Virus record (IMG/VR): IMGVR_UViG_2698536518_000010
DNA length: 20,335 bases
Direction: 5' to 3' (one strand)
Source: a virus
Taxonomy: Duplodnaviria; Heunggongvirae; Uroviricota; Caudoviricetes
Part shown: in pieces, positions 1 to 20,335 of the stretch
How positions within the stretch are numbered: the first letter of the stretch is position 1
How the letters are laid out: the number at the start of each line of letters is the position of its first letter
Position numbers and translations under genes: made by a program
Notes under the pieces: generated by a model
Databases searched by the model: none
What the model was told of the DNA's origin: nothing
The model's input: only the letters and a program-made list of their open reading frames with translations

Positions 1-1731
1 TTAGCCTGAGATATATTCATCCGCTGCGTTCTTGATTATTTTTGACCTAACATTTTTAATGTACGGTATTTTTTTCAGATCATCCCTCGAACAGTGAACG
101 ATATCACCCACTTTAGGATAGGTTTCTTTTATTCGGTCGCATATTGCGTTACTAATTGACAAGCAACTAACCGGATCATCAAGAAGTTGTCCTACAATTG
201 ACCTTGTTGGTACAGGTGTCCCACACTTAGGACAAAACTTCGCATCTCCAGGTAACTCAGCGGAACAAGTTTGACACTCATCAGCTGATTCTTTCAATTT
301 TTCTAAAAAACGCTCTAATTCAGAATCTGCTGCGCCAAATTCTTTATAATCAGCGAGAGATAATAGTGTTATTATCTCCCCGAACTTATTAGATACGAAT
401 GCTTTTTCAGTGAAAAGTAATGATAAATTAACCATGTAGCGCTGACCCGATTTTCGATTAGACATCTTCACGGACCCTTGCTTGGAAAGAACACCAGAAT
501 AACAAAGCAAATCTAGAGACAATCTAAGATTTGGAGAAATAACGGGAGGAAGAACAAAAAAAGCAGATTGGGTTTGAGTCTTTTTCTCTCTGTTATTTTT
601 CAATCTAAGCTCAGGGATAATACACTCCCTAAGAATATCAAGTCCAATGCGAACATGGTGAGAATACTTAGGTAATCGTTTTGAAAGCCCTAAATGATAA
701 GGTAATAATTCTTGATTGACATAATCCTGAGTGCAAGTTAAAAGATCTCTTTCAGTATAACCTTTCTCATATACTTTATTAAATAAATGGAGAAATGCTC
801 TAGGGTTTCCGGATGAAAGATGAATACATTGATCTAGCAAATCACCTTTAGCCAATATTCTCTTTTTTGCTGCTCCTTGTGTGACCCGTTTATCTAATAG
901 ATCACGATATAAACGTCGTGTTCGTTCCCGCCCAATATTTCCAGTTTCGTATCCTCCGAGGTTTATCATCATGGCATCTTGACCAACTTCAAAATTTTTA
1001 CCATACGATGTAATTGACGGATATACAGCCGCCTTAACTGCAATTTTACCGCCATGAAGCAATTTAAATATTTCGAAGAATATTTCCTGCTGTTCTGGTA
1101 TAAAGGTATGAGCAGCCTCATCAAATAAAAAAACAATTCTATTAAGTTGGTATTCTTGAATTATCTCCTTGATGATGTCATTTACATAACTTATATCATT
1201 AACCTTATCTAAAAAATCCTCTCCAATTTCATTCAACAATTTATCTGAAGAAGGATCTCTTGATAACCTTTGAAGCAGATGAATTTTAGATTGTAGAGCA
1301 TCTTTCATTCCAGTTATAGTTTTAATCCCAAAAATTCTTTGAAATGGATCACTGCTATTATTGTCACGAATGACATCTAAAAATATCAACTTTTCGTACA
1401 AAGCTTGTAGTAACTTAGCGCTTACCCATATCTGAAATGCATTTTTATTGTCAGCTTTAACCCCTTCCAGCAAAGTACTGGTTTTGAAATTAACATATAC
1501 CCCCACAATCTTTTTAACAGGAAAATCACTATCTAATTCAGCTTCTGCCGCTCTTAGAAGCATAGACTTTCCAATTCCTCTGGCACCCTGAATCAGATGA
1601 GAGCCCGCTATTTTTAGTTTTGCTACAACATCTTTTTCAAACTCACCAAGAACAGCCAGTTGTTTGACCTGTTTCAACTCAAGATCTTCGGTACGTGCTG
1701 CATGTAATAACTCAGTGTCTAACATAGACAT
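1..1731 (-). CDS. P-loop NTPase (AAA_16/STAND-like motifs) with C-terminal zinc ribbon and basic tail; downstream gene of a candidate defence cassette
   Basis: 576-aa ORF. Walker A GARGIGKS (codons at about 1564-1587), Walker B-like VFLFDEAAH, CxxC-x10-CxxC ribbon CQTCSAELPGDAKFCPKCG (about 220-276). TAA stop at 1-3. Start ATG overlaps the upstream stop (TAATG, 1729-1733). AT-rich codon usage. Family is by motif only. Confidence 0.75.
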   Translation of the reverse strand: MSMLDTELLHAARTEDLELKQVKQLAVLGEFEKDVVAKLKIAGSHLIQGARGIGKSMLLRAAEAELDSDFPVKKIVGVYVNFKTSTLLEGVKADNKNAFQIWVSAKLLQALYEKLIFLDVIRDNNSSDPFQRIFGIKTITGMKDALQSKIHLLQRLSRDPSSDKLLNEIGEDFLDKVNDISYVNDIIKEIIQEYQLNRIVFLFDEAAHTFIPEQQEIFFEIFKLLHGGKIAVKAAVYPSITSYGKNFEVGQDAMMINLGGYETGNIGRERTRRLYRDLLDKRVTQGAAKKRILAKGDLLDQCIHLSSGNPRAFLHLFNKVYEKGYTERDLLTCTQDYVNQELLPYHLGLSKRLPKYSHHVRIGLDILRECIIPELRLKNNREKKTQTQSAFFVLPPVISPNLRLSLDLLCYSGVLSKQGSVKMSNRKSGQRYMVNLSLLFTEKAFVSNKFGEIITLLSLADYKEFGAADSELERFLEKLKESADECQTCSAELPGDAKFCPKCGTPVPTRSIVGQLLDDPVSCLSISNAICDRIKETYPKVGDIVHCSRDDLKKIPYIKNVRSKIIKNAADEYISG

Positions 1732-2420
1732 TATAAAACTACCTCACTAGATTTAGGAAATGAAGATAGCACTTCTTTTCTTATCTTATGACGAACAATA
1801 TTGGAATTAATTATCATACCCAAAACAACCTCAGCCAGACCTATGAACCTCTCCCAATCTTCACTTTCAAAAGTGAACTTATTAGGCAAATCAGTTTCAA
1901 ATGAGGTTATTTTTCCATGAACGATATCACTTAATTGTCCATAAATTTTCTGTGCTCTTCTCATATCAATAACACATACTTTCCCTCCTATCTTCTCATT
2001 TTCTGTGAAGTAGTCTATATAGCCTTGATTTGTTATATGCTTCAACATATCACTGAAACTTAAGTCTTCATCATGATTTTTCCAAGAATATACAACATGA
2101 GGCATATCCCAAAGATAAATAGATGCGACACCTAGTTCCAAAACTCTCCTTAGAACAATATTAGCTGGTTTATCTATGGCACAGGCAGAAAGATATAAAG
2201 AAGATGACGTATCAGCAATAATCTCACTAAAAATTTTAATACAAACATCATGATGAACTGATGTTTTCTTTTTATTCAAAATTTCAGCAATCGTGTTAAG
2301 AGTGAAAATTGAGATAATTACTTTATCTAATTTTTTATCTTGTATGCCCTGCCATTCACGAAAGTTACTATTGAACTTATCGCTTAGCATATTAATTATC
2401 TCAGTAGGTGATTTGTTCAT
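1731..2420 (-). CDS. Hypothetical 229-aa protein, upstream partner of the NTPase (possible effector); no recognisable motif
   Basis: 229-aa ORF with stop overlapping the NTPase start by 1 nt (translational coupling). AT-rich. Preceded by AT-rich intergenic region 2421-2520 with AAGGGA upstream of the ATG. Confidence 0.65.
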   Translation of the reverse strand: MNKSPTEIINMLSDKFNSNFREWQGIQDKKLDKVIISIFTLNTIAEILNKKKTSVHHDVCIKIFSEIIADTSSSLYLSACAIDKPANIVLRRVLELGVASIYLWDMPHVVYSWKNHDEDLSFSDMLKHITNQGYIDYFTENEKIGGKVCVIDMRRAQKIYGQLSDIVHGKITSFETDLPNKFTFESEDWERFIGLAEVVLGMIINSNIVRHKIRKEVLSSFPKSSEVVL

Positions 2421-2807
2421 TTATTATGCATATCCCTTGTTTTTATCTGTCAATCAACAAGATAATAAGTATAATTTTATAATACAAGAAAATAAAAAGC
2501 CTTATTGATGTGTTTTATTGCTACTAAAGCGCGCAATGCTCTCCCCAGCAGGCCTGCCCGCTACACAGAGCAGTTTTCATGCAAGTGCATGATAAAAGCC
2601 TATCAGAATCGGCAGTTTTCAACATAAACGCCCACTAGCTACAGAGTGCAATTTTTCGTCATCGGCAATATCAACAACTAAACGCATAAATCAGACAAAC
2701 TGCTACCCGGCTCAATTTTGAGCCGTCTTTTAATCAACGGGTTATCGCCGCAGCATGTCCGGTTTCTTCCACTCGTAAGGCACGGCGTTCTCTCTATGCT
2801 GGTGGCG

Positions 2808-3002
2808 TCAACGGGCTGCCAGTATCGCCGCCGATCGGATGCGGATATGCAGCAAATCTCCTTCATTCGGAGCATGATCTTCTAGCTGCATTGCAGCAGC
2901 TACCACGTCCGCATAATCGGCAAATCTGGCTTTCTTTGGCAATTCGCTAATTCCAGCCACGCTGCGCACTATATCCAGCAAATCGGCTTCGGTGATGGTC
3001 AT
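2808..3002 (-). CDS. Hypothetical small protein (64 aa)
   Basis: ORF with AAGGTG Shine-Dalgarno 6 nt upstream of ATG at 3002. No recognisable domain. Overlapped out of frame by ORF 2678-2875, so it may be a remnant. Confidence 0.4.
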   Translation of the reverse strand: MTITEADLLDIVRSVAGISELPKKARFADYADVVAAAMQLEDHAPNEGDLLHIRIRSAAILAAR

Positions 3003-3033
3003 GGTTTACACCTTAGGAAATCTTAATATCGCA

Positions 3034-3241
3034 GGTTGACACACTTGACACTTTTTCGCGAAAAACCCTGGCATTTCTAAGCATGACAACTTGACACTTT
3101 TCGCGGTTTTCACGGGTTTCTGGCGTGGTAAATATGGCTCAAGGCCAGTAATGGCAGGGTTTACAGCGAGGTTGACACTTTTTCGTGTTCAGAGTGTAAA
3201 GTGCCAACCTGGCAAGCTGCTCAACTTGACACTTTTTGCGG
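3034..3241. repeat. Array of direct repeats with core TTGACACTTTT(T)CGCG (copies at 3034-3060 as a doublet, 3090-3106, 3170-3187, 3225-3241)
   Basis: Read directly: GGTTGACACA-CTTGACACTTTTTCGCG, CTTGACACTTTTCGCGG, GGTTGACACTTTTTCGTG, CTTGACACTTTTTGCGG in the intergenic space between the 3245-3787 and 2808-3002 genes. Confidence 0.7.
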
Positions 3242-3244
3242 CCG

Positions 3245-3769
3245 TTAATGACCTGTTTTTTCCCATGCAGCCAGGGCGTTTAGTCCGGCTTCGCTCCAGT
3301 TATCCAGCTCGTCAGGACAAGCATCAGCCACATAACAGACCTCACGTCGCAGCGTACCAATCACCAGTTCGGCATTCTGCCTGAGATCATATTGCTCGAA
3401 ATAAAACTCAGCATCGCCGTCATCCATCCAAATCCCGCCATCATCAAGAAATTGCACTTCCCAGTCTAATTCCCCGGCTGCATCCAGCACACGTTGCTGT
3501 ATGTCGTCGTCCGTTACTGGCGCAGGGATTTTACCGTCTCTGGCCTTAACTGCTTTCCAGAACTCGCCCCACGTCATTTCCAGCGTTCTTTCTGGCCACA
3601 TTTCAGAAACGGTGTCTTTCCCCTGTGCCGGTGGGCTGTTCCGCTGCTCTGTCGCCTCCACATCAATTTTTTTGCCAGACATGATCACTTCGCCTTTCTC
3701 GATCCAGTCGTAAACTGTCTGGCGGCTTACGCCTTTGTATTTGGCGTATTCGGCTTTACTCATCAACAT
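3245..3769 (-). CDS. HTH (excisionase/MerR-like HTH_17-type) DNA-binding protein with acidic C-terminal region
   Basis: ORF track gives 3245-3787. GAGGTGA Shine-Dalgarno precedes the internal ATG at 3769 (MLMSKAEYAKYKGVSRQTVYDWIEKGE). The VSRQTVYDWI motif resembles the AlpA/Xis-type HTH. Confidence 0.55.
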   Translation of the reverse strand: MLMSKAEYAKYKGVSRQTVYDWIEKGEVIMSGKKIDVEATEQRNSPPAQGKDTVSEMWPERTLEMTWGEFWKAVKARDGKIPAPVTDDDIQQRVLDAAGELDWEVQFLDDGGIWMDDGDAEFYFEQYDLRQNAELVIGTLRREVCYVADACPDELDNWSEAGLNALAAWEKTGH

Positions 3770-3868
3770 GTAACTCACCTCATGCATATACGATAAAAAA
3801 TAATTTCATGCGAAAAGGGAATGCGTTGTGGGTATGGAGGAAAGGGGCAATAACCGCCCCTTACTGAT

Positions 3869-4141
3869 TCAGTTGCGCCAGGATGGCTGGCTAAGCGTGG
3901 TTTTCATTACATCATTGACGACCTGCTTTACGATTTCTGTGTTGGCAGTCGTGCTTTCAACATCAACAAAGCCATAATCGCCAATTTCCACCGTCAGGGA
4001 TTCCAGTTTCTTCCCCAGTGCATCAGGCAACTCTCCACTGAACCGGTGCCGAAGATTTTCCACCAGCAAAGCCCTGAATGCCTCGCTGTTCTCTTTTTTC
4101 TGCCATAGCTGGCGTTTATCCACACTGATATTTAATTTCAC
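3869..4141 (-). CDS. Hypothetical protein (90 aa), GTG start
   Basis: ORF with GTG start overlapping the TGA of the upstream small frame (GTGA at 4138-4141). No recognisable domain. Confidence 0.45.
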   Translation of the reverse strand: MKLNISVDKRQLWQKKENSEAFRALLVENLRHRFSGELPDALGKKLESLTVEIGDYGFVDVESTTANTEIVKQVVNDVMKTTLSQPSWRN

Positions 4142-4305
4142 AGCCTCACCTCTTTAAGTGCCTTATCCATCAGTTGCCGGGCAATAACATGAATCGACGG
4201 TGCCACACCAAGCACAGATTTCTGACGCTTTTCGGCCTGGATACGTTACAGGGCTTCGATCTGCCCCCGGGAAAGTAAAACTGGCTTTACTCCGTGATTT
4301 TTCAT
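4138..4305 (-). pseudogene. Small frame (55 codons) interrupted by an in-frame TAA at codon 20 (plus-strand tta at 4246-4248)
   Basis: ATG at 4305-4303. Translation MKNHGVKPVLLSRGQIEAL-stop-RIQAEKRQKSVLGVAPSIHVIARQLMDKALKEVRL, then TGA overlapping the GTG of the 90-aa gene. Confidence 0.3.
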
Positions 4306-4544
4306 GATGATCCCTTCTGAATGACAATAATTGCAATAAATGAAACAAAAAGCATCAATAAACCAACCTTCGGCACTAAATGCTCTGATTTTTCTGCAAA
4401 GGTATGGTAGATGTTGCTGCATGCAAACATAAAGGAAATAGCAGAAGAAACAGCGGGGAGTGAAAAGGGGAAGTTTTTATAAATACACGATTGTCGCCTC
4501 ACTGCAGGTTAACAGCCACAAACCCCATGATAATAACTTGTTAA

Positions 4545-4868
4545 TTATTTCATCAGATTTTTCATTATTTGCGCGATTGAGTACACAAGCAAAAACTCGG
4601 CAGCCGCAAGAGTATAAAAAACATAGATTCGCTTAGCCCACCGACGATGAAAGAACTCCTCAGCATGACCGAATGTTCGAGATACAAGCCATGCACCTAC
4701 TGCACACAGAGCAGGTGCAATGAGCACAGTTATAAACCAGATTGTGATACCCATCCCATGCCTACTGATAATAGCCATTGGTATTGCAAAAATGAATGTT
4801 AGAGCAGCATTAGCTAATAGAATATCTTTTAAAGTATTTTCAATTAGTTTTTCTAGATTATCTTTCAT
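4545..4868 (-). CDS. Small hydrophobic membrane protein (107 aa, 2-3 predicted TM helices)
   Basis: ORF with hydrophobic stretches (LLANAALTFIFAIPMAII, ITIWFITVLIAPALCAVGAWLV). A G7 tract (4874-4880, minus strand) acts as Shine-Dalgarno 5 nt upstream of the ATG. Confidence 0.55.
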   Translation of the reverse strand: MKDNLEKLIENTLKDILLANAALTFIFAIPMAIISRHGMGITIWFITVLIAPALCAVGAWLVSRTFGHAEEFFHRRWAKRIYVFYTLAAAEFLLVYSIAQIMKNLMK

Positions 4869-4887
4869 CTAATCCCCCCCGTTGAAC

Positions 4888-4920
4888 ATTAATATATAAA
4901 AGCCCCTTACTAAGGGGCTT
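4888..4920 (-). terminator. Rho-independent terminator after the lipoprotein gene
   Basis: 8-bp stem AGCCCCTT/AAGGGGCT (4901-4908 and 4913-4920) with 4-nt loop, followed on the minus strand by a U/A-rich tract (TTATATATT). Confidence 0.5.
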
Positions 4921-4932
4921 TGCACGGATTGT

Positions 4933-6075
4933 TTAAAGGGAACTTTTTTTCGCCCCTTCAATTTCTGCCTGACAAATTTCGTCATTTGTAAATGAGTACT
5001 GCAGATAGACATATCCCTGAGTGGAATTGTTCGCTCTGGCCTCAATAGAGATAGTATCGATATTGTTTTTTAATGGTATTTCTTTTGTTCCCTTCCATGT
5101 GGCAGATAAGAAGCGTTCTTTTTTGTTTAGCCCCCTCATCCAGTCCTGAGGATCTTTCCAAATTGAACCAGCCAGCAAAAAGTCTGTAGTATCAGCCTTT
5201 CCATACAGAGAACTTAAAGAATTACTCAATTCTTCAAACTTGGATTTAAGAGCCAATCCATAGCTATCAGTATCAATATTTTTTCCTAAAGCCCGTATTT
5301 GACATAAACCAGCTTTCGGGGAGATCAGCAAACCATACATTTCAAAATCTGCGTTTTGCTTCGGTAATTTATCAGAAGTATACAGATTCACACTGTCTGG
5401 TAGTGGCTTGAGCTTAGCACCGATCATATCTTCGATGTTTTTCTGTGTAAGACCGGCTTCTAAGCCAAACGGACCATCCGCTGGCGGGAGTAAAGGAAGT
5501 TGCTCTTGGGAATTTTTGGCTGTTACTTCCGTTTCAGTACTGTTTTTTGCGTCATTAGCTTGTACTGATGCCAGCTTAACTTCAGCGAGGCCATACTTGG
5601 CTGTGAGGTACTTTTGCTGCAACATTGCCATGGTCTGCTCTTCAGTGGCAACAGTAGATAATTTTAGTACCTTTATCAGACCACCACTATACTGACGAGC
5701 ATCAGCTTTGGCTTCGTTGATTTTTGCATCTAAGCTGTCAATTTCAGTTTTAATTGAAGCCGCAAGCTCAGGATCAGGTTTTACTCCAGATACAACAACA
5801 TCAATTTTGGCACCTGATTCAATAGCATTAATACGCTGTTCCAAAAGCGCTTTATTAGTTCCTAATATTTCCAGTCTTGCTGTTGTCAGATTTTTTATCA
5901 ACCCACCAGAAAACTGCTGGTCAACTTCCTTAGCTGCTGATATTTCACCTTCCGTTTGCGACAGTTCAGCTTTAAGAGCCGCTACTTCCTGTTTCTGTTC
6001 TGGAGTTAACTCTTCTGGCCCACATCCGGTTAACATTACTATACCGACTAATGTTGCAATTAAAGTTTTATTCAT
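4933..6075 (-). CDS. Lipoprotein (380 aa) with internal repeat motif, function unknown
   Basis: N-terminal signal peptide with lipobox LTGC (MNKTLIATLVGIVMLTGC). Two copies of an xSGGLIKxL-containing segment. Coiled-coil-like composition. Confidence 0.8.
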   Translation of the reverse strand: MNKTLIATLVGIVMLTGCGPEELTPEQKQEVAALKAELSQTEGEISAAKEVDQQFSGGLIKNLTTARLEILGTNKALLEQRINAIESGAKIDVVVSGVKPDPELAASIKTEIDSLDAKINEAKADARQYSGGLIKVLKLSTVATEEQTMAMLQQKYLTAKYGLAEVKLASVQANDAKNSTETEVTAKNSQEQLPLLPPADGPFGLEAGLTQKNIEDMIGAKLKPLPDSVNLYTSDKLPKQNADFEMYGLLISPKAGLCQIRALGKNIDTDSYGLALKSKFEELSNSLSSLYGKADTTDFLLAGSIWKDPQDWMRGLNKKERFLSATWKGTKEIPLKNNIDTISIEARANNSTQGYVYLQYSFTNDEICQAEIEGAKKSSL

Positions 6076-6209
6076 ATCCCTATTCCAAATGAAAATATTC
6101 AGATTAATCTTATCAGGAACCCAGATGCAATTGAATATTCATCTGCTCAGCAACGTAGTAGATTTCCTCAGAAAGCATCAACAAAAAACCAAGAGAATCC
6201 CATCCTCTG

Positions 6210-6497
6210 TTACTGACTACAATTGTTCTTTTTTTGGTATTTCCTGAATGCCTCACCATTGGGCTGATGTAATCCCATCCCGGCATGTGCCCGGCTGATG
6301 GTTTCGCGCATCTCCCCGAAATTATCCTGCCTTGCTGGTGGGCATGCTGCCTTGTGGATACATTCCGCGCGACGTTTTGCCGCCTGTTCCCGTGCCTTGT
6401 CATCATTCGCCAGCATGATGACCTCAGCCCACCGCGCCGCCGCTCTCCGGTACAGACCACGCGCTTCCAGTGCTTCCGCTTTGCTGTCGTGAATCAT
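6210..6497 (-). CDS. PerC-family-like transcriptional regulator (95 aa)
   Basis: Motif KAEALEARGLYRRAAARWAEV resembles the conserved PerC/Pch core as I recall it. 4-nt overlap with the upstream ProQ-like gene. Confidence 0.5.
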   Translation of the reverse strand: MIHDSKAEALEARGLYRRAAARWAEVIMLANDDKAREQAAKRRAECIHKAACPPARQDNFGEMRETISRAHAGMGLHQPNGEAFRKYQKKNNCSQ

Positions 6498-7036
6498 GCG
6501 CCTATTGTCTCCTTTGCTGCCCGGCGCTGGCGTTTGCGCTTCTCATTCAGCGCCACCAGCCGCGTTTCTGCGTCCTGTTGTTCCTGTGGTGTCACCTCGC
6601 CGCACGGCTGGCCTTTCAGGTCGTAGCGTACCCCACCAGCCATTAAGGCGCGGTAATAGCGCGGACACTGCGCATAAGATGCCAGCGTCGCACGCAATGC
6701 CCCTGGCCCGAATGCCAGCCCCCTGACGGCGAGATCCTGCATCAGGTCGTCGAATATCCCCACCTTAAGCGGCTTCAGTGCTTCCCGGCTGAATAAGTCA
6801 GGCCACAACTCAGTGAGGCGGTTAACGCGCCTGCGGTTTTTGCGCTGGCGTTTGGTCATATGCCGCCACGGTGTCGCCCCTGTAGGCTTCTGCTGCGCTT
6901 TCTGGTTACCGGGCATCACTTTATGCGCCGATGTGGTTTTATCCTGCTCCTGTGCCGCCTGCGTCGTTTTCTGTGGCGTGCCGTAAATACCTTTTGGTTT
7001 TCTGTTAATGGTCAGCTTAGTCATGCTTTGCCCCAT
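6494..7036 (-). CDS. ProQ/FinO-domain RNA-binding protein
   Basis: Segment LTELWPDLFSREALKPLKVGIFDDLMQDL...YYRALMAGGVRYDLKGQPCGEVTPQEQQDAETRL aligns by eye with the E. coli ProQ N-terminal FinO-like domain (LAERFPHCF...PLKIGIFQDL...RVDLDGNPCGEL). Likely true start is ATG at 7024 (GGGG upstream). Confidence 0.8.
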   Translation of the reverse strand: MGQSMTKLTINRKPKGIYGTPQKTTQAAQEQDKTTSAHKVMPGNQKAQQKPTGATPWRHMTKRQRKNRRRVNRLTELWPDLFSREALKPLKVGIFDDLMQDLAVRGLAFGPGALRATLASYAQCPRYYRALMAGGVRYDLKGQPCGEVTPQEQQDAETRLVALNEKRKRQRRAAKETIGA

Positions 7037-7045
7037 CGTTACAAC

Positions 7046-7380
7046 TGTCTACCAACTGTCTACCGATATAATTGATTGATTTATTTAATGTTATTAACAC
7101 ATAACAAAAAAACAATCTGCAAACTGTCTACCAACGGTCTACCGCATTAATACATTGATAATTAATGATTTTTACTAAATGGTAGACAGTGTAGACAGTT
7201 AAAAGAGAAATTTAAAAAATACCCCCTTAACTATCTGTTTTTTATATACCCCCCGTGGTTTAGGAATATAGAAATAACTGTCTACCTCTCTACCACATTG
7301 AAAATATCTTTATAATTCAAAATATTAATTGGTAGATGGTTGGTAGAGGGTTAAGTGAATCTGTCTACCAACCGTCTACC
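7046..7380. repeat. Iteron-type origin-like region: at least 8 direct copies of (T/G/C)GTCTACC and 4 inverted copies (GGTAGA) separated by AT-rich spacers
   Basis: Direct octamers at 7046-7053, 7057-7064, 7125-7132, 7136-7143, 7279-7286, 7287-7294, 7362-7369, 7373-7380. Inverted copies at 7181-7188, 7190-7197, 7331-7336, 7342-7347. Lies immediately 3' of the primase/helicase gene. Confidence 0.75.
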
Positions 7381-7407
7381 TTTACGTTTCAGCTTATAAA
7401 TTTCGTA

Positions 7408-9213
7408 TTATGTTCTGTCGTTAATCCCTGTAGCTGCTGGCAACCAGCCATCAGCATCATCATCTAACAGAACATTTGTTATCACTCGCCCTTTATCCGG
7501 GCCTTTAGTGCATTTAGCCCGCTTATACTCCTTTCCGTATTCCGCCATAGCTCCTGGCATATCAGTACCAAAGCGTGTCAGTGATACTGGTTTTCCCAGG
7601 CCATGCGCTGACATATAGGCTAAATAAGCATGATACAGGTATCGCCTCGGGCTAAATGGCACTATTTCCGCATTGCCCACCATCATTCCTTCACATTTAA
7701 CCAACGACATCAGATAGCCGCAAAAGTCCACCAGTGAATCACCTTCGCGCTTTATCAACAGCGCTTCTTCTGATTTTTGCTGCTCATAAAGTAGTCTTTT
7801 AGCTTCGTCCTGGTCGGTAAATCGTGTTAGCAAATGGCGAATCACTACCGCCAGTTCGCCTTCTATCTTTTCCGCCAGCATGGGATCGCGTTCGTTCTCC
7901 GGTACGACCTCAGAGAAATTAAATATCACCCTACGACGCGAGATCCCCCCGCTTCGGTCACTGAATGACATGGCGTTATTGTTTACCGCAAGCACTACTG
8001 CCGGAATACGTGTGGAGTAGGGGGCTTTATGTTTCGGATCAATTGCCACCTTGTCGCCGCCAGTAATTGCCTTAATTCCTGCACCATCGCCAGCGTAGCG
8101 AGTCATATCCGGCATGATAATCAGCGAAAAGCCAACTACTAACGCGCGTTCCCTTGCGTCTTCCAGAGCCTTCATGCTTGCCGATACTGTGTTGGCCTTA
8201 CCCGCCAGCATGGTACAAATCTCCGCCATCACACTTTTACCGCTTCCGCCCGGCCCCGTTACCTCAAGGAATAACTGCCAGTCGTACCGGTTCGCCAGTA
8301 CCATGAATAATGCCGCCAGTACGCGATCCGCTTTACGAGCATTATCCGCCACCGAACGACGCAACCACTTCCAGAAATTCGGCGCATGTGTTGCCAGCGT
8401 TTCCCCCTCTTCTGGCGGGCTGAACGGTAATTCACTGGCATTTAACAACCAGTCATTTTTGTTGTGTTCCCGAAAATTTCCTGTCCTGATATCAAAAACA
8501 CCGTTACTGAACCCAATAAGATTTCTGTCCGCTCCCCCCATAACAGGTAGACTCAATTTCATTGTCTCTACGGCAAATTTAATGGCGTTTTGCGAATAAC
8601 TAATTTCGGCATCAATAAAAATCTTCGCCATAGACCGCTGGAGTTCCTTATCAGATACAGGCTCCCAAACAATTCCGTTGTAATGGTGAACTACATCAGA
8701 ATCATCATTTATCGCCAGTGCTCCTCCATAATGTTCAAGTAACACTTCCCCTCTCTGGCTGGCTCCCATCTGATTTAATGCAGGCTTGGGTAGACCACTA
8801 TTTTTTGTAGCTAATTTCATCACTGAAACTTCCCCGTGCTCAGCCTGTTCGCGGATCCGTTGCAGGTAGTCGCGCCAGTTCTCCGGTTCCTGGTCGGTGA
8901 TACCTTTGTATAATTTCGCCTCCTGTACGCCAGCCAGCGCCAGCTTTTCAGCGATAGTATTGATCTGGATTGGCTCTATCTCCCCCGCGATATAGACACG
9001 CGCAAAACGGCGTTTCTCGTCAATAATGCGGATATTCGCCAGGTCTGCCAGTTGCTTTGGCCCCAGGTAAACAGGAGGCACGTTATCGCCGTGTTTTCGT
9101 CCTTCACTTTCAATCCAGTGTTGAGCATGGGCGTAAGCATCCGTCCCGGCAAAAATGATTACCTCAGTGAATTTATCCTTCGGCTGATATTTTAGACTCG
9201 GTGCGTTTTTCAC
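7408..9213 (-). CDS. Replicative primase/helicase, P4 alpha-like (SF3 helicase P-loop GPGGSGKS)
   Basis: 601-aa ORF. Walker A VTGPGGSGKSV and Walker B-like LIIMPDM. Start overlaps upstream gene (ATGA). Followed by the iteron region. Confidence 0.85.
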   Translation of the reverse strand: MKNAPSLKYQPKDKFTEVIIFAGTDAYAHAQHWIESEGRKHGDNVPPVYLGPKQLADLANIRIIDEKRRFARVYIAGEIEPIQINTIAEKLALAGVQEAKLYKGITDQEPENWRDYLQRIREQAEHGEVSVMKLATKNSGLPKPALNQMGASQRGEVLLEHYGGALAINDDSDVVHHYNGIVWEPVSDKELQRSMAKIFIDAEISYSQNAIKFAVETMKLSLPVMGGADRNLIGFSNGVFDIRTGNFREHNKNDWLLNASELPFSPPEEGETLATHAPNFWKWLRRSVADNARKADRVLAALFMVLANRYDWQLFLEVTGPGGSGKSVMAEICTMLAGKANTVSASMKALEDARERALVVGFSLIIMPDMTRYAGDGAGIKAITGGDKVAIDPKHKAPYSTRIPAVVLAVNNNAMSFSDRSGGISRRRVIFNFSEVVPENERDPMLAEKIEGELAVVIRHLLTRFTDQDEAKRLLYEQQKSEEALLIKREGDSLVDFCGYLMSLVKCEGMMVGNAEIVPFSPRRYLYHAYLAYMSAHGLGKPVSLTRFGTDMPGAMAEYGKEYKRAKCTKGPDKGRVITNVLLDDDADGWLPAATGINDRT

Positions 9214-9500
9214 TTCTTACCTCCCGCAACCAACATTGCCCGGATTTTTTTAATATTCGTGGCTGCACGTCTCGCCACTGCCTGTTGTTTGTTTTCCACC
9301 AGAATAAAATCACGATCAAACTGACGGCGCGGCATTACGCAGTCATATTCGTAAGCCTCACGGCGGTAGGTGATATTGCCTGGCGTAACGTGACGAATAA
9401 CCACCCGTCCCCCGCGTCTGGTGTCCCGGGAAATATCACCGGGGCGGATTTCAGGCCGAGAGAGGCCGCTGGCAGTAAAGCCAGAATTTTTCTTTTTCAT
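9210..9500 (-). CDS. Hypothetical basic protein (96 aa) in the replication operon
   Basis: ORF whose stop overlaps the primase start. No recognisable domain. Confidence 0.5.
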   Translation of the reverse strand: MKKKNSGFTASGLSRPEIRPGDISRDTRRGGRVVIRHVTPGNITYRREAYEYDCVMPRRQFDRDFILVENKQQAVARRAATNIKKIRAMLVAGGKK

Positions 9501-9504
9501 GGTT

Positions 9505-9705
9505 TTATTTTCCTGTCAGCAGTTCCGGTTTTATTTCCGCACGAATACAAAGTTCAGAAAAAAATTCAGGAGAACCAACAATCTCATTACTTTTCAGTCG
9601 GCATTGTGATTTCACTTTCCCTTTATCCAGGTAAACCAGTACGCGTCCGGTGAAATCATCTGGCACATTAAGCACTACGGGTACATGCGCTTCATGATTA
9701 TGCAT
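9505..9705 (-). CDS. Hypothetical protein (66 aa), short paralogue of the 9924-10289 gene
   Basis: GGAGGA Shine-Dalgarno. N-terminus MHNH...DDFTGRVLV parallels MHNL...EKFTGQLLV of the larger gene. Confidence 0.5.
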   Translation of the reverse strand: MHNHEAHVPVVLNVPDDFTGRVLVYLDKGKVKSQCRLKSNEIVGSPEFFSELCIRAEIKPELLTGK

Positions 9706-9931
9706 GGCTTACATCCTCCGTGAATTTTCTTCTGTAACGCGTCTCTGCCACATATTCCGCATAGTCCGACGCAATACTAAGAATCATTTCACCCTCTGAC
9801 TTGTAGCCACTGGTATTGATAAGAAAATATGCAGCTTTCATCATGTCAGCAACGCTCAACAATGCGCCCGCTGCATCTTCCGGTGCGCCATCAAATTCCC
9901 GTTTCAGGGAATTAAAACGATCATCACGCAT
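9698..9931 (-). CDS. Hypothetical protein (77 aa)
   Basis: ORF overlapping neighbours by 8 nt at both ends (operon-style packing). Confidence 0.45.
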   Translation of the reverse strand: MRDDRFNSLKREFDGAPEDAAGALLSVADMMKAAYFLINTSGYKSEGEMILSIASDYAEYVAETRYRRKFTEDVSHA

Positions 9932-10289
9932 GTTTACCCCCCTGAATGACCTGATAACCGCAACTGGTCAGCAACTCGATAAATTCCGGCAGTGTGCCGA
10001 AACAGCAATCATCACGCAGCCGTTCGCGGGATACTTCAACGCCGTTTTCGTAGTGACTCACCATACGCCCGGTAAAATGCAGATCATCATCGTGATGGCT
10101 CGTTGACGGCTTAATCAGTCGCGCACGTTCCGCCAGTTCCAGCAATGCTTCAACGCTTCCGGCAATTGCACCATCCGGCAGGTGGTAATTACGCACTATG
10201 CGCCCGTTCTCCACATTGACCAGCAACTGCCCGGTAAATTTCTCGTCAAACTGAATGCTGTTAAGGTCAGAAATTGACAGGTTATGCAT
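9924..10289 (-). CDS. Hypothetical protein (121 aa from SD-supported ATG at 10289; ORF track start 10307)
   Basis: AGGAGGT Shine-Dalgarno 6 nt upstream of ATG at 10289. Paralogous N-terminus to the 9505-9705 product. Confidence 0.5.
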   Translation of the reverse strand: MHNLSISDLNSIQFDEKFTGQLLVNVENGRIVRNYHLPDGAIAGSVEALLELAERARLIKPSTSHHDDDLHFTGRMVSHYENGVEVSRERLRDDCCFGTLPEFIELLTSCGYQVIQGGKHA

Positions 10290-10506
10290 GGTGCACCTCC
10301 TGCACATCAGCCATGATAATTTTTCCGGCCTTATCCAGTGCCTGATCGGCTTTTAGCTGCACAAATGCTAAATAATGGGAGATGCATTCTGATTCTCTGG
10401 CTGCGTGTTTATGCGCCACACCAGCGATAGCAGAAATCTCAATAAGTGAATCCATCAGCGTTTTGATAGCGTCTACCGCTGCATCAGGCCATGTTGCATT
10501 ACACAT
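10282..10506 (-). CDS. Hypothetical protein (74 aa)
   Basis: ORF with ATGTGTAA start/stop overlap with the upstream 67-aa gene. Confidence 0.4.
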   Translation of the reverse strand: MCNATWPDAAVDAIKTLMDSLIEISAIAGVAHKHAARESECISHYLAFVQLKADQALDKAGKIIMADVQEVHHA

Positions 10507-10702
10507 GTTCCACCTCCTGGCGAATACGGGCTGCGAATACCATCACGCAGCCATCAGGAGATTGCTGGCGTGCTTCCTGTTCGCTGGTGGCCTCGATGTG
10601 AATTACGCGCGGTTGTGCCGTGCTCAGGGCGATAAAACGCCAGATGTATTTATTCAGGTTGTGCGAGTCCCGCCCTTGCGGGTGTGTGGTATGATTTCTC
10701 AT
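10499..10702 (-). CDS. Hypothetical protein (67 aa), first gene of the leftward operon
   Basis: C-terminal part of the 435-codon ORF-track frame. ATG at 10702 preceded by GAGGT Shine-Dalgarno. Lies just downstream of the operator cluster. Confidence 0.45.
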   Translation of the reverse strand: MRNHTTHPQGRDSHNLNKYIWRFIALSTAQPRVIHIEATSEQEARQQSPDGCVMVFAARIRQEVEHV

Positions 10703-10798
10703 AGCTACCTCGATACTCTTGCTATCGTTGGTGGTTAGACGCCCTGCATGTGTGCCACCACTGCGGGGCGTTGTCGTTTCTGCACCTTGCATCAACAA

Positions 10799-10853
10799 GG
10801 TGTTGAACACCAATTTAAGCCTAGGTGTTAAACACGTCAAGTGTTGAACACTT
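10799..10853. promoter_or_regulatory. Three copies of an 11-bp perfect palindrome GTGTT(G/A)AACAC (10800-10810, 10825-10835, 10841-10851); candidate operator cluster in a divergent promoter region
   Basis: Read directly. Third copy overlaps a TTGAAC -35-like hexamer with CATACT 17 bp downstream. Sits between the leftward operon and the rightward small RHH gene. Confidence 0.6.
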
Positions 10854-10901
10854 ATTTTTTTTCCTGCATACTGCATTTGTTTTTTGTAAGGGGTACACAA
10901 C

Positions 10902-11081
10902 ATGGCGACAAAAGCAGTAAACGCAAAATCACAAACAGTTGCGGCAAGGGTTCCGCATGAAGTTATGAACAATGTTGAGGCGGTAAAAATGCCTGGTGAA
11001 AGTACAGGGCAGTTTGTAACAGCAGCATTAAAGCGAGAAGTTGAATACCGCCAGCGCCGCAAGGCCAAAGAACAGGAGTAA
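10902..11081 (+). CDS. Ribbon-helix-helix (Arc/CopG-like) small DNA-binding protein, 59 aa (below ORF-track cutoff)
   Basis: ATG at 10902 with AAGGGG upstream. Translation MATKAVNAKSQTVAARVPHEVMNNVEAVKMPGESTGQFVTAALKREVEYRQRRKAKEQE fits a beta-strand/helix/helix pattern. Confidence 0.45.
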   Translation: MATKAVNAKSQTVAARVPHEVMNNVEAVKMPGESTGQFVTAALKREVEYRQRRKAKEQE

Positions 11082-11798
11082 CCATCACCAGCGCCGTGGT
11101 GTGAGGAACTACGGTGCATCGTTTTACAGGGCTGCGCCATGACCAACAAAGAATCAACCAATACACCATCACCGGCACGGAAAAGACAGCGCAGAAAGAT
11201 AGCGTACGAGCATGAGTCAAACAGATTCGCGCCCTGTGCGTTTATCCTTGAGAAATTCCTTAAAGAGTACAGGCGCACAAAAATGGGGTCGCATACCTGG
11301 AAAACATCGCGGCATGGCAATGTTAAAGAGCAGGAATAGCCCACCAGCAAGCCAGCATATTCACCATAATGACCCTCAGTTAAACATAGAGTCATTGGTG
11401 CAAAGCTGACACATTGCCCACCAGCCGCAAATCTGGCATTGTTGGCGATGCGTTCAAGTATGTAGCTTTCCCACTGGCGGCCCTCTGCGGTCGCCTTTGT
11501 TTTATCCAGAACGAAATCAGACATCAGATTGATCAGCACCTGGCGACCTGACAAAATCGCATCAGTCGCGCCACCAGCAAAATTTTTTGCTTTCCGGACA
11601 GTGTGACCAACGACATTTTGCAGCAAAATATTCTGCATTTCTGGCGTGCTGTAGTAACGGTGATCAGCGCCTTCACTCTGTGCGACCACAACGCTATAAT
11701 CTGCCTCGTAGACAGTAAGCAATATGGCGCAGTAGGCTATTCGTTCACAAAGGCGCTCCGGCAACGGGGCGCTTTCTCTTTTTGTAACGGTCAGAGCG

Positions 11799-12599
11799 TT
11801 ACACATGGCTGTTTTCCTCCATGCGACGGGCTAACCAACGCTGCGAAAGACGAATTAATTCAGCCTTCCGCTGGTGGTAGTCCTGGCCTAACTCAATCAG
11901 CGTGATATTGCTCTGCTCAAGGTAAGAAAGGTGCTCAAGCTGCAACGTGCTCATGTGGTCGCGTGGTTCGCCTGTAATGCCGTTCGCCAGTGCCCACTGT
12001 TTTGCAGTCATGCCACCCAGTACGATACGCGCCAGCATGTTCGCTTCCGTGGTGTAGTGGTGCTGGAGTGTGTTTTTACCCAGTTCAGCCCGGTACGCCT
12101 CCAGCGCGGCACACATTGGCTTAAAGTAGCTGGCAACTGTGATACGGGCTTTCAGTTCCCGGCGTAACGCTGCGGAACGAACAGGCGCAACCTTGTGTAG
12201 CTCCTCCTCGCATTTGATAAAGTACTGGCGAACGGCGCGGCCCTGTTCGGTACGTTCGACCATCGCCAGTTCTTTCGCCATGTTCACTGTGATGATGTAC
12301 TCAAGAGCGGTTTGCTGGCGAGATTTTGCGCTCACCGGATCGGGTCGGCTCAAATATTCAACAACCTCATAATCCACGCCTTCCGTGAACCCGTATTCTT
12401 CAATGCGCCCCTTGATCCACGAACGGAAAACGCGCCCTACACCTAACGCCTTATGTAACGCTCTGGCGCTAACAATAGTGGTTTCACTCCCGCCAATAAC
12501 GCCGGAAATAATCGGGATAATTTCGCCGAAATTTTGCAGATTCTGGTTTTCAGGCCGAACGAAGCCCCGCCCCTGTACGGGCGTTTTTGGAAATTTCAT
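11799..12599 (-). CDS. Phage antirepressor-like protein (ANT/KilAC-type motif)
   Basis: 266-aa ORF. Segment ITVNMAKELAMVERTEQGRAVRQYFI resembles the conserved antirepressor core as I recall it. Confidence 0.6.
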   Translation of the reverse strand: MKFPKTPVQGRGFVRPENQNLQNFGEIIPIISGVIGGSETTIVSARALHKALGVGRVFRSWIKGRIEEYGFTEGVDYEVVEYLSRPDPVSAKSRQQTALEYIITVNMAKELAMVERTEQGRAVRQYFIKCEEELHKVAPVRSAALRRELKARITVASYFKPMCAALEAYRAELGKNTLQHHYTTEANMLARIVLGGMTAKQWALANGITGEPRDHMSTLQLEHLSYLEQSNITLIELGQDYHQRKAELIRLSQRWLARRMEENSHV

Positions 12600-12676
12600 A
12601 AAAACTCCTGCTATCGAATTAAGTTACTTTTATTTGCTGGTGGATAGCTGGGGGAAATAGCCCCGTAGCCATTTAA

Positions 12677-12874
12677 TCAGGTAGCTGTTCCGCGTGATTC
12701 CGCAATACGCTGATTAATCCACTCGTCAATTTCACTCTCAACGAAAGCAATAGCTCGCGAGCCAATTTTAACTGATGCAGGAAATTTACCTTGCCCCATA
12801 AGGCGATAAATCCATGCCTTGCTATATCCAGTTCTACGCTGAACTTCTGTTAAACGAATAAGCGTATTTGACAT
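12677..12874 (-). CDS. alpA: AlpA/Vis-family transcriptional regulator / excisionase-like protein
   Basis: 65-aa ORF MSNTLIRLTEVQRRTGYSKAWIYRLMGQGKFPASVKIGSRAIAFVESEIDEWI, typical AlpA-type HTH. Located two genes from the integrase. Confidence 0.85.
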   Translation of the reverse strand: MSNTLIRLTEVQRRTGYSKAWIYRLMGQGKFPASVKIGSRAIAFVESEIDEWINQRIAESRGTAT

Positions 12875-12943
12875 ATATTTACCTCATAACGTCTACTCAA
12901 TTTGACGAGGTAATCCTGGCACAGAAATAACGAATATTTTCAT

Positions 12944-13086
12944 ACCCTCAGGCCTAATGGTTACCGGAAGGAAATTAACCCTAAGGGTGATGGTAATCGG
13001 GAGGAAATCTACCCTAAGGGTGATGGTAAAATTGACGGGGAAGATAAAAAAATACCCTCAGGGTAACAGTAAATCACCCTCAGGGT
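12944..13086. promoter_or_regulatory. Repeated palindrome ACCCT(A/C)AGGGT (12978-12988, 13011-13021, 13054-13064, 13076-13086, plus half-site near 12944-12952) upstream of alpA
   Basis: Read directly. First two copies are followed by GATGGTAA. Lies between the stop of the 267-aa gene and the alpA start. Confidence 0.55.
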
Positions 13087-13101
13087 ATGCGGTATGGTGC
13101 G

Positions 13102-13905
13102 TTAATCCGGCTTTGCGTTCTTTTGGCTGTTGTCTCGGTTAATAGGGCAGGCAGTCCTCTCTATGAGCGTTGCAAGTGCATTACTTGCCCCCCACTGCTT
13201 AAGCTCCCTGGTTATCGCTTCTTGATTTCCCCTAGTGGCAAAATCATTTTCTGGATCGTAATTGGCCCACTCTCTGTTTCTAATCTCAATAGCCTTAGCT
13301 AATGGGTCTTTATCCCAGTATTTATATAAGTGTATCGGGCGCTCTTGCTCTAACTGCTCTATCCTTGCCCTTAACTCTGCGTTTTCTTTTTCCAGCATTG
13401 CGATTTGGGATAATAAATCATCCTCTGTACGCAACTCTTTCTTTTCAATATCGCGTCCTTGTGCCTCGTCATTTTCAGAAGAGTTAGCGCCTTCCAGCTT
13501 CGTTAACGCGTCAAGGACATCGGGAAAAATTGCGAAAATTTCACCCCTTATAAATCCAATGTTCTCAAATTCGGGATCTTCCCAATAACCGGACACCAGA
13601 AAACCATTTTCATCCCTCTCACCAGGTAAACAACCACGTTTCCGAACCGCATTCAGATTTCTATAAAGAACATCATAATCAAATTCATCCCGATACGGGT
13701 TACAAAAAGATTCCAACAGCTTAAATTCATTTACTGTGTACAGGCGGATATGTTCTCCGCTTATTCTCCTGAGTATCCAAGTTATGACATCTGAAACATC
13801 ATAATCATCACCAGCGACCTTAAGCACGACCTCAAGAAATTCACGTAAAGAAATAAAATCTTTTTTGTATTCGTTTAATTCGGCATGAATATCAATCATA
13901 CGCAC
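13102..13905 (-). CDS. Hypothetical 267-aa protein with coiled-coil segment, between integrase and alpA
   Basis: ORF with heptad-like stretch LLSQIAMLEKENAELRARIEQLEQE. AT-richer than neighbours. No recognisable catalytic motif. Confidence 0.65.
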   Translation of the reverse strand: MRMIDIHAELNEYKKDFISLREFLEVVLKVAGDDYDVSDVITWILRRISGEHIRLYTVNEFKLLESFCNPYRDEFDYDVLYRNLNAVRKRGCLPGERDENGFLVSGYWEDPEFENIGFIRGEIFAIFPDVLDALTKLEGANSSENDEAQGRDIEKKELRTEDDLLSQIAMLEKENAELRARIEQLEQERPIHLYKYWDKDPLAKAIEIRNREWANYDPENDFATRGNQEAITRELKQWGASNALATLIERTACPINRDNSQKNAKPD

Positions 13906-14027
13906 ACCTCAGCGTCCTCTACTGTAGTGGCTGTACCAGTCCGTCGAGGTGTACGGATTTTCGGGAGCGACCCTAGACACAGCCTTTTCTTTCGTCGCTC
14001 AAAGTCTACTACTGTATACGCAACCAG

Positions 14028-15242
14028 TCATCCACATTTTCCGAACTTGCCATGCACCACGTTACCGCCATGTTCGAGCGAATCCATATAGTCGGCGTAC
14101 CACTGGAGCATCTCGCGCCGCCCGTCCAGATATTGCGCATGATTGTACGTGCCACGAATTGAGTTCTTATCAACGTGTGCAAGCTGCGTTTCTATCCACG
14201 CGGTGTTATAGCCCTGCTCATGTAAAATCGTGCTCATGGTGTGCCGGAATCCATGACCAGTAACCTTTCCGTTATAGCCGATGCGTTTAAATACTTGGTT
14301 TATGCTAGCCTCGCTCATTGTTTTCCTTGGATCATTACGGCCGGGAAACATAAGCGGATAATTACCAGTTAATTCTTTAATCTGCCCAATAAGAGAAAGA
14401 GCCTGCTTAGACAAAGGCACCACATGAGGGCGACGCATTTTCATCCGTGAAGCAGGTATCTCCCAGATAGCCTTGTTGAGATCGATTTCATCCCATAATG
14501 CACCGCGCAGTTCGCCAGTTCGCAAACCAGTGATAATCAGTAGACGAGCCGCCATAACAACCAATGCACTTCCTGAGTAACTGGACAATGCCTTGAAAAA
14601 ATCAGGCAATTCTTTGGCTGTGAGGAAAGGATAATGATTAGATTCATGGCCTTGCATCGCGCTAGTAAGATCTGGGGCAGGGTTATACTCTGCGCGACCA
14701 GTGACTATTGCATAGCGGAAAACTTCCCCGCACCGCTGCCTCACTTTTTTGGCTTTTTCTGTAGCACCGCGCCCCTCGATGCGTCGCAGCACATTCAGAA
14801 GTTCAAGTGGTTTGATTTCGGCGATTGGTTTTTTGCCAATGTAAGGGAACACATCTTTGTTGAAGGCTTCGAGGATATCTGAAGCATAACCAGCAGACCA
14901 TTTTTTTAATTTGCTGCTGTGCCACTCAAGGGCAATATCTTTGAAGGTATTGTTTAACTGCGTTTCCCGGGCAATCTTTTCCTCTCGTTTCGCTTCCATC
15001 GGATCGATACCCCCAGCGATACCCCTTTTAGCTTCTTCACGTTTTGCACGAGCATCAGCCAAGGTAACTTCAGGATACACACCTAGTGCTAACAGCTTCT
15101 CTTTACCAGCTACACGATATTTAAAGCGCCAGTATTTTCCTCCACTAGGTTTTACCAGGAGATACAGACCACCACCATCAGCCAGCTTGTAAGCCTTCTC
15201 TTTTGGCTTGGCAGTGTCTATTTGACGGGCATTGAGTTTCAC
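14028..15242 (-). CDS. int: Tyrosine recombinase, P4-type integrase
   Basis: 404-aa ORF with GTG start preceded by GGAGGT. Catalytic signature residues (RTGELR, HGFRHT, SIRGTYNHAQY). Adjacent to the tRNA 3' fragment. Confidence 0.9.
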   Translation of the reverse strand: MKLNARQIDTAKPKEKAYKLADGGGLYLLVKPSGGKYWRFKYRVAGKEKLLALGVYPEVTLADARAKREEAKRGIAGGIDPMEAKREEKIARETQLNNTFKDIALEWHSSKLKKWSAGYASDILEAFNKDVFPYIGKKPIAEIKPLELLNVLRRIEGRGATEKAKKVRQRCGEVFRYAIVTGRAEYNPAPDLTSAMQGHESNHYPFLTAKELPDFFKALSSYSGSALVVMAARLLIITGLRTGELRGALWDEIDLNKAIWEIPASRMKMRRPHVVPLSKQALSLIGQIKELTGNYPLMFPGRNDPRKTMSEASINQVFKRIGYNGKVTGHGFRHTMSTILHEQGYNTAWIETQLAHVDKNSIRGTYNHAQYLDGRREMLQWYADYMDSLEHGGNVVHGKFGKCG

Positions 15243-15408
15243 TTGGGGGTACCTCCACTAAACCGAACAGCAAATACCCCCAAAAGTCCCCCCAATTGAC
15301 TGTAGATTTTGGGGTACTTAAGTAGACGTCAAAAGACTAAAAGGGGCGATAACATGCGGATTATAAGAAGTTTTTAAATACTTGAGTAGACTTGGGGAGA
15401 CGTTAGAA

Positions 15409-15454
15409 TGGTGCCGATAATAGGAGTCGAACCTACGACCTTCGCATTACGAAT
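15409..15454 (-). tRNA. 3' fragment (about 46 nt, anticodon loop to CCA) of tRNA-Thr(CGU); att core repeat, not a complete tRNA
   Basis: Minus strand reads ATTCGTAATGCGAAGGTCGTAGGTTCGACTCCTATTATCGGCACCA. The 5' half (acceptor and D arms) is absent, since the upstream sequence cannot pair with the TATCGGC acceptor strand. Confidence 0.6.
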
Positions 15455-15811
15455 TATAAGAATCCGCTTCTAATTCAAAGTATTACCCCATCAACACTGC
15501 GCTCACACGTCCCACCACATCAAAACATGTAAAGCCTTGCAAGCCATTGTGAGGCCTTATGTGTCTCAGTTTTGTCCCACCTTGTATTATGACTTGCATA
15601 GCCAATGAAGATAAAGGTGACGACAAACAGCGCAGCAGTCTTCTTTTCTTTCACACTTTCCCCAATCAGCATACATAGCAGTCCTAGAGACAGTGGCGTA
15701 AAGTCATGGATGATCGGTGGAAGGAGGCGCTAATCCTTTCATACAAAAAATATGTAAAATCAATAACGGCTGTAAATCATTCAATACTCGCCCTATCGGA
15801 AGTTCACCAGC

Positions 15812-15852
15812 CAACCGCAGCACGTTCTTGCATACGACGTGGCTGCGGTTTC
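15812..15852. repeat. About 40-bp imperfect-hairpin element, copy A (homologous to 19744-19786)
   Basis: AACCGCAGCACGTTCTTGCATACGACGTGGCTGCGGTTTCA versus AACCGCAGCACGATCTTCTTGCATACGACGTGCTACGGTTTCA. Contains inverted arms GCAGCACG/CGTGGCTGC. Confidence 0.6.
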
Positions 15853-16000
15853 AACTCCCGCCAGCTCCACCAATCATGATTGGACGGTGTAAGGACAACA
15901 CCAACAAAAACAGGAAGTTAGCAGTCTCAGCAGGACACCGACCAGACGGTGAGGAGACAAAAAAGGATACGCAAAGGAGCCGCGGCTCCCGAGTGACACA

Positions 16001-16030
16001 AAAGCCCGCTTATGCGGGCTTTTTGTTTTT
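16001..16030 (+). terminator. Rho-independent terminator (plus strand)
   Basis: Stem AAAGCCCGC/GCGGGCTTT with TTAT loop followed by TTGTTTTT. A second palindrome GGAGCCGCGGCTCC lies at 15976-15990. Confidence 0.6.
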
Positions 16031-16106
16031 CCCTTAAGTTCCTAGCCGCTTATCTATAACTATGGAAAAATGTTAACCCTGACTGTATGCTAACAAAGGG
16101 ATGTAT

Positions 16107-17315
16107 ATGTCGGTTTTTCATAACTGGCTGCTTGATATCGCAAGCGGGAATTACTTTATCTACATCAAACGCCTTTCTGCAAACGACACTGGCGCAACAG
16201 GTGGCCATCAGGTCGGACTTTATATCCCCTCAAATATCGTTGAAAAGCTTTTTCCATCTATCAATCATACTCGCGAACTGAACCCTTCAGTCTTCCTTAC
16301 TGCGCATGTATCATCCCATGATTGCCCTGATACCCAAGCACGCGCAATTTATTACAACAACCGTTATTTTGGTAAGACCCGAAACGAAAAAAGAATTACG
16401 CGCTGGGGGAGAGGAAGTCCATTACAGAACCCTGAAAATACAGGAGCTCTCACAATTCTTGCTTTCAGGTTAAACGAACAGAACACTGACTGTTCCGAGG
16501 TAGATATATGGGTCTGCGTCAATCCCGATGAAGAGGATATCATCGAGTCTGCTATTGGCGAAATCATACCTGGAACCCTAATTTCCGGCCCTGCCGGACA
16601 AATTTTGGGCGGATTATCTCTTCAGCAAACTCCAGTAAATCATAAATATGTTATTCCTGAAGACTGGAAGAAGCGTTTTCCTTCTGGAAACGAAATTATT
16701 CAATATGCTGCTGGCCATTATGCTAAAAACTCCAAGGATCCAGATGAGCAACTGATTGACCGTCGGCGTGTCGAGTATGATATTTTTCTACTCGTCGAGG
16801 AATTACATGTTCTTGATATTATTAAGAAAGGATTCGATTCTGTAGATGAGTTTATTGCATTAGCCAACTCTGTCAGTAATCGACGTAAATCAAGGGCAGG
16901 CAAATCACTTGAACTTCACCTAGAGAAGCTTTTTATCGAGCACGGACTACGGCATTTCTCCACTCAGGCAGTTACTGAAGGTAATAAAAAACCAGATTTC
17001 CTGTTTCCTTCAGCAGAGGCATATCATAACGTTGAATTTCCTGTAGAAAACTTACGTATGCTGGCAGTAAAGACCACCTGCAAAGATCGCTGGCGTCAGA
17101 TACTGAATGAAGCAGATAAAATCCATCAGGTACATTTATTTACACTGCAAGAAGGTGTTTCTTCAGCACAATACCGAGAAATGAAAGATGCGGGTGTCAG
17201 ACTCGTTGTACCATCAACTTTACATAAAAAATACCCAGAAGCAGTTAGAGAAGAATTAATAACGCTCGGAGCATTCATTACTGAGCTGATAGAGCTTTAC
17301 GCTGAACTATCATAG
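16107..17315 (+). CDS. Type II restriction endonuclease, EcoRII family (expected CCWGG specificity)
   Basis: Protein closely resembles EcoRII as I recall it across its length (MSVFHNWLLDI..., RLSANDTGATGGHQVGLYIP, ...KTTCKDRWRQILNEADKIHQVHLFTLQEG). AAAGGG Shine-Dalgarno supports the ATG at 16107 over the ORF-track 16101. Confidence 0.85.
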   Translation: MSVFHNWLLDIASGNYFIYIKRLSANDTGATGGHQVGLYIPSNIVEKLFPSINHTRELNPSVFLTAHVSSHDCPDTQARAIYYNNRYFGKTRNEKRITRWGRGSPLQNPENTGALTILAFRLNEQNTDCSEVDIWVCVNPDEEDIIESAIGEIIPGTLISGPAGQILGGLSLQQTPVNHKYVIPEDWKKRFPSGNEIIQYAAGHYAKNSKDPDEQLIDRRRVEYDIFLLVEELHVLDIIKKGFDSVDEFIALANSVSNRRKSRAGKSLELHLEKLFIEHGLRHFSTQAVTEGNKKPDFLFPSAEAYHNVEFPVENLRMLAVKTTCKDRWRQILNEADKIHQVHLFTLQEGVSSAQYREMKDAGVRLVVPSTLHKKYPEAVREELITLGAFITELIELYAELS

Positions 17316-17320
17316 GCTGA

Positions 17321-17343
17321 CTCCCGGCTTAAAAGGCCGGGAG
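17321..17343. terminator. Hairpin between the convergent R and M genes (CTCCCGGC-TTAAAAG-GCCGGGAG)
   Basis: Perfect 8-bp stem read directly. No flanking U-tract, so terminator function is inferred only from position. Confidence 0.4.
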
Positions 17344-17349
17344 GTGTTC

Positions 17350-18783
17350 TCAAGGCTGCCCAGTCTTACCAGCATCAGCAGAAACAGCTTTGAGGATATA
17401 GGGTTCCAGAAGTCTGGCAACAGCTTCAAATACTGGCACCACAACTGAGTTACCGAACTGCCGATATGACTGAGTATCTGAAACCGGAATACGGAATGGT
17501 TTCCCTCCAGGTTTTTCAAATCCCATAAGGCGTGCGCACTCTCGGGGAGTCAGCCTGCGTGGTCGACGAGCCTGATTACTCTCATTCATAAAGTCAGCCT
17601 CTCCCGTTGCCATATCCCAACCACGATCAATAAGAATTTCTGATCCGTCTTTGTGATATCTGGCAGAAAGTGTGCGTGCAATGCTTTCCTTATTCTCAGG
17701 ATTGACCAACCCAAAGCCAAAACCATTCCCCTTGGCTGCATGCTTTTTGGCGTAGTTATAAAGGTACTCCCATAGTTTTGGCGTAAGTATATATTTACTG
17801 TCGACTACAGGCTCCAGCAATTCACCAAATGATGGGCGGTGTTCCGGATAAAAACGACTGATATCACGCAAGGTAAACCCCTTGTGAATATTCAGATCTC
17901 GTCTAAATCCGACCAGAACAATGCGTTCACGATGCTGAGGCAAAAAATGCTTCCCATCGATAATCTTTGGATCGTTTTTTCCCATTTCTGCAGCATCGGC
18001 AACTTCGTAGCCCAGCTCGTCAAGGGTCTCCATAATGACTTTGAAAGTTTTACCCTTATCATGGCTCTTCAGATTTTTGACATTTTCCAGCACAAAAATT
18101 GCCGGTTTTTTTGCTCGTATAATACGTGCCACGTCAAAAAAAAGTGTTCCTTGTGCTTCACATTCAAAACCATGCGCACGGCCAAGTGAGTTTTTCTTAC
18201 TAACACCAGCAAGACTAAATGGCTGGCACGGGAACCCCGCAAGAAGCACATCATGATCCGGCACATGCTCATCAATATATGCATAAGCATCCGTTTCCAA
18301 TACATCGGTTTTATCACTCAACGTGACTTCCCGAATATCGAGATTGAATTTATGCACCTGTTCATCGTTAAACCAGTTGGCCTTGTATGTACGCACAGCA
18401 TCTTTATTCCATTCACTGGTAAAAACACACTGGCCTCCAATAGCCTCAAAACCTTTTCGTATCCCTCCAATTCCAGCAAATAAGTCAATGAAGCGGAAAG
18501 CATATTCCGGATGGTTTGCAGGTGGTTCTGGTAGCATCTTACGCAGAAGAGACTCTTCTACTGACGTCAACGATTTTGGTAAACACTTGCCATTAATCCA
18601 GCGGTTAATGGTTTCACGGCTCCACTCATTTTTTCCGACTTTTCTCAGTAATTCAGCCACATACTTCTGATCATAGATTTCCAGCACTTTCTCGATAAGC
18701 TTTTTATCATTTTCCTGTCGCAGCTTTTCTTCCGCCTCGGCTTCCTTCAGCAGATGCTGTGCCAACACTTCAAATTCAGACAT
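17350..18783 (-). CDS. DNA cytosine-5 methyltransferase, Dcm/M.EcoRII family
   Basis: Motifs [10 protein letters not shown] (I), GFPCQPFS (IV), ENVKNL (VI), QFGNSV (X). High similarity by recollection to E. coli Dcm. GGAGG Shine-Dalgarno supports the ATG at 18783 (477 aa) over the ORF-track 18825. Confidence 0.9.
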
Positions 18784-19200
18784 AATTCCTCCAAGGGGTC
18801 TAATGGGTGAAACTCTATCACTCATTCAACCCAGAAGGAAATGTTTTGTCTGGATATTTAAACAGTGACTACAACGTAATCTAGCACTAGTGATGCTTTG
18901 TTAGGCATAGAGAATCATTCTATATACGACTAATGACAGAAAAACAGCAGACAAGTAGTTTGCTCATAAATTAACGCATACTACGTGCCTACGGTTTTCG
19001 AGACCGGTCCAATCATCAAACGAAACATAAAATTAATTCACACTATGAGGAAAAGTATCTTTTTTTACTATGTAAATTCAAAGGATTAGCCTCATTTACC
19101 CGATAGTTTTCTCAACACTACTGGTTGTGAGCCCTTGCAATGTTCATTAATATACGTCTCACAAATAATTCATAGATATTGCAAAATGGATATTACTGAG

Positions 19201-19518
19201 TTNNNNNNNNNNNNNNNNNNNNNNNNNNNNNNNNNNNNNNNNNNNNNNNNNNNNNNNNNNNNNNNNNNNNNNNNNNNNNNNNNNNNNNNNNNNNNNNNNN
19301 NNNNNNNNNNNNNNNNNNNNNNNNNNNNNNNNNNNNNNNNNNNNNNNNNNNNNNNNNNNNNNNNNNNNNNNNNNNNNNNNNNNNNNNNNNNNNNNNNNNN
19401 NNNNNNNNNNNNNNNNNNNNNNNNNNNNNNNNNNNNNNNNNNNNNNNNNNNNNNNNNNNNNNNNNNNNNNNNNNNNNNNNNNNNNNNNNNNNNNNNNNNN
19501 NNNNNNNNNNNNNNNNNN
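19201..19518. other. Run of 318 N (assembly gap or masked sequence)
   Basis: Read directly. ORF-track frames 19135-19536 and 19159-19524 are poly-X artefacts. Confidence 0.95.
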
Positions 19519-19723
<205 letters not shown>

Positions 19724-19743
19724 GTCTTTAAGTGATAAGCATA

Positions 19744-19786
19744 AACCGCAGCACGATCTTCTTGCATACGACGTGCTACGGTTTCA
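19744..19786. repeat. About 40-bp imperfect-hairpin element, copy B, abutting the invertase stop codon
   Basis: See copy A. Homology ends at the invertase stop codon (tca at 19784-19786). Confidence 0.6.
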
Positions 19787-20335
19787 TTTATCTCCGACCG
19801 GAAACTTCTTATACAGTGTCGATATACCAACATCATAGATGATCGCCACCTTCTGGCGAGGAACGCCTGATGCAATTAATCGTCCGGCCTGCTCCCATTG
19901 TTCTGGTGTAAGTTTGGGGCGACGTCCACCAATTCGTCCCTGTGCGCGAGCTGCTTCCAGTCCAGCTTTTGTTCGTTCAACAATCAGTTCACGCTCCATT
20001 TCAGCCAGGGCACCCATCACATGAAAGAAAAAGCGCCCCATTGGGGTACTGGTATCAATAGCATCCGTCAGGCTGCGAAAATTAACGCCACGTTCGCGCA
20101 ACTCCTCAACCAGAATGACCAGATGCCGCATACTGCGCCCCAGCCGATCCAGTTTCCAGACAACCAGAGTGTCACCTGCCGATAATGTCCTGAGCAGTTT
20201 TTTCAGTCCCGGCCTTTCGGACTTTGTACCGCTTATCTTGTCTTCAAAAATCAGCTCGCATCCTGCACAGTTCAGCGCATTACGTTGTAGATCTGTGTTC
20301 TGGTCATTTGTTGACACACGTACATAGCCAATAAG
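19784..20335 (-). CDS. pin: Serine recombinase, Hin/Gin/Pin-family DNA invertase (5' end cut by window edge; GTG at 20317 is internal)
   Basis: Frame stays open to the window edge and encodes LIGYVRVSTNDQ (catalytic Ser region) upstream of the ORF-track start. C-terminal HTH (VAIIYDVGISTLYKK). Strong recalled similarity to Gin/Pin. Confidence 0.88.
   Translation of the reverse strand, partial: LIGYVRVSTNDQNTDLQRNALNCAGCELIFEDKISGTKSERPGLKKLLRTLSAGDTLVVWKLDRLGRSMRHLVILVEELRERGVNFRSLTDAIDTSTPMGRFFFHVMGALAEMERELIVERTKAGLEAARAQGRIGGRRPKLTPEQWEQAGRLIASGVPRQKVAIIYDVGISTLYKKFPVGDK

Follow-up and report, generated by a model that had tools for sequence, protein, structure and literature searches.

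A translationally coupled gene pair for a HEPN-like protein and an ORC/Cdc6-type ATPase as candidate antiphage cargo of a phage satellite

Two genes, here called A and B, fill the first 2.5 kb of our window (the whole stretch of DNA analysed, 20,335 nucleotides), and a preliminary description had read them as a possibly undescribed antiphage module. We asked what the two proteins are, where else the pair occurs and whether defence explains it better than other roles do.

Layout and composition of the cassette

The following features define the cassette.

1..1731, minus strand: gene B, 576 aa; AAA+ ATPase of ORC/Cdc6 type, C-terminal modules of nucleic-acid-binding type; predicted to act as an ATP-driven sensor or switch
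1731..2420, minus strand: gene A, 229 aa; all-helical HEPN-like protein, distant relative of DUF5677, predicted RNase effector
1729..1733, minus strand: TAATG stop/start overlap of A and B, read directly from the sequence; translational coupling
2421..2520, minus strand: leader of high AT content (GC 0.22) in which the promoter and ribosome-binding region are presumed to lie

The open reading frame calls and the sequence agreed with the preliminary description on the two minus-strand genes, their TAATG junction and the AT-richness of this end of the window. Base 1731 is common to both genes; A ends in GTT TTA TAA and B starts with ATG TCT, with GAGG about 10 nt 5' of the ATG of B. GC content was 0.342 in 1-2520 and 0.461 in 2521-20335, and the lowest value of any other 2520-bp segment outside 1-2520 was 0.41. 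At third codon positions, GC was 0.25 in A and 0.27 in B, compared with 0.49 in the primase gene of the island. We assumed that the operon promoter lies in the leader, where a sigma-70 consensus scan gave no minus-strand promoter match. The first position of the window falls exactly on the stop codon of B. In syntenic E. coli genomes, the hairpin CCCCATGTAAATGGGG followed by T8 lies just beyond this edge (19968-20000 in L002), indicating that the operon has a terminator. Rfam gave no credible match in 1-3300, and a tRNA scan of the window found none.

Domains and conserved residues of proteins A and B

The motifs of B were assessed across 46 homologues from many phyla.

1564..1587, minus strand: Walker A motif GARGIGKS, B residues 49-56 including K55; G49, R51, G52, G54, K55 and S56 invariant
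1108..1137, minus strand: Walker B motif IVFLFDEAAH, B residues 199-208 including D204 and E205; L202 to F210 invariant
397..687, minus strand: predicted winged-helix-like region, B residues ~349-445, after the AAA+ lid, which carries GNPR (residues 308-311)
223..276, minus strand: zinc ribbon CxxC-x10-CxxC, B residues 486-503; Pfam Zn_Ribbon_1 27.8 bits (cut-off 25)
4..198, minus strand: probable helix-hairpin-helix domain resembling the RNA polymerase alpha CTD, B residues 512-576; below-threshold matches

The Walker motifs and the zinc ribbon named in the preliminary description were all present, with their residues invariant in the homologues, including the four cysteines of the ribbon (C486-x2-C489-x10-C500-x2-C503). 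Its reading of B as a P-loop NTPase with a zinc ribbon was sharpened by Pfam, in which B matched the ORC-CDC6-like family PF24389 over residues 38-286 (51.7 bits, E 7.8e-14; gathering cut-off 27), a match confined to the N-terminal half of a model of 571 positions. Both Walker motifs are intact, the lid carries a sensor-2-type arginine and the predicted winged helix follows. Judged by its sequence, B is an intact ORC/Cdc6-like AAA+ ATPase.

STAND profiles scored below threshold on B (nSTAND6, 18.7 versus 27.7 bits; AAA_16, 17.6 versus 32.6 bits), and the STAND models of PADLOC found no match in A-B. B has no repeat domain, its C-terminus being the zinc ribbon and the helix-hairpin-helix-like tail. 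The pair differs from STAND/NLR-like systems (AVAST, bNACHT; Rst_TIR-NLR) in that B is without a repeat-type sensor and the effector is encoded on its own instead of being fused to the NTPase. Against the PDB, a profile of the tail region (C-terminal 69 aa) gave sub-threshold helix-hairpin-helix matches only, namely the (HhH)2 domain of Hef (E 0.23) and residues 255-297 of RpoA (E 0.85). In a distant homologue from C. butyricum, Pfam RNA_pol_A_CTD scored 21.5 bits against a cut-off of 23.8. Profiles of A and B against the sequences of solved structures returned the zinc ribbon (E 6e-4) and noise only. One B homologue is named 'RNA polymerase subun...' in a JGI source.

B has roughly 400 homologues. 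Those in distant phyla are 54-83% identical, their length hardly changes between E. coli, Paenibacillus and cyanobacteria, and B is conserved more strongly than A. Such conservation is well above that usual for antiphage sensors and comes without a variable sensor domain, which counts against a defence reading.

We then considered the partner protein, for which the preliminary description had named no motif.

1911..1943, minus strand: Rx6H-type motif YGQLSDIVHGK, A residues 160-170; the family pattern is Y-R-x-L-S-[NDE]-x-V-H-G-K, and G161 replaces the arginine here

The motif lies in a helix (153-168) that is followed by a disordered loop, in agreement with the published topography of HEPN motifs (PMC3710099). 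Y160, S164, H168 and G169 are invariant across 128 members of the A family. The same sequences show little or no variation at E66, D70 and E95, in keeping with the conserved acidic residue that HEPN domains have in an upstream helix near the motif, and conservation or near-conservation over the whole family extends to R91 and R210. The canonical HEPN motif is found in the A family, but not in the window copy (Y-G-Q-L-S-D-I-V-H). Position 161 is R or K in 62 of the 128 sequences; the arginine is present in most distant relatives and is replaced by glycine in the clade of the window copy (40 of 46 close homologues), where R92 is fixed. Across the family, 55 sequences have R92 only, 44 have R161 only, 18 have both and 11 have neither. 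These patterns suggest that A is HEPN-like and a predicted RNase, as the family Rx6H is placed where HEPN domains carry their catalytic motif. RNase activity of the window copy would require R91/R92 as a stand-in for the lost R161.

Pfam DUF5677 (PF18928) scored 16.3 bits on A (E 0.011), below its gathering cut-off of 27.1, and 21 of 53 distant relatives matched it with a best E of 6.8e-5. On these scores A is not a DUF5677 member and the relationship is remote. A DUF5677 gene of Enterococcus, itself a remote relative of A, gave no protection when tested (PMC12632615). A Foldseek search of the A model against the PDB gave no significant match. We also considered the MAE_28990-type HEPN-like nuclease of MS8345 as a family for A and rejected it, as hhalign indicated no relation.

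Distribution, genomic location and relation to known systems

An A homologue was located directly upstream of a B homologue in 39 of 40 loci, which span more than 10 phyla and include one archaeon. In 31 related loci the A-B junction spacing ranged from -50 to +22 nt and was mostly between -11 and +13. All-against-all clustering of 592 neighbouring open reading frames gave no third conserved component. Even the distant B copies are still preceded by an A-like gene in C. butyricum (hhalign 100%) and in Planktothrix (99.7%). Distant B-like ATPases of Limimaricola and Cupriavidus (24-27% identity) have no A upstream; they are followed instead by a protein of 274 or 282 aa with a canonical RHxxVH and a weak HEPN_RiboL-PSP match. 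These pairs give an independent line of evidence that ties the B-type ATPase family to HEPN proteins. Within 2.5 kb of A-B, four taxa carry an R-M module of a MerR-N6_N4 methyltransferase and a ~300-aa partner, in varying arrangements. The 125 nearest neighbours included five N6_N4 methyltransferases and a few PtuA/AbiEii-like ATPases, and the rest were heterogeneous; the idea of a defence island everywhere was only weakly supported.

The pair is present in 4 of 5426 complete E. coli genomes, whereas the adjoining satellite core is present in 168. Low GC, this sporadic presence and the relatives of 54-83% identity in distant phyla support the cassette as horizontally acquired cargo, as the preliminary description had proposed. 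The slot also proved variable in the sister islands. The same end-slot holds PARIS in the O104:H4 island (AriA 5e-43, AriB 3.6e-22), a methyltransferase, DUF262 and HEPN-like nuclease set in the MS8345 island, and other cargo in other related E. coli satellites. In Citrobacter (locus L061), a P4-like satellite reads primase, ASH, AlpA, sid-like, Ogr_Delta, Psu, A, B and int; in Serratia and in locus L063, A-B lies between delta and int, at ssrA. The psu-int locus of P4-like satellites is a defence hotspot (PMC9122126), and six of eight randomly chosen unknown loci of the P4 hotspot protected against phages (PMC13586616). Homologues thus occupy the psu/delta-int position of the P4-like element, but the window copy does not; it belongs to a different satellite type (thrW island) and lies at the distal end, beside a cos-like block. 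In locus L002, no convincing att direct repeats that would define the exact boundary of the island were found from tRNA-Thr to its distal end. A phage-borne origin was rejected because neither 50,697 phage records nor PHROGs contain B.

We compared the pair with known defence systems. PADLOC-DB v2.0.0 (including PARIS, Septu, AVAST, PD-T4/T7/Lambda and PDC candidates) matched no named system; its best matches for B (E 0.0089-0.074) covered the P-loop region only, and A had none. Among NCBIfam antiphage families (release 20, including the DS-series), none exceeded its curated cut-off on B (DS41_1_antiphage, 27 versus 370 bits; Sll1717 family, 25.3 versus 75 bits), and A had no match. The P4 systems with Lusitanian names (Crouga, Bandua, Aernus, Toga, Reve) and Hailong did not match A-B either. 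In the literature, neither protein accession was found in paper texts, and no description was found of a HEPN and ORC/Cdc6 pair. The exact protein B (WP_061352522.1) is listed in the DefensePredictor supplement as a 'putative novel defense gene' with a log-odds of 9.56 (strict cut-off 4; overall validation rate of the method, 45%), a label that suggests that it had no DefenseFinder call at that time. The earlier view that no named system fits was upheld by PADLOC, NCBIfam, PHROGs and the literature, but the word 'undescribed' has to be narrowed, since B had already been listed as a predicted novel defence gene.

Besides the STAND/NLR-like proteins, four described systems come closest to the pair. 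PARIS is likewise a two-gene cassette of an ATPase and a nuclease in satellite hotspots, occupies the same end-slot in O104:H4 and causes growth arrest upon sensing infection (PMC9122126). However, AriA is of the ABC/AAA_15/21 type and AriB is a DUF4435 Toprim nuclease, A and B match no PARIS model, and the two cassettes have opposite gene orders, A-B starting with its effector gene. PrrC and RloC anticodon nucleases, compared here through review text only (PMC3710099), are also NTPase-controlled HEPN RNases of abortive-infection type; they are single polypeptides with an ABC-type ATPase and often lie within R-M operons, whereas A-B comprises two proteins with an AAA+ ATPase of ORC/Cdc6 type. 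The HEPN-fused DUF499/BrxC-like ATPases described as 'Type-1 BREX-related' by comparative genomics (PMC12839542) carry the HEPN domain fused N-terminally to a much larger ATPase and work with PglZ/PglX-type partners. In contrast, A is a separate 229-aa HEPN-like protein of another, DUF5677-like family, B has the zinc ribbon and helix-hairpin-helix tail, and the pair has no linked BREX-type genes. DS-41 (NCBIfam NF053860), an AAA protein validated through DefensePredictor, is weakly similar to B residues 16-115, and both families reach archaea; DS-41 is a single gene of ~450-500 aa, and its score on B led us to reject that identity.

Candidate function and alternative explanations

Taken together, we consider it probable that A-B is a stand-alone, mobile two-gene antiphage system of abortive-infection type and forms the cargo of a satellite's defence slot; genomic context and domains suggest the antiphage activity. 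The preliminary reading of an NTPase paired with an effector is strengthened by the HEPN-like nature of the partner, and the variable slot and the known systems of the sister islands support a defence role. The same role is favoured by the strict A-B linkage, the HEPN proteins beside distant B-like ATPases, the sporadic and foreign character of the pair, the nearby R-M module and the DefensePredictor listing. Points against it are G161 in the window copy of A, the strong conservation of B, the many copies outside enterobacteria that lie amid housekeeping genes, the DUF5677 result from Enterococcus and the 45% validation rate of DefensePredictor. A and B would be co-produced by translational coupling and then form a complex, in which B may act as an ATP-dependent switch that reads a conserved infection cue. 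We propose a conserved cue because B has no hypervariable sensor domain; it would most likely be some nucleic-acid structure, or else an alteration of a core machine of the host. B would then change its oligomeric state and bring the HEPN protomers of A together or release them, and A would cleave cellular or phage RNA, so that phage growth stops.

Alternatively, the pair could serve toxin-antitoxin-like addiction or stabilisation, with A as a HEPN toxin neutralised by B, or the reverse, and with any effect on phages incidental. The compact, translationally coupled operon is in line with this idea. Outside enterobacteria, many A-B copies are islets of two or three genes amid housekeeping genes, without recognisable defence neighbours, and a Limimaricola plasmid has ParDE and HipA modules next to its B-like gene. 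However, known antitoxins do not resemble a multi-domain AAA+ ATPase of 576 aa that has DNA-binding modules, plasmids seldom carry the pair (six distant matches in 72,556 records), and its slots are elsewhere occupied by bona fide defence systems. We therefore regard this explanation as unlikely, although it is partly compatible with an abortive-infection system, as the two categories overlap.

The roles of the two proteins could also be exchanged. B could be the effector, using its ORC-like ATPase, winged helix, zinc ribbon and helix-hairpin-helix tail to load on or coat invading DNA or to block phage replication or transcription, and A a non-catalytic adaptor, regulator or sensor whose HEPN domain is dead in this clade. 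The loss of the Rx6H arginine in the window clade fits this proposal, and motif-less HEPN domains that serve in binding are known (PMC3710099). B shows the stronger conservation of the two and resembles DNA-loading or target-selecting AAA+ proteins such as Orc1/Cdc6, TnsC, MuB and BrxC. On the other hand, retention of H168, S164, Y160, E66, D70, R91, E95 and R210 in A is what a kept active site would show, R92 is fixed in the very clade in which R161 was lost, and the distant B-like ATPases are paired with a canonical RHxxVH HEPN protein. This exchange of roles seems rather improbable to us.

A non-immune role in replication initiation, element regulation or stress-linked RNA processing is very unlikely: B does belong to the initiator clade of AAA+ proteins, its cross-phylum conservation resembles housekeeping-type constraint and some neighbourhoods look purely metabolic, but the satellites already have primase-type replication proteins of their own, the pair is missing from sister satellites, and it occurs in two unrelated satellite types and outside any element, is sporadic in E. 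coli and is absent from the phage records and PHROGs.

Within the antiphage reading, a bolder version can be framed, to which we give little credence. Instead of sensing phage proteins, B would guard a cellular machine, or a state of nucleic acids, that is conserved universally. The catalytic HEPN arginine would have been relocated from R161 to R92 with A still an active RNase, and ORC-like immune switches would gain a new 'guard' class that spans phyla. The guarded object may be, for example, a transcription or replication complex that has stalled or been hijacked, which B would recognise by the RNA-polymerase-alpha-CTD-like tail, the zinc ribbon and the ORC-like DNA-binding core. Such a guard would explain why a mobile defence ATPase varies so little in sequence and length between E. 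coli, Paenibacillus and cyanobacteria.

The compact 2.5-kb cassette is easily testable. If A-B protects, it would add an unnamed system that spans more than 10 bacterial phyla and at least one archaeon. Conservation of the NTPase at this level is rarely seen in immune sensors and points to a conserved infection cue, not to an arms-race target. The presence of the same cassette in two unrelated satellite types, P4-like and thrW island, indicates that cargo is exchanged between them. If our reading is true, ORC/Cdc6-type ATPases and HEPN RNases would be joined as separate, swappable partners, with two HEPN families seen with one ATPase family, and the DUF5677-like branch of helical proteins would gain a function.

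Gene structure and composition of the cassette

The preliminary description had singled out an AT-rich stretch at the start of the window, holding two overlapping minus-strand genes behind an AT-rich leader, and each of these points was borne out. The GC content was 0.342 in 1–2520 and 0.461 in the remaining window, all other 2520-bp windows in the composition profile had a GC content of at least 0.41, and the leader at 2421–2520 reached only 0.22. Third-position GC was 0.25 and 0.27 in genes A and B, respectively, compared with 0.49 in the island's primase. An apparent value of 0.13 in the profile was due to a run of 316 N (masked or unassembled) at 19203–19518.

Genes of the cassette (ORF list) and residues of protein A
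1–1731, minus strand: gene B, 576 aa
1731–2420, minus strand: gene A, 229 aa
2143–2145, minus strand: residue 92 of A, arginine
1938–1940, minus strand: residue 161 of A, glycine

Base 1731 is common to both genes; at 1729–1733, TAATG combines the TAA of A with the ATG of B (read as ...GTT TTA TAATG TCT...). The window starts at the stop codon of B. In syntenic genomes this stop is directly followed by a hairpin and T8, indicating that the operon is complete. A consensus scan of the leader found no promoter.

Domains of the two proteins

Residues 38–286 of B matched the Pfam family ORC-CDC6-like (PF24389) at 51.7 bits (cut-off 27), and residues 486–507 matched Zn_Ribbon_1. The nucleotide-binding and ribbon motifs of the preliminary description were all located in B and, together with the lid GNPR motif, were invariant across 46 homologues.

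Sequence motifs of protein B (gene on the minus strand)
Walker A: GARGIGKS (K55)
Walker B: FLFDEAAH (D204/E205)
Zinc ribbon: C486xxC489-x10-C500xxC503

The C-terminal 65 residues may form a helix-hairpin-helix domain similar to the RNA polymerase alpha-CTD: a profile of this part returned Hef (E 0.23) and RpoA (E 0.85), and a distant homologue scored 21.5 bits against RNA_pol_A_CTD, below the cut-off of 23.8.

Protein A belongs to a small family (227 representatives among 1.84 billion proteins), related to Pfam DUF5677 below threshold only. Its predicted model was confident (pLDDT 90.3) and all-helical. Foldseek E-values for this model were without significance and the helical background was noisy; the matches of highest probability were HEPN. 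No motif had previously been named in A. We found that distant members carry Y-R-x-L-S-E-x-V-H-G-K, an Rx6H motif, at the end of a helix entering a disordered loop. The catalytic Rx4-6H of HEPN proteins occupies the same position, at a helix end running into a loop (PMC3710099). Residues E66, D70, R91, E95, Y160, S164, H168 and G169 were invariant or nearly so in 128 sequences. In the clade of the window copy, glycine replaces R161 and R92 is fixed; raw counts over the 128 sequences, with phylogeny ignored, were 55 with R92 only, 44 with R161 only, 18 with both and 11 with neither. The pattern fits, without proving, a relocation of the arginine from R161 to R92, and such relocation has a precedent in the Parep1/8 family (PMC3710099).

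Distant B-like genes (24–27% identity) were found on six plasmids. C. butyricum and Planktothrix retained an upstream A-like gene (hhalign 100% and 99.7%, respectively). At the Limimaricola and Cupriavidus loci no A lay beside the B-like gene; downstream of the ATPase was a protein of 274 or 282 aa that contains CHIRHAVVH or CHLRHCAVH (canonical HEPN motif, R-[H]-x3-H) and matches HEPN_RiboL-PSP weakly. Two HEPN families therefore accompany one ATPase family, which supports A as an RNase-type effector; a rival, less likely reading makes B the effector and A non-catalytic.

Two of these plasmids showed further neighbours. In Cupriavidus necator pBB2 (L067, 2718–6523), an N-6 DNA methylase, the B-like ATPase and the canonical-motif HEPN protein, separated by 15 and 7 bp, look like a three-gene operon, an arrangement suggesting that some branches of the family are coupled to DNA modification. 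On the C. butyricum megaplasmid (L066, 1547–5650), a serine recombinase gene lies immediately upstream of the distant A-like/B-like pair. Enrichment of DUF5677 genes beside serine recombinases was reported in a 2025 preprint, in which the single gene tested gave no protection (PMC12632615).

Linkage, mobility and neighbouring loci

Scanning one genome per species located B homologues at 40 loci, spread over Campylobacterota, Nitrospirota, Acidobacteriota, Cyanobacteriota, Bacteroidota, Verrucomicrobiota, Bacillota, several classes of proteobacteria and one Methanophagales archaeon. An A homologue lay directly upstream on the same strand in 39 of them, with junctions of -50 to +22 nt, and clustering of all 592 neighbouring ORFs gave no third conserved gene. 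The A-B pair is the unit.

In E. coli TUM9757, the pair occupies the distal end of a satellite-type island that has an integrase and adjoins tRNA-Thr (int, HTH regulator, AntA, Icd-like gene, DUF5906 primase, ProQ/FinO, PerC). The adjoining island core was present in 168 of 5426 complete E. coli genomes and the cassette in four. Whether this slot varies had been raised in the preliminary description; sister islands indeed carried differing cargo.

Cargo of the slot in sister islands
O104:H4: PARIS (AriA 5e-43, AriB 3.6e-22)
MS8345: methyltransferase, DUF262/NsnA-like protein and HEPN-like nuclease
ABU 83972: 662-aa protein
EC20: two unknown proteins

In Citrobacter freundii (B 83% identical), a canonical P4-like satellite carries the pair between psu and int; in Serratia and a P4-like locus (L063) its place is between delta and int. 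The psu-int locus is the P4 defence hotspot (PMC9122126), and six of eight unknown loci picked at random from that hotspot protected E. coli (PMC13586616). In Vibrio, Alcanivorax and Paenibacillus, the pair forms a small islet amid housekeeping genes. It was absent from phage genomes (50,697 records, searched with B) and from PHROGs.

A MerR-fused N6_N4 methyltransferase (53–63% identity among copies) lay within 2.5 kb of the pair in four taxa, in differing arrangements (L009 10678–13075; L010 4579–6585; L015 2617–4517; L057 10360–11451). It had a conserved partner of ~300 aa in three of the four, and in L015 methyltransferase, partner, A and B were tightly packed on one strand. A cassette copy in E. 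coli SCU-316 (L069, 1501–4218), 98.9% identical with 18 extra bases across the 2,700-base query, was annotated as three small ORFs only; either it has decayed or its state reflects homopolymer errors in the assembly.

Other features of the window
2529–2592 (wider 2531–2687): conserved non-coding block just upstream of the cassette
3245–3787, minus strand: 180-aa protein, HTH_17 N-terminus, weak small-terminase-like match (phrog_57, E 1.8e-6)
10499–11806, minus strand: 435-aa ORF, last 90 residues matching repressor-type PHROGs (phrog_6196, E 4.8e-54)
16101–18825, convergent: EcoRII-type restriction enzyme (EcoRII-N/C; PADLOC REase_II E 1.9e-234) and Dcm-type C5 methyltransferase

The block matched P2-like Yersinia and Escherichia phages at ~80% identity. 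It also occurred in 8 other E. coli genomes (77.5% identity), and L063 has a related block ahead of its cassette. In one phage record the match (29543–29606 of 29697) lay 91–154 nt from the genome end, so the block may be a cos-type packaging site. The neighbouring 180-aa product would fit a satellite packaging-redirection gene. The 435-aa ORF had no Pfam or PADLOC match, and only its last 90 residues matched PHROGs. It is probably over-extended or a fusion, because short Icd-like genes are annotated at its position in sister islands. The EcoRII-type/Dcm-type genes, just beyond the island's integrase, are a second defence locus in the window. In the syntenic E. coli island (L002), iteron-like direct repeats at 26343–26569 (ACTTTCA...GGTAGAGGGGTAGAC and CCTCTACCCACTT...), just upstream of the primase gene, are probably the satellite's replication origin.

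Known systems and reading of the pair

PADLOC v2 gave no significant match for A or B, and full-text literature searches turned up no account of the pair. In NCBIfam release 20, B reached only 27 bits against DS41_1 (cut-off 370), which was rejected as its identity. The DefensePredictor supplement lists the exact B (WP_061352522.1) as a predicted novel defence gene (log-odds 9.56, strict cut-off 4); B is absent from its tables of DS systems that were tested or given a name, as far as these were accessible. Of the units put to the test in that study, 45% were validated. The earlier suggestion that the pair may be undescribed holds for names in PADLOC, NCBIfam and the literature, with the qualification that B had already been predicted. 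The nearest architectures are HEPN-fused DUF499/BrxC-like ATPases (PMC12839542), PARIS, PrrC/RloC and STAND/NLR-like systems; the pair belongs to none of these.

The likeliest reading, at moderate confidence, is a two-gene abortive-infection-type defence system, composed of a predicted HEPN-like RNase and a nucleic-acid-binding ORC/Cdc6-type ATPase. B, binding nucleic acid, would control A. The analysis demonstrates the gene structure, the domains, the A-B linkage, the mobility and the location in a hotspot; complex formation, a trigger, RNase activity and phage protection are predicted parts of this scheme. A toxin-antitoxin-like addiction module and a non-immune function are less likely readings.

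Across phyla, B retained 54–83% identity over its full length (575–589 aa; mean column identity 73%), with more than 150 invariant columns and no hypervariable region. In the same pairs A kept only 30–50%, diverging about twice as fast. The conservation of B is extreme for a mobile accessory gene and is the feature likeliest to repay study.

Follow-up and report, generated by a model that had tools for sequence, protein, structure and literature searches.

We conclude that positions 1 to approximately 2592 of the window (the whole 20,335-nucleotide stretch of viral DNA analysed here) form a self-contained, horizontally mobile two-gene operon. Its most likely role is anti-phage defence; we regard it as a candidate system, with about an even chance that this reading is correct. 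The cassette (1–2592) is encoded on the minus strand throughout and comprises an ATPase gene of 576 amino acids (1–1731), a partner gene of 229 amino acids (1731–2420) and an upstream non-coding stretch (2421–2592). The ATPase reading frame is complete, its stop codon lying at positions 1–3. The stop codon of the partner overlaps the start codon of the ATPase (TAATG), and the partner is thus upstream of, and translationally coupled to, the ATPase gene. The ATPase is predicted to join an ORC/Cdc6-type AAA+ core with intact catalytic motifs to a middle region and two C-terminal modules, a Cys4 zinc ribbon and an (HhH)2 tail resembling the C-terminal domain of the RNA polymerase alpha subunit (alpha-CTD). 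A preliminary description of this DNA missed both the coupled partner gene and the hotspot context, and it is these that carry most of the functional evidence.

The GC content of the cassette is about 33–37%, compared with 45–50% in the backbone of the element, the rise occurring at around position 2500, and DNA homology to a Kosakonia P4-like locus (83%) covers positions 1–2592 of the window only. The upstream stretch lies within this homology, travels with the cassette and presumably holds the promoter; a scan for consensus sigma-70 promoters and terminators gave results at chance level. An intrinsic terminator is located 4 nucleotides past the ATPase stop codon, just outside the window (L050, positions 9735–9765). 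Among 5426 complete E. coli genomes, just 4 have the cassette; it occurs in more than 10 phyla with ATPase identities of 50–70%.

Within a PICI-like element, the cassette occupies a cargo slot whose content varies. In sibling elements the same slot is occupied by PARIS (strain O104:H4; AriA 5e-43, AriB 4e-22) or by bSEFIR (strain ZF8-1; 4e-113), and other strains carry different cargo there; that of strain EC20 consists of two hypothetical proteins with no Pfam or PADLOC assignment. The Kosakonia homologue, which is 94% identical, belongs to a P4-like satellite, where it is flanked by psu and int, and a Serratia homologue (82%) lies between Ogr_Delta and int, with psu not called. The psu-int position of P4 is a defence hotspot (PMC9122126). 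The P4 psu-int position, its Serratia equivalent between Ogr_Delta and int, and the PARIS/bSEFIR slot all place the cassette in variable hotspots that house validated defence systems.

A cassette carried in this way might instead serve the mobile element itself, with the ATPase helping to initiate replication, choose target sites, partition the element or control transcription, and with the partner as its cofactor. The family is found on satellites, on plasmids and beside recombinases, the ATPase has domains of DNA-binding type, and its closest structures include the replication initiators ORC/Cdc6 and DnaA and the target selectors TnsC and MuB. We consider this role rather unlikely nonetheless, since the host elements encode their own primase or replication modules and regulatory modules, and at one slot PARIS or bSEFIR can take the place of the cassette. 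Furthermore, in Vibrio and Paenibacillus the cassette stands alone among housekeeping genes, with no transposase or replicon. Finally, the backbone of the element (window positions 3030–19784) is present without the cassette in 26 E. coli genomes, so the cassette is not a core function of the element. A piece of this backbone occurs in 167 E. coli genomes.

Turning to the ATPase, its AAA+ module (residues ~30–340; 712–1644) is of the ORC/Cdc6, STAND and TnsC type. The Walker A motif reported in the preliminary description at residues 49–56 was borne out (GARGIGKS; 1564–1587), as was a Walker B-like hhhhDE sequence further downstream (IVFLFDE; residues 199–205, 1117–1137). Invariance was judged on 30 homologues with identities of 54–94%. 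Residues G49, R51, G52, G54, K55 and S56 of Walker A are invariant in this set, as are L202, F203, D204, E205, A206, A207 and H208 in the Walker B region. The lid carries a sensor-2-like arginine motif, GNPR (residues 308–311; 799–810), in which G308, N309, P310 and R311 are all invariant and which appears as SGNPR in distant representatives; it resembles the Cdc6/Orc1 motif GDAR. Strand 2 is followed by a large helical insert (residues 84–195), and its helices are placed between strands 75–80 and 198–203 in the predicted model. Judging by their position and by the motifs of Cdc6, these helices and GNPR would represent the initiator-specific motif and sensor 2, respectively.

The AlphaFold2 model of the full ATPase, built from a 30-sequence alignment, has a mean pLDDT of 58 and is poor at residues 342–484 and at the extreme C-terminus. 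Its best structural matches include ORC/Cdc6, DnaA, TnsC and MuB, and the similarity to ORC/Cdc6 extends over both the AAA+ base and the lid. The combination that distinguishes STAND NTPases (helical or winged-helix modules, a C-terminal repeat or dedicated sensor and a fused effector) was not found in the ATPase. Searches of the whole protein and of its profile against PDB sequences gave a single match, of the zinc ribbon to 9sfa. The ATPase had previously been likened to AAA_16, but that family falls below threshold (17.6 vs 32.6 bits) and the significant match is to the ORC-CDC6-like family PF24389 (51.7 bits with a gathering cutoff of 27, E 7.8e-14). The match pairs residues 38–286 with positions 28–309 of the 571 in the Pfam model and is thus confined to the N-terminal half of that model; the C-terminal half of the ATPase, with the middle region, the ribbon and the HhH tail, lies outside it. 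Close homologues all have the same precomputed PF24389 assignment. A literature search returned no mention of PF24389, so membership is uninformative with regard to function. The proposal that the protein is an NTPase switch is well supported: none of the AAA+ motifs varies, and in its fold the protein matches switches of the ORC/Cdc6, TnsC and STAND types.

The ATPase has 418 homologues of 576–580 amino acids with identities of 54–94%, and the wider family, which extends to more than 10 phyla and includes one archaeon, comprises 874 representative clusters. NCBI names in the family include ‘zinc ribbon domain-containing protein’ and ‘ORC-CDC6 family AAA ATPase’. The pairing of a P-loop with these C-terminal modules, thought at first to be an unusual combination, is the standard arrangement throughout a large family. 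No well-characterised family with a non-defence role claims the protein.

The middle region (residues 341–480; 292–711) is the most basic part of the ATPase, with a net charge of +8. It may form a winged-helix-like module, as suggested by a helix-wing pattern (LDLLCYSGVLSKQGSVK...GQRYMVNL) read from the sequence only. Residues 341–484 have pLDDT values below 50 in the AlphaFold2 model. A Pfam scan of residues 325–484 in eight diverse members gave zero matches, and for this reason we propose the winged helix only tentatively.

The Cys4 zinc ribbon that follows (residues 486–507; 211–276) has C486, C489, C500 and C503 as its putative ligands, and the cysteine motif CQTCSAELPGDAKFCPKCG occupies residues 486–504 (220–276), exactly as first reported. 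The ribbon is predicted by Pfam Zn_Ribbon_1 (PF13240; 27.8 bits, gathering cutoff 25) and appears as four short strands in the model. A CxxC-x8-20-CxxC pattern arose in 9 of 20,000 shuffles of the ATPase sequence, and the four cysteines are invariant in the 30 homologues. Further afield, two members of a distant clade (L030 and L033) have a C-x3-H variant with C-H-C-C ligands, and the ribbon is missing altogether from the distant members P0248, P0250, P0253, P0256, P0263, L053, L054 and that of C. butyricum, all of which still have the partner gene as well as the HhH tail. Since these deep branches lack the ribbon and retain all else, it is best seen as a clade-specific accessory insert, with the (HhH)2 domain as the core C-terminal module. 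We therefore reject the ribbon as the core sensor. Thus, the earlier picture of an NTPase switch coupled to a zinc-ribbon sensor stands as regards the switch, whilst the emphasis on the ribbon as sensor is doubtful. Nucleic-acid sensing by the ATPase is plausible.

The tail itself (residues 508–576; 4–210) appears to be an (HhH)2 domain of alpha-CTD-like type ending in a conserved EYISG sequence, and it is universal across the ATPase family. The helix-hairpin-helix assignment had begun as a guess; it holds at the profile level, with HhH Pfam families ranking top for seven of seven diverse tails, in each case below threshold. The window tail alone scores 12.7 bits against HHH_5 (cutoff 27). When an expanded tail profile was compared with the PDB, RNA polymerase alpha-CTD chains came first (E 1.2e-4 and 3.3e-4, followed by dozens more). 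Alignment of the tail with the E. coli alpha-CTD by hhalign gave a probability of 83% (E 9e-6), and the distant member P0248 reached 20.9 of the 23.8 bits needed for RNA_pol_A_CTD. Sequence identity between the tail and alpha-CTD is only about 20%, and the generic (HhH)2 DNA-binding domains of Hef, DisA, XPF and NAD-ligase also match the tail. In a set of 20 diverse tails, E572 does not vary, and R562, I566 and G576 hardly do.

The tail is not rich in lysine and arginine, as had been thought: the K+R fraction of residues 508–576 is 0.16, compared with 0.14 for the whole protein, and the net charge is +2, the family having a median of 0 and a range of -5 to +5. In alpha-CTD, DNA is contacted through R265, N268, G296, K298 and S299 (E. 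coli numbering). The hhalign alignment shows that the tail does not reproduce this determinant: the R265 position is variable and is alanine in the window ATPase, the equivalent of G296 is glycine in distant members only, and the nearly invariant R562 falls at the position of S299. The tail is thus akin to alpha-CTD in fold and is not that of an RpoA orthologue. As the tail has no R265 equivalent and is not basic, DNA binding is not assured.

A neutral tail that resembles alpha-CTD could have a quite different purpose. It might mimic the RNA polymerase domain as a decoy and trap phage proteins that target it, such as late-gene activators and ADP-ribosyltransferases; trapping, and not DNA binding, would then trigger the ATPase and unleash the helical partner. 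The ranking of alpha-CTD chains in the PDB search, the hhalign probability, the lack of basic character and the unusual conservation of the tail across phyla, including its invariant free C-terminus EYISG, are all consistent with this idea. Close homologues are also carried by P4-like satellites, whose helpers use Ogr/Delta activators that work through the alpha subunit. However, the low identity to alpha-CTD, the matches to generic (HhH)2 domains and the presence of the family in archaea and in phyla without P2/P4 make both the mimicry and the triggering by trapping very unlikely. If true, this would be a case of immune sensing by mimicry of a host transcription hub, in place of recognition of a phage structure or nucleic acid.

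The partner is predicted to be all-helical, with a HEPN-like fold related to DUF5677. By tblastn it lies directly upstream of the ATPase at 33 of 34 genome loci. At the archaeal locus a 233-residue reading frame with the same motifs precedes the ATPase. Three distant viral contigs and the homologue on a C. butyricum plasmid also have the partner upstream. The two genes co-occur down to an ATPase identity of 23%. With 16.3 bits (E 0.011), the window partner falls short of the cutoff of 27.1 set for Pfam DUF5677 (PF18928). Nineteen of 32 partner family members match DUF5677 at E ≤1, the best at 5.7e-6, and the assignment is precomputed in several. The partner is thus a relative of DUF5677 and not a clear member. 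No significant match to the PDB was found for it by Foldseek, and comparison of its profile with PDB sequences returned noise.

Alignments A3 and A4 of the partner revealed a set of invariant polar residues (1917–2225) that is a candidate active or interaction site: E66, D70, R91 and E95 (LRRxLELG), and Y160, S164, H168 and G169 (YxxLSxxVHGK). The catalytic HEPN motif Rx4-6H is absent, there being no arginine 4–6 residues before H168 in YxxLSxxVHGK. With no canonical motif and no significant Foldseek match, a role for the partner as an RNase or effector is conjecture. The lack of the motif would also suit an arrangement in which the ATPase is itself the effector, loading on phage DNA and blocking its replication or transcription, with the partner as a regulator or adaptor and not an enzyme. 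ORC, TnsC and MuB work by coating or marking DNA, and the ATPase is the more conserved component (50–70% identity vs 26–49% for the partner). This we judge to be unlikely: the partner has eight polar residues (E, D, R, E, Y, S, H, G) that stay invariant even between deeply diverged members, pointing to a catalytic or ligand site, and relatives fuse or swap other effector-like modules (Vps62, an Rx4H protein).

One relative fuses Vps62 and TPR domains to the ATPase core, and another replaces the partner with a different downstream gene, an Rx4H protein being among the swapped modules. The downstream protein of Limimaricola gave a negative result against the partner profile by hhalign. Fusing and swapping of this kind is a modularity typical of conflict systems and speaks for a role in defence.

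A tight, two-gene, translationally coupled operon whose smaller product has a predicted HEPN-like fold, common in toxins, also brings to mind a toxin–antitoxin-like addiction module unrelated to phage, in which the ATPase checks a toxic partner, or the reverse, and the carrier element is stabilised. ParDE and HipA adjoin one relative. We give this explanation a low probability, as a 576-residue multi-domain AAA+ protein with three accessory modules would be atypical as an antitoxin and the hotspot slots contain defence systems, not plain toxin–antitoxin pairs. Because one system can have both toxin–antitoxin and abortive-infection functions, this explanation overlaps with the anti-phage system that we favour.

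The cassette can be distinguished from known systems. PARIS (PMC9122126) is likewise a two-gene combination of an ATPase and a small effector, and it shares both the P4 psu-int hotspot and the PICI-like slot with the cassette, but AriA is an ABC/SMC-type ATPase and AriB a DUF4435/Toprim nuclease, and the cassette proteins match neither model. The BREX-related DUF499/BrxC ATPases with an N-terminal HEPN domain are large, fused and encoded in multi-gene loci with a methyltransferase and PglZ (PMC12839542), whereas the cassette has two genes only, a HEPN-like partner followed by the ATPase, and no BREX components. In contrast to the Avs/STAND anti-phage NTPases, the ATPase has no C-terminal repeat sensors, is far smaller, is strongly conserved in sequence rather than diversifying and has its putative effector in a separate gene. 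Sequence identity to ORC/Cdc6, TnsC, MuB and the archaeal Walker ATPases (2qen, 2fna) is 10–14%. The insert at residues 84–195 is much larger than in ORC/Cdc6, TnsC and MuB, and the ribbon and (HhH)2 tail follow the region of the canonical ORC/Cdc6 C-terminal winged helix. Unlike ORC/Cdc6 and TnsC, the ATPase is paired with a small HEPN-like partner and has no replication or transposition context. DS-41 (DefensePredictor), which has been validated as a defence system in E. coli and extends to archaea, is weakly similar to the ATPase over the N-terminal 100 residues, in the P-loop region; with 27 bits against a cutoff of 370 (NCBIfam DS41_1, NF053860), the ATPase is not a member.

PADLOC-DB v2 yielded no usable match (best E 0.009 for the ATPase, nothing for the partner), and scans of both proteins against PHROGs and NCBIfam gave nothing usable. 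Literature searches with the accessions, PF24389, DUF5677, ORC-CDC6 together with defence, and DS-41 retrieved no description of the system and no defence experiment. Crouga, Bandua, Aernus, Toga, Reve and Hailong, systems newly named from P4 hotspots, were considered, and the cassette is not among them. A search of 50,697 GenBank phage records returned no relative. This absence, like that of a PADLOC match, speaks against a role in defence. So do the plain housekeeping neighbourhoods seen at several loci and the far better conservation of the ATPase than of the partner, the opposite of the fast-evolving sensors in many defence systems.

For the anti-phage system that we favour, a mechanism can be outlined. 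The ATPase would act as sensor and switch, using the middle region, the ribbon and the (HhH)2 domain to bind a nucleic acid or nucleoprotein cue that arises during infection. ATP-dependent assembly of the ATPase on this cue, in the manner of ORC/Cdc6, TnsC, MuB and STAND proteins, may then release or activate the HEPN-like partner, which would damage RNA or another essential target and so abort the infection.

Should the cassette prove to protect against phage, the known immune modules would gain a widespread member, with 874 representative clusters in an archaeon and more than 10 bacterial phyla. Its wiring would be previously undescribed, in that a non-canonical HEPN-like/DUF5677 protein is coupled to an ORC/Cdc6-type AAA+ switch bearing an alpha-CTD-like (HhH)2 domain, and a function would be assigned to Pfam family PF24389 and to relatives of DUF5677. 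Conservation of the sensor across phyla, together with the invariant free C-terminus EYISG, is unusual for defence and could mean that the trigger is a conserved one that is hard to escape. The system would also show whether initiator-type AAA+ proteins are able to act as immune sensors on nucleic acid.

The ATPase gene is complete, its minus-strand open reading frame (1..1731) running from an ATG at 1729-1731 to a stop codon at positions 1-3 of the window. The 576-residue product carries a Walker A motif, GARGIGKS (residues 49-56, DNA 1564-1587, minus strand), and a Walker B motif, IVFLFDE (residues 199-205, DNA 1117-1137, minus strand). All homologues examined keep both, together with three arginines (R268, R272 and R276) and the sequence GNPR (308-311), whose position is presumably that of the sensor-2 motif in Cdc6/Orc1. 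With AAA+ motifs conserved in this way, the NTPase switch proposed in the preliminary description holds. The P-loop had also been called AAA_16-like; however, AAA_16, AAA_22, AAA_14 and nSTAND6 all stayed below threshold in a Pfam scan, and the ORC-CDC6-like family PF24389 (51.7 bits) is instead the only one above threshold in the N-terminal half. By its profile score the ATPase is a formal member of PF24389, a family on which we found no literature. An AlphaFold2 model built from 30 homologues (mean pLDDT 58) is usable for residues of about 30-340 and poor elsewhere. We place the protein among the AAA+ ATPases of the ORC/Cdc6-STAND-TnsC structural neighbourhood. It is neither BrxC/DUF499 nor DS-41, on the model of which it scored 27 bits against a cutoff of 370.

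A word-indexed search returned 418 homologues, the best 120 of which are nearly all 576-580 residues long, with 54-94% identity over their full length, and come from Enterobacteria, Pseudomonas, Vibrio, Alcanivorax, Nitrospirae, Sulfuricurvum, Spirochaetes, Desulfobacter and Paenibacillus. Scanning one genome per species gave 34 loci in at least 10 phyla and in one Methanophagales archaeon, and when 1.84 billion representatives were searched exhaustively with an HMM, 874 clusters had E values of 1e-3 or less, 124 of them 1e-30 or less. The combination of domains, first described as unusual, is thus the standard build of a sizeable family and not an odd one-off. In E. coli the gene is present in 4 of 5426 complete genomes, annotated only as ‘zinc ribbon domain-containing protein’. 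Two metagenome-assembled copies (loci L027 and L034) are truncated or have in-frame stops, and are apparently pseudogenes or assembly errors.

In the C-terminal half of the ATPase the middle region is followed by a zinc ribbon, which is optional, and then by a tail resembling the C-terminal domain of the RNA polymerase alpha subunit (alpha-CTD). Mapping confirmed the ribbon, CQTCSAELPGDAKFCPKCG, at residues 486-504 (DNA 220-276, minus strand). It passes the Pfam gathering score for Zn_Ribbon_1 (27.8 bits against 25), and when the protein was shuffled 20,000 times, just 9 of the resulting sequences had a CxxC-x8-20-CxxC pattern. The four cysteines, whose conservation among homologues had been in question, are invariant in a 30-sequence alignment. 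In a distant clade (loci L030 and L033) C-x3-H...CxxC takes the place of Cys4, the second zinc ligand being a histidine at altered spacing (CPNGH.../CPNKH...CPIC), so that the predicted zinc site would be C-H-C-C. Eight distant copies lack the ribbon altogether, namely the protein representatives P0248, P0250, P0253, P0256 and P0263, a Clostridium butyricum plasmid copy and the viral contigs L053 and L054, and all eight retain the tail down to a C-terminal EY[IL]SG. The ribbon is thus an accessory insert, specific to a clade, that separates the middle region from the tail. Among solved proteins, sequence similarity to the ATPase was seen only in chain A of PDB 9sfa, a 386-residue ‘putative regulatory protein’, and is confined to the ribbon segment CPACSVEVQAGAKFCHECG (family-profile E 5.7e-4).

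The tail (residues 508-576), C-terminal to the ribbon, is one of the most conserved stretches of the ATPase, with the consensus ...LSISxxIxxRVxPxYPxVGDVIxAxREELMxIxYIKEVRSRIIKNAADEYISG. It had been described as rich in lysine and arginine, but these make up a fraction of 0.16 against 0.14 for the whole protein; its net charge is +2, the median over 30 homologues is 0, and it is the middle region (residues 341-480, net +8) that is basic. The accompanying guess of a helix-hairpin-helix (HhH) fold fared better at the profile level. In seven of seven diverse tails the top Pfam matches are HhH families (HHH_5, HHH_2, POLH-Rev1_HhH and RNA_pol_A_CTD), all sub-threshold at E 0.0015-0.19. A first tail profile matched the (HhH)2 domain of Hef (E 0.007), the HhH of NAD ligase and DisA; a second, widened with distant members, matched the alpha-CTD best (E 1.2e-4 and 3.3e-4, then dozens of species), followed by DisA, Hef, the N-terminal domains of Rad51/Dmc1 and XPF. 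Aligned with the E. coli alpha-CTD by hhalign, the tail gave a probability of 83% (E 9e-6, 58 columns), and the distant member P0248 reached 20.9 bits on the RNA_pol_A_CTD model, the cutoff of which is 23.8. These profiles support an alpha-CTD-like (HhH)2 domain. The tail is not an RpoA orthologue, because R265, a DNA-contact position of the E. coli alpha-CTD, is not conserved in the alignment. That the tail senses as a decoy of the alpha-CTD seems to us very unlikely.

Upstream on the same strand lies the partner gene (1731..2420); its TAA stop and the ATPase start codon overlap as TAATG. Of the 34 genome loci, 33 have the partner directly upstream and in the same orientation by tblastn, with gaps of -16 to +22 nt where both frames were mapped; the archaeal locus has an upstream ORF of 233 residues with the partner motifs. 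The arrangement extends to a C. butyricum megaplasmid with a 27%-identity ATPase (partner HMM E 6e-35) and to three distant viral contigs with ATPase identities of 23-28% (E 1e-34, 3e-13 and 4e-17). The partner evolves faster than the ATPase: identities are 49% against 68% at locus L007, 26% against 50% at L025 and 26% against 41% at L029. Across 49 partner sequences E66, D70, R91 and E95 (LRRxLELG) and Y160, S164, H168 and G169 (YxxLSxxVHGK) are invariant. Pfam DUF5677 is touched by 19 of 32 members (best E 5.7e-6), the partner in the window scoring 16.3 bits against a cutoff of 27.1. Its AlphaFold2 model is confident (pLDDT 92) and all-helical; Foldseek returned no significant match, those of highest probability being HEPN proteins, and the canonical HEPN Rx4-6H motif is not present. 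We regard the partner as HEPN-like with moderate confidence. That the ATPase alone is the effector seems improbable.

The pair is the terminal cargo of an integrative element on the minus strand of the window, which is identical to the IMG/VR contig UViG_2698536535_000005. The element encodes an integrase (14028-15242), a D5-type primase (7408-9213) and an HTH protein (3245-3787) that weakly matches a small-terminase-like PHROG; within 3245-15242 are also an AntA antirepressor, a 435-residue protein with a C-terminal phage-repressor-like domain, ProQ/FinO and PerC (the last annotated in genome locus L001), and small ORFs complete the backbone, all on the minus strand. This backbone is similar to those of Gram-negative PICIs; one of these, EcCIMP1, integrates near yagU, a neighbourhood that it shares with the present element. 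The cassette has a GC content of 33-37% against 45-50% for the backbone, and DNA homology to the Kosakonia copy is limited to window 1-2592, which takes in the 172 bp preceding the partner start. A strong intrinsic terminator, AAAGCCCCAT-gtaa-ATGGGG-T9, begins 4 nt past the ATPase stop, immediately left of window position 1 and outside the window (9735-9765 of genome locus L050); a tyrosine recombinase pseudogene fragment, annotated in L001, lies 3′ of it. Beyond the integrase, 16101-18825 holds an EcoRII-type restriction endonuclease (EcoRII-N, EcoRII-C) and a convergent C-5 cytosine methyltransferase, a second defence locus adjoining the element. Window 18500-20335 has very low GC (27-28%) and short ORFs, and in strain EC20 the annotation of its counterpart gives a LEM-3-like GIY-YIG domain protein and, after it, remnants of prophage tail fibres.

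The backbone occurs without the cassette in 26 E. coli genomes (window 3030-19784, 98% identity), and its slot-adjacent piece in 167 of 5426. This end of the PICI-like element (window 2600-3100, and the same slot in loci L046, L047, L048 and L049) is a variable cargo slot. In sibling elements of other E. coli it holds bSEFIR (PADLOC E 4e-113) with a hypothetical gene in strain ZF8-1, PARIS (AriA 5e-43, AriB 4e-22) in O104:H4 2011C-3493, a 662-residue protein with weak pAgo-associated matches in A41, and in EC20 two genes (259 and 275 residues) to which neither Pfam nor PADLOC gave an assignment, themselves a defence candidate. Elsewhere a P4-like satellite carries the Kosakonia copy (94% identity) between psu and int, and another, in which no psu was called, has the Serratia copy (82%) between Ogr_Delta and int; Rousset et al. 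(PMC9122126) defined this P4 region as an anti-phage hotspot. Slots that hold the pair thus otherwise hold validated defence systems, and a role in maintenance of the element is, in our estimation, unlikely. The preliminary description had overlooked both the partner and this hotspot context, which are key.

Vibrio and Paenibacillus have the pair as an isolated insert with housekeeping genes around it; in Desulfobacter it adjoins resolvase, transposase and group II intron genes, and a serine recombinase precedes it in C. butyricum. In the metagenomic representative P0300 (1274 residues) the ATPase core is fused to TPR repeats and, at the N-terminus, a Vps62-like domain, and the HhH tail is missing; this is a STAND-like effector-sensor-NTPase arrangement inside the family. 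A Limimaricola plasmid copy (locus L045, 3872-6427; 27% identity) has ribbon and HhH tail and no upstream partner; downstream is a 274-residue ORF with RHAVVH, a canonical-looking HEPN Rx4H motif, which hhalign did not relate to the usual partner. Such fusion and swapping supports the logic of a conflict system. The Limimaricola copy adjoins ParDE and HipA. That the cassette is a plain addiction module strikes us as unlikely.

In conclusion, the feature is real and its architecture conserved: the cassette is a mobile, translationally coupled pair of a HEPN-like, DUF5677-related protein and an ORC/Cdc6-type AAA+ ATPase. Of the original interpretation the switch and the HhH domain stand, whilst the basic tail (it is neutral) and the emphasis on the ribbon (it is accessory) do not. 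The closest working likeness is to two-gene ATPase-plus-effector systems, and the HEPN and ORC/Cdc6-type ATPase combination of BREX-related loci is also comparable. The cassette is neither PARIS (no system-model match) nor Avs/STAND in the strict sense, and it differs from the P4-hotspot systems that were recently named. Against a defence reading, or leaving it open, are the non-canonical partner, the neutral charge of the tail, the unusual conservation of the presumed sensor, the lack of any match of the cassette proteins to known-system models and our finding no experimental report of defence by the cassette in the literature. On balance we infer, with middling confidence, that the pair is an anti-phage system. 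The ATPase would use its C-terminal modules to recognise a nucleic-acid or nucleoprotein cue, assemble ATP-dependently and so activate the partner, which would then cause abortive infection. The cassette is a credible addition to the ATPase-plus-effector defence cassettes.

Follow-up and report, generated by a model that had tools for sequence, protein, structure and literature searches.

A predicted FinO-type RNA chaperone gene beside the replication origin of an EcCICFT073-like phage-inducible chromosomal island of Escherichia coli

FinO-domain proteins make up one of three principal classes of sRNA chaperones in bacteria, and those characterized to date are encoded either in core genomes (ProQ, RocC, NMB1681) or on plasmids (FinO, FopA, PcnR). 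In ProQ and RocC, pocket residues hold the base and the 3' U-tail of an intrinsic-terminator hairpin. Mutational data established R58, Y70 and R80 of ProQ as essential (PMC10168233), and the sole ligand type known for the FinO domain is structured RNA bearing a 3' tail (PMC9977716). Two of the plasmid-borne proteins control replication of their own plasmid, FopA by acting on Inc/repZ (PMC7491321) and PcnR by acting on repR (PMC8053102). Phage-inducible chromosomal islands (PICIs) of Gram-negative bacteria have EcCICFT073 as their prototype, whose pri-ori region alone was assayed for plasmid maintenance (PMC6092414). In the literature, we found no paper that put a PICI-encoded FinO protein to the test.

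We analyzed a stretch of 20,335 nucleotides (IMG/VR record IMGVR_UViG_2698536518_000010), hereafter the window, in which a gene for a ProQ/FinO-family protein had been noticed. The element that carries it is built from the following parts.

15409-15454: partial tRNA-Thr (att core), 46 nt
14028-15242, minus strand: tyrosine integrase
13916-13983, minus strand: int-alpA RNA motif, in the interval from int to the next gene downstream (Rfam RF02996, 45.5 bits against a gathering score of 35.8, E=1.1e-6)
12677-12874, minus strand: AlpA regulator (Pfam Phage_AlpA, E=2.4e-19)
9210-9500, minus strand: gene for a DUF4222 protein, in overlap with the start of the primase gene and conserved as a partner of the replication module
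7408-9213, minus strand: primase-helicase (pri-rep) with D5_N, DUF5906 and Pox_D5 matches and the P4-family primase C-terminal domain
7037-7407, unstranded: iteron-type replication origin in the gap between the primase and ProQ/FinO genes, with 12 CTGTCTACC-like repeats
6494-7036, minus strand: ProQ/FinO-family coding sequence from the list of open reading frames (length first given as 180 aa; PF04352, E=2.4e-23)
6210-6497, minus strand: PerC-family regulator gene (Pfam PF06069, E=8.8e-31)
4899-4921, minus strand: strong intrinsic terminator closing the transcription unit icd...pri-proQ-perC-lipoprotein (fold z=-4.6)

Judged by its sequence, this element is an EcCICFT073-type PICI of E. coli. 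Gram-negative PICIs are defined by an integrase gene at a specific att site, AlpA, a pri-rep gene with an iteron origin directly 3' of it, and co-oriented genes without structural or lysis genes (PMC6092414), and the island displays this organization, in the order int, int-alpA RNA, AlpA, AntA, Icd-like, DUF4222, primase-helicase, iteron origin, ProQ/FinO and PerC; the listed genes from int to the lipoprotein are all on the minus strand except ylcI, and, of structural or lysis genes, a weak TerS-like match was all that was found. The same island resides at thrW in strain SCU-316, and strain WWCOL-236 carries it as well. EcCIMP1, a PICI described earlier that also occupies thrW, was considered as a possible identity of the island and rejected, being a different element without ProQ. 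A 435-codon open reading frame (10499-11806, minus strand) was likewise discarded as a possible target gene of counter-strand RNAs, as codon-position analysis confined coding periodicity to ylcI and icd and marked the frame as spurious. Neither the ProQ gene nor the adjoining cargo gave a defense-system match in PADLOC.

EcCICFT073, which has been characterized experimentally, has this island's backbone and gene order (int, AlpA, opposite-strand YlcI/YnfO, Icd-like protein, small open reading frames, DUF4222, primase, iteron origin, PerC), as well as the same conserved non-coding blocks. It differs in carrying an 85-aa open reading frame and SSB in place of ProQ/FinO, its primase is 44% identical, and it has another att site and other cargo. 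Because EcCICFT073 has the backbone but no ProQ/FinO gene, sequence comparison identifies the latter as an accessory module, dispensable for the island backbone.

The initial annotation had placed the gene next to the origin, and the repeats bear this out. The adjoining 371-nt gap (7037-7407) contains 12 iterons of the CTGTCTACC type, which occur in either orientation and are arranged as six pairs around A+T-rich cores; 10 of the 12 lie within one mismatch, a count reached in none of 100 shuffles. The gap is 69% A+T and its cores are 81-89% A+T, a layout that agrees with the PICI origins described previously (PMC6092414). The adjacency of ProQ/FinO to the origin simply follows PICI gene order.

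The features of the gene itself are as follows.

6854-7024, minus strand: basic Thr/Gln/Lys-rich N-terminal extension, residues 5-61, delimited by composition and pLDDT
6521-6835, minus strand: FinO/ProQ domain, residues 68-172 (Pfam PF04352)
6692-6694, 6656-6658 and 6626-6628, minus strand: pocket residues R115, Y127 and R137, respectively, from alignment to the ProQ N-terminal domain (NTD)

The true start is probably the second ATG, at 7024, from which sequence comparison predicts a protein of 176 aa identical to WP_032194282.1; this is the start used by RefSeq/PGAP and by nearly all homologues, and the sequence context offers no strong Shine-Dalgarno at either candidate. The PGAP-annotated SCU-316 locus is 100% identical, and the gene already bears the RefSeq name "ProQ/FINO family protein." Downstream, its stop codon overlaps the PerC ATG (ATGA) and an AAGGAG Shine-Dalgarno for PerC lies inside the ProQ 3' end, an arrangement that predicts translational coupling of the two genes; ProQ-PerC adjacency recurs in 10 related loci. 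Over the FinO/ProQ domain dN/dS is 0.13-0.27, over the extension it is 0.04-0.5, and it is well below 1 in all comparisons, by which measure the gene is under purifying selection in domain and N-terminal arm alike.

The family assignment had been made by eye, by alignment with the ProQ N-terminal domain, and a profile search had been proposed as its check. That search recovers PF04352 at 82.6 bits against a gathering cut-off of 27 (E=2.4e-23), covering 104 of 109 profile positions (5-108); the protein contains no other Pfam domain, and its C-terminus lies 8 residues past the match. Sequence matches to solved structures comprise the ProQ NTD (5nb9, 1e-11), NMB1681, FinO (1dvo) and RocC. Because both the Pfam profile and the solved structures are matched, the by-eye alignment was right, and far beyond chance. 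The AlphaFold2 model agrees: residues 56-179 are predicted to be well folded (pLDDT about 90), with helices at 62-77, 94-105, 111-122, 125-132 and 150-179 and strands at 136-138 and 144-147, that is, the helical bowl and two-stranded beta-hairpin of the FinO fold. When this model was compared with the PDB by Foldseek, every one of the top 27 matches was a FinO-domain structure, the best being RocC, FinO and NMB1681. In the HMMER alignment to the ProQ NTD, R58, Y70 and R80 of ProQ correspond to R115, Y127 and R137, the latter two of which do not vary within the family, nor in comparison with FinO and FopA; ProQ K35, G37 and R69 are likewise conserved, and the hairpin-stem contact residues K54 and R62 of ProQ are not kept, being P111 and A119. 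With profile, fold and residues all in accord, the protein is confirmed as a member of the FinO/ProQ-domain family, and it is very probably an RNA-binding one.

The N-terminal extension had been described as basic and Gln-rich, which is fair for residues 5-61 (pI 11.2; 13 K+R versus 2 D+E; 8 Q, 10 T and 5 P), Thr and Lys being as enriched as Gln. Residues 7-53 are predicted to be disordered (AlphaFold2 pLDDT about 40, below 50). The motif MTKLTINRKPKGIY opens the extension, is kept in homologues of 40-50% identity and aligns, as KLTINRKP, with the FinO N-terminus TLSLKKKP. The extension is no oddity and has its parallel in FinO's own N-terminal region.

We compared the protein with each of its closest described counterparts. 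FinO of F-like plasmids (1dvo) shares the fold, with an rmsd of 1.9 Å across 102 columns in Foldseek (E=2.4e-6), and it resembles the island protein in its basic N-terminal arm, FinO domain and C-terminal helix, its similar size and its encoding on a mobile element; the NCBIfam FinO model aligns over nearly its whole length, residues 35-175 matching model positions 46-178 of 186. Identity is nevertheless about 24-28%, and the score of 58.6 bits against PRK13754 lies below the cut-off of 136, which places the protein outside FinO sensu stricto. Unlike finO, the island gene lies outside any tra operon, neither FinP (even at E<=5) nor traJ is present in the window, and the gene is chromosomal and satellite-borne. 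FopA (pCol1B9) and, by its description, PcnR (IncI2) are also small basic FinO-domain proteins of mobile elements and exert their control through a rep-region RNA. The island gene sits in a replication module, but the island replicates by a primase-helicase and iterons. BLASTP finds 32% identity to FopA over 112 residues, in the FinO domain only; the N-terminal regions are unrelated, and the protein does not fall on the FopA branch.

No solved structure matches the sequence better than the ProQ NTD (5nb9), which is about 33% identical across 106 residues (E=1e-11). The island protein differs from ProQ in having the N-terminal extension in place of the linker and Tudor-like C-terminal domain; it scores 56.1 bits against the ProQ equivalog cut-off of 127, outside ProQ sensu stricto, and its gene is accessory and not core. 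Legionella RocC, seen with the RocR terminator (7rgu/7rgt), comes closest in structure (target-normalized TM-score of up to 0.84; rmsd 2.3 Å), and RocC-RocR provides a structural model for recognition of a hairpin with its 3' tail. RocC differs in that it is 27% identical, regulates competence from the chromosome, extends into a long C-terminal region and has a known partner RNA. On these sequence comparisons the island protein belongs to a separate satellite clade and is not FinO, FopA or ProQ proper.

DNA relatives of the gene were found in 1159 of 5426 complete E. coli genomes (21%), with up to nine copies per genome. All 1637 places that they occupy in E. coli are chromosomal and none is on a plasmid; plasmid matches are all below 40% identity, bar one mislabelled chromosome, and phage genomes gave 4 weak tblastn matches only. 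By this distribution, the gene appears typical of satellites and islands, not of phages. The databases also hold truncated and chimeric copies, and some copies lie within degraded islands. In related islands ProQ/FinO is always in the replication/post-origin module (primase, origin, with or without SSB and PerC), and the primase-helicase is its upstream neighbor in all 8 enterobacterial satellite-clade loci examined; SSB and PerC are variable partners, SSB and ProQ often co-occurring. Family identity within E. coli is 54-98%. A relative beside a DUF927 primase is 75% identical and one beside a D5_N primase 58%; because ProQ similarity is thus independent of primase type, tight co-evolution with the replicase can be argued against. 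Altogether, the annotation is a well-founded one of a common, already annotated accessory gene, and holds no surprise.

We favor, by a modest degree of confidence, the explanation that the protein is an RNA chaperone of FinO architecture, encoded by an accessory PICI gene, that tunes the island's own expression or copy number. It would combine a FinO fold with a flexible basic arm at the N-terminus and a helix, also basic, at the C-terminus. With its gene co-oriented with the primase and placed after the origin in the string of genes that runs rightward along the island, the protein would, as gene order suggests, be made only upon AlpA-driven induction and replication of the island. It would bind a single terminator-type RNA 3' end or a handful of them and, by analogy with FinO, FopA and PcnR, might tune the expression or copy number of its element by RNA stabilization or sense-antisense pairing. 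We propose tentatively, at a little short of an even chance, that it mainly targets RNAs of the island itself. The island has hairpins of the terminator type, a number of them conserved among PICIs. The most plausible ligands would be the operon 3' terminator at 4899-4921, whose hairpin and U-rich tail make it a candidate of the FinO type, or conserved counter-strand RNAs ending at 11091-11117, 11476-11495 or 11750-11775, two of which belong to the following features.

11750-11775, plus strand: 11-bp conserved hairpin and T-tract at the antA 3' end, a counter-strand terminator that is possibly bidirectional
11449-11503, plus strand: candidate counter-transcript of about 55 nt (a lead only), with a 7-bp hairpin at 11476-11495, a TTTGTTTT tail and a variable body

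The initial annotation had suggested an RNA-based control circuit, or interference with host or phage sRNAs, and a search of the island for structured antisense RNAs. In the window, Rfam searches at the gathering score and at E<=5 found int-alpA only and no FinP, CopA/Inc, C4, IsrK or other partner-type RNA, and neither an Inc/CopA-like antisense RNA nor a rep leader was found there. The island does have the conserved counter-strand terminators and the candidate counter-transcript. The latter has a putative promoter (-35 TTGCCC, 11414-11419; -10 CATTGT, 11437-11442) and lies in a block conserved in 8 PICIs; its hairpin is 100% paired on the plus strand, with 1 compensatory GC>CG and 2 AU>GU changes, which are modest statistics. 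When its body was compared with all island mRNA windows and start regions, its own cis complement was the sole scorer. The candidate and the conserved counter-strand terminators are also found in EcCICFT073, which has no ProQ gene, and because they occur both with and without ProQ, none of these elements is tied to the protein. C4 and IsrK antisense RNAs occur on some sibling ProQ-bearing islands only. In all, no RNA was found to co-occur specifically with the ProQ/FinO gene. The candidate counter-transcript and the other counter-strand terminator RNAs map to the interval that separates the AlpA module from the replication operon.

Two further candidates were rejected. A putative antisense hairpin inside the gene (6816-6832, plus strand) has a 5-bp stem and is at chance level (1 site versus 1.5 expected; fold z 0.02), its sequence existing because the conserved KNRRRVNRL codons dictate it. 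The other is a putative antisense RNA that would span the 5' end of antA (12519-12592, plus strand), its only signs being a weak promoter and a 5-bp hairpin (z=-0.18).

The lack of an island RNA specific to the protein is also what would be expected if it acted in trans on helper-phage or host RNAs, sequestering or stabilizing antisense or terminator RNAs or competing with host ProQ, and so playing a part in interference with the helper, in the timing of induction or in takeover of the host. The gene's status as an optional, cargo-like module absent from EcCICFT073, as interference and accessory genes are, and its diversity within E. coli (54-98% identity), as expected of conflict genes, fit such action, as does the binding of chromosomal or foreign RNAs by FopA and FinO besides their cognate RNAs (PMC7491321; PMC9977716). 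We nonetheless regard it as unlikely, at roughly one chance in a few: dN/dS well below 1 in all comparisons gives no sign of an arms race, the FinO proteins of mobile elements characterized so far all have a cognate RNA encoded by the element itself, and nothing in the sequence indicates a phage target. A bolder reading, in which the protein forms an RNA brake or timer with the counter-transcript of about 55 nt or other counter-strand terminator RNAs, or captures helper or host ProQ-dependent RNAs in trans, seems improbable.

The constant neighborhood of primase, origin and SSB, and the abutment of the gene on the iterons, would also suit a replication accessory that works at the origin on ssDNA or primer RNA with primase and SSB and is not a post-transcriptional regulator. 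We think this quite improbable, given that the FinO domain is known to recognize only structured RNA that carries a 3' tail (PMC9977716), that EcCICFT073 lacks the gene and its pri-ori was tested alone for plasmid maintenance, and that the frequent co-occurrence of SSB and ProQ argues against ProQ as an SSB substitute. A nonfunctional or decaying passenger inherited from some plasmid or phage ancestor, which the erosion of many chromosomally integrated FinO homologues (reviewed in PMC9977716) and the truncated, chimeric and degraded-island copies might suggest, is very improbable for an intact open reading frame with a domain dN/dS of 0.13-0.27, invariant pocket residues, a conserved position, predicted translational coupling to PerC and a presence in 21% of complete E. 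coli genomes.

Many wild E. coli isolates thus carry FinO-domain proteins beyond the ProQ known from laboratory strains. Regulation of satellite replication or induction by the protein, as in our favored explanation, would extend the plasmid copy-number paradigm to PICIs; if it targets host or helper RNAs, the ProQ biology of wild strains would be confounded or enriched by it. Should the brake, timer or trans-capture reading be true, it would represent the first RNA-chaperone layer of satellite-helper-host interplay, in about one-fifth of E. coli genomes.

The initial annotation had assigned window ORF 6494..7036 to the ProQ/FinO family from a by-eye alignment. The ORF list bears out a genuine minus-strand ORF encoding 180 aa, and the HMM search that the annotation had named recovered ProQ/FINO (PF04352) as the sole Pfam domain (E=2.4e-23; 82.6 bits, gathering score 27 bits), with residues 68-172 covering 104 of 109 profile positions. 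When the protein was compared by HMMER with all PDB sequences, every match at E<1e-6 was a FinO-domain protein, among them the E. coli ProQ NTD (5nb9, 1e-11), NMB1681, FinO (1dvo), RocC, and the Legionella ProQ homologue 6s10; the sole weaker match, 8xks (E=0.0038), is unrelated. The second ATG (7024, 176 aa) is the start used in PGAP and in nearly all homologues; at neither candidate start is the Shine-Dalgarno sequence strong.

An AlphaFold2 model, built with 18 homologues as input, showed a pLDDT of ~90 over residues 56-179 and <50 over residues 7-53. Its best 27 Foldseek PDB matches were all FinO-domain structures (27/27), with RocC superimposing at a target-normalised TM of 0.84 and an rmsd of 2.3 Å, and FinO at an rmsd of 1.9 Å. 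Substitution of ProQ R58, Y70, or R80 abolishes binding of 7/7 RNAs tested (PMC10168233); by HMMER alignment to ProQ, these residues correspond to R115, Y127, and R137 of the island protein, the latter two being invariant within the family and also in comparison with FinO and FopA. ProQ K35, G37, and R69 are retained as K91, G93, and R126, and K54 and R62 are lost (P111, A119).

The basic, Gln-rich N-terminal extension described earlier was also evident: residues 5-61, the arm, have a pI of 11.2, with 13 K+R versus 2 D+E, 8 Q, and 10 T. Pairwise comparison with eight homologous genes put dN/dS at 0.13-0.27 in the domain and at 0.04-0.50 in the arm, values that indicate purifying selection on both. 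The arm opens with the motif MTKLTINRKPKGIY, which persists in homologues of only 40-50% identity and aligns with TLSLKKKP, the N-terminus of a plasmid FinO. The NCBIfam FinO model also aligns with the protein nearly end to end, and the architecture of the protein is thus FinO-like. In FinO, strand-annealing activity is conferred by the N-terminal region. Two database proteins, P0162 and P0167, have their first ~40 residues in common with the island protein and unrelated sequence beyond; they are probably chimeras that arose at the low-complexity linker by recombination or in assembly.

With 58.6 bits against the NCBIfam FinO cut-off of 136 and 56.1 bits against the ProQ cut-off of 127, the protein falls far below both; unlike ProQ, it has no ProQ C-terminal domain, and its 32% identity to FopA is confined to the FinO domain. 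Plasmid homologues are all <40% identical, phage genomes gave four weak matches only, and a search of 1.84 billion cluster representatives yielded 1900 proteins at E<=1e-3 and only 7 at E<=1e-30. The island protein represents a narrow, satellite-specific clade within the large FinO family. Among 5426 complete E. coli genomes, the ProQ-PerC segment was found in 328 by megablast and relatives of the gene in 1159 (21%) by sensitive blastn, with up to nine copies per genome, all chromosomal; every relative among the matches listed is annotated 'ProQ/FINO family protein'. The identification is correct, yet already standard annotation.

The gene belongs to a phage-inducible chromosomal island (PICI), window 1-15454 being 99.8% identical to the island at thrW of E. 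coli SCU-316, and the following features were located.

14028-15242, minus strand: int, first of the island's minus-strand gene series
13916-13983, minus strand: int-alpA RNA motif (Rfam RF02996, 45.5 bits), between int and the ORF that follows
between int-alpA RNA and AlpA, minus strand: 267-aa ORF
12677-12874, minus strand: AlpA
after AlpA, minus strand: AntA/AntB antirepressor
after AntA/AntB, 3' end 10499-10702, minus strand: Icd-like gene
between Icd-like gene and primase-helicase, minus strand: small ORFs, then DUF4222
7408-9213, minus strand: D5/P4-type primase-helicase
between primase-helicase and ProQ/FinO: iteron origin
6210-6497, minus strand: PerC, its ATG overlapping the ProQ stop
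4933-6075, minus strand: predicted lipoprotein, 380 aa, lipobox LTGC, at the end of the ProQ-PerC transcription unit
4899-4921: strong terminator after the lipoprotein gene
3245-3787, minus strand: 180-aa protein, N-terminal HTH_17, weak small-terminase match (phrog_57, E=1.8e-6)
1-2420 with overlapping ORF, minus strand: ORC/CDC6-like AAA ATPase with C-terminal zinc ribbon, listed with 576 aa and a start at the window edge
16101-17315 and 17350-18825: REase and Dcm-like methyltransferase of a type II restriction-modification unit, separate from the PICI

The int-alpA RNA motif lies directly upstream of the Shine-Dalgarno sequence of the first ORF after int. Searches of Pfam, NCBIfam, PHROG, and PADLOC matched the 380-aa lipoprotein to no family. 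The ATPase gene and the 229-aa ORF overlapping it, both distal island cargo, had no PADLOC match and may constitute an uncharacterised defence pair. Counterparts of the 3245-3787 protein, conserved at 55-59%, lie downstream of the FinO gene in islands of Serratia and Erwinia, and a TerS-like role in packaging is possible. After the integrase there is only a 46-nt 3' fragment of tRNA-Thr (from 15409); this fragment and the separate restriction-modification unit beyond it place the PICI as the outer member of a tandem thrW island array.

The 371-nt gap from the primase gene to the ProQ/FinO gene contains 12 CTGTCTACC-type iterons as six pairs, a count matched by 0/100 shuffles, and the pairs flank cores of 81-89% A+T. 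The gene is thus next to the origin, as initially described, and the initial observation as a whole holds in every element. The Gram-negative PICI prototype EcCICFT073, compared directly, has the same gene order, and its origin, described in PMC6092414 as lying just 3' of pri-rep, comprises two iteron sets flanking an A+T-rich region; in EcCICFT073, an 85-aa ORF and SSB hold the position of ProQ/FinO. It is this PICI layout that brings ProQ/FinO to the origin. Salmonella has primase - SSB - ProQ - PerC, other relatives have primase - 85 aa - SSB - PerC - ProQ or DUF927 primase - ProQ - PerC - ... - TerS, and the commonest variant is DUF927 - SSB - ProQ - 138-aa ORF; the loci of Serratia oryzae and Erwinia tracheiphila likewise have the FinO gene after the primase but no PerC. 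Among 24 loci compared, the nearest large upstream gene was the primase-helicase in 8/8 enterobacterial satellite-clade loci and a housekeeping gene in distant FinO loci. The robust association of the gene is with the replication/post-origin module, and the gene is optional for the PICI backbone.

Structured antisense RNAs were sought as parts of the RNA-based circuit that, as initially suggested, the island might use: FinP, CopA/Inc, and C4 had no Rfam match within the window even at E<=5, and three conserved plus-strand hairpin blocks were found. An antisense hairpin within the ProQ/FinO gene was at chance level and dictated by conserved codons, and a putative antisense RNA across the antA start was unstructured. 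The blocks, each with a hairpin plus T-tract opposite the main operon, lie within the ~0.7 kb from antA to the Icd operon, where a convincing coding signal is absent.

11727-11810, plus strand: conserved non-coding block, hairpin 11750-11775, T-tract, 82-93% identical
11406-11505, core 11449-11503, plus strand: block B, conserved non-coding, candidate ~55-nt counter-transcribed sRNA
11082-11135, plus strand: conserved non-coding block, hairpin 11091-11117, T-tract, 82-93% identical
L003 2242-2430 and L053 1065-1758: C4/IsrK antisense RNA genes of ProQ-bearing sibling PICIs, not of the window island

A 435-codon ORF here (10499-11806, minus strand), antisense to the YlcI/YnfO gene, was rejected as spurious, lacking third-position periodicity outside ylcI and icd. 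The 46-59% 'conservation' of its translation in other PICIs is artefactual, since third positions of the two strands coincide; real coding sequence is limited to the Icd-like 3' end (10499-10702). The two outer blocks retain their 82-93% conservation in islands with different flanking genes, and may either terminate the ylcI unit on the opposite strand or be sites through which transcription driven by AlpA must pass.

In block B, a promoter-like -35/-10 is followed by a variable body, a 7-bp GC hairpin, and TTTGTTTT; the -10 hexamer varies (CATTGT, TATTCT, TATGAT) and remains promoter-like. The hairpin pairs fully on the plus strand in eight PICIs, EcCICFT073 among them; one GC>CG change is compensatory, and two AU>GU changes would give A·C mismatches if the opposite strand were transcribed. 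These G·U pairs and the compensatory change support the predicted plus-strand assignment; the shuffle control was modest, 68/500 shuffles equalling the observed result. No trans target of the block B body was found at island start codons. The conserved plus-strand blocks are also present in ProQ-less EcCICFT073. IsrK and C4 antisense RNA genes lie upstream of the Icd-like gene in ProQ-bearing sibling PICIs of E. albertii and Salmonella, the latter with two copies of each, an arrangement like that of the phage P1 immI region; no such gene is present in the window island. RNA-based control therefore exists in the island family, and it is not coupled to ProQ.

These data establish a FinO fold with its pocket intact, purifying selection, an orientation shared with the replication genes, PerC coupling, and modular association with the replication module; the model we favor goes further. 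Once the island is switched on by AlpA, the protein would be produced, its R115/Y127/R137 pocket would bind terminator-type 3' ends, and its basic arms would stabilise an RNA or promote pairing, such that island gene expression or copy number would be tuned. The counter-strand hairpins and the operon terminator are plausible FinO-type ligands, as candidates only. FinO, FopA, and PcnR offer plasmid-borne counterparts, FopA tuning plasmid expression or copy number via Inc/repZ (PMC7491321) and PcnR via the repR leader (PMC8053102). Because uncontrolled replication of EcCICFT073 harms the host (PMC6092414), a brake would be useful. Possibly, though doubtfully, the protein instead targets RNAs of the helper or host in trans; that it serves replication as an accessory at the DNA level is improbable. 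That the gene is a decaying passenger is very hard to credit, being contradicted by the dN/dS values of domain and arm.

A FinO/ProQ review assigns homologues encoded by plasmids and phages to an 'eclectic' branch (PMC9977716), a 2026 Enterobacter satellite survey lists a ProQ/FinO-like chaperone and PerC among PICI accessory genes, without experiments (PMC13612085), and in a study of marine phages episomal satellites are mentioned as carrying a ProQ/FinO-like regulator (PMC13230959). The only tests of PerC homologues encoded by PICIs used LEE reporters and gave mixed results (PMC11773190), and our literature search turned up no work on the function of a FinO protein from a PICI. The main value of these data is to point to a widespread, unstudied second FinO-domain protein of natural E. 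coli.

What the first reader, a model, noticed from the sequence alone, without database searches (positions are those of the whole stretch)
7046..7380. Iteron-rich origin-like region immediately downstream of the primase/helicase
Seen: at least eight direct and four inverted copies of a TGTCTACC-type octamer interspersed with AT-rich DNA. Established: P4 replication uses octamer repeats (ori1 and crr) bound by the alpha primase/helicase. Inference: this is the island origin (crr-like), and the octamer differs from what I recall for P4 (TGTTCACC), implying distinct specificity.
Basis: partly seen in the sequence, partly recalled or inferred. Interest (0 to 1): 0.5.

Follow-up and report, generated by a model that had tools for sequence, protein, structure and literature searches.

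The report
Replication origin of a phage satellite
The AT-rich gap after the island's helicase gene holds twelve copies of an 11-base repeat and is very probably the replication origin of a phage-inducible chromosomal island, a kind of origin already shown to work in the sister island EcCICFT073, so it is an ordinary member of a known class.

Summary
The 371-bp, 69% A+T gap at 7037-7407 carries 12 copies of AAC(T/C)GTCTACC, eight on the + strand and four on the - strand, arranged as six pairs. GTCTACC occurs 11 times in the window against 0.9 expected.

The gap lies directly 3' of a 601-aa protein with D5_N, SF3 helicase and a C-terminal P4-alpha-type origin-binding winged helix (PDB 1KA8, E=6e-19).

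The island has the gene order int, alpA, icd-like, DUF4222, pri-rep, repeats, then ProQ and PerC. EcCICFT073, a Gram-negative PICI, has the same order. Its pri-rep/ori segment was shown to replicate a plasmid, and its ori carries the same TCTACC core.

Across 87 related loci the repeat type follows the wing of the C-terminal domain. Loci with KRKTKHG-IRSN have TGTTCACC, the P4 type. Loci with the PDKGR insertion have GTCTAC.

Only one cluster exists per island, so this is a single PICI-type origin and not a P4 ori+crr pair. The "primase" has no Toprim or zinc-ribbon match.

Verdict: a new member of a known kind, with a variant repeat layout. Interest is low to moderate. Function is inferred and was not tested.

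The parts
7037..7407 (.). Whole intergenic origin region: 371 bp, 69% A+T, 12 iterons, no ORF of note, no terminator-like site, no Rfam match above threshold
7043..7064 (+). Iteron pair 1: AACTGTCTACC AACTGTCTACC, head-to-tail, 11-bp period. It is the pair farthest from the initiator gene and next to the ProQ start codon.
7065..7121 (.). AT-rich spacer (57 bp, 81% A+T) between two same-direction pairs. It contains an IHF-core-like match at 7069-7081 (-).
7122..7143 (+). Iteron pair 2: AACTGTCTACC AACGGTCTACC. It is one arm of convergent module B.
7144..7180 (.). AT-rich spacer of module B (37 bp, 84% A+T; inner cores 44 bp apart). It is a candidate DNA-unwinding element and contains an IHF-core-like match at 7148-7160 (-).
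7181..7200 (-). Iteron pair 3, on the - strand: CACTGTCTACC and AACTGTCTACA, 9 bp apart. It is the other arm of module B.
7201..7275 (.). Iteron-free centre (75 bp) with two C-runs, ATACCCCC, at 7219-7226 and 7246-7253. It stands where the canonical arrays of relatives have a >>> 31 <<< module.
7276..7294 (+). Iteron pair 4: AACTGTCTACC and ACCTCTCTACC, 8 bp apart and overlapping. It is one arm of convergent module A. The first copy has decayed in 4 of 7 related strains.
7295..7330 (.). AT-rich spacer of module A (36 bp, 89% A+T; inner cores 43 bp apart). It is the most AT-rich block and a candidate DNA-unwinding element.
7331..7352 (-). Iteron pair 5, on the - strand: AACCATCTACC and AACCCTCTACC, 11-bp period. 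It is the other arm of module A.
7359..7380 (+). Iteron pair 6: ATCTGTCTACC AACCGTCTACC. It is the pair nearest the initiator stop codon. With pair 5 it forms a 17-nt inverted repeat that is 94% complementary (I6).
7408..9213 (-). Initiator gene (Pri-Rep type, 601 aa): D5_N (residues 156-285), SF3 helicase P-loop DUF5906 (319-427), Pox_D5 / P4 origin-binding domain (about 490-592). It has no Toprim or zinc-ribbon match.
7438..7743 (-). Region coding for the winged-helix origin-binding domain (residues 491-592). It matches PDB 1KA8 by sequence (E=6e-19) and by predicted fold (Foldseek E=5e-9, TM 0.75 on the target).
7465..7521 (-). Region coding for the predicted beta-hairpin wing RAKCTKGPDKGRVITNVLL. 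The 5-residue insertion PDKGR is at 7486-7500. Nucleotide homology to TGTTCACC-type relatives ends just upstream of this, near 7524.

Best explanation
The region is the vegetative replication origin of a Gram-negative phage-inducible chromosomal island (PICI) of the EcCICFT073 type.

Proposed mechanism:
1. After induction and excision, the 601-aa initiator encoded just upstream (7408-9213, minus strand) binds the 11-bp iterons AAC(T/C)GTCTACC through its C-terminal P4-alpha-type winged-helix domain.
2. Iteron pairs one helical turn apart face each other across AT-rich spacers of 36-37 bp, with inner cores 43-44 bp apart. There are two such modules, at 7122-7200 and 7276-7352. Further pairs flank them.
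3. The bound protein assembles into SF3-helicase rings that melt an AT-rich spacer and unwind outward.
4. The protein has no recognisable primase domain, so priming is probably left to the host.
5. Iteron specificity appears to be set mainly by the beta-hairpin wing, encoded in the last 40 or so codons that abut the origin. Wing and iterons can therefore be exchanged together as one cassette.

Shown here: the repeats, their non-random excess and their layout; the homology of the domain; the shared gene order and shared iteron core with a validated origin; the covariation of wing and iteron.

Inferred: binding, melting site, helicase loading, host priming, and the role of the wing.
For: - Excess and clustering: 11 GTCTACC against 0.91 expected, and a single cluster in the window.
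- Position: immediately 3' of a gene with D5_N, SF3 helicase and Pox_D5. Its residues 491-592 match the P4 origin-binding domain 1KA8 at E=6e-19. The AlphaFold model (pLDDT 78) has 1KA8 as its only significant PDB match.
[quoted passage not shown] It shows that EcCICFT073 pri-rep-ori supports plasmid maintenance and that deleting either the ori or pri abolishes it.
- EcCICFT073 (L008) has the same gene order. Its 288-bp ori holds 11 sites with the same TCTACC core.
- Covariation: across 87 loci, all 5 with the GPDKG wing insertion have at least 4 GTCTAC downstream. These are the window, E. ruysiae, Kluyvera georgiana, Enterobacter hormaechei and Lelliottia. Only 1 of the 82 without the insertion does, and that one is CFT073 (Fisher p=1.6e-7, not corrected for phylogeny). 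72 of the 87 loci, P4 among them, carry TGTTCACC/ATTCAC-type repeats (at least 4 within 400 bp), and their wings are of the KRKTK-G-IRSN type. Other wing variants carry other repeats: TCTCCACC, CTGTCCG, GTATAC, GTTCAT.
- Persistence: across genera the spacers are unalignable, yet 11-13 iterons persist.
- Shared modules: the convergent module with 42-44 bp between cores and an AT-rich spacer, and the 21-22 bp divergent junction, are shared with all relatives. P4 crr shares the 42-bp module.
- Constraint within E. coli and E. ruysiae: the 5-mer cores vary less than the rest of the gap, 5 of 60 columns against 75 of 311 (p=0.006).
- One cluster per island in L001 and L008, while the same scan finds both ori and crr in P4.
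Against: - There is no experimental evidence for this locus.
- With the 7-mer definition of the sites, variability within E. coli does not differ from the spacers (16 of 84 against 64 of 287, p=0.65). The 5-mer result was a narrower definition chosen afterwards.
- One iteron (7276-7286) has decayed in 4 of 7 strains.
- The layout (<11<21>11>43<8<90>9>44<11<68<11<) departs from the canonical layout (>10>42<22>11>8>31<12<10<22>43<8<) found in EcCICFT073 and most relatives. It lacks the central >>> <<< module, so function cannot simply be transferred.
- EcCICFT073's domain recognises the same core with a very different wing and helix sequence, so the wing insertion is not a general requirement for this specificity.
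- The five insertion-bearing loci may represent a single evolutionary event.
- The initiator has no primase-domain match.
- IS3 interrupts or abuts the region in some strains.
Confidence: 0.85

Rival explanations
1. A P4-crr-like auxiliary element. The array only enhances replication in cis, and initiation occurs at a separate ori elsewhere in the island, as in P4, where ori and crr lie about 4.5 kb apart.
For: The position is exactly syntenic with P4 crr, directly downstream of the alpha homologue. The 42-44 bp convergent module also occurs twice in P4 crr. The window is cut at its left end, so the island may not be complete in the window.
Against: The window has no second cluster of the repeat. 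The fully covered island of strain SCU-316 (L001, 100% identical over window 6400-9300) has none, and neither does EcCICFT073. The same scan recovers both clusters in P4. In EcCICFT073 the pri-rep gene plus the adjacent region alone suffices for plasmid maintenance (PMC6092414).
Confidence: 0.05
2. Primarily a transcriptional control region. The repeats are operators in front of the ProQ/FinO-PerC genes, bound by the initiator or another regulator to gate read-through or a local promoter, with no origin function.
For: The array lies directly upstream of the ProQ/FinO start (7036). No terminator-like site separates it from the upstream gene. Winged-helix proteins often act as repressors. Initiator-bound iterons commonly autoregulate in plasmids (general knowledge).
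Against: Promoter-like matches are at chance level, 3 found against 2.1 expected. The downstream gene differs among relatives (ProQ, SSB, hypothetical proteins), while the array always follows the initiator gene. The repeat type follows the initiator's own C-terminal domain. In EcCICFT073 the equivalent region is required for replication. A secondary regulatory role is not excluded.
Confidence: 0.05
3. A decayed or rearranged, no longer functional origin. It would be kept only as a relic, or would act only in copy control or incompatibility by titrating initiator from co-resident satellites.
For: The layout departs from the canonical one and lacks the central module. One iteron is decaying. 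IS3 insertions occur in some strains. The 7-mer sites are not measurably more conserved than the spacers.
Against: The same layout is kept at 90-100% identity in 105 of 5426 E. coli genomes and in E. ruysiae, next to an intact 601-aa initiator gene. Eleven of the 12 sites keep the TCTAC core in at least six of the seven aligned strains (nine in all seven), and the cores vary less than the spacers. Two complete convergent modules with the family-typical 43-44 bp spacing are present.
Confidence: 0.05
4. A packaging (cos/pac), partition or recombination site that merely happens to be repetitive.
For: PICIs carry helper-type packaging signals somewhere in their genomes (PMC6092414). Repeats are typical of centromere-like sites and of integrase arm sites.
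Against: The integrase and the island end lie about 7 kb away. No partition genes were seen among the ORFs scanned. The covariation is with the helicase-initiator's DNA-binding domain, not with int or a terminase. The homologous P4 repeats are annotated as ori/crr repeats.
Confidence: 0.02

Closest known systems
Replication origin of the E. coli PICI EcCICFT073 (Fillol-Salom et al. 2018, ISME J, PMC6092414)
   Same: It lies immediately 3' of a Pri-Rep gene with the same domain set (D5_N, DUF5906, Pox_D5, no Toprim). The island gene order is the same: int, alpA, icd-like, DUF4222, pri-rep, ori, then accessory genes including PerC. The TCTACC iteron core is the same, with 11-12 copies in both orientations. 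Both have convergent iteron sets across AT-rich spacers and a single cluster per island.
   Different: The array is longer (338 bp against about 225 bp between the outer cores). The layout differs: six pairs, no central >>> <<< module, and a 75-bp iteron-free centre with C-runs. The spacers are not alignable by blastn. The origin-binding domains are strongly diverged. The window protein is much closer to P4 alpha and to the TGTTCACC-type PICI proteins, and it carries a 5-residue wing insertion that CFT073 lacks. Activity is shown for CFT073, not for this locus.
Satellite phage P4 crr and ori (type 1 repeats TGTTCACC bound by the alpha protein)
   Same: crr lies directly downstream of the alpha gene, as here. 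Both use octamer-core repeats in both orientations. The C-terminal origin-binding domain is homologous (43% identity to 1KA8). The convergent module has a 42-44 bp core spacing.
   Different: The repeat is TGTCTACC, not TGTTCACC, so the central dinucleotide is CT rather than TC. No 120-bp direct duplication was found. There is no second, distant cluster. The initiator lacks alpha's zinc ribbon and Toprim primase domains. The island lacks sid, delta and psu.
PICI and cf-PICI origins with TGTTCACC iterons in E. coli, Klebsiella, Pectobacterium, Xenorhabdus and others (loci L003-L006, L010-L020 and others)
   Same: The initiators are 72-84% identical to the window protein up to residue about 564. 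The array sits at the same position and has a similar copy number and the same module spacings.
   Different: The iteron core differs (TTCAC against TCTAC). The wing sequence differs and lacks the PDKGR insertion. These loci have the canonical layout. Nucleotide homology ends at the wing-coding segment.
SaPI origins of Gram-positive PICIs (recalled from Ubeda et al. 2007 and 2012, not read here; PMC6092414, cites this earlier work and gives the ori position)
   Same: The ori lies immediately 3' of the rep gene. Iteron sets flank an AT-rich region. Initiator and origin are matched in specificity.
   Different: The host lineage and the iteron sequences differ. No sequence comparison was made here.
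Origins of SF3-helicase viruses (SV40 large T antigen, papillomavirus E1; general knowledge)
   Same: An SF3 helicase has its own sequence-specific origin-binding domain. Short binding sites in inverted orientation lie next to AT-rich DNA. This suggests head-to-head ring assembly.
   Different: The DNA-binding fold is unrelated (winged helix here). There are many more sites. This is an analogy only and was not tested.

Membership tests
Gram-negative PICI replication origin (EcCICFT073 type) | Located immediately 3' of the pri-rep (initiator) gene | tested here: met
   The array begins 28 bp after the stop codon at 7408-7410. The definition is from PMC6092414.
Gram-negative PICI replication origin (EcCICFT073 type) | [quoted passage not shown] | tested here: met
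   There are two convergent modules with 36-37 bp spacers of 84-89% A+T.
Gram-negative PICI replication origin (EcCICFT073 type) | Island context: integrase, AlpA and pri-rep transcribed in one direction, with no full set of phage structural or lysis genes | tested here: met
   int 14028-15242, AlpA 12677-12874, DUF4222 9210-9500, pri-rep 7408-9213, ProQ and PerC are all on the minus strand. The order is the same as in L008. The window is cut at the left, so the far end of the island was not seen.
Gram-negative PICI replication origin (EcCICFT073 type) | Initiator-dependent autonomous replication of the pri-rep-ori segment | not testable with these tools
   Shown only for EcCICFT073 (PMC6092414).
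Gram-negative PICI replication origin (EcCICFT073 type) | Canonical iteron layout >>..<..>>>..<<<..>..<< | tested here: not met
   The window and L009 have <<..>>..<<..(90)..>>..<<..<<. This layout is an empirical regularity found here, not a published criterion.
P4 crr (cis replication region) | Directly downstream of the alpha-type gene | tested here: met
   P4 crr is at 4291-4590 and alpha at 4636-6969. The window array is at 7043-7380 and the gene at 7408-9213.
P4 crr (cis replication region) | Type 1 repeats TGTTCACC | tested here: not met
   The 400 bp downstream of the window's gene holds no GTTCAC and 9 GTCTAC.
P4 crr (cis replication region) | Two 120-bp direct repeats | tested here: not met
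   The longest direct family is 38 nt. The two modules are related as inverted copies that are 70% complementary (I1).
P4 crr (cis replication region) | Works with a separate ori that carries the same repeats several kb away | tested here: not met
   The window, L001 and L008 each have one cluster. P4 has two under the same scan.
P4 alpha-type initiator (primase, helicase and origin-binding domain in one protein) | C-terminal winged-helix origin-binding domain | tested here: met
   1KA8 matches at E=6e-19 by sequence. The predicted fold matches at E=5e-9.
P4 alpha-type initiator (primase, helicase and origin-binding domain in one protein) | SF3 helicase core with D5_N | tested here: met
   Pfam D5_N at 1e-12 and DUF5906 at 3.4e-10. 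Invariant GPGGSGKS is present.
P4 alpha-type initiator (primase, helicase and origin-binding domain in one protein) | N-terminal zinc ribbon plus Toprim primase domain | tested here: not met
   P4 alpha hits Zn_Ribbon_Prim (1.9e-18) and Toprim_3 (1.2e-12). The window protein and its first 150 residues hit neither, even at E<=0.1. The alignment shows these segments deleted.
Classical iteron-plasmid origin (RepA/pi/TrfA type) | Tandem direct 17-22 bp iterons with DnaA boxes, and a Rep of the WH1-WH2 family | tested here: not met
   The sites are 11-mers in both orientations. There is no DnaA box, with the best candidate at 2 mismatches, and no GATC. The initiator is an SF3 helicase.

The most novel reading that the evidence does not exclude
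The last 40 or so codons of the initiator (wing hairpin plus tail) and the adjoining iteron array form one exchangeable specificity cassette. Across enterobacterial PICIs, cf-PICIs and P4-like satellites this cassette has diversified into a small set of orthogonal TGT-NN-ACC-like recognition pairs (TC, CT, AT and others). That would let several satellites replicate in one cell without cross-talk. The window would carry a distinct CT-type allele with a five-residue wing insertion and a rearranged origin layout that lacks the central module, possibly with altered initiation control.
Probability: 0.45. Interest if true: 0.4.

Novelty: new member of a known kind. Interest (0 to 1): 0.25.

Why it matters
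The practical value is in annotation. The 371-bp gap can be labelled as the island's ori, and the neighbouring "DNA primase family protein" as its iteron-binding helicase-initiator.

The comparative result is of modest wider use. Iteron type is predictable from the wing of the P4-type origin-binding domain, and homology between alleles breaks exactly at the wing-coding segment. This gives a simple way to sort satellite replicons into likely compatibility or specificity groups. It also offers natural pairs (TGTTCACC against TGTCTACC) for studying winged-helix recognition or for building orthogonal replicons.

It does not open a new question. The class of element, its position and its mode of action are already described for PICIs, SaPIs and P4.

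Tried and rejected
- Phage records: megablast of 6400-9300 found nothing.
- Literature: a full-text search for TGTCTACC together with 'iteron' found no paper. A search for TGTTCACC alone returned only irrelevant primer hits. One search failed on a term that was too short.
- Published iteron sequences: Fig. 2a of PMC6092414 is not held, and the supplements contain none. I therefore could not tell whether this exact allele was drawn there. None of CFT073, ED1a, 042, RM13514 or IHE3034 appears among the records listed from the 105 genomes that carry this ori, but not all 105 were listed.
- Promoter and terminator scan: promoter-like sites are at chance level and there is no terminator.
- Rfam: only two sub-threshold chance matches, so there is no evidence for a ProQ/FinO-associated sRNA here.
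- Small ORFs in the gap: nothing credible.
- DnaA boxes, GATC, oriC 13-mers and Fis-like sites: none found. There are two IHF-core matches in AT-rich DNA, which I consider weak.
- Footprinting within E. coli using the 7-mer sites: not significant.
- PADLOC on the accessory ORFs: no hits.
- tRNA scan: none in the window, so the attachment site was not defined.

Full report
**The observation**

The stretch 7043-7380 contains twelve sites with an invariant TCTAC core. Eight are on the + strand and four on the - strand.

Aligning the twelve sites shows that the real unit is an 11-mer, AAC(T/C)GTCTACC. A, A and C at positions -5, -4 and -3 are present in 11, 10 and 12 of the 12 sites.

The sites come as six pairs with core spacings of 11, 11, 9, 8, 11 and 11 bp. 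GTCTACC occurs 11 times in the window against 0.91 expected from shuffles, and eight of those lie here. With one mismatch allowed, this is the only cluster in 20 kb.

**Surroundings**

The gap lies between two minus-strand genes. Upstream in the direction of transcription is 7408-9213, a 601-aa protein with Pfam D5_N, DUF5906 (SF3 helicase P-loop) and Pox_D5. Downstream is a ProQ/FinO-family gene (6494-7036), followed by PerC (6210-6497).

Further upstream on the same strand are DUF4222 (9210-9500), several small ORFs, an AntA-family protein, AlpA (12677-12874) and a tyrosine integrase (14028-15242).

The segment 6400-9300 is 100% identical to E. coli SCU-316, where PGAP annotates the same genes next to tRNA-Thr.

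This gene order is also that of EcCICFT073, the reference Gram-negative PICI: int, alpA, icd-like, small ORFs, DUF4222, 'DNA primase family protein', a 288-bp gap, then accessory genes including PerC.

**What is known about that position**

Fillol-Salom et al. 2018 (PMC6092414) make three relevant statements:
- In Gram-negative PICIs the origin lies immediately 3' of the replication initiator gene.
- A plasmid carrying EcCICFT073 pri-rep plus this region is maintained at the restrictive temperature, whereas deletion of the ori or of pri abolishes maintenance.

Reading the EcCICFT073 gap (L008 11997-12284) shows 11 sites with the same TCTACC core, as TGTCTACC or TATCTACC, in both orientations.

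In P4 (NC_001609) the GenBank annotation places crr (4291-4590) directly downstream of alpha (4636-6969). A separate ori lies at 9086-9809, and both carry 'ori type 1 repeats'. The sequence shows these to be TGTTCACC.

**The initiator**

Residues 491-592 match the crystal structure of the P4 origin-binding domain (1KA8) at E=6e-19.

An AlphaFold model of residues 480-601, built on 37 homologues (mean pLDDT 78), has 1KA8 as its only significant PDB match, with Foldseek E=5e-9. The model places two helices at residues 522-536 and 545-557, followed by a beta-hairpin at residues 565-583, RAKCTKGPDKGRVITNVLL. This is a winged-helix layout.

P4 alpha hits Zn_Ribbon_Prim and Toprim_3. The window protein and EcCICFT073 Pri-Rep hit neither, and the alignment shows those segments missing. 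The 'primase' label is therefore not supported by domain evidence. I infer that priming is left to the host, but this was not tested.

**Covariation of protein and repeat**

Megablast and blastn show that about 100 of 5426 E. coli genomes carry this gap, whereas more than 900 carry a related initiator at 80-90% nucleotide identity.

In those relatives the nucleotide homology stops at query base 117, which is window position about 7524. An alignment shows the break just before the wing-coding segment. The window-type sequences have a 15-nt insertion there.

The gaps downstream of four such relatives hold 8-9 copies of TGTTCACC, the P4 repeat, rather than TGTCTACC.

I then scanned one genome per species (80 loci) and analysed 87 loci in all:
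- All five loci with the GPDKG wing insertion have 8-9 GTCTAC within 400 bp downstream. These are the window, E. ruysiae, Kluyvera georgiana, Enterobacter hormaechei and Lelliottia wanjuensis.
- Only one of the 82 loci without the insertion has at least four, and that is EcCICFT073. Fisher p=1.6e-7, not corrected for shared ancestry.
- 72 loci have TGTTCACC/ATTCAC-type repeats, and their wings are of the KRKTK-G-IRSN type.
- Single loci with other wings have other repeats: Rahnella TCTCCACC, Serratia CTGTCCG, Pseudocitrobacter GTATAC, Escherichia sp. ESNIH1 GTTCAT.

Columns that separate the GTCTAC group from the GTTCAC group cluster in the wing and the tail. The predicted recognition helix is almost unchanged.

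Between genera the spacers cannot be aligned, yet 11-13 iterons persist. Together these results make the repeats the binding sites of the adjacent protein's C-terminal domain. That binding is an inference from covariation and homology, not a measurement.

**Architecture**

In the sense of the initiator gene, most relatives share the layout >10>42<22>11>8>31<12<10<22>43<8<, whatever their iteron type. This includes EcCICFT073.

The window and E. ruysiae instead have <11<21>11>43<8<90>9>44<11<68<11<.

Common to all are convergent iteron sets whose inner cores are 42-44 bp apart across an AT-rich spacer. There are two such modules per array, and P4 crr also has two. The 21-22 bp divergent junction is also shared by the PICI-type arrays; P4 crr has a 15-bp one.

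The window lacks the central >>> 31 <<< module. In its place is a 75-bp iteron-free segment with two C-runs. The window's array is thus a layout variant.

Spacings of about 11, 21-22, 31-32 and 43-44 bp are close to whole helical turns, so the sites would lie roughly on one face of the DNA. That last point is an inference.

**One cluster or two**

A scan for windows holding at least 3 cores finds a single cluster in the window, in the complete SCU-316 island with its flanks (L001), and in EcCICFT073. The same scan finds both crr and ori in P4.

The region is therefore better described as a single PICI-type ori than as a crr that assists a distant ori.

**Conservation within the species**

In an alignment of seven E. 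coli and E. ruysiae versions (90-100% identity), the 7-mer sites are not less variable than the spacers (16 of 84 against 64 of 287 columns, p=0.65).

The 5-mer cores are less variable (5 of 60 against 75 of 311, p=0.006). I chose that narrower definition afterwards, so it counts as weak support. One iteron (7276-7286) has decayed in four strains.

**Rival explanations**

- A pure operator or promoter role is unlikely. Promoter-like matches are at chance level and no terminator is present. The downstream gene varies among relatives while the array always follows the initiator gene.
- Rfam and ORF scans of the gap found nothing.
- No DnaA box or GATC is present, which fits a self-contained initiator.
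- A relic origin cannot be excluded without experiment. However, the intact initiator gene, the two complete modules and the spread of this allele argue against it.

**Verdict**

It describes a member of an already characterised class, the replication origin of an EcCICFT073-type PICI, and it has the same iteron core as the validated example.

What is particular to this locus is the layout of the array and the wing-insertion allele of a P4-type origin-binding domain. What this analysis adds is the family-wide link between wing sequence and iteron type. Function at this locus remains inferred.

Noticed in passing
window 7408-9213 (-), especially residues 1-155 (8749-9213): The protein annotated 'DNA primase family protein' has no Toprim or zinc-ribbon match, although P4 alpha has both. 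Its first 150 residues hit no Pfam family, only PHROG 2850 of unknown function. It may be a helicase-initiator without primase activity.
   Followed up: partly
window about 7465-7524, compared with L003, L006, L013 and L018: Nucleotide homology to TGTTCACC-type relatives ends just before the wing-coding segment. Wing, tail and iterons therefore look like one recombination cassette.
   Followed up: partly
L082 (Pseudocitrobacter faecalis) and L083 (Escherichia sp. ESNIH1), 400 bp downstream of the match: The two C-terminal tails are almost identical (KERKNRGMVTNVEL and KERKTRGVVTNVEL), yet the dominant repeats differ (GTATAC x7 and GTTCAT x8). This could be a minimal specificity switch.
   Followed up: no
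L085, L086 (Pantoea) and L088 (Mixta), downstream of the match: These alpha-like genes show no repeat cluster within 400 bp downstream, so their origin may lie elsewhere.
   Followed up: no
window 7219-7226 and 7246-7253: There are two C-runs (ATACCCCC) in the iteron-free centre of the array. The second, with its flank CCCCCGTGGTTTAG, is conserved in all seven strains aligned. Its function is unknown.
   Followed up: no
L094 (E. coli FDAARGOS_1300) and hit H13 (strain J2): An IS3-family element sits inside or next to this origin in some strains. In L094 the match starts at query base 124, about window 7153. This would truncate the array.
   Followed up: no
window 1-1731 (-) and 1731-2420 (-): A 576-aa ORF cut by the window edge has an ORC/CDC6-like AAA+ region and a C-terminal zinc ribbon. 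It is followed by a 229-aa ORF with no family. Neither hits PADLOC. They may be accessory or defence cargo of the island.
   Followed up: partly
window 16101-18825 and 19784-20317: An EcoRII-type restriction enzyme (16101-17315, +), a C-5 cytosine methylase (17350-18825, -) and a resolvase (19784-20317, -) lie beyond the integrase end. ARAGORN finds no tRNA gene in the window, although the identical island segment in SCU-316 abuts tRNA-Thr.
   Followed up: no
window 10499-11806 (-): A 435-aa open frame with no family hit spans a stretch where RefSeq annotates only a 67-aa Icd-like protein and two small opposite-strand genes (YlcI/YnfO and a hypothetical protein). It is probably not a real long gene.
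   Followed up: no
window 7069-7081 (-) and 7148-7160 (-): There are two matches to the IHF core consensus WATCAANNNNTTR inside AT-rich spacers of the array. They may be chance matches in AT-rich DNA.
   Followed up: no
L003 (E. coli KSC64), L005 (GN05476), L008 (CFT073): Relatives with the same replication module carry capsid genes (ClpP-like prohead protease/major capsid fusion, major capsid, head decoration). The initiator-ori module is thus shared between PICI and capsid-forming PICI-like islands.
   Followed up: no

Follow-up and report, generated by a model that had tools for sequence, protein, structure and literature searches.

A Candidate Autoregulated Ribbon-Helix-Helix Repressor With Exchangeable Operator Specificity in a PICI-Like Phage Satellite

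A 59-residue protein of the ribbon-helix-helix (RHH) type, encoded divergently from the replication operon of a PICI-like phage satellite, probably acts as an autoregulated repressor which binds three 11-bp boxes over the promoter of that operon (P_left) and silences it, and whose specificities appear to be exchanged as cassettes. A probability of about three in four is assigned to this reading. The initial annotation had proposed that the protein controls the leftward operon either as an autoregulated repressor or as an antirepressor. The former is favored by the position of the boxes, their co-variation with the protein, a natural cassette swap, and a test of the neighboring genes, while the latter gained no support. 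It is from these sequence patterns that we infer binding of the boxes by the RHH protein and its role in immunity, and an immunity switch is plausible.

The Satellite and Its Genes

The window, i.e., the whole stretch of 20,335 nucleotides analyzed here, contains a PICI-like phage satellite integrated adjoining a tRNA. The gene order of a PICI is present, with integrase, AlpA, and primase at a specific att site, and no phage lysis or tail genes were found (Table 1). The int-alpA RNA motif has the integrase on one side and, on the other, a 267-aa ORF that lies upstream of alpA. An ORF of 66 aa lies downstream of the 59-aa ORF, before antA. The Icd-like gene is the first of the leftward operon and diverges from the RHH gene across an intergenic gap of 199 bp. 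An E. coli chromosome is 100% identical to the window over a 1.1-kb query (10400-11500), and the identical locus carries the same gene set at tRNA-Thr beside proA. The gene order of the window matches the published layout of the PICI EcCIMP1 (tRNA-Thr, AlpA, antirepressor, primase, PerC). Searches by megablast and tblastn against 50,697 phage records returned no match.

Two further regions of the window should be mentioned. Downstream of the primase, a ProQ/FinO-family protein and a PerC/ANR-like regulator are encoded on the minus strand (6210-7036), as in EcCIMP1, whose PerC-like gene represses LEE1. On the other side, a further ORF resembling a tyrosine integrase (16101-17315) precedes genes up to 19784, among which a DNA cytosine methyltransferase and a type II restriction endonuclease are named in the best-matching E. 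coli annotations. The region 16101-19784 looks like a separate island abutting the satellite.

Table 1. Positions of the genes, promoters, boxes, and RNA elements of the satellite in the window.
Feature	Position	Strand	Basis or detail
Rest of leftward operon	7408-10506	minus	five small ORFs (tightly packed/overlapping, one DUF4222) and primase
D5_N/DUF5906 primase	7408-9213	minus	last gene of leftward operon
Icd-like gene, 67 aa	10499-10702	minus	NF033153, E 3.8e-20; RefSeq annotation
Structured 5' leader of leftward operon	10704-10772	minus	25 predicted pairs, 16 with compensatory changes, 25 loci
Box O1, GTGTTGAACAC	10800-10810		exact; extended palindrome GGTGTTGAACACC at 10799-10811
Leftward promoter P_left	10812-10840	minus	TTGACG (10840-10835), 17 bp, TAAATT (10817-10812); scan 9/12
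Box O2, GTGTTAAACAC	10825-10835		one mismatch to GTGTTGAACAC
Box O2', GTGTTGAACAC	10841-10851		exact; extended AAGTGTTGAACACTT at 10839-10853
Rightward promoter P_right (weak)	10844-10872	plus	TTGAAC (10844-10849), 17 bp, CATACT (10867-10872)
59-aa RHH-type putative DNA-binding protein, YlcI/YnfO family	10902-11081	plus	ORF and AAGGGG 8 nt before ATG
Terminator-like hairpin after RHH gene	11091-11117	plus	terminator prediction
AntA/AntB-type gene	11799-12599	minus	
AlpA/excisionase-like HTH gene	12677-12874	minus	
int-alpA RNA motif RF02996	13916-13983	minus	45.5 bits vs. cutoff 35.8
Tyrosine integrase	14028-15242		

Coding Status and Fold of the Small Protein

The short ORF with a good Shine-Dalgarno sequence is a real coding sequence, as the substitution pattern among its relatives indicates. 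In its own frame, mean pS is 0.72 and mean pN 0.225, with pN below pS in all 190 of 190 pairs, while purifying selection was not supported in the two other frames of the same interval. The description of the gene as unannotated did not hold, since RefSeq E. coli genomes name WP_000201462.1 as "YlcI/YnfO family protein". On the NCBIfam model NF041551, whose cutoff is 30 bits, the protein scores 59.7 bits (E 2.1e-16), with residues 9-50 aligned to profile positions 1-42. PHROGs places it in phrog_949, which is listed as unknown. The satellite branch of YlcI/YnfO forms a narrow, separate group of 79 representatives at 50% identity. One allele of the module alone accounts for more than 5,000 indexed assembly blocks, and the module occurs in E. 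coli, Salmonella, Klebsiella, Pectobacterium, Xenorhabdus, Proteus, and Edwardsiella.

A beta-strand is predicted at approximately residues 10-17 (SQTVAARV), followed by helices at 19-28 and 35-58, which is the order of elements in an RHH protein. Alignment to Arc by hhalign placed R16 and P18 on Arc R13 and P15, in the right register, at 5% probability. Together with the existence of the boxes, the coding nature of the ORF, the conserved promoter geometry, and the joint variation of protein and box, the predicted fold class is counted here among the findings which the sequences show. Wider searches with the 59-aa protein gave little: the scan of the Pfam-A library at E up to 1 returned neither an RHH family nor DUF3950, the label of K-12 YlcI that this library should include, its sole match being a spurious one to Med10, the sequence profile search of the PDB returned nothing meaningful, and Foldseek against the PDB gave no significant match. 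Among the RHH fold matches, none was significant for any one subfamily.

A long open frame runs antisense to this gene. It comprises 435 codons (window 10499-11806, minus strand), its ATG overlaps the antA stop (ATGTGTAA), and on its way to the Icd-like gene, which it joins in frame, it crosses the 66-aa ORF, the RHH gene, and the operators in antisense. As a real gene it was rejected for the part overlapping the RHH gene, because selection acts in the RHH frame and the Icd-like start in RefSeq lies at 10702. Its first 155 aa (11341-11806), which are unannotated in RefSeq, have homologs deposited as "Icd-like" proteins of 220-260 aa, in which the middles differ or the RHH module is missing (P0154), and there are versions of only 90-124 aa as well. 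It seems likely that antA is followed by a real small gene.

Operators and Promoters of the Divergent Region

Three palindromes had been reported upstream of the ORF with spacings of 25 and 16 bp, and these were confirmed, the spacings being measured from start to start. Each box consists of 5-bp arms around one central base, and boxes 1 and 3 extend to arms of 6 and 7 bp. Allowing at most one mismatch to GTGTTGAACAC, six strand matches were obtained, corresponding to three sites, where 0.31 strand matches are expected by chance, and none of 100 shuffles reached six. No further box of this kind, at the same tolerance, occurs elsewhere in the 20-kb window.

The boxes are arranged around P_left, the promoter of the operon from the Icd-like gene to the primase. 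O1 lies directly downstream of its -10 element, over the expected transcription start, O2 fills the spacer between -35 and -10, and O2' is located immediately upstream of the -35 element and also overlaps the rightward -35. A plausible rightward promoter overlapping the boxes had been proposed initially. The -10 element of P_right keeps its position in relatives, most of which have TATACT at -36; the promoter itself was read by eye, scores 8/12, and falls under the threshold of the promoter scan, which reports the leftward promoter instead.

The leftward operon begins with a structured leader with a fold z-score of -3.9. It is composed of a small hairpin (10704-10735) around the ribosome-binding site and start codon and a GC-rich hairpin (10738-10772), separated by the conserved TTGTGGTTAGA. 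Read on the plus strand, the GC-rich hairpin is followed by a T-rich tract, and from this arrangement it could also end a short antisense RNA. A search of Rfam at a permissive threshold over 10600-10920 gave sub-threshold noise only, such as R1162 antisense RNA, which scored 16.5 bits where the cutoff is 55, and an immunity RNA of the P1 C4-like or P4 CI-like type is therefore not supported.

Conservation of the Operators in Related Loci

The sample of related loci (numbered with the prefix L) comprised 35 from one-genome-per-species contigs and 13 obtained by exact protein look-up. A de novo motif search over about 40 loci, blind to the box of the window, identified three copies of an 11-mer in almost every locus, at about -102, -77, and -32 from the ATG of the RHH gene, and the alignment of upstream regions agrees with these positions. 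The general form of the box is GTG-N5-CAC, in which only the core varies. A box homologous to O1 was found at approximately -102 in about 35 loci. For O2, the [N]TCAA motif served as an anchor, independently of box content, and the 37 loci treated in this way have the box at -76 to -78 relative to the ATG. In the aligned upstream regions, a conserved CGTCAA immediately after the middle box represents the TTGACG -35 of P_left. The layout of P_left is kept in 35 distinct upstream regions, with a TTGACG-like -35, a spacer of 16-18 bp holding O2, and a TAnnnT -10 abutting O1. The box at -32 (O3) usually abuts the TATACT -10 of P_right, covering its start site, in most relatives.

The box O2' was seen only in class A, with full copies in the window, L002, L006, and L046-L049 and a degenerate one in L003. 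There are thus four boxes in class A relatives (-102, -77, -61, and -32). Of these, the box at -32 has been lost from the window and from a near-identical locus of Edwardsiella hoshinae, both of which keep the first three. The earlier reading had missed both the presence of this box on the ORF's own transcription start in most relatives and its loss here.

The number and placement of the boxes also bear on a further explanation, in which the RHH protein would be a centromere-binding or copy-control protein of the ParG/Omega type serving a plasmid-like state, with the boxes as its centromere. This is highly improbable. No ParA-type ATPase adjoins the module in any locus with gene calls, the boxes are only three or four in number and all lie on promoter elements, and the fold matches favor no single RHH subfamily significantly.

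Several loci show variations of this layout. In L002 (Edwardsiella hoshinae NBRC 105699, 3800-4180), the RHH protein is identical to that of the window over 58 of 58 aligned residues, and the operator region is almost identical, with the same three boxes and the same loss at -32; the comparison with the E. coli-type window suggests that the module was recently transferred between genera. L004 and L005 (Enterobacteriaceae RIT693 and Cedecea neteri) encode a class A-like RHH protein (SQTLAARVP) in a different upstream context of 125 bp, with one box-like site CTGTCGAACAG directly after CATACT and no divergent Icd-like leader, which would be autoregulation without a leftward promoter. In L039 (E. 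coli CP028381, 4500-4870), the first module is followed by a second, unrelated 59-aa RHH-like gene (VSTHKNERRGNPPFQFRLDPDLREK..., with an Arc/Mnt-like strand), upstream of which are a remnant of the Icd-leader hairpin and a palindrome, ATGTGTATATACACAT; the same slot can therefore hold a different pair of RHH protein and operator. The hairpin found after the RHH gene of the window follows both RHH genes of L039.

Recognition of the Boxes

About a dozen classes of N5 core can be distinguished, each of which tracks residues 11-15 of the RHH protein (Table 2). The mapping of strand to box is not strictly one-to-one, as the boxes of two QKIQA loci deviate somewhat, and residues 12 and 14 are not sufficient to predict a box, K12/S14 being found with two box types. 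Box identity correlates with residues 1-9 (Mantel r = 0.66, p 1e-4) and with residues 10-17 (0.52, p 1e-4), with these p-values overstating the support, as related loci are not independent. For helix A the value is 0.10, which is not significant, and for helix B it is a weak 0.18. Partial correlations are moderate (0.34 vs. 0.29) because related loci share both features. It should be noted that the cassette swap and the neighbor test described below do not depend on these p-values. Taken together, the co-variation of the box core with residues 1-17 and not with the helices gives indirect but strong support to a proposed dimer whose paired strands would read the boxes.

Table 2. Residues 11-15 of the RHH protein and the box found with them.
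Residues 11-15	Box
QT[VLI]AA	GTGTT[GA]AACAC
QSLKS	GTGTGG[CT]CCAC
[KR]KLEA	GTGT[CT]AGCCAC
KRFDV	GTGTC[CG]GACAC
KKIDV	GTGTCAGACA[CT]
QK[VLI]Q[AT]	TGGAnTnCA in most boxes
QKMSA	CTGGC[AG]CCCA
QSVTA	GTGTCTTACAC
QALRA	GTGGTCTACAC

A natural swap is provided by the window and the E. coli locus L037, which are more than 95% identical in the Icd-like gene, the leader, and RHH codons 31-59. The two diverge only from O1 to codon 30, and their boxes differ. Two Xenorhabdus genomes hold two elements each, with different classes (L018 and L029; L020 and L031). When neighboring ORFs were compared all-vs-all, only the RHH family tracked the box class, with 34 concordant pairs and 1 discordant pair at 85% identity or above, and the integrase, AlpA-sized, and Icd-sized ORF families gave many discordant pairs.

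These comparisons allow two further readers of the boxes to be weighed. That another regulator binds them, namely AlpA, the Icd-like/Ash-type protein, or the downstream 66-aa protein, while the RHH protein acts on targets elsewhere, is very unlikely. AlpA is the known activator of operons in Gram-negative PICIs, and the Icd-like protein carries the label of transcriptional repressor in phrog_6196 and phrog_1743. Against this, the Icd-like protein is nearly identical in the window and L037, whose boxes differ, L006 and L014 combine similar Icd-like proteins with different boxes, and many pairs are discordant in the clusters of AlpA-sized and Icd-sized ORFs. Furthermore, the downstream ORF differs between L039 and L040 despite their common boxes, and the mosaic patch is confined to the boxes and the first 30 codons of the RHH gene.

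Repeats are the building blocks of PICI origins. The boxes stand at the head of the replication operon, where they might serve as iterons or another origin element read by the satellite primase or replicase, with the small ORF being incidental. The same box class, however, occurs with three unrelated replicases (D5_N, DUF927-Toprim, and AAA_25), which excludes the iteron reading, and conversely the similar D5_N primases of the window, L037, and L042 are accompanied by different box classes. The boxes also coincide exactly with promoter elements. The founding paper on Gram-negative PICIs mentions a conserved organization of the origin, which is located downstream of the rep gene. An origin function is thus left with a nearly negligible probability. 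The iteron, AlpA-site, and Icd-like-binding readings were all rejected on the co-variation of neighbors.

Proposed Mechanism

In the mechanism proposed for the RHH protein as an autoregulated repressor, the dimer would insert its N-terminal beta-ribbon into the major groove of the 11-bp GTG-N5-CAC boxes. The boxes starting at 10800, 10825, and 10841 bracket and fill the core of P_left, and bound protein would block RNA polymerase there because the spacer and the start site are occupied. The replication module of the satellite, transcribed from the Icd-like gene to the primase, would thereby be kept silent. Overlap of the box at 10841 with the rightward -35 would provide negative autoregulation, a task probably performed in most relatives by the box abutting the -10; as the window has lost its box at -32, autoregulation here would rest on the box overlapping the rightward -35. 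Joint exchange of box core and recognition strand as a cassette would then generate about a dozen specificities which do not cross-react, as in phage immunity regions.

From operator position alone, we infer repression rather than activation. An RHH protein reading the same boxes as an activator, or as a Cro-like regulator of a lytic phase instead of a maintenance repressor, is an unlikely account. In its favor, co-variation demonstrates recognition and not the sign of regulation. Mnt of P22 represses Pant and activates its own promoter, combining both activities. Moreover, the published induction of Gram-negative PICIs is driven by an activator. The geometry argues otherwise, since the boxes fill the -35/-10 spacer of P_left and cover its start site and, in most relatives, a box lies over the start site of P_right, positions typical of steric repression and not of activation.

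Two candidate routes for relief of repression may be considered. A helper-phage protein might bind the variable C-terminal half of the RHH protein. Alternatively, AlpA-driven transcription from alpA-antA could read through into the operon, crossing the RHH gene in antisense. No minus-strand terminator is predicted between antA and the RHH gene, where three are predicted on the plus strand, so that AlpA-driven read-through is one testable route.

Comparison With Known Systems

The arrangement resembles the immI region of phage P22, with the RHH proteins Mnt and Arc at Pmnt/Pant, in that a small RHH protein is encoded divergently from the operon it controls, the operators overlap the core promoter, and autoregulation occurs there and is proposed here. 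The two systems differ in that no significant sequence homology links them, that P22 has one operator and the present loci three or four 11-bp boxes, and that arc-ant is controlled in a phage whereas the module from the Icd-like gene to the primase would be controlled in a satellite. The Stl/Rpr-type arrangement of SaPIs and other Gram-positive PICIs is also found here: the gene points away from the replication operon, separates the integrase side of the island from the replication side, and has its predicted operators at the promoter of that operon. Stl/Rpr keeps the island quiescent, which is the role proposed for the RHH protein. Stl-type repressors are much larger helix-turn-helix proteins. 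In the Stl/Rpr class, loss of the gene derepresses the island and a helper-phage protein relieves repression; for the RHH protein, such relief is a candidate route. Two RHH repressors that act on replication and copy-control operons may also be compared: CopG of pMV158 is co-transcribed with its target, unlike the divergent RHH gene, and Omega of pSM19035 reads 7-bp heptads in place of 11-bp boxes; neither is known to have the exchangeable specificity classes seen here.

Within its own family, the closest named relatives are YlcI (DLP12) and YnfO (Qin) of E. coli K-12, of the family NF041551, whose model the satellite protein matches above its cutoff and whose function is unassigned. YlcI shows the same strand-helix-helix pattern (...NIRFPNQMIEQI...NFSAWV...). 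Its gene lies beside cos and nohD in a lambdoid prophage and not at a replication operon, and upstream of K-12 ylcI, in this position beside cos, no obvious equivalent of the box layout of the window was seen. In the DLP12 locus (L052, 5252-5840), transcription of ylcI points away from cos/nohD. The protein of a Klebsiella satellite (L033) has an intermediate sequence, with the NFSAWV motif, and its boxes are of the GGTG-N-CAC type.

The founding paper on Gram-negative PICIs describes the islands as "transcribed unidirectionally" and calls the global repressor "unclear". AlpA is the activator required for their induction, and its over-expression leads to uncontrolled replication; these findings have to be reconciled with a repressor. 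The gene is not mentioned in the EcCIMP1 and cf-PICI papers, and a survey of 2026 lists YlcI/YnfO merely as an accessory gene of two cf-PICIs. Full-text literature searches gave no description of the operators or of the role, binding, or repression of the protein. The repressor component is thus undescribed so far for Gram-negative islands of this type, although its kind, an RHH protein with promoter-overlapping operators, is known.

Implications

The RHH protein and its operators represent a concrete and cheaply testable candidate for the question of the global repressor in Gram-negative PICIs, and they suggest a candidate first function for the members of the y-ome family YlcI/YnfO that belong to satellites. 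The naturally occurring pairs of strand and box (Table 2) are a ready-made resource for the recognition rules of RHH proteins and for orthogonal repressor-operator pairs. More tentatively, and short of what we would call probable, the RHH protein may be the missing maintenance repressor and immunity determinant of many Gram-negative PICIs and cf-PICIs, with a dozen or more exchangeable specificities, overridden in the course of helper infection by a helper anti-repressor or by AlpA read-through. If so, co-resident satellites would escape cross-repression through their distinct specificities, and the picture of these islands as unidirectionally transcribed, activator-only elements would need revision.

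What the first reader, a model, noticed from the sequence alone, without database searches (positions are those of the whole stretch)
12944..13086. Four to five ACCCTNAGGGT palindromes upstream of alpA
Seen: repeated 11-bp palindrome with conserved GATGGTAA flank on two copies, filling the gap between the 267-aa gene and alpA. Inference: operator array for the alpA promoter, bound by AlpA itself, the 267-aa protein or a helper-phage factor. The ORF-track frame 12957-13142 over these repeats is probably not coding.
Basis: partly seen in the sequence, partly recalled or inferred. Interest (0 to 1): 0.45.

Follow-up and report, generated by a model that had tools for sequence, protein, structure and literature searches.

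The report
Conserved palindrome array upstream of alpA
The repeated 11-bp palindromes are real, are kept in diverged relatives of this phage satellite, and always accompany an uncharacterised upstream gene rather than AlpA, so they are most likely the DNA sites through which that protein controls the satellite's master switch gene alpA.

Summary
There are four perfect ACCCTNAGGGT sites (12978, 13011, 13054, 13076; 0.04 expected by chance) and a degenerate fifth (12944). They lie in the 227-bp gap between the 267-aa gene and alpA of an E. coli phage-inducible chromosomal island (PICI).

In more than 20 diverged lineages the spacers cannot be aligned. Yet 2-5 copies of the palindrome, or close 5-1-5 variants, persist at fixed distances from the alpA start (-80, -114, about -157, -180, -212).

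The array tracks the upstream gene, not AlpA:
- Every array-bearing locus encodes a protein with the same unannotated about 70-aa C-terminal domain after a coiled coil. This holds even where AlpA's helix-turn-helix (HTH) is unrelated.
- Islands whose AlpA has an identical HTH but that lack this gene have no sites.
- The EcCIMP1 helper phage Kapi1 has no site.

Best reading: an operator array read by the 267-aa-family protein. Whether it represses or activates is unresolved; I lean towards repression. DNA binding is inferred only: there is no fold match and the protein is acidic. In this window the distal site pair also forms a terminator hairpin (-25 kcal/mol, followed by U6). This gives a testable candidate for the unknown control of alpA induction in Gram-negative PICIs.

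The parts
12944..12954 (.). Promoter-proximal degenerate palindrome (ACCCTCAGGCC on the + strand; GGCCTGAGGGT in the alpA sense), starting 80 bp upstream of the alpA ATG
   Evidence: 2 mismatches. A degenerate copy sits at the same position (-79/-80) in most relatives.
12978..12988 (.). Perfect palindrome ACCCTAAGGGT (-114 from the alpA ATG), the most widely conserved position
13011..13021 (.). Perfect palindrome ACCCTAAGGGT (-147), created by the 33-bp tandem duplication
   Evidence: Absent in genomes with one unit fewer.
13054..13064 (.). Perfect palindrome ACCCTCAGGGT (-190), 3' arm of the terminator-like hairpin
13076..13086 (.). Perfect palindrome ACCCTCAGGGT (-212), 5' arm of the terminator-like hairpin
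12957..13022 (.). Two 33-bp tandem units carrying a palindrome plus the GATGGTAA flank; copy number is polymorphic
   Evidence: There are 1-3 units among E. coli genomes.
13046..13088 (-). Hairpin formed by the distal palindrome pair, followed by a U run; likely intrinsic terminator of the int/267-aa transcript in this lineage
   Evidence: RNA fold -25 kcal/mol, z = -6.1. Terminator scan. The T run is not conserved in diverged loci.
13102..13905 (-). 267-aa gene (p267), the candidate reader of the array: confident N-terminal domain, linker, coiled coil, conserved C-terminal domain
   Evidence: No Pfam or PHROG match.
13135..13350 (-). Conserved about 70-aa C-terminal four-helix domain of p267 (residues about 186-257), the family signature
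   Evidence: HMM search finds 78 clusters, with the domain always C-terminal. Alignment. AF2 pLDDT 91. No fold match.
13342..13425 (-). Coiled coil (residues 161-188), probable dimerisation element
   Evidence: AF2 helix 161-188. Only leucine-zipper-like PDB sequence matches.
12677..12874 (-). alpA, the regulated gene (master activator of Gram-negative PICIs)
   Evidence: Pfam Phage_AlpA 2.4e-19. Literature.
12913..12921 (-). Conserved TG-n-nAnnAT (TGCCAGGAT), an extended -10-like element. It implies a start site near 12906 and puts the proximal palindrome centre near -43.
   Evidence: Kept at 80% or more of 20 diverged loci (consensus line of the alignment). This is an inference; no mapped start site exists.
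13916..13983 (-). Rfam int-alpA RNA motif, 10 nt upstream of the p267 start codon
   Evidence: It is in the same position before p267-family genes in 11 other loci.

Best explanation
The palindromes are an operator array for the alpA promoter. It is read by the protein encoded just upstream, p267. This protein belongs to an uncharacterised family with a variable N-terminal part, a coiled coil and a conserved about 70-aa C-terminal domain.

Proposed mechanism: dimers held by the coiled coil each occupy one 11-bp dyad. Sites spaced at multiples of about 11 bp allow cooperative occupancy from about -212 to -80 relative to the alpA ATG. The weak promoter-proximal site overlaps the core promoter region.

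I think the most likely outcome is repression. The array would clamp alpA off while the island is quiescent, and the terminator made by the distal pair would block read-through from int/p267. A helper-phage product acting on the variable N-terminal part would then release it. AlpA's known positive feedback would do the rest.

Shown: the sites, their conservation and fixed positions, and their exclusive co-occurrence with the p267 family.
Inferred: DNA binding by p267, the sign of regulation, and the phage trigger.

The confidence given (0.35) is for this full statement including repression.
For: 1. Four perfect sites against 0.04 expected, all in the p267-alpA gap.
2. About 40 related viral-contig loci hold sites only in that gap.
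3. In diverged loci (AlpA 74-85% identical, p267 homologues 34-44%) the spacers are unalignable, yet 2-5 sites persist. They sit at conserved distances from the ATG. In a 20-locus alignment the ACCCT.A..GT columns are conserved while the flanks are not.
4. The C-terminal-domain family (78 clusters among 1.84 billion representatives, domain always at the C-terminus) lies immediately upstream of an alpA-family gene in every context examined. This includes distant cfPICI-like elements.
5. Their intergenic regions carry the same or related dyads: TACCC-N3-GGGTA twice, 43 bp apart, in L206; ACCGTGAGGGT/ACCCTCACGGT in L207; ACTATNATAGT in L204.
6. Double dissociation from AlpA. Loci with an identical AlpA HTH but no p267 domain (L123, L134, L135 = EcCIMP1) have zero sites, even with a relaxed motif. 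L206 and L207 have unrelated AlpA HTHs but keep the dyads. The AlpA of array-free L134 is 88% identical to that of array-bearing L172, closer than many pairs of array-bearing loci, which go down to 69%.
7. A coiled coil fits a two-fold symmetric reader.
8. Site centres are in phase at an 11-bp period (R = 0.96; the period was chosen after the fact).
9. The literature shows PICI alpA promoters are helper-induced and autoactivated, with no cis sites defined.
Against: 2. The family is acidic (median pI 5.4; this protein pI 4.7, net charge -18). The C-terminal domain is about neutral.
3. The last helix of the C-terminal domain differs strongly between this protein (SNALATLIERT) and close relatives (TSRQAASIELV) that have the same DNA motif. 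So the reading surface is unidentified.
4. All array-bearing loci may be one deep lineage in which gene, array and alpA are inherited together. Co-occurrence is therefore not fully independent evidence.
5. The sign is unresolved. If the conserved extended -10-like element is the promoter, the proximal site centre is near -43, a classic activator position.
6. The experimentally studied islands EcCICFT073 and EcCIMP1 are helper-inducible without this gene.
Confidence: 0.35

Rival explanations
1. Same reader, opposite sign. p267 is a phage-sensing activator. Bound at the proximal site centred near -43 of a promoter that lacks a -35 element, it recruits RNA polymerase to alpA once its N-terminal part detects a helper product. 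The upstream sites increase occupancy.
For: - The conserved TG-n-nAnnAT element is kept at 80% or more of 20 diverged loci. It places the proximal site centre near -43.
- No sigma-70 consensus promoter is found in 12500-13400.
- PICI alpA promoters are known to need activation.
Against: - The transcription start is not mapped. The other -10 candidate (GAAAAT, 12936-12941) would put the site inside the spacer, which is a repressor geometry.
- AlpA already provides activation.
- A satellite with positive feedback on alpA needs an off-clamp more than a second activator.
Confidence: 0.2
2. The palindromes are AlpA's own autoregulatory sites, since AlpA is a known positive autoregulator in PICIs.
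For: - AlpA activates its own promoter in EcCICFT073 and probably in EcCIMP1.
- The sites lie upstream of alpA.
- Every array-bearing locus has an alpA gene.
Against: - L123, L134 and L135/EcCIMP1 have the identical AlpA HTH (EVQRRTGYSKAWIYRL) and no site.
- L206 and L207 have unrelated AlpA HTHs and keep the dyads.
- The AlpA tree mixes array-bearing and array-free loci.
- From general knowledge: Xis/AlpA-type winged-helix monomers usually read direct repeats, not compact dyads.
Confidence: 0.1
3. The sites are read by a factor encoded elsewhere. Either a helper-phage transcription factor is captured by the satellite as its induction signal, or a host regulator is. p267 would be only a linked passenger gene.
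For: - Helper phages induce PICI alpA promoters by an unidentified factor.
- p267 shows no DNA-binding fold and is acidic.
- The helper of this particular island is unknown.
Against: - Kapi1 has 0 sites at up to 1 mismatch.
- No record among 50,697 phage records resembles the array or encodes p267.
- In IMG/VR, all site pairs that lie next to an alpA gene also lie next to a p267 homologue; the remaining hits are metagenomic contigs with no homologue of the island's genes.
- This reading does not explain why the array is absent from every island that lacks the p267 domain.
Confidence: 0.15
4. The repeats act only at the RNA level, as the terminator or 3' end structure of the p267 transcript, and have no protein reader.
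For: - The distal pair folds into a hairpin of -25 kcal/mol (z = -6.1) followed by a U run.
- The terminator scan flags both distal copies.
- L203 has ATACCCTG-N10-CAGGGTAT followed by a T run.
Against: - The T run is missing in L128, L156 and L158.
- The -114 and -80 copies stand alone, far from any partner. As RNA they could form only 4-5 bp stems, yet they are the most position-conserved copies.
- The dyad sequence itself is conserved, rather than showing the compensatory changes expected of an RNA stem.
Confidence: 0.05

Closest known systems
Stl master repressor and its operators in staphylococcal SaPIs (Gram-positive PICIs)
   Same: A satellite-encoded regulator next to int that would hold the induction module silent. 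A diversifying part could meet different helper-phage proteins. The function would couple the satellite cycle to the helper.
   Different: There is no sequence or fold similarity. The gene here is co-directional with its target, not divergent. The conserved part is C-terminal and has no recognisable HTH. Binding and derepression are untested. Fillol-Salom et al. 2018 state that a global repressor in Gram-negative PICIs is unclear.
alpA promoters of the Gram-negative PICIs EcCICFT073 and EcCIMP1
   Same: Same island type and gene order (int, alpA, AntA/Bro zone, primase, PerC). alpA is the master activator. Its promoter is helper-induced and autoactivated.
   Different: Those islands lack the p267-family gene and the palindromes. 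EcCIMP1's 427-bp alpA upstream region has its own, unrelated triple repeat. This suggests at least two control architectures for near-identical AlpA proteins.
MqsA antitoxin operators (ACCT-N3-AGGT dyads); recalled from memory, not tested here
   Same: Compact 11-bp dyads with half-site centres only 6-7 bp apart, present in more than one copy in a promoter and read by a dimer.
   Different: MqsA is an XRE-type HTH protein unrelated to p267. The half-site differs (ACCT against ACCCT).
Cooperative operator arrays of temperate-phage repressors (lambda OR/OL type)
   Same: Several dyads on one helical face, of graded strength, with the weakest next to the core promoter.
   Different: The spacing is 22-44 bp rather than adjacent 17-bp operators. 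The array extends over more than 130 bp upstream.
Rfam int-alpA RNA (RF02996)
   Same: A conserved element of the same int-alpA interval, found at 13916-13983.
   Different: It is a different element, about 830 bp upstream of the palindromes. It precedes the p267 gene, not alpA.

Membership tests
Gram-negative PICI (phage-inducible chromosomal island) | int, then alpA in the same orientation, followed by a Bro/AntA zone and a primase-type replication gene | tested here: met
   Integrase 14028-15242, AlpA 12677-12874, AntA 11799-12599, D5_N primase 7408-9213, ProQ and PerC, all on the minus strand.
Gram-negative PICI (phage-inducible chromosomal island) | Integration next to a specific attachment site, often a tRNA gene | tested here: inconclusive
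   There is no tRNA in the window. Near-identical islands abut tRNA-Thr or tRNA-Gly. In this window an EcoRII-like R-M pair follows int.
Gram-negative PICI (phage-inducible chromosomal island) | Induction, packaging and transfer by a helper phage | not testable with these tools
   Shown only for relatives with a different alpA module (EcCIMP1, EcCICFT073).
Protein-bound operator array | Sites conserved in sequence and position while the flanking DNA diverges | tested here: met
Protein-bound operator array | An identified reader with a DNA-binding domain | tested here: inconclusive
   p267 co-occurs with the array everywhere. It has no Pfam match and no fold match and is acidic.
AlpA autoregulatory site | The motif follows the AlpA DNA-binding helix across islands | tested here: not met
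   Identical HTH without sites. Unrelated HTH with sites. AlpA tree.
Intrinsic (Rho-independent) terminator | A stable GC-rich hairpin directly followed by a U run, downstream of a gene | tested here: met
   Distal pair: -25 kcal/mol, z = -6.1, then a U run, starting 14 nt after the p267 stop codon.
Intrinsic (Rho-independent) terminator | Terminator features account for all copies and are conserved in relatives | tested here: not met
   The -114 and -80 copies are unpaired. The T run is absent in L128, L156 and L158.
Stl-type satellite master repressor system | A repressor with a recognisable HTH, divergently transcribed from the operon it controls | tested here: not met
   p267 is co-directional with alpA. 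No recognisable HTH family was found.
Stl-type satellite master repressor system | Derepression by direct binding of a helper-phage protein | not testable with these tools
   The only hint is the hypervariable N-terminal part against the conserved C-terminal part.
Replication-origin iterons | Repeats beside or inside the replication gene, flanking an AT-rich stretch | tested here: not met
   The array is 3.7 kb from the primase gene. It tracks p267/alpA, not the primase, which varies from 46 to 100% identity among array-bearing loci.

The most novel reading that the evidence does not exclude
The p267 family is a previously unrecognised phage-sensing master regulator of a large subset of Gram-negative PICIs and cfPICI-like satellites. 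Its hypervariable N-terminal part would recognise helper-phage proteins. A new type of small C-terminal DNA-binding domain would read the 5-1-5 dyad array and gate alpA. That would make it the Gram-negative functional counterpart of Stl, and would explain how such satellites choose their helpers.
Probability: 0.3. Interest if true: 0.75.

Novelty: new variant of a known kind. Interest (0 to 1): 0.55.

Why it matters
How helper phages switch on alpA, the master activator of Gram-negative phage satellites, is still open. The inducer was 'under study' in 2018, and no cis elements were defined in the 2025 EcCIMP1 work.

This locus offers a defined, conserved cis element and a specific candidate trans factor. 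Both are present in about 140-150 of 5,426 complete E. coli genomes and in relatives from Salmonella, Citrobacter and beyond. The question therefore becomes testable with a reporter, a deletion and a gel shift.

The result also shows that near-identical AlpA proteins sit behind at least two unrelated promoter architectures. That bears on helper specificity and on engineering PICIs as delivery vehicles.

Tried and rejected
2. Helper-phage sites: Kapi1 was fetched and scanned and has no site. The phage collection has no similar array and no p267 homologue.
3. AlpA as reader was rejected on the double dissociation.
4. AntA-like and YlcI/YnfO-like island proteins as readers: they are not detected in several array-bearing loci, for example L155 and L171.
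6. PDB sequence search gave only leucine-zipper-like matches with E of about 0.1. The alignment to the Max/Myc basic region is not significant and I did not use it.
7. The search for related loci with single distant proteins and with the broad alignment failed. A narrower alignment worked.
8. K-12 CP4-57 YfjH, which lies between intA and alpA, is on the opposite strand and lacks the domain.
9. A pure terminator reading was rejected for the array as a whole.
10. An SD-sequestering hairpin in the alpA leader is conserved as an inverted repeat, but its fold is not exceptional (z = 0.6). If the extended -10-like element is the promoter, its 5' arm may not be transcribed. Left open.
11. A literature search for the four motif strings found no bacterial paper.

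Full report
**1. The observation**

The window carries exactly four perfect ACCCTNAGGGT sites, at 12978, 13011, 13054 and 13076. All lie within 109 bp. Shuffles give 0.04 sites on average and none of 100 reaches four. A fifth copy at 12944-12954 has two mismatches.

The GATGGTAA flank on two copies is part of a 33-bp tandem duplication (12957-12989 / 12990-13022).

All genes here run on the minus strand:
- integrase, 15242-14028
- a 267-aa ORF with no Pfam or PHROG match (p267), 13905-13102
- alpA, 12874-12677
- an AntA-like gene, then further on a D5-type primase, ProQ and PerC

The array fills the 227-bp p267-alpA gap. The + strand ORF 12957-13142 is not annotated in RefSeq and is not conserved.

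**2. What the element is**

The region matches about 140-170 of 5,426 complete E. coli genomes. There it belongs to an island next to tRNA-Thr or tRNA-Gly. Gene content and order are those of a Gram-negative phage-inducible chromosomal island (PICI).

In such islands AlpA is the master activator. Its promoter is switched on by an unidentified helper-phage factor and by AlpA itself (Fillol-Salom 2018; Pick 2025 for EcCIMP1). No cis sites have been described.

EcCIMP1 itself is a relative with a different alpA module. It has no gene between int and alpA, no palindromes, and its own triple repeat.

**3. Conservation**

Among E. coli genomes the 33-bp unit varies in number, giving 3-5 perfect sites.

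More telling are the diverged loci. These came from a pattern scan of viral contigs, from contexts of p267 homologues and from a domain-based scan.
- With AlpA at 74-85% identity and p267 homologues at 34-44%, the spacers no longer align. Yet 2-5 dyads remain.
- Their start positions relative to the alpA ATG are nearly fixed: -79/-80 (degenerate), -112 to -114, about -155 to -158, -178 to -180 and -210 to -212.
- In a 20-locus alignment of the proximal 140 bp, the ACCCT.A..GT columns stand out from unconserved flanks.
- In about 40 loci of up to 14 kb, the sites occur only in this gap.
- In the window the centres are in phase for an 11-bp period (R = 0.96) but not for 10.5 bp (R = 0.42). The period was chosen after the fact.

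This is the signature of selection on DNA sites.

**4. Who reads them: AlpA is disfavoured**

Three lines dissociate the array from AlpA.
- Islands whose AlpA has the identical helix-turn-helix (HTH) (EVQRRTGYSKAWIYRL) but a different or no gene after int (L123, L134, L135/EcCIMP1) have no site. This holds even under a relaxed motif.
- Distant elements with unrelated AlpA HTHs (L206, L207/208) keep the dyads. L206 has TACCCTCCGGGTA and TACCCGGAGGGTA 43 bp apart. L207 has ACCGTGAGGGT and ACCCTCACGGT.
- AlpA of array-free L134 is 88% identical to AlpA of array-bearing L172. That is closer than many pairs of array-bearing loci, which go down to 69%.

**5. Who reads them: p267 is the common denominator**

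p267 homologues share a nearly constant C-terminal about 70 aa after a coiled coil. The N-terminal part ranges from near-identical to unrelated, and total length from 152 to 283 aa.

A profile of the C-terminal part finds only 78 clusters among 1.84 billion representatives. The domain is always at the extreme C-terminus of proteins of 64-515 aa. None of 59 members has a Pfam domain.

Every context examined places the gene 120-260 bp upstream of an alpA-family gene. This includes cfPICI-like elements with TerL nearby.

The domain is absent from the array-free islands, from K-12 CP4-57 and from phage Kapi1. AntA-like and YlcI/YnfO-like proteins are not always present.

Motif variants drift with the family. 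Pure ACCCT half-sites go with the TRGNQ loop type. Mixed ACCCT/ACTAT half-sites go with IPSQ types. ACTATNATAGT goes with an RPTQ type. This is suggestive only.

**6. Limits of that inference**

- The full AF2 model (pLDDT 72) shows a confident N-terminal domain, a disordered linker, a long helix at 161-188 and a C-terminal helical domain.
- The C-terminal domain alone models at pLDDT 91 as four helices.
- PDB sequence matches are leucine-zipper-like only.
- The protein is acidic (pI 4.7, net charge -18) and the C-terminal domain is neutral.
- The last helix differs greatly between this protein and close relatives that share the same motif.

DNA binding is therefore an inference from synteny and co-occurrence. 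The array-bearing loci may be one deep lineage, so the co-occurrence counts are not independent.

**7. Helper or host factor**

Kapi1, the helper of EcCIMP1, has no site at up to 1 mismatch. No record of the phage collection resembles the array or encodes p267. In IMG/VR, every paired site next to an alpA gene also has a p267 homologue beside it. The helper of this island is unknown, so this reading is weakened but not excluded.

**8. RNA level**

On the alpA-sense strand the two distal copies pair with each other. They form a hairpin of -25 kcal/mol (z = -6.1) followed by a U run, starting 14 nt after the p267 stop codon. In this lineage the pair very probably terminates the int/p267 transcript and insulates alpA.

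The T run is absent in several diverged loci. The best-conserved copies (-114, -80) are unpaired. Termination is therefore an added role, not the reason for the array.

**9. Mechanism and sign**

No sigma-70 consensus promoter is found. Across 20 diverged loci the best-conserved feature between the proximal site and the ATG is TG-n-nAnnAT (12921-12913), which is extended -10-like. It implies a start near 12906 and site centres near -43, -77, -110, -153 and -175.

The alternative -10 candidate (GAAAAT, 12941-12936) is not conserved in 6 of the 20 loci. It would put the proximal site in the spacer.

The first geometry fits activation or -35 occlusion. The second fits repression. I favour repression on biological grounds. 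alpA has positive feedback and its runaway expression is toxic, so the island needs an off-clamp. The hypervariable N-terminal part would suit recognition of diverse phage proteins, as with Stl. This preference is weak.

**10. Comparison and novelty**

- In function this resembles the Stl/operator switch of Gram-positive PICIs and phage operator arrays.
- In site shape it resembles the compact MqsA dyads (recalled from memory).
- It is not a member of any of these families. There is no homology, the gene is co-directional with its target, and there is no recognisable HTH.

The array and the protein family appear undescribed in the searchable literature. I rate it a new variant of a known kind, namely a satellite regulatory switch.

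Approximate weights:
- 0.1 AlpA
- 0.15 an external factor
- 0.05 RNA-only
- the remainder unknown

Noticed in passing
window 13916-13983 (-); also L129, L132, L156, L158, L171, L201, L203, L204, L210, L217, L134: The Rfam int-alpA RNA motif (RF02996, 45.5 bits) ends 10 nt before the p267 start codon, not next to alpA. In 10 of 11 other p267-family loci scanned it again lies just upstream of the family gene or of the small ORF that precedes it, even in L201 where no integrase is nearby. In L134 it precedes a DUF6387 gene. It looks like the leader or promoter element of whatever gene follows int.
   Followed up: partly
window 12882-12916 (-): An inverted repeat, TTACCTCGT / ATGAGGTAA, overlaps the alpA Shine-Dalgarno sequence. 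It is kept as CTCGTAA...TTACGAG in all diverged loci and with changed sequence in L123 (ATATACCTC/GAGGTATAT). It is either a translational hairpin or a DNA site, possibly AlpA's own. The RNA fold is not exceptional (z = 0.6).
   Followed up: partly
window 12913-12921 (-): TG-n-nAnnAT (TGCCAGGAT) is kept at 80% or more of 20 diverged loci (alignment consensus). It is a likely extended -10 element of alpA and predicts a start near 12906.
   Followed up: partly
window 16101-18825 and 19784-20317: An EcoRII-like restriction endonuclease (+ strand), a C5 cytosine methyltransferase (- strand) and a resolvase follow the integrase. The window has no tRNA gene, although near-identical islands abut tRNA-Thr or tRNA-Gly. 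The integration context of this copy is unexplained.
   Followed up: no
window 1-2420 (-): An ORC/CDC6-like AAA protein with a zinc ribbon (576 aa, running off the window) is followed by a 229-aa protein with no match. This may be cargo such as a defence system at the far end of the island.
   Followed up: no
window 10499-11806: The 435-aa minus-strand ORF is probably spurious. RefSeq annotates small genes here instead (YlcI/YnfO-like at 10902-11081 on the + strand, and Icd-like). Relatives carry C4 antisense and isrK RNAs in this zone, but none is detected in this window, even at E <= 0.1.
   Followed up: partly
L135 2177-2603 / L137 (EcCIMP1 alpA upstream region): The experimentally used EcCIMP1 alpA promoter region has its own threefold repeat, a short hairpin followed by AATnGTTCTTTAA. 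It is unrelated to the palindromes here, although the AlpA HTH is identical.
   Followed up: no
L128 (E. coli JNU), L204, window 12944-12961: A recurrent 'long form' of the dyad has good outer half-sites 7-8 bp apart instead of 1 bp. Examples are ACCCTAATCCTTAGGGT, ACTATTATCCCTAATAGT and, at the promoter-proximal position, ACCATTAGGCCTGAGGGT. What this means for binding is unexplained.
   Followed up: no
L199 and L194 (metagenomic IMG/VR contigs): Unrelated viral contigs carry many ACCCTNAGGGT pairs (21 sites in 14 kb in L199) with no alpA or p267 homologue. The same dyad is apparently used as a dispersed repeat elsewhere.
   Followed up: no

What the first reader, a model, noticed from the sequence alone, without database searches (positions are those of the whole stretch)
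13102..13905. Unknown coiled-coil protein in the integrase-proximal slot
Seen: 267-aa protein with no recognisable motif, AT-richer than flanking genes, sitting between int and alpA. Established: in P4-like elements the integrase-proximal region is a known variable hotspot for defence genes, and in SaPI-type islands the gene next to int is the master repressor. Inference: either a single-gene defence or abortive-infection protein, or the island repressor.
Basis: partly seen in the sequence, partly recalled or inferred. Interest (0 to 1): 0.45.

Follow-up and report, generated by a model that had tools for sequence, protein, structure and literature searches.

The report
Candidate regulator of satellite alpA switch
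The unknown gene between the integrase and alpA of this E. coli phage satellite is real, and it most likely encodes a paired (leucine-zipper) DNA-binding regulator that sits on a row of evenly spaced palindromes in front of alpA, the satellite's master switch, which could supply the control element not yet identified in Gram-negative satellites.

Summary
The ORF is real: RefSeq WP_000565286.1, probable start ATG 13899, 265 aa. It lies in a thrW-type E. coli satellite with the order int, alpA, primase. It matches no Pfam, NCBIfam, PADLOC or PHROG family, no solved structure and no phage record.

- **Synteny.** In 61 of 61 non-redundant loci the homologue is followed within 300 nt by alpA.
- **Palindromes.** The spacer holds arrays of 13-bp palindromes (TACCCTNAGGGTA) about 900-fold enriched there, with centres spaced in multiples of ~10.5 bp.
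- **Controls.** Sister satellites with equally similar AlpA but an empty slot or a DUF6387 gene have no array. Slot proteins sharing this N-domain but carrying another C-module have different phased repeats.

The arrays therefore follow the slot protein's C-module, not AlpA. Best reading (confidence ~0.45, inferred only): a dimeric sequence-specific regulator of alpA, more likely a repressor or insulator, with a variable input domain. This is analogous to SaPI Stl but not homologous to it. Defence is unsupported but not excluded. The Rfam int-alpA RNA is this gene's 5' leader.

The parts
14028..15242 (-). Tyrosine integrase (P4/thrW type), upstream and co-directional with the gene under study
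   Evidence: Pfam Arm-DNA-bind_3, Phage_int_M, Phage_integrase. RefSeq WP_041329569.1 next to tRNA-Thr in strain SCU-316.
13916..13983 (-). int-alpA RNA motif (Rfam RF02996), ending 16 nt before the ATG of the gene, so it is the gene's 5' leader
   Evidence: 45.5 bits against a gathering score of 35.8. The same motif lies 14-21 nt upstream of the slot-gene start in L003, L004, L006, L019, L021, L104, L106 and L012.
13102..13899 (-). The gene ('X'): 265 aa plus stop. The longest ORF would start at GTG 13905.
   Evidence: dN/dS.
13480..13899 (-). N-terminal domain, residues 1 to about 140: variable, acidic (pI 4.5), alpha/beta with winged-helix-like order of elements. It ends in a GF(R/K)xE(I/L) helix motif shared across slot proteins.
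13342..13416 (-). Leucine zipper, residues 162-186. Heptad a = I166, N173, I180; d = L162, L169, L176, L183.
   Evidence: L169 and L183 invariant, L176 in 25/27, N173 in 19/27. A single long helix in both models. The PDB profile search hits only designed or GCN4-type dimeric zippers.
13135..13341 (-). Conserved C-terminal domain, residues 187-255: (E)RPIxL..DPLxLAIxIRNxEW.NYD...TRGNQxAI..EL...G....A..IE.VACPIxR. Four short helices, pI 8.1. Proposed DNA-binding module.
13075..13087 (.). Palindrome 1 (minus strand TACCCTGAGGGTG), 15 nt after the stop codon
13053..13065 (.). Palindrome 2 (TACCCTGAGGGTA), followed by T7 on the minus strand (terminator-like)
13010..13022 (.). Palindrome 3 (CACCCTTAGGGTA)
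12977..12989 (.). Palindrome 4 (CACCCTTAGGGTT). Centre-to-centre spacings of sites 1-4 are 22, 43 and 33 bp.
12942..12963 (.). Promoter-proximal 'wide' imperfect palindrome (minus strand TAACCATTAGG/CCTGAGGGTAT), about 70 nt upstream of the alpA ATG. It is a perfect palindrome (TACCCTGAGG/CCTCAGGGTA) in locus L003.
12677..12874 (-). alpA, the satellite's master activator. It lies downstream of a homologue of the gene in 61 of 61 non-redundant loci.
   Evidence: Pfam Phage_AlpA 2.4e-19. Synteny. The role of AlpA in Gram-negative PICIs is from PMC6092414 and PMC11773190.

Best explanation
The gene encodes a modular, zipper-dimerised, sequence-specific DNA-binding regulator of the satellite's alpA switch. 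Two chains pair in parallel through a GCN4-like leucine zipper (residues 162-186). This places two copies of the conserved C-terminal four-helix domain (187-255) side by side. The pair recognises the 13-bp palindromes TACCCTNAGGGTA that fill the 227-bp spacer between the gene's stop codon and alpA. The sites are spaced in whole helical turns, so several dimers would sit on one face of the DNA and could act cooperatively. Bound there, the protein controls how much transcription reaches alpA. The more likely direction (roughly 60:40) is holding alpA off, by repressing its weak promoter or by blocking read-through from int and the gene itself. The fast-evolving, swappable N-terminal domain would be the input module, most plausibly contacted by a helper-phage protein to relieve control. 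Shown here: the gene, its domain structure, the invariant gene-spacer-alpA arrangement, the enrichment and phasing of the palindromes, and the fact that repeat type follows the slot protein's C-module and not AlpA. Inferred: DNA binding itself, which domain binds, the sign of regulation, and the sensor role of the N-domain.
For: (1) Synteny: a homologue is followed on the same strand by an AlpA-type gene within 28-294 nt in 61 of 61 non-redundant loci from Enterobacterales, Orbaceae and Pasteurellaceae. A similar integrase lies upstream in only 44 of 61. (2) Palindromes: ACCCTNAGGGT occurs 4 times in the window, all in this spacer, against 0.24 expected. The degenerate form occurs 39 times in 3.9 kb of spacers against 2 in 181 kb of flanks. 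Arm sequence is kept where the rest of the spacer cannot be aligned, and it drifts to TACTATNATAGTA only in Orbaceae and Pasteurellaceae. (3) Phasing: centre spacings cluster at 21-23, 31-34, 41-44 and 54-55 bp, with mean resultant 0.85 at a period of 10.5-10.8 bp. This is a property of duplex DNA, not of RNA hairpins. (4) Natural controls: satellites whose AlpA is 63-88% identical to those of array-bearing loci, but whose slot is empty or holds DUF6387, have no such array. AlpA identity does not partition by slot type. (5) Module swap: proteins with the same N-domain but a different C-module ('type B') occupy the same slot, and their spacers carry different phased repeats. L104 has six ACTTCCAAA repeats spaced 21/33/41/21, and L106 has ACCTACCAA. 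Short natural forms with little or no N-domain (104-153 aa) keep the canonical palindromes, which points to zipper plus C-domain as the DNA-linked part. (6) The zipper has the a-position Asn and d-position Leu pattern of parallel dimers, which fits twofold-symmetric sites (the GCN4 rule is established knowledge). (7) The C-domain is under purifying selection (dN/dS 0.2) and is mildly basic. The N-domain evolves fast (dN/dS 0.75) and is mosaic. (8) Published work says no global repressor is known for Gram-negative PICIs and that alpA is switched on by an unidentified helper signal (PMC6092414), so there is an unfilled role of this kind.
Confidence: 0.45

Rival explanations
1. Same DNA-binding regulator, opposite sign. 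The protein is a helper-responsive activator that recruits RNA polymerase to the weak alpA promoter from phased upstream sites, and the N-domain receives the helper signal.
For: All sites lie upstream of the last ~70 nt before alpA, where the promoter must be, and no good sigma-70 promoter is detectable. alpA is known to need a helper-dependent activating signal (PMC6092414 and PMC11773190). The proximal wide palindrome is at a fixed distance from alpA in many loci.
Against: Satellites with an empty slot still carry a near-identical alpA and are of the class reported to be helper-inducible, so an island-encoded activator is not required in general. Arrays of four to six phased sites that begin right after the upstream stop codon also fit a roadblock or repressosome.
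Confidence: 0.2
2. The protein does not bind DNA. It works by protein-protein contacts, for example as an AlpA- or integrase-binding modulator or a helper-interference factor. The palindromes are bound by something else, or act as insulator or terminator elements that travel with the cassette.
For: The protein is acidic and the C-domain has no recognised DNA-binding fold. One palindrome is followed by a T-run and scores as terminator-like. A conserved C-domain would also suit a conserved protein partner such as AlpA.
Against: The T-run is not conserved across loci. The 5-bp stems with 3-nt loops are weak hairpins. Single-arm changes are not compensated (TACCCTCAGAGTA, TACCGTGAGGGTA, CACCCTCATGGTG). 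The ~10.5-bp phasing points to protein on duplex DNA. Repeat type changes with the slot protein's C-module while AlpA stays the same, so the binder is most simply the slot protein.
Confidence: 0.15
3. A stand-alone anti-phage defence or abortive-infection protein occupying a variable cargo slot next to int.
For: The slot content is variable (this family, type-B proteins, DUF6387, or empty). The N-domain evolves fast and is shuffled. GC content is somewhat lower than the island average. Satellites are known carriers of defence genes (PMC13586616).
Against: No PADLOC hit. There is no enzymatic, membrane or nucleotide-binding domain: the protein is a small all-helical C-module plus zipper. The strict coupling to alpA and to a cognate repeat array is not expected of cargo. 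The obvious low-GC cargo of this island is at the other end (window 1-2420).
Confidence: 0.1

Closest known systems
SaPI Stl / Gram-positive PICI Rpr master repressors
   Same: Encoded next to int in a phage satellite. Proposed to combine a DNA-binding module that silences the island's activation genes with a highly variable module that senses a helper-phage protein. Very divergent between islands (background from PMC6092414).
   Different: No sequence or fold relationship and no XRE-type HTH. The gene is co-directional with int and alpA rather than divergent from the regulated operon. The conserved part is C-terminal and the variable part N-terminal. It is not present in all related islands. 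Binding, repression and induction are all untested here.
GCN4/bZIP-type parallel dimeric leucine zippers
   Same: Three to four heptads with Leu at d and a buried Asn at a central a position. Best PDB sequence matches are such zippers, with weak Pfam bZIP_2 noise. The zipper is used to pair two DNA-reading units on a palindrome (inferred).
   Different: There is no basic region N-terminal to the zipper; that stretch is acidic. The candidate DNA-reading unit is a folded four-helix domain C-terminal to the zipper.
[quoted passage not shown]
   Same: Satellite-encoded, modular and domain-shuffled, with a regulatory role proposed (PMC10111431).
   Different: No Bro-N, KilA-N or ANT domain was detected in this protein. 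It sits in the 'integration zone' between int and alpA, not in the Bro zone downstream of alpA. An AntA-type gene occupies that position here (11799-12599).
DUF6387 (PF19924) proteins
   Same: Alternative occupant of the same int-alpA slot in related E. coli satellites. In L012 it is preceded by the same int-alpA RNA leader.
   Different: No detectable homology. The spacers after DUF6387 genes carry no phased repeat arrays.
int-alpA RNA motif (Rfam RF02996)
   Same: A true match, immediately upstream of the gene.
   Different: Rfam lists it as a candidate sRNA. Here and in related loci it sits at a fixed 14-21 nt from the start codon of the slot gene and is missing from empty-slot loci, which suggests a cis-acting 5' leader.
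P4 defence hotspot
   Same: A variable region adjacent to a P4-type integrase in an enterobacterial satellite.
   Different: The described hotspot is between int and psu-delta-sid (PMC13586616). This element has no Psu hit on the tested late-region ORFs, and the slot lies between int and alpA.

Membership tests
Gram-negative PICI-type satellite (context of the gene) | Co-directional int, alpA and primase genes, integrated at a tRNA or other specific site | tested here: met
   int 14028-15242, alpA 12677-12874 and a D5_N/DUF5906 primase at 7408-9213 are all on the minus strand. The island lies at tRNA-Thr in SCU-316. A tRNA-Thr 3' remnant is at about 15411-15458.
P4-like satellite (sensu SatelliteFinder) | psu, delta and sid capsid-hijacking genes | tested here: not met
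   No Psu or other P4 late-gene Pfam hit on ORFs at 3245-6075; PerC and ProQ/FinO were found instead. Only Pfam was used, so distant sid or delta could be missed.
SaPI Stl / PICI Rpr master repressor | Encoded adjacent to int | tested here: met
   128 nt downstream of int.
SaPI Stl / PICI Rpr master repressor | Divergently transcribed from the operon it represses, with operators in the divergent intergenic region | tested here: not met
   The gene, int and alpA are all on the minus strand, and the repeats lie downstream of the gene.
SaPI Stl / PICI Rpr master repressor | Recognisable HTH (XRE/Cro-C1 type) DNA-binding domain | tested here: not met
SaPI Stl / PICI Rpr master repressor | Binds operator DNA; released by a specific helper-phage protein; deletion gives uncontrolled excision and replication | not testable with these tools
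   Needs EMSA or footprinting, interaction assays and genetics.
bZIP transcription factors | Parallel dimeric leucine zipper | tested here: met
   Heptad pattern with Asn173 at an a position and Leu at d positions. Zipper hits in the PDB profile search.
bZIP transcription factors | Basic DNA-contact region immediately N-terminal to the zipper | tested here: not met
   Residues 141-161 are acidic (linker plus zipper pI 4.4) and disordered in the model.
Known anti-phage defence systems (PADLOC-DB v2) | HMM match to a component of a known or candidate system | tested here: not met
   Zero families at E <= 0.01.
AlpA / excisionase (HTH_17) family | Pfam Phage_AlpA or HTH_17 match | tested here: not met
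   No hit for this protein, while the neighbouring alpA scores 2.4e-19.
Rfam RF02996 int-alpA RNA (the leader, not the protein) | Covariance-model score above the gathering threshold | tested here: met
   45.5 bits against 35.8, covering the full-length model 1-71.

The most novel reading that the evidence does not exclude
This family and its 'type-B' cousins (same N-domains, different C-module) are the regulators not yet identified in Gram-negative phage-inducible islands. They would be Stl analogues built on previously undescribed DNA-binding folds. Each would hold alpA silent through a cognate phased operator array and release it when the fast-evolving N-domain is bound by a helper-phage protein. 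The Rfam int-alpA RNA would be their translational or transcriptional leader. Helper specificity of these satellites would then be written in the N-domain of the slot protein.
Probability: 0.25. Interest if true: 0.8.

Novelty: new variant of a known kind. Interest (0 to 1): 0.6.

Why it matters
Gram-negative phage-inducible islands are widespread, and they move virulence and defence genes. How they stay silent and how a helper phage switches on their master activator AlpA is unresolved: the 2018 founding paper states that no global repressor is known and that the inducer is unidentified (PMC6092414). A modular protein that always sits immediately upstream of alpA, with its own phased operator-like array and a rapidly evolving input domain, is a concrete and cheaply testable candidate for that missing layer. 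If confirmed, it would also define at least one new DNA-binding domain. It would re-assign the Rfam int-alpA 'sRNA' as a leader, and it would give a sequence-based handle on satellite-helper specificity. If it does not bind DNA, the strict gene-array-alpA linkage would still need an explanation.

Tried and rejected
- **Family libraries.** Pfam, NCBIfam, PADLOC and PHROGs scans gave nothing but zipper noise.
- **Phage records.** tblastn against 50,697 phage records found no match, so this is a satellite gene, not a phage gene.
- **Solved structures by sequence.** The PDB profile search returned only coiled coils.
- **Fold searches.**
  - BFVD Foldseek gave nothing with E below 0.4.
  - The afdb50 library was unavailable.
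- **Sigma-70 resemblance.** The last two helices looked by eye like sigma-70 region 4.2. hhalign aligned exactly that stretch but with probability 0.2%, so I rejected it as evidence.
- **Residue-to-base covariation.** I proposed that 'TRGNQ' tracks CCC arms. It fails, because IPSQ-type proteins L077, L080, L081 and L085 keep ACCCTNAGGGT.
- **Homology to other slot occupants.** Comparison with DUF6387 and with the 196-aa and 246-aa proteins found none for the whole protein. One short shared GF(K/R)RSEL..FPE motif appeared with the 246-aa protein. This led to recognising the shared N-domains and the type-B C-module.
- **Integrase arm sites, ori iterons or packaging sites.** I considered these readings of the palindromes and rejected them. 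The sites are 1-2 kb from the att end. They are never found elsewhere in the islands. They track the slot protein's C-module.
- **Link to the neighbouring type II R-M system.** I rejected this because loci without that system keep the palindromes.
- **SD-sequestering hairpin before alpA.** The fold is no more stable than shuffled sequence, z = 0.

Full report
**Observation**

The ORF at 13102-13905 (minus strand) exists. It is annotated in RefSeq as hypothetical protein WP_000565286.1. The start is more likely ATG 13899 (265 aa) than GTG 13905. A GAGG lies 7 nt upstream of the ATG, and homologues all begin MIDI/MIAI/MLDI.

The gene lies between a P4-type tyrosine integrase (14028-15242) and alpA (12677-12874), all on the minus strand. 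Downstream follow an AntA-like gene, small ORFs, a D5_N/DUF5906 primase, and ProQ/FinO and PerC genes. This is the int-alpA-primase order of a Gram-negative phage-inducible chromosomal island (PICI), not a P4-like element with psu-delta-sid.

In E. coli SCU-316 the identical island sits at tRNA-Thr next to proA. In the window, and in strain EC20, a tRNA-Thr 3' remnant (~15411-15458) separates it from further foreign DNA carrying a type II R-M system.

DNA matching the gene and its flanks occurs in 171 of 5426 complete E. coli genomes. GC content is 41.4%, against 47.3% for int, 42.9% for alpA and 46.9% for the island.

**What the protein looks like**

No Pfam or PADLOC family matches. NCBIfam and PHROGs give only sub-threshold coiled-coil noise. 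tblastn finds nothing in 50,697 phage records.

Homologues exist in about 122 clusters at 50% identity, and all are unnamed. Alignment shows three parts.

- **Residues 1 to ~140.** This part is variable.
- **Residues 162-186.** This is a leucine zipper with a positions I166/N173/I180 and d positions L162/L169/L176/L183. L169 and L183 are invariant, and N173 is present in 19 of 27 sequences. By the established GCN4 rule, that pattern indicates a parallel dimer.
- **Residues 187-255.** This is a strongly conserved domain, (E)RPIxL..DPLxLAIxIRNxEW.NYD..TRGNQxAI..EL...G....A..IE.VACPIxR.

Against a 62%-identical homologue, dN/dS is 0.2 for zipper plus C-domain and 0.75 for the N-domain. Synonymous divergence also differs sharply between the two parts (1.33 against 0.33), which indicates a mosaic history. 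The protein is acidic overall (pI 4.7), while the C-domain has pI 8.1.

**Surroundings: the leader**

Rfam's int-alpA RNA (RF02996) matches at 13916-13983 on the minus strand, with 45.5 bits against a gathering score of 35.8. It ends 16 nt before the ATG.

The same motif lies 14-21 nt upstream of the start codon of the gene after int in many related loci. These include L003, L004, L006, L019 and L021, the type-B loci L104 and L106, and one DUF6387 locus, L012. It was not found in the two empty-slot loci. In these loci it behaves as the 5' leader of the slot gene.

**Surroundings: the spacer**

The 227 bp between the stop codon and alpA contain four 13-bp palindromes. These are TACCCTGAGGGTG, TACCCTGAGGGTA, CACCCTTAGGGTA and CACCCTTAGGGTT, at 13075-13087, 13053-13065, 13010-13022 and 12977-12989. 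A wider imperfect palindrome lies at 12942-12963.

The core ACCCTNAGGGT occurs four times in the window, all in this spacer, against 0.24 expected by chance.

**Comparative test 1: synteny**

I collected related loci from four sources: public assemblies, 185,579 species genomes, IMG/VR and E. coli genomes.

In 61 of 61 non-redundant loci the homologue is followed on the same strand by an AlpA-type gene within 28-294 nt. These loci come from Enterobacterales, Orbaceae and Pasteurellaceae. A similar integrase lies upstream in only 44 of 61. The constant partner is therefore alpA, not int.

**Comparative test 2: the palindromes**

The degenerate palindrome ACYMTNAKRGT occurs 39 times in 3.9 kb of gene-alpA spacers. 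It occurs twice in 181 kb of the remaining locus sequence.

- The arms keep their sequence where the rest of the spacer cannot be aligned.
- Single-arm changes are not compensated.
- In Orbaceae and Pasteurellaceae the motif becomes TACTATNATAGTA.
- Centre-to-centre spacings fall at 21-23, 31-34, 41-44 and 54-55 bp. The mean resultant is 0.85 at a period of 10.5-10.8 bp.

Sequence-conserved, uncompensated and helically phased palindromes indicate a protein bound to duplex DNA, not RNA hairpins. The loci share ancestry, so the p-values overstate independence. The pattern does recur across orders.

**Comparative test 3: who is the binder?**

Other E. coli satellites have different slot contents.

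| Slot content | Loci |
|---|---|
| Empty | L013, L100 |
| DUF6387 protein | L012, L101, L102, L103, L011 |
| Other proteins (type B, below) | L010, L099 |

None of the four checked (L010-L013) has the palindrome. No phased array was found in the empty-slot or DUF6387 spacers examined (L013, L012, L101).

Their AlpA proteins are as similar to those of palindrome-bearing loci as the latter are to each other. For example, L016 (this family) against L012 (DUF6387) is 88% identical, and L014 against L104 (type B) is 85%. L014 against L003, both of this family, is only 69%.

The exhaustive profile search also found proteins that share this gene's N-domain but end in a different C-module, FAGKDTALxLIAGLA..GGKYxRGxKLNKSA, which I call 'type B'.

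- They occupy the same int-alpA slot, and two (L104, L106) have the same RNA leader.
- Their spacers carry different phased repeats. L104 has six ACTTCCAAA-type units spaced 21/33/41/21 bp. L106 has ACCTACCAA in both orientations.
- L010 and L099 also carry type-B C-modules.

Natural short forms of this family (104-153 aa, with little or no N-domain) keep the canonical palindromes. In Raoultella the N-domain and the zipper-plus-C-domain are separate adjacent ORFs.

The repeat type thus follows the C-module of the slot protein. It does not follow AlpA, and it does not follow the N-domain.

**Mechanism proposed**

The simplest account is that zipper-paired C-domains read the palindromes. Several dimers would then line one face of the DNA in front of alpA and set its expression.

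AlpA is the auto-activating master switch of Gram-negative PICIs. Its over-expression causes uncontrolled excision and replication. Its induction needs an unidentified helper signal, and no island repressor is known (PMC6092414; PMC11773190).

The gene is co-directional with int, and the array begins 15 nt after its stop codon. I therefore favour repression or read-through blocking over activation, roughly 60:40. No promoter could be mapped, so the sign is open.

The fast-evolving, exchangeable N-domain is the obvious input module. A helper-phage protein as ligand is inferred by analogy with SaPI Stl and is not shown here. DNA binding itself is also inferred.

**Weaknesses**

- No known DNA-binding fold was found.
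- My residue-to-base covariation idea failed.
- The protein is acidic.
- The gene is absent from many sister satellites, so at most it is one of several interchangeable regulators.

**Comparison with what is known**

Functionally the closest analogue is Stl/Rpr of Gram-positive PICIs. Membership fails on orientation, on HTH type and on homology.

The zipper is bZIP-like, but there is no basic region.

The protein is not a PADLOC-recognised defence protein. The described P4 defence hotspot is elsewhere, between int and psu-delta-sid (PMC13586616).

Full-text searches of the held library found no paper describing this family.

**Verdict**

I rate this a new variant of a known kind: a satellite regulatory module built from an undescribed protein family with a cognate phased operator array. 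Confidence in the DNA-binding-regulator reading is about 0.45. Interest is 0.6, because the finding makes the open question of Gram-negative PICI silencing and induction directly testable.

Noticed in passing
window 13916-13983 (minus); L003 5919-5986, L004 5917-5984, L006 5918-5985, L012 4779-4846, L104 2918-2986, L106 1574-1641: The Rfam 'int-alpA RNA' (RF02996, listed as a candidate sRNA) sits at a fixed 14-21 nt upstream of the start codon of whatever gene fills the int-alpA slot (this family, type-B proteins, one DUF6387). It was not found in the two empty-slot loci. This suggests a cis-acting 5' leader rather than a trans-acting sRNA.
   Followed up: partly
L104 3001-3753 and spacer 3754-4047; L106 1657-2376 and spacer 2377-2601; L010 3840-4430; L099 2839-3579: A second, unannotated family of slot proteins ('type B') shares N-domains with this family but ends in FAGKDTALxLIAGLA..GGKYxRGxKLNKSA. 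Their spacers carry different phased repeats: ACTTCCAAA, six copies at 21/33/41/21 bp, in L104, and ACCTACCAA in L106. No Pfam match.
   Followed up: partly
L015 3920-4855; L014 3989-4447; L016 3971-4432; L017 3956-4270: In Raoultella the N-domain and the zipper-plus-C-domain are two adjacent ORFs. In Kluyvera, Pantoea and Symbiopectobacterium only a 104-153 aa short form is intact, 350-430 nt downstream of the RNA leader. The two halves therefore appear to be separable units.
   Followed up: partly
window 13102-13899 compared with P0006 (alignment A1): About 89 central residues (RKRGCLPGERDENG...MLEKEN) are identical between this protein and P0006, while both flanks differ. Synonymous divergence also differs fourfold between N- and C-halves against L054. 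Both point to recombination mosaics within the gene.
   Followed up: no
window 12879-12913 (minus): The alpA leader can pair UACCUCGUC with GACGUUAUGAGGUA, burying the alpA Shine-Dalgarno. The two arms recur in many loci. However, the fold is no more stable than shuffled sequence (z = 0).
   Followed up: partly
window 1-2420 (minus): Low-GC (29-38%) cargo lies at the int-distal end of the island. It comprises a 5'-truncated ORC/Cdc6-like STAND-type ATPase with a zinc ribbon (over 576 aa) and a 229-aa protein with no hits. Strain EC20 has different genes at this position, so this is the island's likely variable or defence hotspot.
   Followed up: no
window 15411-15458; 16101-17315 (plus); 17350-18825 (minus): A partial tRNA-Thr 3' end (att remnant; ARAGORN calls no tRNA) lies just beyond int. 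It is followed by a type II restriction enzyme and a C5 cytosine methyltransferase. This suggests tandem foreign elements at thrW. In EC20 a lambdoid prophage tail region follows.
   Followed up: partly
window 19204-19519: This is a run of N (masked sequence). It explains the apparent 13% GC in the composition profile and is not a biological AT-rich tract.
   Followed up: yes
window 10499-11806 (minus): A 435-aa ORF with no Pfam hit spans a region where RefSeq instead annotates a short Icd-like gene on the same strand, and YlcI/YnfO plus a hypothetical gene on the opposite strand. The long ORF may be spurious. Unlike most related satellites, no C4 or isrK RNA reached Rfam threshold in this island.
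   Followed up: no
window 12977-13087: The palindrome core CCTNAGG equals the recognition sequence of Bsu36I/Eco81I-type restriction enzymes (from my own knowledge, not tested). A type II R-M system of unknown specificity lies 3 kb away. Palindrome-bearing loci without that system argue for coincidence.
   Followed up: no

Follow-up and report, generated by a model that had tools for sequence, protein, structure and literature searches.

An intact EcoRII-type restriction-modification gene pair at the cargo-bearing end of a prophage within a thrW array

The window, i.e. the whole stretch of 20,335 nt which was analysed, contains two neighbouring genes that very probably constitute a functional EcoRII-like restriction-modification (R-M) pair of type IIE, which a prophage has at one of its ends as accessory cargo. 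The evidence comes from the integrity of the genes, their family membership, the functional residues of their products, and the layout, context and distribution of the module. The genes of the endonuclease (R) and the methyltransferase (M) are convergent and both intact (Table 1). As an earlier sequence-only reading had described, they are separated by a hairpin, which fills most of the 34 bp between the stop codons. The predicted centroid structure of the hairpin has an energy of -18.6 kcal/mol (z = -3.0), and one of 200 shuffled sequences folded as well. The outer 7 bp of its stem (CTCCCGG/CCGGGAG) are kept in the EcoRII module of the IncN plasmid. The terminator scan missed this hairpin because it lacks a T-run on either strand; it probably serves as a bidirectional terminator or as an mRNA stabiliser.

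Table 1. Positions of the R-M module and of the neighbouring features in the window
Feature	Position	Strand	Basis or remark
int-alpA RNA in the satellite	13916-13983		sole Rfam match in the window
P4-type tyrosine integrase of the left-hand satellite	14028-15242	-	Pfam Arm-DNA-bind_3, Phage_int_M, Phage_integrase
3' 46 nt of thrW tRNA-Thr(CGU), att core common to the satellite and the neighbouring prophage	15409-15454	-	exact match to intact thrW in L001
Relic ssrA-type attachment site	15845-16027	+	3'-terminal 28 nt of ssrA (15845-15872), followed by a 155-bp arm
Terminator inside the ssrA arm	16000-16023		terminator scan
Endonuclease upstream region	16028-16106	+	partly conserved with the IncN module
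EcoRII-type restriction endonuclease gene	16107-17315	+	402 aa; Pfam, PDB match, 1NA6 alignment
Hairpin between the stop codons	17321-17343		10-bp stem, 3-nt loop
M.EcoRII/Dcm-type C5-cytosine DNA methyltransferase gene	17350-18783	-	477 aa; Pfam, NCBIfam, motifs
Methyltransferase upstream region, RBS and probable promoter/operator	18784-18865	-	IncN alignment
Probable CMoRE/PD-T4-3 GIY-YIG type IV restriction endonuclease gene	19186-19723	+	visible ends match L001; N-masked at 19204-19519
Pin-type DNA invertase of the neighbouring prophage	19784-20335	-	Pfam Resolvase, HTH_7; start beyond the window end

The endonuclease combines on one chain an N-terminal effector DNA-binding domain and a C-terminal catalytic domain, and the Pfam families EcoRII-N (3.9e-61, residues 18-165) and EcoRII-C (2.4e-71, residues 229-393) were both recognised far above the cut-off. 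Crystallised EcoRII (PDB 1NA6) was matched over the full length (3e-243) with an identity of 86.1%, 56 positions being different. The functional residues were compared using the lists available for EcoRII, which cover catalysis, CC:GG recognition, the base pocket and the N-domain contacts (PMC2770665). The catalytic residues Glu271, Asp299, Lys324 and Glu337 are all kept, and so are the CC:GG readers Lys328, Asp329, Arg330 and Asn260 and the residues of the flipped-base pocket, Arg222, Glu225 and Tyr226. Moreover, Phe229, Arg265 and Ala266 lie outside the 56 differing positions, and the effector domain retains 13 of 13 contacts, including Asn28, His36, Gln37, Tyr85, Arg94, Glu96 and Arg98 as well as backbone contacts.

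The methyltransferase was assigned to its family with similar clarity. Two Pfam domains, DNA_methylase (4.7e-78) and DNA_meth_N (7.1e-27), were found, and the NCBIfam model NF007772 (PRK10458) gave 927 bits, its cut-off being 710. The m5C motifs FAGIGG (I), GFPCQ (IV), ENV (VI), QHRER (VIII) and GNSV (X) are present, motif IV (PCQ) providing the catalytic cysteine. The protein is 90% identical to the M.EcoRII-type proteins P0007 and P0010 and to the IncN copy, and 67.7% identical to Dcm of K-12. The resemblance to EcoRII and Dcm/M.EcoRII, which had previously been proposed from the sequence, is thus borne out, and with both genes at full length and matches far beyond chance the module can be called complete. 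Inactivating changes in the catalytic motifs, named beforehand as grounds for refutation, were found in neither R nor M.

The identities of 86% and 90%, together with the conserved contact residues, point to CCWGG as the recognition sequence, and the predicted target of the methyltransferase is the inner cytosine of this site. EcoRII-C, PspGI and Ecl18kI closely resemble one another in their catalytic cores and base-flipping pockets (PMC2770665), and an enzyme of the EcoRII family with another specificity, e.g. CCNGG as in Ecl18kI and SsoII, might be considered on these grounds. However, the endonuclease matches Ecl18kI and PspGI at E values of about 1e-4, its N-domain keeps the readers of the central T:A pair (Asn28, Gln37, Tyr85 and Arg98), and the methyltransferase is related to M.EcoRII and Dcm, which are both CCWGG enzymes. 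Another specificity is therefore extremely improbable.

The suspicion that both open reading frames had been started too far upstream proved justified. The endonuclease frame was called at 16101-17315 (+), where an in-frame ATG at 16101 gives 404 aa and corresponds to the numbering of 1NA6; the start at 16107 is favoured by the AAGGG located 6 nt 5' of the ATG and by the RefSeq length of the matching genes in related strains (1209 bp, 402 aa). The identical 402-aa protein is annotated in these strains as WP_000110239.1. Similarly, the methyltransferase frame was called at 17350-18825 (-) with 491 aa, and the start at 18783 is favoured by a GGAGG 4 nt 5' of the ATG, by the RefSeq length of 1434 bp (477 aa) and by the closest homologues, the IncN protein included, most of which have 477 aa and the N-terminus MSEFE.

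The region of about 82 bp 5' of the methyltransferase ATG aligns closely to the EcoRII module of the IncN plasmid, and the similarity ends there. In M.EcoRII a repressor domain is fused to the enzyme, and the protein acts as a repressor of its own gene (PMC12707154). The N-terminal domain used for this autorepression is present in the methyltransferase (DNA_meth_N), and by analogy an operator probably lies within the aligned region, through which the methyltransferase gene may be autorepressed. On the endonuclease side, a consensus scan of the upstream region recognised no convincing promoter, and a strong terminator is situated only about 80 bp 5' of the gene. These two observations, along with the near universality of dcm in E. 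coli, would suit the view of the two genes as a relic, silent or in decay, in which the methyltransferase is redundant with Dcm and the endonuclease is unexpressed or inactive. On the other hand, neither frame is shortened and none of the functional residues checked has been lost, both enzymes are annotated in all the carrier matches listed, and in six of eight related E. coli loci the proteins show no difference, a single M residue being changed in each of the other two. Such a relic is, in consequence, very unlikely.

For an active pair, specificity, activity and regulation are predicted from homology to EcoRII. Following the EcoRII literature, the methyltransferase would add a 5-methyl group to the inner cytosine of CCWGG sites in the host DNA, and its N-terminal domain would repress its own promoter. 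The endonuclease would be a dimer whose catalytic core stays blocked by the N-terminal effector domains as long as these have bound no further CCWGG site; the released enzyme would then flip out the central A/T pair and cut unmethylated CCWGG, as its 86% identity to EcoRII suggests. Incoming DNA with several unmethylated sites would be cut in this way, and DNA methylated by Dcm or M.EcoRII would be spared.

The position of the module was resolved by comparison with related loci, in which the att sites were recognised as tRNA or tmRNA fragments; the window itself contains no complete tRNA or tmRNA gene according to ARAGORN. The module lies 652 bp to the right of a 46-nt thrW fragment, which abuts the satellite integrase. 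The claim that it stands just outside the att core of the island is correct as to this position; the flank, however, belongs to a second thrW element rather than to the core chromosome. In Z1323PEC0011 a cryptic prophage at thrW is bounded by 48-bp thrW repeats, with its own integrase beside the intact tRNA, and the module lies inside these repeats. Because the window ends at position 20335, it shows no more of the neighbouring prophage than the near att copy, CMoRE and pin; what follows, as well as the intact thrW, is known from the related strains. The homologue of the invertase is annotated in L001 as pinE, and genes for tail fibres and the baseplate come after it. Outside the satellite, the DNA represents the far cargo end of a second integrative element, which is placed in tandem at thrW. 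The combination of the satellite integrase, the thrW fragment and the endonuclease gene is rare: the junction was covered to at least 80% in only 3 complete E. coli genomes, at 96-97% identity, and in none of these is it accompanied by an intact integrase. A 51-nt junction specific to the window had no match in species-representative genomes, and one similar but non-identical IMG/VR contig (92-96% identity) was found.

Between the thrW fragment and the endonuclease gene a relic ssrA-type site is preserved. The homology to the ssrA-adjacent copies of the module begins exactly 28 nt before the tmRNA 3' end. In Ecol_AZ146 the ssrA core and arm occur at both ends of the ssrA prophage, and the order is ssrA, core and arm, R, M, CMoRE, a full lambdoid prophage, its integrase and the second core and arm. 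The usual home of the module is the ssrA-proximal end of prophages integrated at ssrA, which explains why a relic ssrA site accompanies it. In O157:H7 and other strains the slot of the module is filled by an AraC regulator; it is a variable place for prophage cargo, with the att end on one side and the CMoRE, pin and tail-fibre genes on the other. CMoRE remains with the pin and tail genes when AraC replaces R-M, and the right edge of the swapped segment is therefore located upstream of CMoRE, at about 18975-18990.

The last observation also bears on the question whether R-M, with CMoRE, could be an integrase-less islet between ssrA-core repeats, moved in trans and not true phage cargo. Identical R and M genes stand beside Mu-like baseplate and tail genes, lambdoid tail genes and a P4-like satellite, L010 has a second, diverged core and arm directly after CMoRE, and in the window R-M-CMoRE is flanked on both sides by a 41-44-bp repeat (15813-15853 and 19744-19786), all of which would fit an islet. 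The association of CMoRE with the pin and tail genes in the absence of R-M argues against it, however, and the only second core and arm in Ecol_AZ146 is found past the prophage integrase, about 45 kb away. The repeat, which was considered as an att duplication, is mostly a terminator-like hairpin, and its right-hand copy is in most loci just a hairpin resembling the CMoRE terminator; it was retained as a minor rival only. An islet moved in trans is, on balance, distinctly unlikely, and prophage cargo is the preferred interpretation.

At a DNA identity of at least 99% the module is present in 262 of 5,426 complete E. coli genomes (about 5%), and the endonuclease/methyltransferase pair is annotated in all the carrier matches listed. 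Public assemblies contain the 402-aa endonuclease sequence in 10,426 indexed blocks; in the phage collection searched, no deposited phage genome carries the module. Among the proteins translated from eight related E. coli loci, those of six are identical to the window (for M, L006-L010 and L012, the last annotated as WP_001288444.1), and in L001 and in L005 the M protein deviates at a single residue. Such near-zero diversity is equally compatible with recent spread and with selection and is in itself no proof of function.

The dcm-vsr pair was found in 5,368 of the 5,426 genomes (98.9%), and therefore at least 204 of the 262 carriers are also dcm-positive. The redundancy of the methyltransferase in a dcm-positive host, which had been anticipated, thus stands, and for modules of this kind it is established knowledge (PMC3874152). 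This has consequences for the idea that the pair is mainly a selfish addiction module, with defence being secondary: after loss of the prophage end methylation would be lost and the endonuclease would kill the cell. Post-segregational killing by EcoRII is documented (PMC3874152), and the module lies at the very edge of mobile elements, by att sites. Dcm, though, has the same specificity and weakens the killing of hosts from which EcoRII has been lost (PMC3874152), so that, given the number of dcm-positive carriers, addiction should be weak in the actual hosts. We consider a mainly selfish role unlikely.

The gene next to the methyltransferase probably encodes a type IV enzyme. The visible ends of this CMoRE gene match L001 (23943-24716) at 99-100%, and the L001 orthologue was recognised as PD-T4-3 by PADLOC (2.4e-140) and matched PDB 9U75 (3.7e-172); in the window copy 316 positions are masked, and the two visible ends are out of frame with each other. 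The defence island which had been proposed beside the satellite is more precisely a prophage cargo slot that holds the R-M pair and the CMoRE gene. CMoRE cuts DNA containing hydroxymethylcytosine and neither binds nor cuts 5-methylcytosine DNA, and T-even phages evade restriction-modification via 5hmC/glucosyl-5hmC substitution (PMC12923530). It is conceivable, as a tentative suggestion, that the R-M pair and CMoRE form a complementary "cytosine-state" defence block, in which unmodified CCWGG would be the target of the EcoRII-type enzyme and the 5hmC/glucosyl-5hmC DNA of T-even phages that of CMoRE, with 5-methylcytosine serving as the mark of self. CMoRE adjoins the R-M pair in 239 of the 262 carrier genomes. 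Conservation of the two as a pair beyond E. coli was considered and rejected, a CMoRE match being found in 0 of 80 EcoRII-family loci of other species. The occurrence of CMoRE without the R-M pair in about 600 further genomes, and its absence from those 80 loci, speak against a co-evolved R-M-CMoRE unit.

EcoRII is among the best-studied restriction enzymes, annotations of the present allele already exist for hundreds of complete E. coli genomes, and the module is an intact, ordinary copy of this already known type; its value as a discovery is small. It has a modest value as a case of how R-M genes travel, with an att-proximal prophage end, a slot shared with AraC and a relic ssrA site brought into a thrW array. 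The module persists where the host Dcm supplies the protective methylation and the host Vsr the associated repair. Moreover, an R-M pair beside a type IV enzyme of opposite substrate preference is suited to work on layered defence.

Compared with known systems, the module is most similar to the EcoRII system of IncN plasmids (1NA6, 3HQF, 3HQG; M.EcoRII). Both have a two-domain endonuclease and a methyltransferase with an N-terminal domain, and they share the convergent order, a spacer of 33-34 bp, the hairpin stem and the methyltransferase upstream region. All checked functional residues are identical, whereas 55 of 402 endonuclease and 46 of 477 methyltransferase residues differ and the DNA identity is about 80%. 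The module in the window is chromosomal and prophage-borne, in contrast to the plasmid-borne IncN module, and on the methyltransferase side its neighbour is CMoRE instead of an Mrr_cat nuclease gene. With E. coli Dcm the methyltransferase shares the PRK10458 subfamily, the motifs and probably the target, but its N-terminus is divergent. Dcm, moreover, has no partner endonuclease and its gene overlaps vsr, Dcm-Vsr being an orphan CCWGG methyltransferase with a mismatch-repair partner; no vsr homologue occurs anywhere in the window. PspGI (CCWGG) and Ecl18kI (CCNGG) share with the endonuclease a homologous catalytic domain and the base-flipping mechanism (PMC2770665), but these weakly matching enzymes are single-domain proteins without the N-terminal effector domain. 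Finally, the module resembles other defence cargo at prophage and satellite ends, as it occupies a variable slot by an att site, beside CMoRE and with AraC as the alternative elsewhere, and it departs from the usual prophage-end cargo only in that, on entering a thrW array, it brought along a relic ssrA attachment site.

The convergent endonuclease (R) and m5C methyltransferase (M) genes with a hairpin between them, described in the sequence-only reading as a complete EcoRII-family restriction-modification (R-M) module, were confirmed as such, both genes being of intact length. Two long convergent ORFs were present in the window, 16101-17315 (+, 404 aa) and 17350-18825 (-, 491 aa). The centroid of the intergenic hairpin had an energy of -18.6 kcal/mol (z = -3.0), and equally good folding was obtained in one of 200 shuffles. 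As had been suspected, both ORF starts lie too far upstream. The ATG codons at 16107 and 18783 are better, with AAGGG 6 nt ahead of the former and GGAGG 4 nt ahead of the latter. RefSeq models of the matching genes encode 402 aa (R) and 477 aa (M), and the closest M homologues, the IncN plasmid protein among them, are mostly 477 aa long with an MSEFE start. Proteins translated from RefSeq-annotated loci were the same as those of the window, except for one M residue in strain Z1323PEC0011.

The R protein contains the Pfam domains EcoRII-N (3.9e-61) and EcoRII-C (2.4e-71) and matches the EcoRII crystal structure 1NA6 along its entire length (3e-243, 86.1% identity), whereas its match to Ecl18kI and PspGI is weak (~1e-4). 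Residues listed in the EcoRII domain-DNA structure paper (PMC2770665) were compared position by position in the alignment, and every one checked was kept: the active site (Glu271, Asp299, Lys324, Glu337), the residues reading CC:GG (Lys328, Asp329, Arg330, Asn260), the flipped-base pocket (Arg222, Glu225, Tyr226) and all 13 effector-domain contacts, including Asn28, Gln37, Tyr85 and Arg98, which in EcoRII read the central T:A pair (PMC2770665). The M protein, with the DNA_methylase and DNA_meth_N domains, scored 927 bits against the Dcm/M.EcoRII subfamily model PRK10458 (cut-off 710) and has motifs I, IV (PCQ), VI (ENV), VIII and X. It shares 90% identity with P0007/P0010 (M.EcoRII type) and with the product of the gene beside EcoRII on an IncN plasmid, and 67.7% with K-12 Dcm. 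The resemblance of both products to EcoRII and Dcm/M.EcoRII noted in the sequence-only reading holds.

Features of the window and of related loci (L004, L016, L017)
Feature	Position	Strand	Remarks
Satellite P4-type integrase	14028-15242		
int-alpA RNA	13916-13983		left island
3' 46 nt of tRNA-Thr thrW	15409-15454	-	adjoins satellite integrase
Last 28 nt of ssrA	15845-15872		followed by 155-bp arm; terminator at 16000-16023
R-M intergenic hairpin	17321-17343		within 34-bp spacer; 10-bp stem, 3-nt loop
CMoRE/PD-T4-3 gene	19186-19723		middle masked, N-run 19204-19519
AraC-family regulator between thrW att end and CMoRE, instead of R-M	L004 8538-9281; L016 2630-3373; L017 2631-3374		O157:H7 and other strains

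The module had been placed just outside the island att core, and this position is borne out by the thrW fragment, which abuts the satellite integrase with the module to its right; no complete tRNA gene was found anywhere in the window. In the close relative Z1323PEC0011, the genes after the same R-M pair are CMoRE, pinE, those for tail fibre and baseplate, regulatory genes and an integrase; the intact thrW comes next, beside proA, and both ends of the element carry a 48-bp thrW repeat. The module therefore lies at the distal end of a second element integrated at thrW, which forms a tandem with the satellite. The window's order of satellite integrase, thrW fragment, R-M, CMoRE and pin also occurs in the IMG/VR contig IMGVR_UViG_2778261274_000007 (92-96% identity). 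The window-specific junction had no match in species-representative genomes. The left island (2500-15242) encodes a P4-type integrase, a D5-type primase-helicase, an AntA antirepressor and a ProQ/FinO-like protein, and its far att copy lies outside the window. The low-GC end of the satellite (1-2420, 29-38% GC) encodes a 576-aa ORC/Cdc6-like ATPase with a zinc ribbon, running past the window edge, and a protein of 229 aa that matched no family; PADLOC gave no match for either, and both may be satellite defence cargo.

The thrW arrangement of the window occurs in only 15 of 5,426 genomes. The usual order, shared by strain Ecol_AZ146 and five of the six loci recovered with an identical R, is smpB, ssrA, R, M and phage tail genes, with CMoRE between M and the tail genes in all of these except L007. 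Next in Ecol_AZ146 comes a full lambdoid prophage, ending in its integrase and a second copy of the ssrA core and arm (92% identity), which is the version adjoining ssrA in most E. coli. The module is interpreted as prophage cargo directly beside an ssrA-type attP, and window 15845-16027 is a relic of such an attP, carried along with the R-M genes into the thrW array. Similar core/arm pieces were observed at prophage cargo ends near yecD (L013) and after sitD (L014). An AraC regulator holds the R-M slot in other prophages at thrW, one of them in O157:H7; the exchanged segment spans ~15654-18988 in the window. A 41-44-bp direct repeat (15813-15853 and 19744-19786, ~89% identical), a hairpin resembling the CMoRE terminator, lies on both sides of R-M-CMoRE; in L010, a longer, diverged second core/arm copy occupies the right-hand position. 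Satellites beside the R-M module are also found elsewhere: in L008, a stretch without the ssrA gene, a P4-like satellite (1-9258; Psu, Ogr/Delta, AlpA, Ash, primase) adjoins the same R-M-CMoRE block, with the junction inside the 28-nt ssrA core.

The L001 orthologue of the neighbouring gene matches PADLOC PD-T4-3 (2.4e-140) and the CMoRE structure 9U75 (3.7e-172). The mask in the window gene comprises 316 N, compared with 552 nt at the same place in related loci, and the visible ends are one base out of frame, reflecting either a length-altering mask or a deletion in the window copy. CMoRE is a type IV enzyme degrading 5hmC and glucosyl-5hmC DNA, and it neither binds nor cuts 5mC or plain DNA (PMC12923530). 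It adjoins M in 239 of 262 carrier genomes, is present without R-M in roughly 600 further genomes, and was found in none of the best 80 EcoRII-family loci of other species (from 283 stretches). The pairing is a sensible combination, yet the two are probably co-cargo rather than a co-evolved unit.

An index of public assemblies has the exact 402-aa R in 10,426 blocks, and 262 of 5,426 complete E. coli genomes carry the 2.7-kb module with ≥99% identity; all carriers among the matches listed have the R/M pair annotated. Of eight related E. coli loci compared, six encode identical R and M, whereas L001 (Z1323PEC0011) and L005 each differ by one M residue. Members of the wider family were confirmed in 283 stretches from species-representative genomes. 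In 76 of the best 80 of these loci, an m5C methyltransferase gene lies within ~1.4 kb of R (all but one within ~750 bp), and in all closest relatives (R ≥73% identical) M is convergent and directly downstream. The dcm-vsr pair occurs in 5,368 of the 5,426 genomes, so that both methyltransferases must coexist in no fewer than 204 of the 262 carriers. Dcm is known to attenuate host killing following EcoRII loss (PMC3874152), and the proposed redundancy of M in a dcm-positive host is upheld. No vsr homologue was found in the window, and its close relatives likewise have none; vsr lies in or beside the module in 38 of the best 80 family loci of other species, those of Yersinia and Rouxiella, for instance, having it between R and M. 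For T:G repair, the window clade seems to depend on its host.

The module is a known system, already widely annotated; what is new in its surroundings is a modest case of prophages exchanging cargo and an R-M/CMoRE pairing that can be tested. R and M of the prototype, carried by the IncN plasmid pKPC-3714, are likewise convergent, with a spacer of 33 bp rather than 34 bp, and DNA similarity to the window is ~80% from 9 bp upstream of the R ORF to ~82 bp upstream of the M start. A gene for a Mrr_cat-domain nuclease that weakly matches models of type IV restriction enzymes lies ~600 bp upstream of the prototype M gene (7275-7922 in L003, the plasmid locus). M.EcoRII, to which a repressor domain is fused, represses its own gene, the R gene being unaffected (review, PMC12707154); by analogy, the window M would presumably do the same. 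The outer stem of the hairpin and the M upstream region are common to both modules.
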